Of a stretch of 32,000 nt of DNA, positions 1 through 32,000 are shown one piece after another. The stretch's first letter is position 1; every line of letters starts with the position of its first letter. The notes beneath the pieces were generated by a model. That model was not told the DNA's origin and made no database searches. It saw only the letters and a list, made by a program, of their open reading frames with translations. The position numbers were made by a program, and so were the translations under genes. Location of the stretch: contig NZ_CP011035.1 in assembly GCF_001465295.1 (NCBI RefSeq), positions 540,001 through 572,000 on the forward strand, read 5' to 3'. Source of the DNA: Pseudoalteromonas translucida KMM 520. GTDB taxonomy: Bacteria > Pseudomonadota > Gammaproteobacteria > Enterobacterales > Alteromonadaceae.

Positions 1-1
1 A

Positions 2-256
2 TCACATTTAGATGCCATGTTAGCGGCATGTCGGATGCGCTTACGCCCCATATTAATGACCTCAATAGCCTTTACCGCTGGCGTTGTACCATTAGTATTA
101 GCAACGGGTGCGGGAGCCGAAATGCGCCACGCTATGGGTAATGCTGTATTTGCAGGCATGATAGGAGTAACTGTGTTCGGCTTATTATTTACCCCGGTAT
201 TTTATATGTTAGTAGCCAATAAAAAGCAAAAAGTACAGCAGGTGTCACATGACTAA
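2..256 (+). CDS. RND (AcrB/MexB-type) efflux permease, C-terminal fragment; 5' end lies outside the window
   Basis: The frame is open from nt 2 to the window edge. The C-terminal TM helices (RLRPILMTSIAFTAGVVPLVLATGAGAEM...LLFTPVFY) are typical of HAE1 RND pumps. The gene overlaps the next one by 8 nt (ATGACTAA). Confidence 0.85.
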   Translation, partial: SHLDAMLAACRMRLRPILMTSIAFTAGVVPLVLATGAGAEMRHAMGNAVFAGMIGVTVFGLLFTPVFYMLVANKKQKVQQVSHD

Positions 257-1661
257 ATTAGTGCAAAAAAGCCTTAAAACGTCGCTTACCACAAGCGCTA
301 TATTAATTGCTGCTATGTTATCGGGTTGCGCCGCTAAAATTGATGCTGCCAGCGAGAAAAACTTGGTTAGTGAGTTTATAGCTAGTGCCAATATAGCCAG
401 CGAACTTAATAATGCCGATGAGACAAACTGGTGGGAAAAGCTAGAATCAGCTCAGTTAAATCAGTTGGTTACAGGCGCATTAGCCAATAACCACAATTTA
501 AAAACCAGTCAGTTAGTACTTAAAAGTGCATTAGCACGCTTAGGCGAGCAACAAGCGCAGTATTTACCGCAAGGCGGGGTAGAAATTGGCGCACAGCGCA
601 GCGGTTTAGGCGATACAAATAGCCGCCAATCGAGTGCTAATTTAGCACTTAATTGGCAGCTCGATTTATTTGGTCGTATTACGGCATTGGTCGATGCAGC
701 GAATGCATCGGCCATGAGCCAAGCCGAGCAAGTACGTTTATTGCAAATTGAAGTGGTTTCGTCGGTTGTTAAAGGCTTTGTTAGCTATCAAGGTAATGTA
801 CAAAAGCAGCACATTGTTACGTTGCAAATAGATGCACTAGAGCAAAGTATTGCGGTACTTCAAGCCCAAGTTGATGAAGGCGTAGCAAACGAGCTTGATT
901 TAAATCGTACTATGGCACAACTTAAGCGACAACAAGCACTAATGCCGGCAATTGAATACGCTAAATATCGCGATTTATCTACACTGGCTGTGCTTAGCGG
1001 GCGTTTAGCACAAAATGTTAAGCTCACTAATGAGCAAGCAGTTTTGGATCATAAATTTACCGTATCGTTAAACGATGCTAATGAGTCTATTGCACTTAGG
1101 CCCGATATTAGCCAAGCACTTTATGCATTTAGCCAAGCAAATAGTTTAAGCGTTGCTGCCAGTAAGGCGTTATTACCAGATATAAGCTTAAGTGGTTTTG
1201 CAGGCGTGCTTAGTATTGGTAGTAATAGTTTTAGTAATACGCAGCAGCAGTGGCAGGTGGCTCCGCAAATTCAGTGGTCAATACTGAGCTACCCGGCATT
1301 GTTAGCGCAGCGCGACGCACAGCAGTTTTTAACCCAAGCGGCTTATAGCGATTATCAACAAGTGATACTCCAAGCGCTGAGCGAAAGTGAACTTTCTTTG
1401 CAATTGTTGGTCAACCAAGCTCAGCAAAAGAGCTTTGCTGAGCAGCGTTATCAGTTTGCTAATAAGGCATTTTTACAAGCGCAAGCAATGTACGAAGAAG
1501 GGCAAATTCCTTACTTAGAGTTGTTAGATGCGCGTCGGGATGTTCTAATAGCTCAAGAAAATGCTGTTGATTCAACGATTTCATCACTGCTCGCTAAAGT
1601 AAATGCTTACCAATCATTTAACGGGCGATGGAGTTATGCGTTAAATAATACTAACCAGTAG
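249..1661 (+). CDS. RND efflux outer-membrane factor lipoprotein (NodT/OprM family)
   Basis: 470 aa with a signal peptide and lipobox (AAMLSGC). The sequence is a long Q/A/L-rich helical OMF-like one, and it is translationally coupled to the RND pump gene. Confidence 0.85.
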   Translation: MTKLVQKSLKTSLTTSAILIAAMLSGCAAKIDAASEKNLVSEFIASANIASELNNADETNWWEKLESAQLNQLVTGALANNHNLKTSQLVLKSALARLGEQQAQYLPQGGVEIGAQRSGLGDTNSRQSSANLALNWQLDLFGRITALVDAANASAMSQAEQVRLLQIEVVSSVVKGFVSYQGNVQKQHIVTLQIDALEQSIAVLQAQVDEGVANELDLNRTMAQLKRQQALMPAIEYAKYRDLSTLAVLSGRLAQNVKLTNEQAVLDHKFTVSLNDANESIALRPDISQALYAFSQANSLSVAASKALLPDISLSGFAGVLSIGSNSFSNTQQQWQVAPQIQWSILSYPALLAQRDAQQFLTQAAYSDYQQVILQALSESELSLQLLVNQAQQKSFAEQRYQFANKAFLQAQAMYEEGQIPYLELLDARRDVLIAQENAVDSTISSLLAKVNAYQSFNGRWSYALNNTNQ

Positions 1662-1667
1662 AGTTTT

Positions 1668-2699
1668 TTGATGTCTGATACTGATATTTCACCGCAATAC
1701 ACGCTACCGCAGACTATGCGAGCAATTGTATTGCCTGAGCCTAATGAAAAAATTTGTTTAGCCGATGTTGAGCACGCTGTTCCTGAGTGTGCAGACAACG
1801 AGCTACTTATTAAAGTTGAATATGTTGGCTTAAACCCAGTTGATGGCTTGTTTGCTAAATCGGGTTTTTGTAAGTGGCAATACCCACATATTTTAGGGCT
1901 TGATTCCGTTGGCGTAGTGGTAAAGGCTGGTAAAGGTGTTTTTCCAGGCGTTGGCACTCGTGTAATGTGGCATGCCAGTATTGGCGATCAAGGGGTATTG
2001 AGTGAATACACCAAAGTAGCCAACTATGCTGTGTCTATTGTGCCGGAGGGGCTTGCAGGGGCTATAGCCGCAACACTTCCCTGCGCCGGTATGGCTGCAC
2101 TTGTAAGCTTAGATAAAATTAGCATTACCGAGGGCGATACCGTATTAATTGACGGTGGTGCAGGGGCCGTAGGGCAGTTTGCTATTCAGTTTGCAAAACA
2201 ACGCGGTGCCGACGTATTTACCACAGCAGCTAAGCGAAATCATAAATTGGTAAAACAATTAGGCGCCGATGTGGTATTTGCTTACAACGATAAAGACTTA
2301 TGCGAAAAAATTCGCCGAGAGCTTGGCCCACAAGGCTTTGATGCGGTAATAGACACCGTTGGTGGCGCCTCTACAATACGCAATATAGAACTAATGCGTT
2401 TTTGTGGGCGAATTGCTTGTTTAAACCCATTGCCACATTTTGAACAAGAGTTAATGTATCGTCGAGCGCCTAATATTGGTGTTGTATCTTTGGGAGGCGC
2501 TTGGTTGGCAAATAGTTTATGTGCCCAGCAACGTTTAAGTTTTATGGGTAACTTATTAATAGAAGGTGCTTTGAGTGGTGACATTAAAACGCCCGAAATT
2601 ACAGCTGTCGACTTTAACGCACAGGCAATATCAGCAGCACTACATAAACAATTAGCCGGCGGCTTTACCGGCAAACAAGTGGTTAAAATAAGCACTTAG
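1668..2699 (+). CDS. MDR-superfamily zinc-type alcohol dehydrogenase / quinone oxidoreductase-like protein
   Basis: 343 aa with a GroES-like N-terminal domain and the Rossmann motif DGGAGAVGQFAIQFAK. It starts 6 nt after the OMF stop and is followed by a terminator. Confidence 0.75.
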   Translation: MMSDTDISPQYTLPQTMRAIVLPEPNEKICLADVEHAVPECADNELLIKVEYVGLNPVDGLFAKSGFCKWQYPHILGLDSVGVVVKAGKGVFPGVGTRVMWHASIGDQGVLSEYTKVANYAVSIVPEGLAGAIAATLPCAGMAALVSLDKISITEGDTVLIDGGAGAVGQFAIQFAKQRGADVFTTAAKRNHKLVKQLGADVVFAYNDKDLCEKIRRELGPQGFDAVIDTVGGASTIRNIELMRFCGRIACLNPLPHFEQELMYRRAPNIGVVSLGGAWLANSLCAQQRLSFMGNLLIEGALSGDIKTPEITAVDFNAQAISAALHKQLAGGFTGKQVVKIST

Positions 2700-2730
2700 T
2701 TAATTTTATAATTGAGCGGATACTAATTAA

Positions 2731-2759
2731 CGCAGCATATAATTATGCTGCGTTTTTTT
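2731..2759 (+). terminator. Rho-independent terminator after the oxidoreductase gene
   Basis: Stem cgcagcat (2731-2738) pairs with atgctgcg (2745-2752), followed by a run of 7 T. Confidence 0.8.
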
Positions 2760-2882
2760 ATGCCCGTTTAAAAGTAGCTTTATTTTTAAGGCGTGATTTA
2801 GCCAAGTTTTGTTGTTTAATTAGCCAGATGAAGAAAAATAATGTTTTTCAGCGCATAGCCGTAAGCCCTTGTGTTTAAACAG

Positions 2883-2898
2883 TTTACGTTCACGTAAA
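2883..2898. promoter_or_regulatory. Perfect 7+2+7 palindrome TTTACGT-tc-ACGTAAA, candidate operator upstream of fadE
   Basis: The arms 2883-2889 and 2892-2898 are exact reverse complements. The site is ~95 nt upstream of the fadE ATG and abuts a GTTTAAAC palindrome at 2873-2880. Confidence 0.35.
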
Positions 2899-2991
2899 GA
2901 AAATAAATTGAAAAAACTGTTAATTATTTGCATAGAGTAATTGATCTAATCGAATTTTTATGACGTAATGTAGTTATTATTATCTGGTCGG

Positions 2992-5259
2992 ATGAGTTCA
3001 ATCATGAGTTTACGTACAAAATTAAAAAAAGTATTACCAAGTATTTCAATTACTGAACAAGAAGCGCTAGACGCCGGCGATGTATGGTTAGAAGGGTCTA
3101 TCTATCAAGGTAAACCTGACTTTAGTGCACTACGCGCCGTGCCCGCTGCAGTATTAAGCGCAGACGAAAAAGCCTTTATTGATGGCCCGCTGCAAGACTT
3201 GTTGGGTATGATTGATGACACCGAAATTCAAAATGGCATTCATTTACCGGATTACATTTTAGACTTTTTAAAGAAAGAACGTTTCTTCTCGCTGATCATT
3301 CCTAAATCGTTTGGCGGTTTAGAGTTCAGCCCATACGCTAACTCAACAATTGTAGCCACTATTGCCACTAAAAGCTCTGCAGTAGCGGTAACAGTAATGG
3401 TACCTAACTCGTTAGGCCCAGGTGAGCTATTACTGCATTTTGGTACGCAAGAGCAACAAGCACACTACCTACCACGTTTAGCAAATGGTACAGACATTCC
3501 ATGTTTTGCATTAACTAGCCCAGAAGCGGGTTCTGACGCAGGTGGCATTCCAGATTTAGGTACAGTTACTAAAGGCATGTACAACGGCGAAGAAGTTCTT
3601 GGCTTAGAAATTACGTGGGACAAGCGTTACATTACACTGGCGCCTATTGCGACTGTGTTGGGTTTAGCATTTAAAGTTGTTGACCCTGATGGTTTGCTTG
3701 GCGGCAAAGAAAACTTAGGTATTACCTGTGCGCTTATTCCTAAAGAGCACCCGGGTGTAGAGTTAGGTAATCGCCATGATCCTATGAATATTCGTTTTTA
3801 TAACGGTACTACGCGTGGTAACAAAGTATTTGTACCTATGGACTTTATCATTGGTGGCCAGAAAAACATTGGTCGCGGTTGGCAAATGCTAGTTAGTTGT
3901 TTAGGCGCAGGGCGTGGTATTTCATTACCAGCACTGGGTGTAAGTACGGCGCAAGTTGCATTTAAATCAGCATCTGAGTACGCCGCTGTGCGCGAGCAAT
4001 TTGGTTTAGCAATAGGCCAGTTTGAAGGTATTCAAGAAAAGCTTGCCGATATTGCAGGTAAAACATACCTACAAGAAGCAATGCGAGTGCTTACAACTGA
4101 AGGCTTAGGCATGGGCTTAAAACCATCGGTAGTAACTGCAATTGCTAAATACCACATGACCGAGTTGGGCCGTGATGTACTCGACTCAGCAATGGATATT
4201 CAAGCGGGTAAAGCAATTCAAAATGGCCCACAAAACACGCTAGCAAGCGGTTATGTAGCACAGCCAATTGCCATTACGGTAGAAGGCGCGAATATTCTTA
4301 CTCGTAACCTGATGATCTTTGGTCAAGGTGTAATGCGTTGTCATCCATACTTACAATCTATGGTTGAATCAATTCATAGCGAAGATAAAAATGCAGACAA
4401 AGAATTTAACCGTATTTTACGTAAAACAGTAAGTTACAGCGTAGCAAACAGCTTACGTGCGTTCCGCTTGGGTGTATTACCATTTACAGCGGGTGCAAGC
4501 TCAACGTTACCAGAAGTACGTGAATACGAAAAAGCAGCACATAAACTGTCAGCTAAATTAGCTGTATATGCAGATTTCTCACTACTTGTACTTGGCGGTA
4601 AGCTTAAGCAAGCAGAAATGTTGTCGGCACGTTTAGGCGATGTAATGAGCTTTTTATACGCAGCAATGGCATCAATTAAATACTACGAGCAAAAAGTATC
4701 AAGCAGTGAACGTGAGCAAGCAGCACCGTATTTTCATTATGCCACTCGCTTTGCATTACAAAGTGCTGAAGAAGCGCTGCATAAGTTTTTAGATAACTTC
4801 CCTGCAAGTGGCACGCGTAAGTTCATGCGTTTTATTACCATGAATTACTCAACTAAAATGCCAAAAATTAGCGACGATTTGATTCGTGAATTAGCTAAGC
4901 AAGCTCAGCTAGACACGGCCTTTAAAGCGCAAATTACGCATTTAATTAAGCCAGTTAAAGGTGATGGACATTACATTAACGAGCAAGCGTACAAAGCTAA
5001 AATGGCATCGCTTGGTGAGTTGGCTAAAGTTAAAAAAGCACTGCGTGCTAAAACAATTAAAGCGGGTATTCGTTTTTCAATCACACTTGATAACGCACTT
5101 GCGGCTAATGTAATTACAGCAGCTGAACATACTCAGCTTATTGATTACAACACTAAACGTGAAAAAGCGATTCGTGTAGATGAGTTCGATTTTGATATGA
5201 ACTTACTTGACGACAACGCACAACCGGTTAACCCACTTAAAAGTGTTGTAAACCAGTAA
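2992..5259 (+). CDS. fadE: Acyl-CoA dehydrogenase, FadE type (large, with C-terminal extension)
   Basis: 755 aa. The N-terminus (ITEQEALDAGDVWLEGSIYQGKPDF) parallels E. coli FadE ([24 protein letters not shown], from memory). An ACAD core (ALTSPEAGSDAG) and a long C-terminal domain are present. An alternative start exists at 3004. Confidence 0.85.
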   Translation: MSSIMSLRTKLKKVLPSISITEQEALDAGDVWLEGSIYQGKPDFSALRAVPAAVLSADEKAFIDGPLQDLLGMIDDTEIQNGIHLPDYILDFLKKERFFSLIIPKSFGGLEFSPYANSTIVATIATKSSAVAVTVMVPNSLGPGELLLHFGTQEQQAHYLPRLANGTDIPCFALTSPEAGSDAGGIPDLGTVTKGMYNGEEVLGLEITWDKRYITLAPIATVLGLAFKVVDPDGLLGGKENLGITCALIPKEHPGVELGNRHDPMNIRFYNGTTRGNKVFVPMDFIIGGQKNIGRGWQMLVSCLGAGRGISLPALGVSTAQVAFKSASEYAAVREQFGLAIGQFEGIQEKLADIAGKTYLQEAMRVLTTEGLGMGLKPSVVTAIAKYHMTELGRDVLDSAMDIQAGKAIQNGPQNTLASGYVAQPIAITVEGANILTRNLMIFGQGVMRCHPYLQSMVESIHSEDKNADKEFNRILRKTVSYSVANSLRAFRLGVLPFTAGASSTLPEVREYEKAAHKLSAKLAVYADFSLLVLGGKLKQAEMLSARLGDVMSFLYAAMASIKYYEQKVSSSEREQAAPYFHYATRFALQSAEEALHKFLDNFPASGTRKFMRFITMNYSTKMPKISDDLIRELAKQAQLDTAFKAQITHLIKPVKGDGHYINEQAYKAKMASLGELAKVKKALRAKTIKAGIRFSITLDNALAANVITAAEHTQLIDYNTKREKAIRVDEFDFDMNLLDDNAQPVNPLKSVVNQ

Positions 5260-5289
5260 TCACCCAGTGTAAATAAATTCAACAATGTA

Positions 5290-5314
5290 AGCGCCTGTAG
5301 TTTGGGCGCTTTTT
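5290..5314 (+). terminator. Candidate rho-independent terminator after fadE
   Basis: Stem agcgcc (5290-5295) pairs with ggcgct (5305-5310), followed by TTTT. Confidence 0.5.
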
Positions 5315-5326
5315 ACGTTTTCATTA

Positions 5327-5358
5327 GCTCTACTTTTTATTATTAGTAGGGCTTTTTT
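5327..5358 (+). terminator. Second candidate terminator after fadE
   Basis: 8-bp stem gctctact (5327-5334) pairs with agtagggc (5345-5352) with one G-U pair and a 10-nt loop, followed by 6 T. Confidence 0.5.
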
Positions 5359-5423
5359 ATGATTTTTTAAATAACAACGCTTTGCGTTAAACTAACTAAA
5401 ATTTATTAAAATTAAGTGCGGCT

Positions 5424-6380
5424 ATGGCTTTTTACCTTTCTTTATTACAGCAACATTTTAAACAGATAAAAGTAGGGGCTACGCTAACCTCTTTGTGGAG
5501 TGGTTGTGGCAGCATTGTGGCTTGTGAGCTTGACGGGCAGGCGTGTGTTATAAAAGCGGTGAATATACCTGAGGTGATAAATCACCCTAAAATTAAACAA
5601 ACGGCGTTTGCGCTTAACCGCAAGCGTAAATCTTATAATGTTGAATACTATTTTTATAATGATTGCAGCCAGCAGTTACCCAATAACGCTGCTGCTATTG
5701 GCTGTTTAACCGCGATACAAAATGATCAGCAATATGTGCTGGCGTTTAACGATTTTACCCAGCAGGGCTATGTACAAGCATTGCCTCAAGACTATCGCGA
5801 GGTTATTAAATGGTTAGCGCATTTTCATGCGTTTAATCTAACTACTGAAGCCGTTACTCACGCGGCTGAAAAGCTATGGCCACAGGGCAATTATTGGCAT
5901 TTAAGTACGCGCCCCGATGAGCTTAAAAAACTCCAGCAATCGACTATTAAACAGCTTGCAGCTAAGCTAAATACGGCATTGTGCAATAGTGCATATAAAA
6001 CAGTAATTCATGGTGATGCTAAGCTGACCAATTTTGCCATAAACAAACAGCAGCACGTGCTAGGGTACGACTTTCAATATGTAGGTGCTGGTGTTGGGGT
6101 TATAGATGTGATGTATTTTATGACTAGCTGCTTTAACGAAACACAATTACATCAGCATGCTGATAGCTGTTTAGAGTGGTATTTTAGCGAATTGAAATTA
6201 GCATTAGGCGTTTATCATCCCAAAGTAGAGGCAAGTAAAGTGATTAACGATTGGCGCAATTTATGGAGTGTTGCATGGGCCGATTTTTATCGTTTTTTAG
6301 CAGGGTGGAGTCCAGAACATAAAAAAATAAACAGTTATATGTTGCTTCAAGTGAAGAAAGAGTTAAAAAAACACATTTAA
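5424..6380 (+). CDS. Phosphotransferase-fold kinase (APH / choline-kinase / ecdysteroid-kinase-like family)
   Basis: 318 aa. The catalytic-loop motif HGDAKLTNF (HGDxxxxN) is followed by a D-containing segment (GYDFQY), as in APH/ChoK-fold kinases. The substrate is unknown. Confidence 0.55.
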   Translation: MAFYLSLLQQHFKQIKVGATLTSLWSGCGSIVACELDGQACVIKAVNIPEVINHPKIKQTAFALNRKRKSYNVEYYFYNDCSQQLPNNAAAIGCLTAIQNDQQYVLAFNDFTQQGYVQALPQDYREVIKWLAHFHAFNLTTEAVTHAAEKLWPQGNYWHLSTRPDELKKLQQSTIKQLAAKLNTALCNSAYKTVIHGDAKLTNFAINKQQHVLGYDFQYVGAGVGVIDVMYFMTSCFNETQLHQHADSCLEWYFSELKLALGVYHPKVEASKVINDWRNLWSVAWADFYRFLAGWSPEHKKINSYMLLQVKKELKKHI

Positions 6381-6513
6381 TTAACGCTTGAATTAGGTAT
6401 ATTGCCTTAATATCAGGCAAAATAATGTTATTTGGCGGCAATTGCGAAAACTGCAGGCCAAATGCACTTTTTTACTATAAAATATCGCAAATTTTATCAC
6501 TAGGTTTTTTAAT

Positions 6514-7143
6514 ATGGCTATTCACGTTATAACTCATCCCCTTGTTCAACATAAATTAGGCTTAATGCGCTCCCATGGAATTAGCACTAAAAGCTTTCGT
6601 GAATTGTGCTCAGAAGTAGGTACTTTATTAACCTACGAAGCAACTCAAAACCTACCGTTAGAAGATAACGAAATTACCAGCTGGGATGGCACAAAGTTAA
6701 ATGTGCAGCATATTAAAGGCAAAAAAATTACTGTAGTGCCTATCTTGCGTGCAGGCTTAGGCATGATGGACGGTGTGATGCAGTTATTGCCGGCTGCCAA
6801 AGTAAGTGTAGTAGGCCTTGAGCGAAATGAAGAAACATTAGAGCCAATTCCATATTTTGAAAAGCTAGTAAGTAATATTGATGAGCGTTTAAGTTTAGTG
6901 ATAGACCCTATGCTGGCAACGGGCGGCACTATGATTGCCACTATCGATATGCTTAAAAAAGCAGGCTGTAAAGAAATCAAGGTAATTGTGTTAGTTGCAG
7001 CCCCAGAAGGGGTTGAAAAAACATTAGCTGCTCATCCAGATGTAGAAATATATACCGCATCGGTAGACAGCCACTTAAACGATAAAGGCTACATTGTGCC
7101 TGGTTTAGGTGATGCAGGTGATAAAATTTTCGGTACGGTTTAA
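6514..7143 (+). CDS. upp: Uracil phosphoribosyltransferase
   Basis: 209 aa. It has the characteristic N-terminus ([12 protein letters not shown]), the PRPP loop ([11 protein letters not shown]) and the C-terminus ([12 protein letters not shown]). It is directly followed by uraA, as in the E. coli upp-uraA operon. Confidence 0.95.
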
Positions 7144-8409
7144 GTGAAAACAGTGCAAACCGATACGATGAAAAACAACGCCATGTTCTCAATAAAAACG
7201 ATGCTTACTGGTGCGCAAATGTTGTTTGTAGCATTTGGCTCATTAGTATTAGTACCGCTGTTAACAGGGCTTGATCCAAGTGTTGCTCTTTTTACTGCGG
7301 GCTTAGGTACGCTGTTATTTCAGTTTGTTACTAAAGGCCAAGTACCTATATTCTTAGCGTCATCGTTTGCTTTTATTGCTCCGATTATTGCCTCGATACA
7401 AATGTGGGGCATACCTGCCACTATGGGTGGCTTAATGGCGGCTGGTTTTGCTTACATGCTATTGAGCTTTTTAGTGAAATTTAAAGGCACTGAAACGCTA
7501 CATAAAATATTACCACCAATAGTAGTTGGGCCGGTTATCATGGTTATTGGCTTAGCTTTAGCACCGGTTGCAGTAAACATGGCCATGGGTAAAAGTGGTG
7601 ACGGCAGCACGCAAATTATTGCCTATGATAGCGCTATTTACATCTCATTATTTTCTTTAGTGGTTACGCTTATATTAGCGGTATGGGGTAAGGGTGTATT
7701 TAAACTTATTCCAATATTAGCAGGGGTGATAGCAGGTTATAGTTTATCGCTTGCTATGGGCGTAGTGCAATTTGACGCCGTAACTAACGCACAGTGGTTA
7801 GCTGTGCCTAACTTTGTTTTACCTGAGTTTAAATGGCAAGCCATTTTGTTTATGGTGCCGGTGGCGATTGCTCCCGCTGTAGAGCATATTGGCGATATGA
7901 TGGCGATTAGCCAAGTTACCAATAAAGACTTTTTGAAAAAGCCGGGGCTACATCGCACTCTATTTGGTGACGGATTAGCTACTTCAGCTGCATCATTGTT
8001 TGGTGGACCGCCTAACACAACTTACTCAGAAGTAACCGGTGCGGTAATGCTGACTAAAAACTTTAACCCTAAAGTGATGATATGGACTGCAATTATTGCC
8101 ATTATTTTAGCCTTTATAGCTAAAATGGGCGCCAGTTTACAAACAATTCCAGTGCCGGTTATGGGCGGCATTATGATTTTATTGTTTGGCTCAATTGCAG
8201 TGATCGGATTAAACACTTTGGTTAAATCTGGGGATGATTTAAGCGAACCGCGTAATTTAAGCATAGTAGCGCTTATTTTGATTTGTGGTATTGGTGGAAT
8301 GCATATTGGCAGTAGCCAGTTTAGCCTAGAAGGCGTAAGTTTATGTGCCATATTAGGCATAGTACTAAACTTAGTATTACCAAAAGCCGAGAAGAAAACC
8401 GCAGCTTAA
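7144..8409 (+). CDS. uraA: Uracil permease (NCS2/NAT family)
   Basis: 421 aa polytopic membrane protein with NCS2 motifs (GSSFAFI-like ASSFAFIAP, EHIGD, PNTTYSE). GTG at 7144 abuts the upp stop. An in-frame ATG at 7168 is an alternative start. Confidence 0.9.
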   Translation: MKTVQTDTMKNNAMFSIKTMLTGAQMLFVAFGSLVLVPLLTGLDPSVALFTAGLGTLLFQFVTKGQVPIFLASSFAFIAPIIASIQMWGIPATMGGLMAAGFAYMLLSFLVKFKGTETLHKILPPIVVGPVIMVIGLALAPVAVNMAMGKSGDGSTQIIAYDSAIYISLFSLVVTLILAVWGKGVFKLIPILAGVIAGYSLSLAMGVVQFDAVTNAQWLAVPNFVLPEFKWQAILFMVPVAIAPAVEHIGDMMAISQVTNKDFLKKPGLHRTLFGDGLATSAASLFGGPPNTTYSEVTGAVMLTKNFNPKVMIWTAIIAIILAFIAKMGASLQTIPVPVMGGIMILLFGSIAVIGLNTLVKSGDDLSEPRNLSIVALILICGIGGMHIGSSQFSLEGVSLCAILGIVLNLVLPKAEKKTAA

Positions 8410-8434
8410 ATTTATAGATAAGTTAAACTATCCT

Positions 8435-8466
8435 AATAGCGCATATGTATATGCGCTATTTTTTTA
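8435..8466 (+). terminator. Rho-independent terminator after uraA
   Basis: 12-bp perfect palindromic stem aatagcgcatat (8435-8446) pairs with atatgcgctatt (8449-8460), running into a T-run. Confidence 0.8.
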
Positions 8467-8491
8467 ACTAAAATAAAGGCTAAATAGAAAT

Positions 8492-9361
8492 ATGGATATC
8501 AGTGATTTTTTAGCAAAACATCAACTGCCAATGAGCTATCAACAGCAGTGCGAACAGTTTTTTATTCCGGTAGCAAAAAACATATTGCACGCTAAAAAAA
8601 ACAATACCCCATTATTTGTTGCTATTAATGGCAGCCAAGGCTCGGGTAAAACCACGCTGGCTGATTTTTTAGTAACTTGGTTGGCAAAAAATAGTTCGTT
8701 TAATTGCATAGCGCTTTCTATCGATGACTTTTACCTTACTAAGCAGCGCCGACTGCAGCTTGCAAAAAATGTACACCCATTACTTGCCACTCGCGGCGTA
8801 CCCGGCACGCACGATGTAGCTTTAATGAAAAGCACACTTGAGCAGTTACTCGCAGGGCACAGCGGTGTGCCTTTACCTTACTTTAATAAGCATTTAGATG
8901 ACAGTGCACCACATAACGAGTGGACGCGTAATAATGCTGCTGTCGATATTATTATTTTAGAAGGGTGGTGCGTAGGAAGTAAGGCACAATCGGCATCAGC
9001 ATTAACTACACCATTGAATGAGTTAGAGCAAAATGCAGATAGCCAAGGTGTTTGGCGTAACTATGTGAATAGTTGTTTAAAAACAGAATATTTAAACATT
9101 TTTGCTAAAGTTGATTATTTAGTGATGCTTAAAGCCCCTAGTTTTGCTGCCGTATTTGCATGGCGAAAAGAGCAAGAGCAAAAGCTTATAGCCTTAAAAG
9201 GGCAAGGTGCGGGTACAATGAACGACGCCCAGCTTAGATACTTTATCGCTCATTTCGAGCGTGTCACTCGTGAAAACTTAAACACGCTAGCATCAACGGC
9301 AAATGCCCTTATAACACTTAACGAGCAACGTGAAATTAGTGACTTAGAGTTTAAGAGCTAA
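8492..9361 (+). CDS. P-loop kinase, D-glycerate 3-kinase / Yfh7-like (PRK/uridine-kinase fold)
   Basis: 289 aa. It has the Walker A motif NGSQGSGKTT and the SIDDFYLT motif that I recall from plant-type glycerate 3-kinases. Confidence 0.55.
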   Translation: MDISDFLAKHQLPMSYQQQCEQFFIPVAKNILHAKKNNTPLFVAINGSQGSGKTTLADFLVTWLAKNSSFNCIALSIDDFYLTKQRRLQLAKNVHPLLATRGVPGTHDVALMKSTLEQLLAGHSGVPLPYFNKHLDDSAPHNEWTRNNAAVDIIILEGWCVGSKAQSASALTTPLNELEQNADSQGVWRNYVNSCLKTEYLNIFAKVDYLVMLKAPSFAAVFAWRKEQEQKLIALKGQGAGTMNDAQLRYFIAHFERVTRENLNTLASTANALITLNEQREISDLEFKS

Positions 9362-9524
9362 TTAATTAAAACATTATTTTTGCAGCAACTATGGCTTGTT
9401 ACAGCAAGGGGGAGCTTACCAAGCTCCTCACAAAAGTACCTGTTTACTCTTTAATTTTGCATATAAAGTGTAAAGGGGCTTTACACAGCAAACAAGGTTA
9501 AACATTACACACTCTCATTTGCGG

Positions 9525-9552
9525 TTACTTAATAGCGTATTATTGGTATAAT
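9525..9552 (+). promoter_or_regulatory. Candidate sigma70 promoter for the cytochrome b562-like/OsmC pair
   Basis: -35 TTACTT (9525-9530), a 16-nt spacer and a perfect -10 TATAAT (9547-9552), lying 30 nt upstream of the ATG at 9582. Confidence 0.5.
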
Positions 9553-9581
9553 CGACGGAGTTTTTAATTGAAAGGTTTATC

Positions 9582-9971
9582 ATGAAGTACTTTTATTTTG
9601 TTTTTATTTTACTCACGTCATCAGTCTCAATTGCCAGCGTGCCAGTTGACCTTGAAATTAATATGAAAAACACAGGGCTTGCATATAAACAAGCAGTGCA
9701 AGCGACTAATATTGAAGAGTTTAACCTTGCGATTAATGAATTCATCTCGTTAGTGGAAATAAGCAAAACAGCTAAGTTTTATAAAGAACCAGAGCAATCA
9801 TTACAAGGGCTTGATAAAGTTATTGCTCAGGCTGAGCTTGCAAAACAAGCCGCTAACCAGCAAGGTTTGAGTGCGGCTAAACAGCCACTAAAAAATATAG
9901 ATAATTTACGTAAAAAGTACCATGAGTTACATGAGCCTCCAGGCTTTTTTGAATTACTATTTGGAAAATAA
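9582..9971 (+). CDS. Periplasmic cytochrome b562-like protein
   Basis: 129 aa with a signal peptide. The mature N-terminus DLEINMKN resembles E. coli CybC ADLEDNMET (Met heme ligand), and the C-terminal LRKKYHEL resembles TRNAYHQKY (His ligand). The size is the same (~128 aa). The comparison is from memory. Confidence 0.55.
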   Translation: MKYFYFVFILLTSSVSIASVPVDLEINMKNTGLAYKQAVQATNIEEFNLAINEFISLVEISKTAKFYKEPEQSLQGLDKVIAQAELAKQAANQQGLSAAKQPLKNIDNLRKKYHELHEPPGFFELLFGK

Positions 9972-9981
9972 GGGAACCTCG

Positions 9982-10368
9982 ATGGAAATTTCAGTTGCAA
10001 TGTTAGATGGCCAAAAGCTCAGTGCTAAATTTGGCGATCATGAAGTGATAAGCGATCAGAGTTTGGCTGCAGGTGGCAACGCAGAGCACCCAGAACCATT
10101 TGATTACTTTTTAGTGAGCATGGTGTTATGTGCAGGCTTTTATGCAAGAAAGTTTTGCCAACAACGCGATATTTCGACACAAGGCATGTCACTTAAGCAA
10201 AATAACGAAAATGTGGATGAAGATGGTAAAAAGTTATTCTCTATTGAGATAACACTCCCGGATGGATTTCCTGATAAGTATAAAAAAGCACTGGTTGCCG
10301 CGGTAAATACCTGCACCGTGAAAAAAGTAATTCAGGCAGTACCTGAATTTTCAGTGGTAGTTAAATAA
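9982..10368 (+). CDS. OsmC/Ohr-family protein (peroxiredoxin-like)
   Basis: An OsmC-like core is present (GGNAEHPEPFDYFLVSMVLCAG ... AVNTCTVKK, with two Cys). I prefer the ATG at 9982 preceded by AAGGGA over the track start at 9922, which overlaps the upstream gene. Confidence 0.7.
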   Translation: MEISVAMLDGQKLSAKFGDHEVISDQSLAAGGNAEHPEPFDYFLVSMVLCAGFYARKFCQQRDISTQGMSLKQNNENVDEDGKKLFSIEITLPDGFPDKYKKALVAAVNTCTVKKVIQAVPEFSVVVK

Positions 10369-10392
10369 ATAGTTAAAGAAGTAGTTAATTAA

Positions 10393-10424
10393 AGTCACTG
10401 AGTGTTACACAACATCCAGTGACT
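10393..10424. terminator. Hairpin between convergent OsmC gene and L36 remnant (weak terminator candidate)
   Basis: 8-bp stem agtcactg (10393-10400) pairs with cagtgact (10417-10424) with a 16-nt loop. The flanks are only modestly T/A-rich. Confidence 0.3.
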
Positions 10425-10462
10425 GCTTTATAAAGTGATAGTGGTCAAATGCTATTTCTTTT

Positions 10463-10578
10463 TCATACTTGAACAGCTTTAAAGCGCGGCTTCTCCTTAC
10501 AAATCACAAACACGCGTCCTTTACCTTTTACAACTTGGCACCCTACTTAGCACTTTTAAGTGAACTCAATACTTTCAT
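10463..10578 (-). pseudogene. ykgO: Type-B (YkgO-like) ribosomal protein L36 paralog, frameshifted
   Basis: Not in the ORF track. The minus strand reads ATG..MKVLSSLKSAK then TAG (10543-10545). One frame over it continues GCQVVKGKGRVFVICKEKPRFKAVQV-stop (ending at 10463). Together these match YkgO-type L36 ([40 protein letters not shown]..., from memory). About 10 nt appear to be missing between the K and the C. Confidence 0.6.
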
Positions 10579-10763
10579 TTTATACTTCATTAATAAATAA
10601 AATAGGGTAGTCCCCATAATGGCAATTACTATGTGATGTTATTTTATTTTGGGGGATTTATAGACACTCAATAATTTATTGAATTAGCGTTTAAAGGCCA
10701 TAATTGCTGGCTATTTATGCAAATGAATCAAAAAATGAGTAGTTAAACCAAAAGTGCTGGCTA

Positions 10764-10791
10764 TTGGCGTTTAGCCTGTTATAACTATAAT
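10764..10791 (+). promoter_or_regulatory. Candidate sigma70 promoter of the 89-aa orphan gene, overlapped by an imperfect palindrome
   Basis: -35 TTGGCG (10764-10769), a 16-nt spacer and -10 TATAAT (10786-10791). SD AGAGG lies at 10826-10830 and the ATG at 10838. The palindrome TGTTATAACTATAATTACA (10777-10795) overlaps the -10. Confidence 0.45.
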
Positions 10792-10837
10792 TACATTCGT
10801 TAAAAACAGCACAAACAGTAGATCTCAGAGGTAACAT

Positions 10838-11107
10838 ATGAGCGACGCAATACAAAAACAACAACAAATAGATCAAGGGGTAATGGATACTCTAAAAGAG
10901 CGCGACCATAGTGTTTTAGCACAACAAGTAAACCCTTTAACTTGCACCCATAATGATATTATTGAGTTACTTGCCCAATATATGGCATTAAGTGAACAAG
11001 ATAACGATGATCTATTTGATCACTGGTTTGATAATCTAACTAAAGAGCAGCATACAGTACTAAAAGTATTTGAAGTGTACCGTGGGCAGTATGAACATCA
11101 AAACTAG
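10838..11107 (+). CDS. Hypothetical small acidic protein (89 aa)
   Basis: The ORF has a good SD and promoter. I recognise no family. It is D/E/Q-rich, with no signal peptide or TM segment. Confidence 0.5.
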   Translation: MSDAIQKQQQIDQGVMDTLKERDHSVLAQQVNPLTCTHNDIIELLAQYMALSEQDNDDLFDHWFDNLTKEQHTVLKVFEVYRGQYEHQN

Positions 11108-11184
11108 TTTAATAGTAATACCAAGCCAAAACATGATCATTTTAGTTGATTAAATAGTTTATTTGTTAGGTTGGTAATAACTTA

Positions 11185-11224
11185 TACATGTATGGATACA
11201 GAAGTACATGTATGGATACAGAAG
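11185..11224. repeat. Perfect 2 x 20-bp direct tandem repeat (TACATGTATGGATACAGAAG)
   Basis: 11185-11204 and 11205-11224 are identical. The repeat lies in the intergenic region between the 89-aa gene and the first csp gene. Confidence 0.95.
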
Positions 11225-11360
11225 ATAGTGCAATGCACGATGCGCAGCAATTTTTGATAATAATGATAATTCATTATTCGCATCTTGTGATTACAGCATT
11301 TCGTTGGCGCTATAATTACTCTTAATTTAATTGCTATATAAATATAGAAAAGTAAAACAA

Positions 11361-11395
11361 AAAACCCACTATAGCCAGGCTATGAGTGGGTTTTT
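11361..11395. terminator. Bidirectional rho-independent terminator
   Basis: Stem cccact(a)tagcc pairs with ggctatgagtggg, flanked by an A-run (11356-11364) and a T-run (11391-11395). It sits 34 nt downstream of the csp stop on the minus strand and also faces the plus-strand orphan gene. Confidence 0.75.
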
Positions 11396-11428
11396 AGTGC
11401 GCTTTAAAAACGCATCAGCTAAAACAGC

Positions 11429-11638
11429 TTAGATAGCTACGATGTTTTCAGCTTGTGGACCTTTTTGACCTTGTGTAACAGTAAACTGTACACGTTGGCC
11501 TTCAGCTAGAGTTTTGAAACCGTCGCCAGAAATTGCGCTAAAATGTGCGAAAACGTCTGCGCCAGATTCTTGCTCGATAAAACCAAAACCTTTTGCTTCG
11601 TTAAACCATTTTACTGAACCAGTAGTTGTATTAGACAT
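11429..11638 (-). CDS. Cold-shock protein, CspA family (copy 1)
   Basis: 69 aa. The RNP1/RNP2 motifs KGFGFI and VFAHFS are present, and SD AGGA lies upstream. Confidence 0.95.
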
Positions 11639-11793
11639 AATTATATCCTAAAAAATTAATAAAAGTGTGCCTGAAAGTAGGCGATTGAGCTGGAAAAAAC
11701 CTATATTTAACTTGAGGATAACGCGAAGGATTATTACTAATATCAACGTGGTACTTACAAATAAACAGTATTTCTTTCAAACTTATATAAATA

Positions 11794-11815
11794 GATGGGT
11801 TATAAATAACCCATC
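11794..11815 (-). terminator. Hairpin terminator candidate downstream of csp copy 2
   Basis: 9-bp stem gatgggtta pairs with taacccatc, followed on the minus strand by a U/A-rich tract. Confidence 0.45.
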
Positions 11816-11827
11816 AACTTAAACATC

Positions 11828-12037
11828 TTAGATACAAACGATGTTTTCAGCTTGTGGACCTTTTTGACCTTGTGTAACAGTAAACTGTACACGTTGGCCT
11901 TCAGCTAAAGTTTTGAAACCGTCGCCAGAGATTGCACTGAAATGTGCGAAAACGTCTGCGCCAGATTCTTGCTCGATAAAACCAAAACCTTTAGCTTCGT
12001 TAAAAAACTTTACTGTACCAGTAGTTGTATTAGACAT
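11828..12037 (-). CDS. Cold-shock protein, CspA family (copy 2)
   Basis: 69 aa. It differs from copy 1 at only a few residues (S8T, W11F, A68C). Confidence 0.95.
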
Positions 12038-12193
12038 AATTGTATCCTAAGAAATTAATAAAAAATGTGCCTGAAAGTAGGCGATTAAGCTGGAAAAAAT
12101 AAATATTTAACTTGAGGATAACACAAAGGATTATTACTAATATCAACGTGGTACGTACAAATAAACAGAACTTCTTTCAAACTAATATTCATT

Positions 12194-12215
12194 AACGGGT
12201 TATTACTAACCCATT
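12194..12215 (-). terminator. Hairpin terminator candidate downstream of csp copy 3
   Basis: Stem aacgggtta pairs with taacccatt (one G-U pair on the minus-strand RNA). The U-tract is weak. Confidence 0.35.
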
Positions 12216-12227
12216 AAATTAAAAAAT

Positions 12228-12434
12228 TTAGATGCAAACAATATTTTCTGCTTGCGGGCCTTTTTGACCTTGTGTAACAGTAAACTGTACACGTTGGCCT
12301 TCAGCTAATGTTTTGAAGCCATCGCTAGTAATTGCGCTAAAATGAGCAAAAACATCAGGACCAGACTCTTGTTCAATAAAACCAAAACCTTTTGCTTCAT
12401 TAAACCATTTAACTGAACCAGTTGTTGTAGACAT
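12228..12434 (-). CDS. Cold-shock protein, CspA family (copy 3)
   Basis: 68 aa with the same RNP motifs. The third-position divergence is higher than between copies 1 and 2. Confidence 0.95.
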
Positions 12435-12708
12435 AGTAGTATCCTAAAAAAATTAAAGTGCGCCCTATATAAGGCATATAAAGAGTAAGAAAACATATAT
12501 TTAACTGAGGATAGCGCGAAGGATTATTACTAATAACAACGTGGTACTTACAAATAAACAGGGCTTTCTATCAACCCGATGTGACGTACTTTAACAGCAA
12601 CCTCAGCCGGATATCAAGTTTTATTTAGATTTATTTTTTCCACTAGCGAAGCGTACTGGCTTTTGTGGATTATAATTTGTTTAATTATTTTTGATAAAGA
12701 ACGTTATA

Positions 12709-12743
12709 TTAAGTAGTAATTTAAAAGGTGAATTACTACTTAA
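12709..12743. repeat. Perfect 13-bp inverted repeat with 9-nt loop
   Basis: ttaagtagtaatt (12709-12721) pairs with aattactacttaa (12731-12743). It lies in a ~490-bp region with no called gene. Confidence 0.9.
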
Positions 12744-12987
12744 ACGCAGTTGTTATTATATAGAGCAGGGTAATGGACTGTACGAAGTTAAATTACCAAC
12801 ACTAGAGCGGTAAACAATAAAGGCATTAATTAACAATAAGTTACGTTGTCTGGCGTTTGATCTGGGTTACAGGCACTTTTTAAATATAAAACGTATAAAT
12901 TGGCAAAACTAATTTTGACTTTATACCACTCACCCACTAAGTTATTTGCTTATATCAAGTGTTTAACAGTATTGTTATAGCTGTATT

Positions 12988-15552
12988 TTAGACTAATAAA
13001 AAGGGAGCCGTTTGGCTGGTTTTTGACTTTGCGACCTGTGCAGGGGAGCCTTGAGCGACTATTTGTCCGCCATGATCACCTGCGCTGGGGCCCATGTCGA
13101 TAACCCAATCACTATTACTGGCAACCTGCATATCATGTTCGACCATAATAACGGTGTTACCTGCATCTACAAGCTTATTTAATTGCACCATCAGCATTGC
13201 TATATCAGCTGGATGCAGGCCAGTAGTAGGCTCATCAAGTACATAAAGAGTATCACCGCGTTGTGTGCGCTGTAATTCGGTTGCAAGTTTAATACGCTGG
13301 GCTTCGCCGCCAGATAACTCGGTTGCTGGCTGGCCGAGGCGTAAATATCCTAGGCCTACTTGTAACAAAGTGTCCAAAGCTCGTGATATCTGTGGTTCAT
13401 CTATAAAAAATTGACGTGCAGATTCAACCGTTAAATCGAGTACTTGAGCAATGTTTTTTTCGCGATAACACACTTCAAGTGTTTGCTCGTTATAACGCTG
13501 GCCTTGGCATACTTGACACGGTGAATAAACACTTGGCAAAAATAACAGCTCAACACTAACAAACCCCACACCCTCACAATTAGCACAGCGGCCTTTTTTC
13601 ACGTTGAACGAAAAGCGGCCCATATCGTAGCGTCGTGCTTTAGACTTGTTAGTGGATGCAAATAATTTGCGGACGTGATCAAATAAGCCAGTATAGGTGG
13701 CGAGGTTTGATCTGGGTGTACGCCCAATTGCCTTTTGATCTACATTTACTAGACGTTTTACGTGCTGCATGCCATCTGTAATTTGCCCGCCAGTGGGAAT
13801 TTCTAGTTCTTGCTCGAGTAACTCGGCTTCGTCAGTTGGGCTCTCTAAAGTAGCTTTTTGTCCTAACGCATCATAAACCAGCTCCACTAGAGCTTGACTT
13901 ATGAGGCTTGATTTACCCGATCCAGAAACTCCGGTAACGGTTGTCATCACGCCCAGTGGAAATTCAACATCTAATTTTTGTAAGTTATTACGCTCAATTG
14001 CTGCGAGCTTTAGCCAGGCTTGAGGTTGTCTGCAAGTGTGTTTGGTTATCGCGTCTGCAGTAAACAAAAATCGAGCGGTATGAGATTTAGCAACGCCTTG
14101 TAAACCACTAATAGGGCCGCTGTAAATCACTTCACCGCCATGCGTACCAGCATCTGGGCCAACATCAACAATCCAATCGGCATGTTTAATAACGCTAACA
14201 TCGTGTTCTACAACAAATACAGAGTTACCAGCTGCAATGAGTTGATCAAGCGCCCCAAGCAATGCTTGGGTATCTGCTGGATGTAGTCCTGCTGAGGGTT
14301 CATCTAAAACATAAACCACACCAAATAGTTGTGAACGAATTTGGGTTGCTAGTCGTAAGCGTTGTAGTTCGCCTGCAGATAAAGTGGGTGTGGTACGTTG
14401 CAACGACAGATACCCTAAGCCAAGTGTTGTTAGTGCCTCTACCCGGGCCAAAATGTCGCTGGCAATTCGCTGAGCTACAATTGCTTTCTCTCTATTAGGC
14501 GAATTTTTGGCTGGCTTTATCTTAGCAATATCACGTAGTCGCAGTGCTAGCTCTGTTAGCGTTAATTGGGATAACTCACCAATATCAAGGCCTGTAAACT
14601 TGACCGACAAGGATTGCTGTTTTAATTTTTTACCTTTGCAATCAGGGCATTCAGAAATTTGCATAAACTGTGATACACGTTTTTTAGTTCGCGGGCTTTG
14701 CGTGGTAGCAAAAGAGTGCAAAATAAAACGTTTAGCACTTGAGTATGTACCCATGTAACTCGGCTTCTCATTTTTTTCAATGGCGTTGCGAGTTTGCTCT
14801 TTGCTGTATTGCGGGTAAACAGGTACAACGGGAGTTTCGTCGGTAAATAGAATCCAATCGCGGGTTTTTTTAGGGAGTAATTTCCATGGTGTATCAATGT
14901 CGTAACCAAGAGAGACAAGTATACGGCTGAGGTTTTGTCCTTGCCACGCAGGAGGCCATGCAGCTATGGCCCGTTCGCGAATTGTTTTTGTATCATCAGG
15001 TACAAGTAACTTTTCTGTTACTGCAAACACTCGGCCAATACCATGACATAAGGTGCAGGCACCTTGTGGAGTGTTAGGGGAAAATGCGTCGGCGTAGAGT
15101 ATACTTTGACCGCTAGGGTAGTCGCCTGCACGAGAGTAGAGCATTCGCAGGGTATTAGAAATAGTAGTTACACTTCCCACAGATGAGCGAACCGATGGGG
15201 TGCCTCGTTGTTGTTGCAGTGCTACTGCAGGAGGTAGGCCGTTTATATCATCTACATCGGGCTCATCTACTTGGTCAATTAATCTTCGCGCGTAAGGCGA
15301 TACAGAATCGAGATAGCGGCGTTGTGACTCGGCAAACAAGGTGCCAAAAGCGAGAGATGATTTTCCAGATCCCGATATACCAGTAAAAACGATGAGTGCG
15401 TTGCGGGGTAAGTCTACATCAACATTTTTTAAATTGTGAACCCGCGCACCCCGAACCTGAATACAGTGCTCAGGTGCACTGGAAATGCTGTGCGTTTGCT
15501 GTTGAAGTGTGTGGTTTACAGGTTTTGTTGCGTTTTTGCTGATACTGCTCAT
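12988..15552 (-). CDS. UvrA paralog (class II, UvrA2-like ABC ATPase lacking the UvrB-binding domain)
   Basis: 854 aa with two ABC modules (GISGSGKSS, GVSGSGKSS; signatures LSAGELQR, LSGGEAQR) and Zn-module cysteines (CTLCHGIG, CPDCKG, CANCEG, CQVCQG). Only ~25 aa separate the LYSRAG segment from the FSPNTPQGAC motif, where E. coli UvrA has the ~130-aa UvrB-binding insertion. Confidence 0.85.
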   Translation of the reverse strand: MSSISKNATKPVNHTLQQQTHSISSAPEHCIQVRGARVHNLKNVDVDLPRNALIVFTGISGSGKSSLAFGTLFAESQRRYLDSVSPYARRLIDQVDEPDVDDINGLPPAVALQQQRGTPSVRSSVGSVTTISNTLRMLYSRAGDYPSGQSILYADAFSPNTPQGACTLCHGIGRVFAVTEKLLVPDDTKTIRERAIAAWPPAWQGQNLSRILVSLGYDIDTPWKLLPKKTRDWILFTDETPVVPVYPQYSKEQTRNAIEKNEKPSYMGTYSSAKRFILHSFATTQSPRTKKRVSQFMQISECPDCKGKKLKQQSLSVKFTGLDIGELSQLTLTELALRLRDIAKIKPAKNSPNREKAIVAQRIASDILARVEALTTLGLGYLSLQRTTPTLSAGELQRLRLATQIRSQLFGVVYVLDEPSAGLHPADTQALLGALDQLIAAGNSVFVVEHDVSVIKHADWIVDVGPDAGTHGGEVIYSGPISGLQGVAKSHTARFLFTADAITKHTCRQPQAWLKLAAIERNNLQKLDVEFPLGVMTTVTGVSGSGKSSLISQALVELVYDALGQKATLESPTDEAELLEQELEIPTGGQITDGMQHVKRLVNVDQKAIGRTPRSNLATYTGLFDHVRKLFASTNKSKARRYDMGRFSFNVKKGRCANCEGVGFVSVELLFLPSVYSPCQVCQGQRYNEQTLEVCYREKNIAQVLDLTVESARQFFIDEPQISRALDTLLQVGLGYLRLGQPATELSGGEAQRIKLATELQRTQRGDTLYVLDEPTTGLHPADIAMLMVQLNKLVDAGNTVIMVEHDMQVASNSDWVIDMGPSAGDHGGQIVAQGSPAQVAKSKTSQTAPFLLV

Positions 15553-15685
15553 AAAATTGCTGCTCCGGATTATATCGTGCTTTTCAATTTTTGATCTAGT
15601 TTGGCGTGGTTAGTCGAGCTTGCTTACCATAACGTACTTACATTTATACTTCAAACCTGCATTTTGGTTTAGCTAGTTTGTATTA

Positions 15686-16339
15686 TTACTTTATCGATAA
15701 GTCGTATTTTAAAATAAGGGTATCTATATAGCGGGTTCTAAGTGTGTGTTGTTTTTCGTGATCGGCACCATGGCTCAAAGCCCGGTTGAGTAACTTTATA
15801 GCGGGGTGCAGTTTTGCTCGCTCATCTTGATCTAACCCCGCTTTACTGCGTAATTCGGTTATGTCATCAACCACCAGTCGGCCTATATCAACAGCCACTA
15901 TTTCGTCTATTAAGCCATTTTGAGTAAGCACACCATATTTGCTGCATAAAAATTGCTGCCACACTTGTTGTACATGTTCTTCTATTTCACAACTAAATAG
16001 TTCTTCGTTAAATTCAAACCCTTGCTGAGCAAGTTTGGTTAAGCTAGCGGTATATTGCTGGGCAAAGTAATTAAATGCCTGGCTGGATGAATCAATTTTT
16101 TGCTTTATCAGCCCTTGCCCCCAGTTTACACAACCTCGAGGGTAATAATCGTCGTACTCTTCGCATTCGTACAAACCCGAATATGAACTGCAACTTAGTT
16201 GGTTTTTAATACAATAACTAGGCTTAGGAAATACACTTTGCTGTTGCCAATGCTCAAGCTTATCTGCATCAATATTGAGTGCCTGGCATAGCTCGTCGGT
16301 ATGATAAAAATGGGTTGTTAAGTACTGAGATAAACGCAT
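15686..16339 (-). CDS. Hypothetical protein (217 aa), SOS-box-controlled; possible N-terminal MerR-like HTH
   Basis: The ORF has a promoter and LexA box ~30 nt upstream. The N-terminus HTDELCQALNIDADKLEHWQQQSVFP resembles MerR-type HTH openings, but this match is weak. I recognise no family. Confidence 0.55.
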   Translation of the reverse strand: MRLSQYLTTHFYHTDELCQALNIDADKLEHWQQQSVFPKPSYCIKNQLSCSSYSGLYECEEYDDYYPRGCVNWGQGLIKQKIDSSSQAFNYFAQQYTASLTKLAQQGFEFNEELFSCEIEEHVQQVWQQFLCSKYGVLTQNGLIDEIVAVDIGRLVVDDITELRSKAGLDQDERAKLHPAIKLLNRALSHGADHEKQHTLRTRYIDTLILKYDLSIK

Positions 16340-16370
16340 AAAAGCTCGCCTAATATTAAAAATACAAACA

Positions 16371-16386
16371 CTGTTTATATATACAG
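16371..16386 (-). promoter_or_regulatory. LexA (SOS) box CTGT-N8-ACAG overlapping the -10 of the 217-aa gene promoter
   Basis: The site reads aCACTGTTTATATATACAGTTa, against the consensus TACTGTATATATATACAGTA. On the minus strand, -35 TTGATA (plus coordinates 16402-16407) is followed by a 17/18-nt spacer and a TATATA -10 inside the box. Confidence 0.8.
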
Positions 16387-16511
16387 TTATTCATTTTGTA
16401 TTATCAAACTTAATATTACAAGCCATTTTATTACAAAATATGCGTTTACAGCTGCAAAAGCACACATAAATATGGTACAAATAGCGCAAGTTTTATAAAG
16501 AATGATTTTTT

Positions 16512-17429
16512 ATGCGCAGCCTAGAACAAATTAAACAAGCAAGTCTTATTACAGCAATTAAAACACCTTATTTATCGAGTGGCGAAATTGACCTTGCAAC
16601 ATACGATCGCCTTGTTGAGTTACAAATAGCAGCTGGGGTTGACGGTATCGTTGTAGGCGGCACTACCGGCGAAGGCCAGTTAATGAACTGGGAAGAGCAC
16701 TTAATGCTCATAGCGCATAGCGTAAATAAGTTTAGCAGTAAGCTAGTAATTGTAGGTAATACGGGCAGTAATAATACCCGAGAAGCGATTAAAGCCACTA
16801 AATATGGTTTTGCCAGTGGTATGGATGCTGCTTTGCAAATTAACCCTTATTATGGGCGTACCTCTATTGCAGGTGTAAAAGAGCATTTAAAGCGTGTTCT
16901 TGATATTGGCCCCGCATTTATTTACAACGTAGCGGGGCGTACAGGACAAGACTTAACGCCTGATATTATTGAGCCATTAGCAAAGCACGAACATTTTATT
17001 GGTGTTAAAGAGTGCGGTGGTAACGAACGTATAGCTCATTATGAGAAGCAAGGCATAGCGTGTTGGTCGGGTAATGATGATGAAAGCCACGATGCTCGTC
17101 ATACTCATGGCGCTCATGGGGTTATTTCGGTCAGCTCTAATCTTATGCCAGAATTATTTCGCCAGTTAATGGATGCGCCTAATGCTGCGCTAAATACGTC
17201 ATTACAACCATTAATAAATTGGTTGTTTTGCGAGCCAAATCCAATTGCGATTAATACTGCACTCATGATGACTGAGGCAGTTAAACCGGTATTTAGATTA
17301 CCTTATTTACCCCTTAACGACGCGCAGCAACAGCAAGGTGAAAAGTTGATTAATCAGCTAAGCGCAAGTGATGTTGTTGGTGGCCATGCTCGCTGCATAA
17401 ATGAACAAGAATTCTTTTTAATATCATAG
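16512..17429 (+). CDS. dapA: 4-hydroxy-tetrahydrodipicolinate synthase (DapA/NAL-family class I aldolase)
   Basis: 305 aa with the motifs GGTTGEG, NPYYGRTS, YNVAGRTG, Schiff-base Lys in GVKECGG, and GVISVSSN. The WSGNDDE...GVISV block resembles plant-type DHDPS (from memory). Confidence 0.75.
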   Translation: MRSLEQIKQASLITAIKTPYLSSGEIDLATYDRLVELQIAAGVDGIVVGGTTGEGQLMNWEEHLMLIAHSVNKFSSKLVIVGNTGSNNTREAIKATKYGFASGMDAALQINPYYGRTSIAGVKEHLKRVLDIGPAFIYNVAGRTGQDLTPDIIEPLAKHEHFIGVKECGGNERIAHYEKQGIACWSGNDDESHDARHTHGAHGVISVSSNLMPELFRQLMDAPNAALNTSLQPLINWLFCEPNPIAINTALMMTEAVKPVFRLPYLPLNDAQQQQGEKLINQLSASDVVGGHARCINEQEFFLIS

Positions 17430-17436
17430 AATTATT

Positions 17437-17474
17437 AGCCAGCGCTGAATGAAAATTCAGCGCTGGCTTTTTTT
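17437..17474 (+). terminator. Strong rho-independent terminator after dapA-like gene
   Basis: 14-bp perfect stem agccagcgctgaat pairs with attcagcgctggct with a GAAA loop, followed by a T-run. Confidence 0.9.
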
Positions 17475-17546
17475 ATTGTTTATTTTACTTTTTTTGTTAA
17501 AAAATGTAAGATCCTTCGTCCTATCATTAACTAAATATGTATATTT

Positions 17547-18260
17547 GTGAAATTTGTTGTTGAACAACTCGCTACATGGATCCAGCCAGAACAGCGACAA
17601 ATAGAAAGCGATCATTGGTATGATAACTCGCCTATAACGCTTGATTGGGTTGCACCTATGCAACGCCGGCGTATGACTCGTTTTAGCAAAATGGTATTAC
17701 ACAGTGCCCAGCAAGTAAGTAGCGCAGATCAGCATACTAATTTATCTGCGGTGTTTTCATCGCGCCACGGGGACTTGCATAAAACAGCCAATTTATTAGT
17801 TGATATAGTTAACCAGCAACCATTATCGCCCACAGGTTTTGGCCTGAGTGTACACAATGCCGCTGCCGGACTCTTTAGTATTATAAAAAGTAATACCTGT
17901 GCAATGAATGCTATTGCAGCAGGGGCTGAGAGTTTTATGTGTGCAATTGTAGAAGCCTACATTCGTCTTGTTGATAGCAATGAGCAGTACATGTTAGTAG
18001 TCCATAGCGATGAAACCCTCCCCGATATATATAACCAATTTGCTGACGAGCTACAAATTACTCATTCCATTGCTATGATAGTGCGCCTTGCTCAAGCAAA
18101 TGAGCCGTGCTTTAGTTTAAATAAAGTACTTAACTCTGCTACAAAAAATAGTAACTTACCAATGAGCCTGCAAGGTGCTAAAGCCCTGCACGATAAAAAA
18201 AGTGCGATATTAACCCACACTACACTGGCTCATCATTGGCAACTTACCTACCATGATTAA
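17547..18260 (+). CDS. Beta-ketoacyl synthase N-terminal-like / chain-length-factor-like protein (ApeC equivalent)
   Basis: 237 aa with a GTG start. It is a half-size KS-like protein at the head of an APE-type operon, and its end overlaps the next gene by 8 nt. Confidence 0.6.
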   Translation: MKFVVEQLATWIQPEQRQIESDHWYDNSPITLDWVAPMQRRRMTRFSKMVLHSAQQVSSADQHTNLSAVFSSRHGDLHKTANLLVDIVNQQPLSPTGFGLSVHNAAAGLFSIIKSNTCAMNAIAAGAESFMCAIVEAYIRLVDSNEQYMLVVHSDETLPDIYNQFADELQITHSIAMIVRLAQANEPCFSLNKVLNSATKNSNLPMSLQGAKALHDKKSAILTHTTLAHHWQLTYHD

Positions 18261-19038
18261 ACACATTATAAGAATAACAGGGCTTTGTTGGCGTGTGCTT
18301 GCAACCGGTGTTTGTTTTAGCGTGTTTGGCATAGGTGGTTTAGTACTAACATTAGTGGTTTTTCCGCTGCAAAACGTATTAGAAGCAGATATAAACACCC
18401 GTAAAAACAGAGCAAGAGCGACAGTACATTACTGTTTTAAATTTTTTGTTGGGTTAATGCATCACACAGGCGTTATTCGTTTTAATATTAAAGACAAAGC
18501 CCAGCTTGCCAATTTAAGCGGAAAATTAGTACTTGCTAATCACCCCTCTTTAATTGATGTGGTTGTGCTTATATCTGTGATTAAAAATGCAGATTGCGTA
18601 GTGAAAGCCCATTTATTTAAAAACCCATTTATGCGTGGTGTAATTAAAAGTACTGGCTATATAAGTAACGAAGATCCAGAGGGGTTATTACGTGAATGTG
18701 AGCGCAGTATTAGTAAAGGAAATAACTTAATCGTTTTTCCTGAAGGCACACGTTCACAGCCCCATACGGCACTTAAGTTTAAACGAGGAGCGGCCAATAT
18801 AGCCCTTAGGTGCAATGCGCCAATCGCTACAGTATTAATAAAAATGCAGCCAAATACCTTAACCAAGGGTACACCTTGGTATAAAGTAGCGCCTTATCAA
18901 GCGCACTTTAGCTTGCAGCTGGCCAGCAAGCAGTTTAACAGTAACCTGGCTTATGTTAGTGACACACCCGCTATACAATCTCGGCATTTAACTAATAGCT
19001 TACAACATTATTTTACAGAAGAACTGAGCAATTTATGA
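18253..19038 (+). CDS. Lysophospholipid/1-acylglycerol-3-phosphate acyltransferase family protein (ApeD equivalent)
   Basis: 261 aa with an N-terminal TM segment. It has the LPLAT motif NHPSLID (HX4D) and FPEGTRS. Confidence 0.8.
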   Translation: MIKHIIRITGLCWRVLATGVCFSVFGIGGLVLTLVVFPLQNVLEADINTRKNRARATVHYCFKFFVGLMHHTGVIRFNIKDKAQLANLSGKLVLANHPSLIDVVVLISVIKNADCVVKAHLFKNPFMRGVIKSTGYISNEDPEGLLRECERSISKGNNLIVFPEGTRSQPHTALKFKRGAANIALRCNAPIATVLIKMQPNTLTKGTPWYKVAPYQAHFSLQLASKQFNSNLAYVSDTPAIQSRHLTNSLQHYFTEELSNL

Positions 19039-19292
19039 CTGAATTAAAAGTACAAATTAAACAATTAATTATATCTAGCCTTGATCTAGAAGATATGACA
19101 ACTGCAGACATTGCTGATGATGAAGCATTATTTGTTGATGGTTTAGGGCTCGATAGCATAGATGCATTAGAACTTGGTTTGGCAATAAAAAAACAATTTG
19201 ATGTGAAAATAGATGCCAATTCAGAGCAAACAAAAGCGCATTTTGCCTCGGTGAATTCTTTAGCAAACTTTATAGAACAAGCACGTTCTTAA
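19035..19292 (+). CDS. Acyl carrier protein (ApeE equivalent)
   Basis: 85 aa acidic protein with the phosphopantetheine site LGLDSIDALEL. It has an ATGA overlap with the upstream gene. Confidence 0.85.
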   Translation: MTELKVQIKQLIISSLDLEDMTTADIADDEALFVDGLGLDSIDALELGLAIKKQFDVKIDANSEQTKAHFASVNSLANFIEQARS

Positions 19293-19317
19293 ATTATAAA
19301 AATATATAGGAATAACA

Positions 19318-19563
19318 ATGAAAACCGCTGCTGAAATTTATGATGTATTACACGGCATTTTAGAAAACGATTTTGAGATAGACCCAGCCGATATAAACCT
19401 AGAGGCTAACTTATATCAAGACCTTGATTTAGACAGCATTGACGCTGTTGACTTGGTAGTAAAACTAAGAGAAATCACCGGTAAAAAAATTGATCCTGAT
19501 GCATTTAAACAAGTACGTACTGTGCAAAATGTAGTTAGCGAAATAGAAAAACTCGTTAACTAA
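19318..19563 (+). CDS. Acyl carrier protein (ApeF equivalent)
   Basis: 81 aa with the motif LDLDSIDAVDL. SD AGGA lies upstream. Confidence 0.85.
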   Translation: MKTAAEIYDVLHGILENDFEIDPADINLEANLYQDLDLDSIDAVDLVVKLREITGKKIDPDAFKQVRTVQNVVSEIEKLVN

Positions 19564-19567
19564 GTAA

Positions 19568-20134
19568 ATGCTTAAAGCCTTGCTAACCACCCTTATTATG
19601 CTTTGTTTGGCCTGCTACCCAGTTATAGTGTATGTGGGCCTGACGCAGTTTAATAGCCAACTGGTGTCGATCGTATTATTATTTTTGCTTGCACTACGCT
19701 TGTGGTTAAGCAAAGCACTATTTGACAAAATGCCGTGGTTAAAGCCAGCGACATTTTTAGCTGTGATCGCAATCGTATTGTCAAAAGTGTTCGACAGTGA
19801 TGTGGGTTTACGTTTATACCCGGTGATTATTAACACTGTGATGTTGCTCGTGTTTAGCTACTCACTTTATAAAGGGCCATCAATAATAGAAACCTTTGCC
19901 CGCATCACTGAGCCTGAGCTCGATGAGCAAGGTGTGCAATACACTAAAAAAGTAACTCAGGTGTGGTGCGTTTTTTTTATAGTTAATGGTGGTATTGCCT
20001 TATATACCAGCCTGTTTGCTAGTTTGGCAGTGTGGGCTTTTTATAATGGTGTGATTGCCTATGTAGCTATGGGCGTGTTGTTTGCCTTAGAGTGGCTAGT
20101 CAGGCTAAAAGTAAAAAGGAAAGCGCGTGTTTAG
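19568..20134 (+). CDS. Integral membrane protein of APE clusters (ApeG-position)
   Basis: 188 aa with ~5 hydrophobic helices. The position matches the small membrane protein between the ACPs and the AMP-ligase in APE clusters. Confidence 0.6.
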   Translation: MLKALLTTLIMLCLACYPVIVYVGLTQFNSQLVSIVLLFLLALRLWLSKALFDKMPWLKPATFLAVIAIVLSKVFDSDVGLRLYPVIINTVMLLVFSYSLYKGPSIIETFARITEPELDEQGVQYTKKVTQVWCVFFIVNGGIALYTSLFASLAVWAFYNGVIAYVAMGVLFALEWLVRLKVKRKARV

Positions 20135-21506
20135 TACATTTCAAAGTAAAATATTTCAAAGTAATAATGTTAGTGTGTGCTTTAATCATGAAAATAAGGC
20201 AGTGACGCAACGCCAGTTTGTTAGCGATGTTAATCGGCTATTAGCTAAGTATTCACCGGCCACAGCACCCACATCTGTAGTGTTATATAGCACTAATACT
20301 TATAAGTTTGCGGTAAGCTTAATGGCACTCACCTTGCGCGGTTGCACGGTTATATTGCCACCCAATGGCCAACCCGAAACACTCAAAGCCTTACTACAGC
20401 AAACGCCTTGTTTTTTAGGTGACTCAGAACTTGTTGAGCCACTGGGTATTGACCTAATTAATATAGAAAACTTGCCCGATCAACCTGGCTTTTTTCCTTT
20501 AGCGCAACTTGTTTGGCCCAAAGAAGGGAACTTGGTGTTCTACACCTCGGGATCAACAGGTAAAGCTAAGCCAATTGTAAAGTCGTGGCAAACAATTAAC
20601 AAAGAGCTGAGCATTTTATCAAGCAGTTATGCGTTAAAATGTATGCCAATGTTTATTGCTAGCGTATCGCATCAGCATATTTACGGGCTGTTATTTAGGT
20701 TGTTGTGGCCGCTTAGTACCGGACATGTCGTTGATACCGATTTACTGCACTACCCAGAACATATAGCCGCCAAGCTCAAGGGCGCTAAACAAGTGGTGTT
20801 AATTTCTAGCCCCGCACAGCTAAAACGATTATGCGCAGACAACGTATTAATTGAACAAAAATCTCATTTACAATGGATATTTTCATCAGGTGGGCCACTG
20901 GCAAACGAAGATGCAGTATCGCTATTCAGCCAGTTAAATAAACCAATAACACAAGTGTTTGGCAGTACCGAAACCGGTGGTATAGGGTATCGACAAGTTA
21001 CCTCGCTTGAAAACGTGAGCTCGTGGCAGCCGTTTTCAGGTATAAAAATGAGTGTTGGCACAGACGATAGGCTCTTTTTAAATTCACCGCTAGTGAACCA
21101 CAAAGATTACTCGCTTGACGATAGAGGTTTGGTGCTTAAAAACGGTCAATTTAAACTGCTTGGTCGATTAGACCGCATCATAAAGTTAGAAGAAAAGCGC
21201 CTCAGTTTAGACGAACTAGAACACCACTTAGCAAGCAGTGAGTGGGTAAACGACGTTAAAGTAATTGTATTACCTGGGGCAAGGCAAGTAATAGGTGCGG
21301 TAGTTGTGCTTAGCCAGCAAGGGGTAAAACATTTACAAAGTGAAAGTAAATTAGCCACTAATAAGCTTTTAAAAGAGCATGCACTAACGCGTTTTGAGCG
21401 CATTTGTACGCCTAAAAAGTGGCGTTTTATAGAGCAGTTACCTTATAACAGCCAAGCTAAATTAAACTTAAAAGCATTGGAGCACCTTTTTGACAAAGTT
21501 GATTAA
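20127..21506 (+). CDS. AMP-dependent synthetase/ligase (aryl-starter adenylating enzyme, ApeH equivalent)
   Basis: 459 aa with the AMP-binding core motif YTSGSTGKAKP and GSTETGG. It overlaps both neighbours. Confidence 0.85.
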   Translation: MFSTFQSKIFQSNNVSVCFNHENKAVTQRQFVSDVNRLLAKYSPATAPTSVVLYSTNTYKFAVSLMALTLRGCTVILPPNGQPETLKALLQQTPCFLGDSELVEPLGIDLINIENLPDQPGFFPLAQLVWPKEGNLVFYTSGSTGKAKPIVKSWQTINKELSILSSSYALKCMPMFIASVSHQHIYGLLFRLLWPLSTGHVVDTDLLHYPEHIAAKLKGAKQVVLISSPAQLKRLCADNVLIEQKSHLQWIFSSGGPLANEDAVSLFSQLNKPITQVFGSTETGGIGYRQVTSLENVSSWQPFSGIKMSVGTDDRLFLNSPLVNHKDYSLDDRGLVLKNGQFKLLGRLDRIIKLEEKRLSLDELEHHLASSEWVNDVKVIVLPGARQVIGAVVVLSQQGVKHLQSESKLATNKLLKEHALTRFERICTPKKWRFIEQLPYNSQAKLNLKALEHLFDKVD

Positions 21507-21849
21507 AACGCAGCCGCAACTACTTAAATGTGAGCAAACCGAGCAAGGTTATCAATTAAGTTTATTTGTGCCCAAGGATTTAGATTACTTTAATGGCCAT
21601 TTTAAAGACGGCCCTATTTTAGCAGGCGTAGTGCAGCTAGATTGGGCGATTGCTGCAATTTGTAAGCAGTATAATATTCAATTCGCAGTAAAAAATGTCG
21701 AAGTGCTAAAGTTTCAGGTGGTGATTACTCCGGGCCTTACTATGGTATTAGCCATAGAGCAAAAAGCGCTTAATAAGTATGTGTTTTCTTATCGCTCGGC
21801 TAAGGGACAACACGCGTCTGGGCGGATTGTTTTTGAAAGTGTTGCTTAA
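21490..21849 (+). CDS. Hotdog-fold dehydratase (ApeI-like)
   Basis: 119 aa with a TTG start overlapping the ligase gene. It has a FNGHF...PILAGVVQLDW hotdog-like core, and the position matches apeI. Confidence 0.6.
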   Translation: MTKLIKTQPQLLKCEQTEQGYQLSLFVPKDLDYFNGHFKDGPILAGVVQLDWAIAAICKQYNIQFAVKNVEVLKFQVVITPGLTMVLAIEQKALNKYVFSYRSAKGQHASGRIVFESVA

Positions 21850-22599
21850 ATGAATAAGTTTTGTATAGTGATTCCAAACTACAATCATACCTCAGTGATA
21901 GCGGCGGTATTAACCAGCCTAACTGAATATAACTTACCAATTATTATGGTTGATGATGCAAGTAATGATGCAGCTAAAACAGTGTTTTCTGCACTTGCAC
22001 AGCAGCATCCGTTACTTACAATTGTTACCCATGCGCACAACCAAGGTAAAGGTGGGGCGGTTCAAAGCGGTTTGCATTATGCGTATCAGCAAGGGTATTC
22101 CCATGCTATTCAAGTTGATGCCGACGGCCAACATAATTTGGCCGATTTAGCGCAGCTTTTGCGCCTGTCAAACGCCAATCCACAGGCATTAGTAAGCTGT
22201 TGCCCAATATACGACGCTTCAGTGCCTAAGCATCGCTATTTAGCACGGTACTTAACCCATGTGTGGGTATGGATTGAAACTCTCAGCTTTGAAATTGTTG
22301 ACTCTATGTGTGGTTTTAGAGTGTATCCGCTGGGTGCCTGCGAAAAACTGTTAAAAGAAGTTAAGCTGGGCAAGCGGATGGATTTTGATCCTGAAATATT
22401 AGTGCGTTTATATTGGCGTAATGTGCCGTTTATATTTTTACCTAGCCAAGTGATCTATCCAGAAAATGGGCTTTCTCACTTTCAGCCATTGCACGACAAC
22501 GTGCGTATTTCTTGGCTGCATACGCGATTGTTTTTTGGTATGTTAGTGCGCTCGCCTTGGCTAATAGCACACAAAGTAAAGAGACGTTATGGCCGTTAA
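21850..22599 (+). CDS. Family 2 glycosyltransferase (ApeJ equivalent)
   Basis: 249 aa with a GT-A N-terminus (IVIPNYNH...VDDASND...QVDADGQH). Confidence 0.8.
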   Translation: MNKFCIVIPNYNHTSVIAAVLTSLTEYNLPIIMVDDASNDAAKTVFSALAQQHPLLTIVTHAHNQGKGGAVQSGLHYAYQQGYSHAIQVDADGQHNLADLAQLLRLSNANPQALVSCCPIYDASVPKHRYLARYLTHVWVWIETLSFEIVDSMCGFRVYPLGACEKLLKEVKLGKRMDFDPEILVRLYWRNVPFIFLPSQVIYPENGLSHFQPLHDNVRISWLHTRLFFGMLVRSPWLIAHKVKRRYGR

Positions 22600-23548
22600 A
22601 CATTGGTCTAAAATGCAAGAGCGCGGTAATTATTTAGGCATTCAAACCCTGCTATTTACACATAAAATACTGGGCCGCAAAGGGCTGTGGCTAATTTTGT
22701 TTCCTGTGGTGGTGTATCTTTTTATTACCGGTAGGGTTGCCCGTGCTGCTTCAAAACAGTTTTTACAGCAAGTTAATTTGTACACCGGCACTGGGCAAAG
22801 CGTGACACTTAAGCAGCAACTAAAGCACTTTTGCAGTTTTGCCGACAGCGCCTTTGATAAAATAGATGGTTGGCTTGGGCGTATTAGCTTAAGTGATATT
22901 GAATATACCAACGAGCATTTATTTAGCCAATTAAATGAGCAACGCCAAGGGGCTATTTTTATTGGCTCGCATTTGGGTAATTTAGAAGTCTGCCGAGCGC
23001 TTAGCCAACATCGCAGTGGCAAAGTTATTAACGTGCTGGTGTTTACTCACCATGCAGTAGAGTTTAATAAAATGCTGAAAAAAATTAACCCCAACGTAGT
23101 GGTTAATTTAATTCAAGTAACCGATTTAGGCCCAGGTTTAGCTATTTTATTGAAAGAAAAAATTGAGCAAGGCGAAATTATTGTTATTGTTGGCGATCGC
23201 ACCAGTACCACCACTGCCGCGCGTTCTGTGCAAGTGCCTTTTTTAGACAAGCCAGCCCCGTTTTCGCAAGGGCCTTTTATTTTAGCTGCATTACTTGATT
23301 GCCCAGTTTATTTTTTATTTTGTTTAAAAGATAAGAAAATCAATAAGTACCACGTAATATTTGAGCAATACAGCAACAGCTTAAAAATGCCCCGCACCCA
23401 ACGACAGGCAATTTTAAACCAAGTTATTACAGACTATGCGCAGCGTTTAGGTCACTATGCGGCGCAATATCCTTATCAATGGTTTAATTTTTACGATTTT
23501 TGGCAAAGTGATCAGCAAGTCGCCCGCGATCAAGCAAAGGAGAAATAG
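22589..23548 (+). CDS. LpxL/HtrB-like lipid A biosynthesis (lauroyl/myristoyl) acyltransferase family protein
   Basis: 319 aa with an N-terminal TM segment. It has the HLGNLE motif (the HxxxxE/D of the LpxL family) and the typical C-terminus ...YPYQWFNFYDFW. Confidence 0.7.
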   Translation: MAVKHWSKMQERGNYLGIQTLLFTHKILGRKGLWLILFPVVVYLFITGRVARAASKQFLQQVNLYTGTGQSVTLKQQLKHFCSFADSAFDKIDGWLGRISLSDIEYTNEHLFSQLNEQRQGAIFIGSHLGNLEVCRALSQHRSGKVINVLVFTHHAVEFNKMLKKINPNVVVNLIQVTDLGPGLAILLKEKIEQGEIIVIVGDRTSTTTAARSVQVPFLDKPAPFSQGPFILAALLDCPVYFLFCLKDKKINKYHVIFEQYSNSLKMPRTQRQAILNQVITDYAQRLGHYAAQYPYQWFNFYDFWQSDQQVARDQAKEK

Positions 23549-23550
23549 AA

Positions 23551-25095
23551 GTGCCAGTTCAAAACACACAGCTTTTTGGTCAGCAGCGATTATCAATCGA
23601 AAACATTGTTGATATTGCGCATAACTACACCCAAGTGCAAATTAGTGATTGCAGCAAATTTAGTAGCAAAATTAACAGCGCGCTGAGTTTTTTAGATACA
23701 TTATTAAAAGAAGACGGCGTTATTTACGGCGTAACTACCGGCTATGGCGACTCTGTAACCGTAGCAGTACCATTAAACTTAGTAGATGAACTACCCCTGC
23801 ATTTAACGCGATTTCATGGATGTGGATTAGGCGACGTATTTAATAAAGTACAAGGACGAGCAATTTTAGCCACGCGGCTTACGTCTTTATCGCAAGGCTA
23901 CTCGGGTATTAGCTGGGAAATGCTGAATTTACTGCGCGACTACTTAAATCACGATATTGTACCGGTTATTCCTCAAGAGGGATCGGTAGGTGCCAGTGGC
24001 GACTTAACGCCATTATCTTATGTTGCCGGTGCTATGGTAGGCGAGCGCGACGTATATTATAAAGACACCGTACGTAATAGCTTAGCAGTAATGCAAGAAG
24101 TGGGTTTAACGCCGCTCGTGCTGCGCCCAAAAGAAGGCCTTGCAGTAATGAATGGCACTGCAGTAATGACCGCATTAGCCTGCTTAGCATTCGACAGAGC
24201 CAATTATTTAGCCAAATTAGCCAGTCGTATTACCGCCATTGCCAGCTTAGCGCTCAAAGGTAATAGTCATCATTTTGATGAAATTTTATTCTCGGTAAAA
24301 CCCCACCCAGGGCAGCAGCAAATAGCACGTTGGATCAGAGATGATTTAAATCATCACGACCATCCACGTAATGCCGACCGACTGCAAGATCGCTACTCAA
24401 TTCGCTGTGCGCCGCATGTTATTGGTGTACTGCAAGACAGCTTGCCGTTTTTTAGGCAAATGATCGAAAACGAATTAAACTCAGCCAACGACAACCCTAT
24501 TATTGATGGCGAAGGGGAGCATGTACTGCACGGCGGGCATTTTTATGGCGGCCACATTGCCATGGCAATGGACAGCATGAAAACCGCAGTAGCTAATTTA
24601 GCCGATTTAGCCGACCGACAAATAGCCTCGTTGGTTGATACTAAATATAACAATGGCTTGGCGTCTAATTTATCCGACAGTGCCCCTGAGCGCCGTTATA
24701 TAAATCATGGTTTTAAAGCGGTACAAATTGGTGCCAGTGCTTATACGGCTGAGGCATTAAAATTAACTATGCCTGCCAGTGTGTTTTCGCGCTCTACCGA
24801 GTGTCACAACCAAGACAAAGTGAGTATGGGAACCATAGCCTCGCGCGATTGTTTACGTATTTTACAGCTTACCGAGCAAGTGATGGCCAGTACCTTATTA
24901 GCCGCTATTCAAGGGTTAAGGCTGCGAATTAAACAAGGCGAATTAGAATTTACGAGTTTAACTGACGATATGCAGCATATGTATAGCGATATAACCGGTT
25001 ACTTTGAAAACCTGACCGAAGACAGACCCATGGAAGCGGTGCTAAGACAAACTATTAGTTATATTCAAAGCAAACGCTGGACGCTTTATGAATAA
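23551..25095 (+). CDS. Aromatic amino acid ammonia-lyase (MIO-dependent HAL/PAL/TAL family)
   Basis: 514 aa with a GTG start 8 nt after AGGAG. The MIO-forming triad is in GSVGASGDLTPLSY, and the GYGD..., NDNP and YGGHF-type motifs are present. Confidence 0.9.
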   Translation: MPVQNTQLFGQQRLSIENIVDIAHNYTQVQISDCSKFSSKINSALSFLDTLLKEDGVIYGVTTGYGDSVTVAVPLNLVDELPLHLTRFHGCGLGDVFNKVQGRAILATRLTSLSQGYSGISWEMLNLLRDYLNHDIVPVIPQEGSVGASGDLTPLSYVAGAMVGERDVYYKDTVRNSLAVMQEVGLTPLVLRPKEGLAVMNGTAVMTALACLAFDRANYLAKLASRITAIASLALKGNSHHFDEILFSVKPHPGQQQIARWIRDDLNHHDHPRNADRLQDRYSIRCAPHVIGVLQDSLPFFRQMIENELNSANDNPIIDGEGEHVLHGGHFYGGHIAMAMDSMKTAVANLADLADRQIASLVDTKYNNGLASNLSDSAPERRYINHGFKAVQIGASAYTAEALKLTMPASVFSRSTECHNQDKVSMGTIASRDCLRILQLTEQVMASTLLAAIQGLRLRIKQGELEFTSLTDDMQHMYSDITGYFENLTEDRPMEAVLRQTISYIQSKRWTLYE

Positions 25096-25516
25096 TAAAG
25101 GCGCGTTACTTTCGCACAGTGTAGAAATAGAAATTCCTTTTCATGATTGCGATCCAATGAACGTAGTATGGCATGGTAATTACCCACGCTATTTAGAAGT
25201 TGCTCGTTGTGAGTTACTCAGAATATTTGACTACGACTACCTGCAAATGAAAGACTCTGGTTTTGCGTGGCCCATTGTTGATATGCAAATTAAATACGTA
25301 GCATCGGCTGTATTTACACAAAAAATTAAAGTAGCAGCGTATTTAAAAGAGTATGAAAACCGCTTACGTATTGATTATGTTATTACCGATGCAATCAGTA
25401 ATAAGCGCATTACCAAGGCGTCTACTACACAAGTGGCGGTAGAAATTAGCTCCAAAGAAATGCAATTTGTTTCACCCCCTATACTTTATGAAAAACTAGC
25501 CCCTTTTTTAAAGTAG
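25088..25516 (+). CDS. 4HBT/YbgC-type acyl-CoA/ACP thioesterase (ApeK equivalent)
   Basis: 142 aa hotdog protein with the N-terminal catalytic motif HDCDPMNVVWHGNY. Confidence 0.8.
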   Translation: MNNKGALLSHSVEIEIPFHDCDPMNVVWHGNYPRYLEVARCELLRIFDYDYLQMKDSGFAWPIVDMQIKYVASAVFTQKIKVAAYLKEYENRLRIDYVITDAISNKRITKASTTQVAVEISSKEMQFVSPPILYEKLAPFLK

Positions 25517-25537
25517 CTGGCAATTAAAGGAGAAGGA

Positions 25538-26077
25538 ATGACAATGTTTAAATTATTTATAACCAGCGTATTGCTGCTATTTTGTAGTGTATTGCAAGCA
25601 AACACGGCATCGCAGGTACATACCGCATTAAAGGCAGATACAGTAACGGGTGAGTTTAAACAATATAAACAACTTGCTGGTTTTGCATCGCCATTTGTCT
25701 CCTCTGGGGTATTTTCTCTAAATACCCAAAAGCTAGTATGGCAGGTCGAACAACCGGTAAAAAACACATTGATTGTAGAAAATGGCCAGGTACTGATTGA
25801 AAATGCTAAAGGGGAGTTTGTACCACAGCCAGGTAGTGAGCAGTTTGTAGGGCTTTTAACTGACTTACTCAGTGTAGATATGAGCGCCCTTGCAACACGT
25901 TTTAGTATAAAAACGCAAAACAATTGCCTGCAACTAACCCCAAAAGAAGCGCTGTTACGGCAATTATTTAGCCATTTCACTTTGTGTGAAAGTAACAAAA
26001 CGGTACACAGCATCATCCTTTATGAGCATTCAGGCAGTAAAACAACTATAGAGTTTAGTTATCCTGAGCAGCCTTAA
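25538..26077 (+). CDS. LolA-like outer-membrane lipoprotein carrier family protein (ApeL equivalent)
   Basis: 179 aa with a signal peptide (MTMFKLFITSVLLLFCSVLQA) and a strong SD (AAAGGAGAAGG). The position matches the LolA-like gene of APE clusters. Confidence 0.65.
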   Translation: MTMFKLFITSVLLLFCSVLQANTASQVHTALKADTVTGEFKQYKQLAGFASPFVSSGVFSLNTQKLVWQVEQPVKNTLIVENGQVLIENAKGEFVPQPGSEQFVGLLTDLLSVDMSALATRFSIKTQNNCLQLTPKEALLRQLFSHFTLCESNKTVHSIILYEHSGSKTTIEFSYPEQP

Positions 26078-26117
26078 CGGCTCAATCGTTTAAATAGTTA
26101 ATTAATGGAATAGTGGA

Positions 26118-28379
26118 TTGAAAAAACGAATTGGCATTGTTTTTATCTGGTTTAGTGGTTTGGTTTTGCTTTTAACCAGCATATTTTGGCTGACTAAACC
26201 TACATTTAGTGCTGATATGTTTAGTTTGCTGCCAAAGTCGCATTCTCAATTAGCTTATGGCGAACAGCTGTTTTTTGAAAACAATGCCGACCGTGTGGTG
26301 TTTTCATTTGCTGGTGAGCAAAAAAATAACGCCCACGATGAATTTAACAATTGGCTTGAGCAGCAAGGTATAACAAGCACGTTTAATTTTCCCTCTATAA
26401 ACGCCTTAACAACCACATTTGCACCCTATAAATATGCATTATTAAGTGAGCCTTACAAACAACAAATAGCAGATAAAGCCAGTTTTGAGCAGTTTTACCT
26501 GCAGCAGTTAAATCAGTTAGGCTCGCCATTTGTCAGTGCTACATTAAGTACTGATATTAGTTTAAGTTTAGCCGGTTTTATTAGCGAAAACTTAAGCCAA
26601 AGCCAAATTTTTACTATTAAGCAAAACCGCCTCACTCGCCAGTATGAGGGCGTTGAATATGCAATGCTTTTTGCCACACTGCCAGAGCCAAACTTAGGCA
26701 TTAATAGTGCAATTAGTTTAGCTGCTAAAATTAAAACGCAAATAAACACCCTAAGTAAAGCGTACCCAAATACCACTATTTCTTATTCAGGGGTGCTGTT
26801 TCATACGGCTGAAAATGCCCGACAAGCAAAATACGAAATGAGTTTGTTTGGTGGCATAAGTCTAATGGCACTAATGGTTATGGTGTTTTGGGTATTTAGG
26901 GCGCTTAGCAGTATTTTATTAGCGAGCTTTACAGTGCTTAGCGCATTAATGGGCGGCACTATTGCTATGTTATTGGTGTTTAACAGCATTCATTTATTAA
27001 CCTTGGTATTTGCCGTAACCTTAATAGGTATTGCTATTGATTACGCCTTTCATGGCATGACCGACTTAGCTAAAGTAGCAAATGAAACTGCACAGCAAGC
27101 CTCTTCTAACGGCTATAGCAAAGGGGTGAAGTCTGCTTTATTACTCTCCTTTATTACTACCGCATTAGGCTACAGCTGCTTATTAGGTGCGCCGTTAACC
27201 TTATTAGCGCAAGTGGCAGTGTTTGTTATAGCGGGCTTATTTAGTGCATGGTTGTTTACTGTGCTAATTTTACCATTTTGGCAGCAAACACTGCGCGTAT
27301 CGGCGTCAAGTTTATTACTTAGTAAAAAAATAACGCGGGTGTTTTTGTACTGTAATAAAATAAAAAAACCACTGTTTATTGTGCTAAGTGTAGTACTTGC
27401 AAGCTTATTGCTATTAAAACCGATTGAGTTTAATGATGACATTAGATTGCTTAATGGCAGCTCTGAGCAGCTAATGGCAAATGAAAAAAAACATTTAACT
27501 TTACTGGATCAATGGCGCAGCCACATAGTATTTATTATTGGTGACAATGCACAGCAGGTGTTACAAAAACAACAGCGGCTAGTCAGCAATTTAACCGCGA
27601 ATAACCCGCATATTAAACACAATGCCATTAACCGATGGCTGCCTAGTATTGAGCAGCAAAAAAATAATTTAGCGGTGTTTAATCAAGCTAAAAAAAGTGG
27701 TGTGTTTGCACTAAGCGAGCAATTAACTGGGCAGCAGTTAAGTAGCGCCCCCACGCAATTTATTACCTATAACGCATTATTAAATAGCGAATTTAAACCC
27801 TTATTGTTAGCGCAAATACATGTTGAACCGCAGCAAGCCATAACCTGGATGACAATAACTAATATTAATACACAGAGCTTAAGCGCCGCGCTTTTAAAAG
27901 ATGATGGCTTATTGCTATATAATAAACCGCAGCAAATTAGTGCGTTATTAAGTGATTACCGAGCATACTTATTGTTAAGTTTAGTGTTTGCAGGGGCCAT
28001 TAGTTGGTTACTTTTCAGTTGGCGTTTTGGCGTTAAAATTGCCACTTTACAACTGTTAAGTTTGTTATTAGTGGTTGTTAGCATGCTGTGGGTGTGTAAC
28101 GCAATTCAAGGCAGCCTGTCGTTATTTAATATGTTGGGCGCGTTGCTAGTGGTAGCCTTAGCTATTGACTACCTTGTTTTTTATCAAATTAATAAGTTAC
28201 AGCCAAAAAATATATTGGCAATTAGTTTATCAGCAGCGTCTTCTATGTGGGTGTTTGGTATGTTAAGTGCCTCAAGCACCCCTGCTATTTTTAGTTTTGG
28301 ACTTACCGTCATGGTAGGGATTTTAGCGGTATATATTTTATCGCCGCTGAGTGTATTACCCTCGCAAAAGGAAGGATAA
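26118..28379 (+). CDS. MMPL/RND-superfamily exporter (ApeM equivalent)
   Basis: 753 aa. It has two 5-6-helix hydrophobic bundles (about residues 240-390 and 630-750) separated by soluble loops. A TTG start is needed to retain the N-terminal TM helix. Confidence 0.8.
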   Translation: MKKRIGIVFIWFSGLVLLLTSIFWLTKPTFSADMFSLLPKSHSQLAYGEQLFFENNADRVVFSFAGEQKNNAHDEFNNWLEQQGITSTFNFPSINALTTTFAPYKYALLSEPYKQQIADKASFEQFYLQQLNQLGSPFVSATLSTDISLSLAGFISENLSQSQIFTIKQNRLTRQYEGVEYAMLFATLPEPNLGINSAISLAAKIKTQINTLSKAYPNTTISYSGVLFHTAENARQAKYEMSLFGGISLMALMVMVFWVFRALSSILLASFTVLSALMGGTIAMLLVFNSIHLLTLVFAVTLIGIAIDYAFHGMTDLAKVANETAQQASSNGYSKGVKSALLLSFITTALGYSCLLGAPLTLLAQVAVFVIAGLFSAWLFTVLILPFWQQTLRVSASSLLLSKKITRVFLYCNKIKKPLFIVLSVVLASLLLLKPIEFNDDIRLLNGSSEQLMANEKKHLTLLDQWRSHIVFIIGDNAQQVLQKQQRLVSNLTANNPHIKHNAINRWLPSIEQQKNNLAVFNQAKKSGVFALSEQLTGQQLSSAPTQFITYNALLNSEFKPLLLAQIHVEPQQAITWMTITNINTQSLSAALLKDDGLLLYNKPQQISALLSDYRAYLLLSLVFAGAISWLLFSWRFGVKIATLQLLSLLLVVVSMLWVCNAIQGSLSLFNMLGALLVVALAIDYLVFYQINKLQPKNILAISLSAASSMWVFGMLSASSTPAIFSFGLTVMVGILAVYILSPLSVLPSQKEG

Positions 28380-28380
28380 A

Positions 28381-29661
28381 GTGAATAACCCTGAGCTGTT
28401 TGATGTTGTTGTAATTGGTGCGGGCCCCTCTGGCGCACTAGCAAGTAGCCTTTTAGTGCAAAAAGGCTGGCGAGTATTAGTACTTGAGCAGCAGGTTTTT
28501 CCGCGTTTTACTATAGGTGAGAGCTTGTTACCGCAATGTATGGAGTATTTGGCCGACGCTAATTTAGTCGCTCCATTGCATGAACACGCTGCAAGTTTAG
28601 GGTTTCAGTTTAAAAACGGCGCTGCGTTTCATCGAGCGGGGGAAAATACCGCGATTAATTTTACCGAAAAGTCATCTCCTGGCCCGGGTACCACTTATCA
28701 AGTGAAAAGAGGGCTGTTTGATAAATTACTCGCCGATAATGCACAGCTGCAAGGGGCTGTTATTCGTTATCAGCACAGTGTTAAAGACTACAAGGTTACT
28801 GATTCTTTAGAAAATAATACCAATAAAGATAGTGGCGATAAAAACGGTGGCGCAACCTTATTAGTACACGACGCGCAGCAACAGCCTTACCAAGTTCAAG
28901 CACGCTTTGTGTTAGATGCCAGCGGCTTTGGCCGAGTATTACCTAAACTACTAAACTTAGAGCTACCCTCTAACTTTCCGGTACGCAGTGCTTACTTTAG
29001 CCACTTTGTAGATAATATTAGCGATGAAAATTTTGATCGTAATAAAATACTCATTACCGTACACCCAGAGCACCGAGATATATGGTATTGGCTAATTCCC
29101 TTTAGTGATGGTACCGCAAGTATTGGTGTTGTAGCAGAGTCTGAGCGTTTTAATGACGATGAAGCAGAGGTAATGTTAAATCGCTTTTTAGAGCAAGATC
29201 CACATTTAAAAGCACTGCTAGCTAAACGCGAATTAATTGGGCCAGCTCGCAGCATAACAGGCTACTCCTCTAATGTGAGTAAGTTGTATGGGCAGCATTT
29301 TGCGTTATTAGGCAATGCGGGAGAGTTTTTAGATCCGGTGTTTTCATCAGGAGTAACCATTGCGCTTAAGTCAGCAAGTTTAATTGCACCTTTGGTCGAT
29401 CAGTATTTAAAAGGTGAGACGATTGACTTTGAGCAGCATTATGCAAAACCGCTACAAGCGGGAGTTAACTGTTTTAGAACTTTTGTTACAGGCTGGTACG
29501 ATACGCGCTTTCAAGACGTCATATTTCATACAGAGCAAAACAAGCAAGTGCGAGAAATGATCAGTGCAATTTTAGCCGGATACGCATGGGACACAAGTAA
29601 CCCATTTGTTGCAGAAAGTGAGCGCCGCTTAAATGTGCTAGCTCAGCTGTGCAGAACCTAA
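28381..29661 (+). CDS. FAD-dependent oxidoreductase with flavin-dependent halogenase signatures
   Basis: GTG at 28381 follows AAGGAAGGA and is preferred to the overlapping ATG at 28351. The motifs are GxGxxG (VIGAGPSGA), TIGESLLP, Lys in FQFKNGAAF, WxWxIP (WYWLIP) and FLDPVFSSG. Confidence 0.75.
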   Translation: MNNPELFDVVVIGAGPSGALASSLLVQKGWRVLVLEQQVFPRFTIGESLLPQCMEYLADANLVAPLHEHAASLGFQFKNGAAFHRAGENTAINFTEKSSPGPGTTYQVKRGLFDKLLADNAQLQGAVIRYQHSVKDYKVTDSLENNTNKDSGDKNGGATLLVHDAQQQPYQVQARFVLDASGFGRVLPKLLNLELPSNFPVRSAYFSHFVDNISDENFDRNKILITVHPEHRDIWYWLIPFSDGTASIGVVAESERFNDDEAEVMLNRFLEQDPHLKALLAKRELIGPARSITGYSSNVSKLYGQHFALLGNAGEFLDPVFSSGVTIALKSASLIAPLVDQYLKGETIDFEQHYAKPLQAGVNCFRTFVTGWYDTRFQDVIFHTEQNKQVREMISAILAGYAWDTSNPFVAESERRLNVLAQLCRT

Positions 29662-29706
29662 TATGCCGAAATTAATATGTTGAAACTAATATGCTTAAAC
29701 TAATAC
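29659..29706 (+). repeat. 14-bp imperfect tandem repeat (TAATATGYYGAAAY) x3.4 spanning the start of the DUF3261-like gene
   Basis: The units are 29659-29672, 29673-29686 and 29687-29700, plus a partial one. Each unit carries an ATG (29663, 29677, 29691), each in a different frame. Confidence 0.85.
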
Positions 29707-30251
29707 TCCAGCGTGCTTTGATATTGCTAACCTGCATAGTGCTGTCAGCCTGTGCAAGTCAGTTTAGCTCCAGTGCAGCTATTAGCATAGCGCCTGCGGC
29801 TAGCTTAAATTTAAATAGTATGGCGCCATCAATGTTTGGCCGCTCTTGGCAGCAAGTGTTATTTATTACCACTGGGCAAGAGCAGCATACCTTGTTATCG
29901 CAATTGGCGGTTAATGAGGCGGGCGGGGTTAAGCTGCTGATGATGACTAGCCAAGGCTTTCCGATTGTTGAGCTTGAAAAGCTACCAAAAGAGCCAATTA
30001 AAGCTAAAAAAATGCTTGTAGGCGTCGATATAAACCCAGCTTATGTACTGGCCGATATTGCCTTAGTCCATTGGCCTGTCGCGTTTATAAATGAGCAGCT
30101 GAGCGGCGCATTGGTGGAACAAGTAGGCACACACAGGCAGGTGCTGCAAAATCATAAAACCCTGATCACCATTGACTATAACCACGATGCAATTACGCTG
30201 CATAATATTGTTCGTGATTATAAAATAATATTTAAAAAGGTAACTCAGTGA
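29691..30251 (+). CDS. Lipoprotein (DUF3261-like, ApeN equivalent)
   Basis: 186 aa with a signal peptide and lipobox LSAC. The position between the exporter and the KS matches APE clusters. Confidence 0.65.
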   Translation: MLKLILQRALILLTCIVLSACASQFSSSAAISIAPAASLNLNSMAPSMFGRSWQQVLFITTGQEQHTLLSQLAVNEAGGVKLLMMTSQGFPIVELEKLPKEPIKAKKMLVGVDINPAYVLADIALVHWPVAFINEQLSGALVEQVGTHRQVLQNHKTLITIDYNHDAITLHNIVRDYKIIFKKVTQ

Positions 30252-31420
30252 CATATTGGCTAAATAACTTAGGTATTGTTAGTGCGATGGGAGTAGGCCA
30301 GCAGGCAACGCTCGATAGCTTAAACAGTTATAACTCTGCAACGCCTATATTAACTATAAATTCTACACTTAGCGCGCAACAACAGCCGTTATATGTTGGC
30401 CAAGTAACCTCGGTTGCGTTGGCGCAAAAAAAACGTATAAATACCTTTATTGATATGTGCTTAGCGCAAGTACAAACTACTATTGAGCAGTTTTCGCATA
30501 TCGATAAATCGCGTATTGCGGTGGTGTTAGGCACGAGTACTTCGGGTATTGCAGATGGTGAACGGGCTCGTGCTCATTTTGAACACACAGCGCAATGGCC
30601 CAATGACTTTCATTATTATGAGCAAGAACTTGCTACCCCAGCACACTATATTGCGCAAAAACTTGATGCGCAGGGACCCTGTTATAGTATTTCTACGGCT
30701 TGTACATCAAGCGCAAAAGCATTACTAAGTGCCCGCGCACTGCTAAAAGCCGATATGGCGGATGTTGTTATATGCGGTGGCGTCGACACCCTATGCCAAC
30801 TTACTCTCAATGGTTTTGATTCGTTAGCGTCGTTAAGTACTGGAGTTTGCCAGCCGTTTTCAAGTAACCGAGATGGCATTAATATTGGTGAAGGCGCAGC
30901 ATTATTTGTAATGAGTAAAGGCGTAAGCGCAATTACAGATACAGCAATTGCGCTGTACGGTGGCGGCGAAAGCTCTGATGCACATCATATTTCAGCACCC
31001 GATCCTAATGGTATGGGCGCGCAATCTGCAATGCAAAAAGCACTAAAACAAGCGCAATTAGCTGCCCATGAAATTGACTACATCAATGCACACGGTACCG
31101 CAACGCTAAAAAATGATGAAATGGAGGCACTTGCAATTAATCGTGTGTTTGGCAACAATACGCCACTGAGCTCAAGCAAACACTTAACTGGGCATACCCT
31201 AGGAGCTGCAGGCGCAATTGAAGCCGCGCTATGCTGGCTACTTTTAAAAGGGCAAGGCCAGTATGCATTGCCCTATAACGTATTATCAACAGGCGGTAAC
31301 TTGGCCGATGTAAAAGTAATAAAACAAGCATTTAAGCCCAAATTGCGTTACTGCTTGTCAAACTCATTTGCCTTTGGTGGCAATAACGCTAGTTTAGTTT
31401 TAGGTATTGCCAATGAATGA
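30248..31420 (+). CDS. Beta-ketoacyl-ACP synthase (KAS I/II type, ApeO equivalent)
   Basis: 390 aa with a GTG start (GTGA overlap). The active site consists of Cys in STACTSS, His in NAHGTAT and His in LTGHTLGAAG. Confidence 0.9.
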   Translation: MTYWLNNLGIVSAMGVGQQATLDSLNSYNSATPILTINSTLSAQQQPLYVGQVTSVALAQKKRINTFIDMCLAQVQTTIEQFSHIDKSRIAVVLGTSTSGIADGERARAHFEHTAQWPNDFHYYEQELATPAHYIAQKLDAQGPCYSISTACTSSAKALLSARALLKADMADVVICGGVDTLCQLTLNGFDSLASLSTGVCQPFSSNRDGINIGEGAALFVMSKGVSAITDTAIALYGGGESSDAHHISAPDPNGMGAQSAMQKALKQAQLAAHEIDYINAHGTATLKNDEMEALAINRVFGNNTPLSSSKHLTGHTLGAAGAIEAALCWLLLKGQGQYALPYNVLSTGGNLADVKVIKQAFKPKLRYCLSNSFAFGGNNASLVLGIANE

Positions 31421-31883
31421 GCTGAGCAGTAATCATTACGCAATTGAGCAGTTGCTTGCCCACGACGCACCAATGATTTTAATTGACACTTTAACGCATT
31501 ATAGCGCCGAGAGTGCGCGTTGCCAGGTAACAATTACACCACAAAGTGCATTTTATAACGCCGATATTGCCGGTGTACCCAGTTACATTGGGGTTGAGTA
31601 CATGGCGCAGTCAATAGCCGCTTACGCAGGCGCATTAGCAAACGATGCAAATGAGTCACCTAAAATAGGTTTTTTAATTGGTACGCGTAAATATCAAACC
31701 CATCAAGCGTGTTTTAAAGTTAATAGTAACTTAACCATTAAAGTGCATAAACTGTATCAAGAAGAGTCTGGGTTGAGTGTGTTTGAATGCCAAATAAACC
31801 ACGGCGATACATTAGTATGTGAAGCAAAAATTAATGTTTTTCAGCCCGAAAATCCGCTGGAATTTATAAGAGAAAATCAATGA
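31407..31883 (+). CDS. Hotdog-fold (FabA/FabZ-like) dehydratase (ApeP equivalent)
   Basis: 158 aa that overlaps the KS gene by 14 nt. A hotdog core is present (GVEYMAQSIAAYAG...FLIGTRKY). Confidence 0.7.
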   Translation: MPMNELSSNHYAIEQLLAHDAPMILIDTLTHYSAESARCQVTITPQSAFYNADIAGVPSYIGVEYMAQSIAAYAGALANDANESPKIGFLIGTRKYQTHQACFKVNSNLTIKVHKLYQEESGLSVFECQINHGDTLVCEAKINVFQPENPLEFIRENQ

Positions 31884-31927
31884 CAAAACGAATTTTAGTC
31901 ACAGGTTCAAGCCGTGGCATAGGCTAA
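31880..31927 (+). pseudogene. Truncated 3-oxoacyl-ACP reductase (SDR, ApeQ/FabG-like): only 15 codons, MTKRILVTGSSRGIG-stop
   Basis: The ATG overlaps the upstream stop (ATGA). It encodes exactly the SDR TGxxxGIG Rossmann opening, then TAA at 31925-31927. The following sequence is a hairpin and is non-coding in all continuations. Confidence 0.7.
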
Positions 31928-31959
31928 CACCACTCGTTTAAGAACGAGTGGTGTTTTTT
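31927..31959 (+). terminator. Strong rho-independent terminator immediately after the truncated reductase
   Basis: 12-bp perfect stem acaccactcgtt pairs with aacgagtggtgt with a TAAG loop, followed by a T-run (31955-31959). Confidence 0.85.
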
Positions 31960-32000
31960 CGTTTATACCTAACCGGATATTTTTGTGTCTTTGCGAGCAC

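Follow-up and report, generated by a model that had tools for sequence, protein, structure and literature searches.

The locus raises the question of what a predicted SOS box in front of a 217-aa gene controls: this gene alone, or a damage-inducible unit that the gene would form with the uvrA paralog lying just downstream. The window, i.e. the whole stretch of 32,000 nucleotides that was analysed, belongs to chromosome II of Pseudoalteromonas translucida KMM 520, and the gene (15686..16339, minus strand) encodes a protein identical to PTRA_b0574 of this strain. The preliminary description could assign this protein to no family, which proved to be wrong. It is a member of Pfam family DUF6058 (PF19531), with an E-value of 1.6e-35 and 122.5 bits against a cut-off of 25, the match extending over residues 88-213 of the protein and over profile positions 1-126 of 126. 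The same profile is matched by 42/42 aligned relatives. DUF6058 is small and uncharacterised, and its proteobacterial hosts are mostly marine; clustering at 50% identity gives about 157 groups for it among 1.8 billion proteins. Orthologs of 216-217 aa, with about 40-90% identity, occur in 82 other Pseudoalteromonas species. We found no mention of DUF6058 or PF19531 in the searchable literature, including as an SOS gene. The lone match of the protein in the NCBIfam and PADLOC scans, which gave nothing meaningful otherwise, was HNH_I-A (E 0.004), and it was disregarded. NCBI labels the product 'natural product biosynthesis protein', but this is only a name and was not accepted as functional evidence.

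The box is a 16-bp palindrome with an AT-rich spacer, which reads CTGTATATATAAACAG on the gene strand (16386-16371) and CTGTTTATATATACAG on the forward strand (16371-16386). A pattern scan of the whole window gave this as the single CTGT-N8-ACAG site, so the perfect box reported earlier is indeed present, and its distance to the gene, which had been given as about 30 nt, is 31 nt from the end of the box to the ATG at 16339 (47 nt from its start). The bare 8-base pattern is weak when taken alone, as at least one match occurs in 28/100 shuffles. The 20-mer that includes the flanking bases, which we predict to be a LexA (SOS) operator (16369..16388, minus strand, AACTGTATATATAAACAGTG on the gene strand, with the CTGT-N8-ACAG core at 16371-16386), agrees with TACTGTATATATATACAGTA at 17/20 positions, a score reached by 0/100 shuffles; TACTGTATATATATACAGTA is the E. 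coli-type consensus of β- and γ-proteobacterial LexA and may differ from the motif of Pseudoalteromonas itself. Both the LexA motif and its usual siting over the RNA polymerase site are described for β- and γ-Proteobacteria (PMC3323433). A literature search on the SOS box of Pseudoalteromonas gave nothing useful, and the work on the SOS response of multi-chromosome Vibrio omits this genus.

Comparison between species gives the most informative view of this site. A first pattern search found CTGT-N8-[AC]CAG at 23-49 nt before the orthologous gene in 79/80 species loci, with one exception in which CAG is changed to TAG. In E. coli, the -CCAG variants are genuine LexA operators, as in uvrB and in box 2 of lexA. 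These 80 genome loci are all from Pseudoalteromonas, since the scan used alignment A1 and not the broad family alignment A3. When up to one core mismatch is allowed, the box occurs at 23-49 nt in front of the gene in 82/82 other Pseudoalteromonas species sampled; these reach down to about 40% protein identity and include P. phenolica and strain BBZB01, both at this level. The flanking DNA, 1.28 Mb in all, contains 79 CTG-N10-CAG sites with at least 14/20 consensus positions, all within 80 nt upstream of the DUF6058 gene, and no comparable LexA-like site was found elsewhere in this DNA. The LexA consensus including its flanks (ACTGT...ACAGT) is matched at 14-19/20 positions across 79 species. 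CTG and CAG are fixed between species and the changes are concentrated in the spacer, as expected for LexA, while the intergenic sequence around the box has diverged. No LexA box was found on the DUF6058 copies outside the Pseudoalteromonas clade, nor on the second copy of P. piscicida. LexA control of the 217-aa gene, as proposed in the preliminary description, thus receives strong comparative support from the 79/80 loci and the two orthologs at about 40% identity, and the box itself is real and, as a prediction, almost certainly functional.

The position of the box relative to the promoter is also conserved. We aligned 83 ortholog upstream regions on the box and observed TTGnnn followed by a 17-nt spacer in 70/83, a -10 element of the form CAAAAT, CAGAAT or CACAAT in 61/83, and a gap of mostly 6-7 nt between the -10 and the box. 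The corresponding σ70-like promoter in the window, predicted from this conservation between orthologs (16393..16421, minus strand), combines TTGTAA at 16421-16416 and CAAAAT at 16398-16393 with a 17-nt spacer, and the box starts 6 nt past this -10, at about the predicted transcription start. The promoter proposed earlier, whose -10 would be located within the box (16378..16407, minus strand; TTGATA at 16407-16402, an 18-nt spacer and TATATA at 16383-16378), does exist as a pair of hexamers, but its TTGATA is kept solely in the window's own clade, which makes it less likely than the conserved promoter. LexA bound to the box would occlude either of them. A promoter scanner, whose rule is a T at position 6 of the -10 and at least 9/12 matches, called neither candidate.

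The intergenic region that holds the box is also the upstream region of the divergent gene dapA (16512..17429, plus strand), which encodes a 4-hydroxy-tetrahydrodipicolinate synthase of the DHDPS family (Pfam DHDPS, E 2.2e-77; TIGR00674, 213.7 bits against a cut-off of 206). dapA is the one conserved neighbour of the DUF6058 gene: 80/80 species loci have it, at a distance of about 3.3 kb in three cases. Because the region is shared, an effect of the box on dapA is formally possible; control of dapA by the box was set aside, as the start codon of dapA is about 125 nt distant and its conserved -10 is also far from the box.

From these sequence comparisons, we propose, with a probability of roughly 80%, that throughout Pseudoalteromonas the 217-aa DUF6058 gene belongs to the SOS response and is repressed by LexA, and that uvrA2 is located outside the unit. 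According to this model, a LexA dimer would bind the 16-bp palindrome about 6 nt past the -10 of the TTGnnn-17-CAAAAT promoter and would cover the transcription start, so that RNA polymerase would be blocked. Upon DNA damage, RecA would stimulate the self-cleavage of LexA, the promoter would be freed, and the DUF6058 protein would be made. This product would combine an N-terminal MerR-type winged helix with a C-terminal helical DUF6058 domain bearing a polar cluster of Y135, T139, H194, E195, and R201. The uvrA2 gene would have arrived on an insertion of about 3.0 kb right behind the stop codon, bringing its own 5' region.

The AF2 model of the protein (pLDDT 88.7) contains two domains. The N-terminal domain (about residues 1-84; 16088..16339, minus strand) is acidic and shows a MerR-type winged-helix fold with a long β-hairpin wing, whereas the C-terminal domain, which corresponds to the Pfam match (residues 88-213; 15701..16078, minus strand), is all-helical, with W127, G133, Y135, G136, T139, H194, E195, and R201 conserved. 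Foldseek searches against PDB and BFVD gave nothing at E ≤ 0.001. Their top matches, with weak E-values of 0.1-0.3, are MerR-type HTH proteins, namely BmrR, CadR, CueR, and RacA in PDB and phage proteins in BFVD. Below-threshold Pfam matches were obtained among the 42 members for MerR_1 in 5 (best E 8.5e-4) and for MerR in 2, and the window protein itself has no MerR match in Pfam. The weak MerR-like resemblance first noticed at the N-terminus still holds, at weak scores in both approaches. The C-terminal domain has no significant structural neighbour in PDB or BFVD, and sequence profile searches of PDB found no relative of the DUF6058 protein. A weak match to the C-terminal helices of a bacterial Ku (E 0.013) and matches to ribosomal protein S15 were treated as chance helical similarity. 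TipAS, AlbA or GyrI-like domains gave no Pfam match in the 42 members and are absent from the Foldseek PDB matches.

This architecture suggests a possible role as a true MerR-family transcription factor, i.e. a second-tier, SOS-induced regulator that would bind DNA by its N-terminal domain and sense a ligand by its DUF6058 domain. The topology of the N-terminal domain, with the structural and Pfam matches just mentioned, is in line with such a role, as is the succession of an HTH and a C-terminal helical domain, which is the layout of MerR-family sensors. Nevertheless, we consider it unlikely, given that the N-terminal domain has a net charge of -4 in the window protein and of -3 as the family median (pI 5.4), and that conserved basic DNA-contact residues are absent from the putative recognition helix and wing across the family alignment. 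The only mostly basic (K/R) site of this domain is position 68, and there is none in helix 25-33. The intergenic region does not contain a second conserved palindrome or a promoter with a 19-20-bp spacer, as a MerR-type operator arrangement would have; its sole conserved palindrome is the LexA box, downstream of a promoter with a 17-bp spacer. Elsewhere, the DUF6058 gene ends NIPSNAP-ABM operons that have a separate regulator of the ArsR type. Furthermore, MerR folds that bind proteins are known, such as that of CbpM, itself among the Foldseek matches.

The acidic N-terminal domain and its lack of conserved basic residues lead us to infer that the SOS-controlled DUF6058 protein is more likely to be a stress effector, binding a ligand or a protein (or acting as an enzyme), than a DNA-binding regulator of the classical kind. 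By analogy with the protection conferred by SbmC/GyrI, TipAS, and AlbA, the effector of the SOS clade may bind a small molecule that is genotoxic, or else a protein target. A more complete scenario, in which a MerR fold devoid of DNA binding and a helical domain of new fold together make a damage-inducible effector, and in which uvrA2 has in addition been captured by the SOS response in KMM 520-type strains, is speculative, and we regard it as rather improbable as a whole.

The DUF6058 proteins outside the Pseudoalteromonas SOS clade, which are found in Colwelliaceae, Thalassotalea, Undibacterium, Pseudovibrio, and Tepidicaulis and as a second copy in P. piscicida, have in common with this clade the two-domain architecture of 205-240 aa and the motifs W-x-H-F-L-x-G-x-Y-G and H-E-x3-S-x-R. 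Unlike the genes of the SOS clade, these copies are often the last gene of NIPSNAP-ABM-DUF6058 operons (15/74 loci), and elsewhere they adjoin genes for GST, DJ-1 or hydrolases. They also keep C138, K150, D185, and the F-A-P sequence at positions 191-193, whereas the SOS clade has replaced them (C138L, K150V, D185N, and FAP to GAD). Since the SOS clade has lost these residues of the wider family, what is inferred from the context of the paralogs may not transfer to it.

The downstream gene, uvrA2 (12988..15552, minus strand), encodes an 854-aa class II UvrA paralog which matches UvrA2 of D. radiodurans (PDB 2VF7) from end to end (residues 30-852 against 15-837, 1168 bits) and, like this protein, has two ABC ATPase modules with the UvrA insertion/DNA-binding domain but lacks the UvrB-binding domain. 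Indeed, residue 154 of the query stands opposite residue 282-291 in alignments with class I UvrA chains, a jump which indicates that about 130-150 residues are missing, and the match to TIGR00630 falls into two parts, with about profile positions 116-262 left out between them. A review in which the term 'UvrA2' designates the UvrA dimer was not used.

The preliminary description suggested that the two genes form one DNA-damage-inducible operon whose proteins cooperate as a genotoxin or DNA-damage defence module. Several features of the junction would permit this, as the genes are on the same strand and separated by a gap of only 133 nt, in which, in agreement with the earlier reading, no terminator-like site was found. 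The RNA of this gap is unstructured, its predicted folding being on a par with that of shuffled sequence (z = 0.16). No convincing σ70 promoter lies directly upstream of uvrA2, since the TATAAT at 15574-15569 abuts the Shine-Dalgarno sequence of uvrA2 and is too close to it, as already remarked. However, the pairing is not conserved, an outcome that the preliminary description itself had named as refuting its proposal: no uvrA2 lies 8 kb or less from the DUF6058 gene in 80 other species (0/80), none was found in 4 further species loci (0/4), and the two genes are adjacent in 0/82 other species overall. Among the contexts examined, no UvrA gene stands beside any DUF6058 paralog.

The comparison of strains indicates how the two genes came to be neighbours. 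The homology between the window and TAC125 ends at 15682 and restarts at 12638, and the sequence in between is a strain-specific segment of about 3.0 kb (12639..15681, minus strand), which comprises uvrA2 with its own 129-nt 5' region and replaces 182 nt of the TAC125-type strains. This segment begins 4 nt past the stop codon of the DUF6058 gene and has a GC content of 43.4%, compared with 40.5% for the window. It is absent, together with uvrA2, from 7/8 contexts of sister strains, among them TAC125; the DUF6058 proteins of these strains show a single residue difference. Homologs of uvrA2 with 79-85% identity occur in unrelated genera and are solitary (Colwellia, Psychrobacter, also P. aliena); they have no LexA box within 400 nt upstream and no DUF6058 neighbour. 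In an alignment (A4) of the upstream regions from the window, Colwellia, Psychrobacter, and P. aliena, 21 columns are invariant and concentrated in the last 60 nt or so. This proximal 5' region (15553..15612, minus strand), conserved with the uvrA2 of other genera, is a candidate control region of its own, and uvrA2 resembles a mobile cassette of a single gene, highly conserved, spread horizontally and equipped with a conserved leader of its own. No Rfam family was found in the window.

Judging from these comparisons, uvrA2 is a recent strain-specific insertion, present in a minority of strains, and not a partner of the DUF6058 gene, which makes a cooperating operon very unlikely. With no terminator between the genes, read-through into uvrA2 is possible, and the insertion so close behind the stop codon of the SOS gene makes it physically plausible; it would be passive SOS read-through at most, in KMM 520. 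More speculatively, such read-through may have brought the uvrA2 of KMM 520-type strains under SOS control after its capture behind the promoter.

That the palindrome is not a LexA site but the operator of another regulator, for instance one used by the DUF6058 protein to control its own gene, is scarcely credible: MerR-like proteins do bind palindromes and often autoregulate, but this palindrome resembles the LexA consensus, flanks included, throughout the genus, varies in its spacer between a fixed CTG and CAG in the manner of LexA sites, is located downstream of the -10, unlike MerR operators, which lie inside a long spacer, and precedes the gene of a protein without conserved DNA-contact residues.

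The DUF6058 gene is thus, as far as sequence conservation can tell, a new and genus-wide member of the SOS regulon, and the apparent association of LexA, an uncharacterised protein, and UvrA2 is an accident of insertion at the strain level. The composition of the SOS regulon varies from lineage to lineage, and its lineage-specific members often point to new damage-tolerance functions; the comparative prediction is unusually clean here, and the predicted genus-wide LexA control of one DUF6058 clade offers an experimental handle on an uncharacterised family. If the speculative effector scenario is true, Pseudoalteromonas, a genus rich in bioactive metabolites, would possess an SOS-switched protection or detoxification step.

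Compared with known systems, the predicted control region is similar to those of E. coli-type SOS genes (sulA, umuDC, uvrB, sbmC), which have the same CTGT-N8-ACAG or -CCAG palindrome with an AT-rich spacer, placed over the core promoter or start and conserved among orthologs. The differences are that the regulated family is here DUF6058, that its regulation is predicted, and that only the Pseudoalteromonas clade has the box. With the MerR regulators BmrR, TipAL, and CueR, which include its best, though weak, structural matches, the protein shares the N-terminal β-α-α-β-β winged helix followed by helices. In contrast to these regulators, its N-terminal domain is acidic and devoid of conserved basic contacts, its wing hairpin is much longer (residues 42-67), and its C-terminal domain has no counterpart among GyrI-like, TipAS or metal-binding domains. 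CbpM (3ucs_B), in which a MerR fold binds a protein instead of DNA, and SbmC (GyrI), a small cytosolic protein which is induced by the SOS response, shields cells from DNA-damaging toxins and is neither an enzyme nor a regulator, are relatives of MerR-system domains that do not bind DNA, and offer useful parallels for the role that we suggest; the DUF6058 domain has no detectable sequence or fold relationship with either, and both serve as analogies only.

The DUF6058 gene, an ORF of 217 aa at 16339-15686 on the minus strand, is preceded by a candidate LexA operator, CTGTATATATAAACAG, at 16386-16371 on the same strand, 31 nt upstream of its ATG. On the other side dapA (DHDPS family; TIGR00674 above cut-off) starts at 16512, which places the box within 172 nt of intergenic DNA between two divergent genes. 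It is the sole CTGT-N8-ACAG match within the 32-kb window; the bare pattern is common by chance, at least one occurring in 28 of 100 shuffles. The 20-mer AACTGTATATATAAACAGTG shares 17 of its 20 positions with the E. coli-type consensus TACTGTATATATATACAGTA, a score reached by none of 100 shuffles. The preliminary description had proposed this box and, upstream of the same gene on the minus strand, a TTGATA-18-TATATA promoter. Both are present in the window sequence and the box is conserved genus-wide; TTGATA, however, is retained only in the window's own clade.

When one genome was scanned per species, 80 Pseudoalteromonas species proved to have a DUF6058 ortholog (49-90% identity), and 79 of these carry CTGT-N8-ACAG or CTGT-N8-CCAG 23-49 nt ahead of the start codon. 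In the 80th, Pseudoalteromonas sp. ZZD1 (L019, 7950-8000), the box is retained except for a CAG to TAG change (CTGTACAAATAAATAG); this sole species locus with a broken core may be a natural derepressed variant. The box is also found in P. phenolica and strain BBZB01, whose orthologs are at ~40% identity, and the intergenic DNA around it has diverged among orthologous loci. Across the 1.28 Mb of the 80 loci, CTG-N10-CAG with at least 14/20 consensus positions occurs 79 times, always within 80 nt upstream of the DUF6058 gene and never away from it. When 83 upstream regions are aligned on the box, a conserved promoter emerges, TTGnnn with a 17-nt spacer (70/83) and CAAAAT, CAGAAT or CACAAT (61/83), the box mostly starting 6-7 nt past this -10. 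The predicted window counterparts are a -35 TTGTAA at 16421-16416 and a -10 CAAAAT at 16398-16393, minus strand.

This comparative record of box and promoter strongly supports LexA control of the DUF6058 gene. We give a probability of about 0.8-0.85 to a conserved LexA operator covering the start of a conserved promoter and serving a conserved gene, with derepression through RecA/LexA. LexA on the box would block RNA start from the conserved promoter or the TTGATA promoter alike, which fits what has been published on the SOS boxes of beta- and gamma-Proteobacteria (PMC3323433), and DNA damage would then presumably lead to the usual RecA/LexA derepression. dapA is an unlikely target, because the box is ~125 nt from its start and apart from its conserved -10.

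The 217-aa protein is identical to PTRA_b0574 of P. translucida KMM 520. Previously considered assignable to no family, it matches the full Pfam DUF6058 model (PF19531) over residues 88-213 (E 1.6e-35). NCBI names the product 'DUF6058 family natural product biosynthesis protein', and a literature search for DUF6058 or PF19531 found no mention. An exhaustive profile search of 1.84 billion proteins gave 157 clusters at 50% identity, with named members in Pseudoalteromonas, Colwelliaceae, Thalassotalea, Undibacterium, Pseudovibrio, and Tepidicaulis. Nearly all members are 205-240 aa long and match full-length, which makes the two-part architecture characteristic of the family. In the confident AlphaFold model (pLDDT 88.7, pTM 0.84), residues ~1-84 run through a helix, a strand, two helices, a long beta-hairpin (42-67), and one more helix, and residues ~85-217 are helical throughout. 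The family profile at residues 170-212 weakly matches the C-terminal helices of bacterial Ku (9vnq_A, E 0.013) and, similarly weakly, ribosomal protein S15, probably a chance helical-hairpin likeness.

Could the product be a MerR-like regulator? Foldseek searches of PDB and BFVD with the model returned no match at E <= 0.001, but the lists are topped mostly by MerR-type HTH proteins over the N-terminal ~75 residues (BmrR, CadR, CueR, RacA, and CbpM in the PDB; phage MerR-type proteins, probability 0.98-0.99, in BFVD). Since, in addition, 5 of 42 family members show weak MerR_1 matches, the earlier remark on a weakly MerR-like N-terminus is right at the fold level. The N-domain is nevertheless acidic (net charge -4 in the window protein, family median -3, pI 5.4), and its only mostly basic position is 68, with none in the putative recognition helix, which argues against classical MerR-type DNA binding and makes it doubtful. 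We therefore regard a regulator of this kind as unlikely. Family-wide, the C-terminal domain conserves the polar residues W127, G133, Y135, G136, T139, H194, E195, and R201, with C138, K150, and D185 kept in most members, a pattern that rather suggests a binding pocket or active site. With low confidence, we favor a ligand- or protein-binding (or enzymatic) effector over a transcription factor.

The Pseudoalteromonas orthologs with the box (SOS clade) form a diverged subfamily, as C138 is replaced by L, K150 by V, D185 by N, and F-A-P191-193 by G-A-D; this clade also gains invariant C50, C59, and C132. These changes suggest altered function within the clade. No LexA box was found at the non-SOS relatives examined. 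In 15 of 74 metagenomic loci, DUF6058 comes last in a NIPSNAP-ABM-DUF6058 operon with a divergent ArsR-type regulator, an arrangement also seen in Colwelliaceae (L088, 7333-8651) and many marine metagenome contigs; other neighbors include GST, DJ-1/PfpI, and hydrolase genes. In some Pseudoalteromonas there is also a second, non-SOS copy (28% identity), as on P. piscicida chromosome I (L087, 6703-10802), and it shares an operon with genes for an alpha/beta-hydrolase, an uncharacterized 129-aa protein, a DJ-1/PfpI protein, and an esterase.

A functional module of the DUF6058 gene with the downstream UvrA paralog gene, uvrA2 (854 aa, 15552-12988, minus strand), had also been put forward as an operon under LexA. 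As stated then, the 133-nt gap between them contains nothing terminator-like, so read-through from the SOS promoter into uvrA2 may occur in the window strain. RNA structure in the gap is no better than in shuffled controls (z = 0.16). The pairing itself is not conserved, an outcome that the preliminary description had named as refuting its proposal: none of the 80 species, nor any of four further species loci, has uvrA2 within 8 kb of the DUF6058 gene, and the only conserved neighbor is the divergent dapA (80/80 loci). Among eight distinct contexts in sister strains whose DUF6058 protein differs by one residue (S116G), just one type has uvrA2; in the other seven, including TAC125 chromosome II, three tandem cold-shock genes follow directly. 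The module is thus very improbable. In the window the cold-shock genes (68-69 aa, 11429-12434, minus strand) lie in ~400-bp direct repeat units of 82-86% DNA identity. On the other side of dapA, an aryl-polyene (APE)-type cluster (17547-31883, plus strand) adjoins it in just about 25 of 80 species and is therefore unlinked to the SOS gene. It encodes a KS N-domain protein, acyltransferase, two ACPs, AMP-ligase, ApeI-like dehydratase, glycosyltransferase, ammonia-lyase, thioesterase, LolA-like protein, MMPL-type exporter, FAD enzyme, and KS.

Homology to TAC125 ends at 15682, 4 nt past the DUF6058 stop codon, and picks up again at 12638; between these points a ~3.0-kb segment (uvrA2, 129 nt upstream and about 350 nt downstream; GC 43.4% against 40.5% around it) thus replaces 182 nt, exactly behind an SOS gene. 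UvrA2 homologs at 79-85% identity occur in Colwellia, Psychrobacter, Paraglaciecola, Brumicola, P. aliena, a Thiobacillus MAG, and even a planctomycete (Aureliella); several gammaproteobacterial orders are represented. In three loci examined uvrA2 is solitary, in unrelated contexts, with no LexA box within 400 nt upstream; in P. aliena it adjoins IS91 and integrase genes. Over the ~45-60 nt immediately ahead of the ATG these genes resemble the window copy, so uvrA2 travels with its own 5' region. This conserved leader, AAAATTG[AT]AAAGCAC[GA]AT..AA..GGAG, is shared by Pseudoalteromonas, Colwellia, and Psychrobacter (15553-15612, minus strand; ~4940-5000 in L097, L098, and L099) despite unrelated contexts and is a candidate control element moving with the gene. 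The high identity of UvrA2 across these lineages and its setting in P. aliena point to strong purifying selection and horizontal transfer of a single-gene cassette. The PADLOC model mad3 also hits the C-terminal half of UvrA2 (E 9e-76), most likely reflecting generic UvrA/ABC similarity.

That the palindrome serves a regulator other than LexA is very improbable and the least credible alternative. The -CCAG half-site is found in genuine E. coli operators (uvrB, lexA box 2). LexA control would give an entry for de-orphaning DUF6058, an uncharacterized family whose C-terminal domain has no detectable structural relative, and a genus-wide LexA-controlled gene of this kind is of moderate interest to SOS and DNA-repair specialists. 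Compared with known systems, the 854-aa protein is, judged from alignment, a genuine class II UvrA, aligning end-to-end with D. radiodurans UvrA2 (2VF7; 1168 bits) and, unlike class I UvrAs, missing the UvrB-binding domain, since its residue 154 pairs with class I residue 282-291. The predicted regulatory logic is that of textbook SOS control, and the novelty lies in the regulated gene, which appears to be under LexA throughout the genus.
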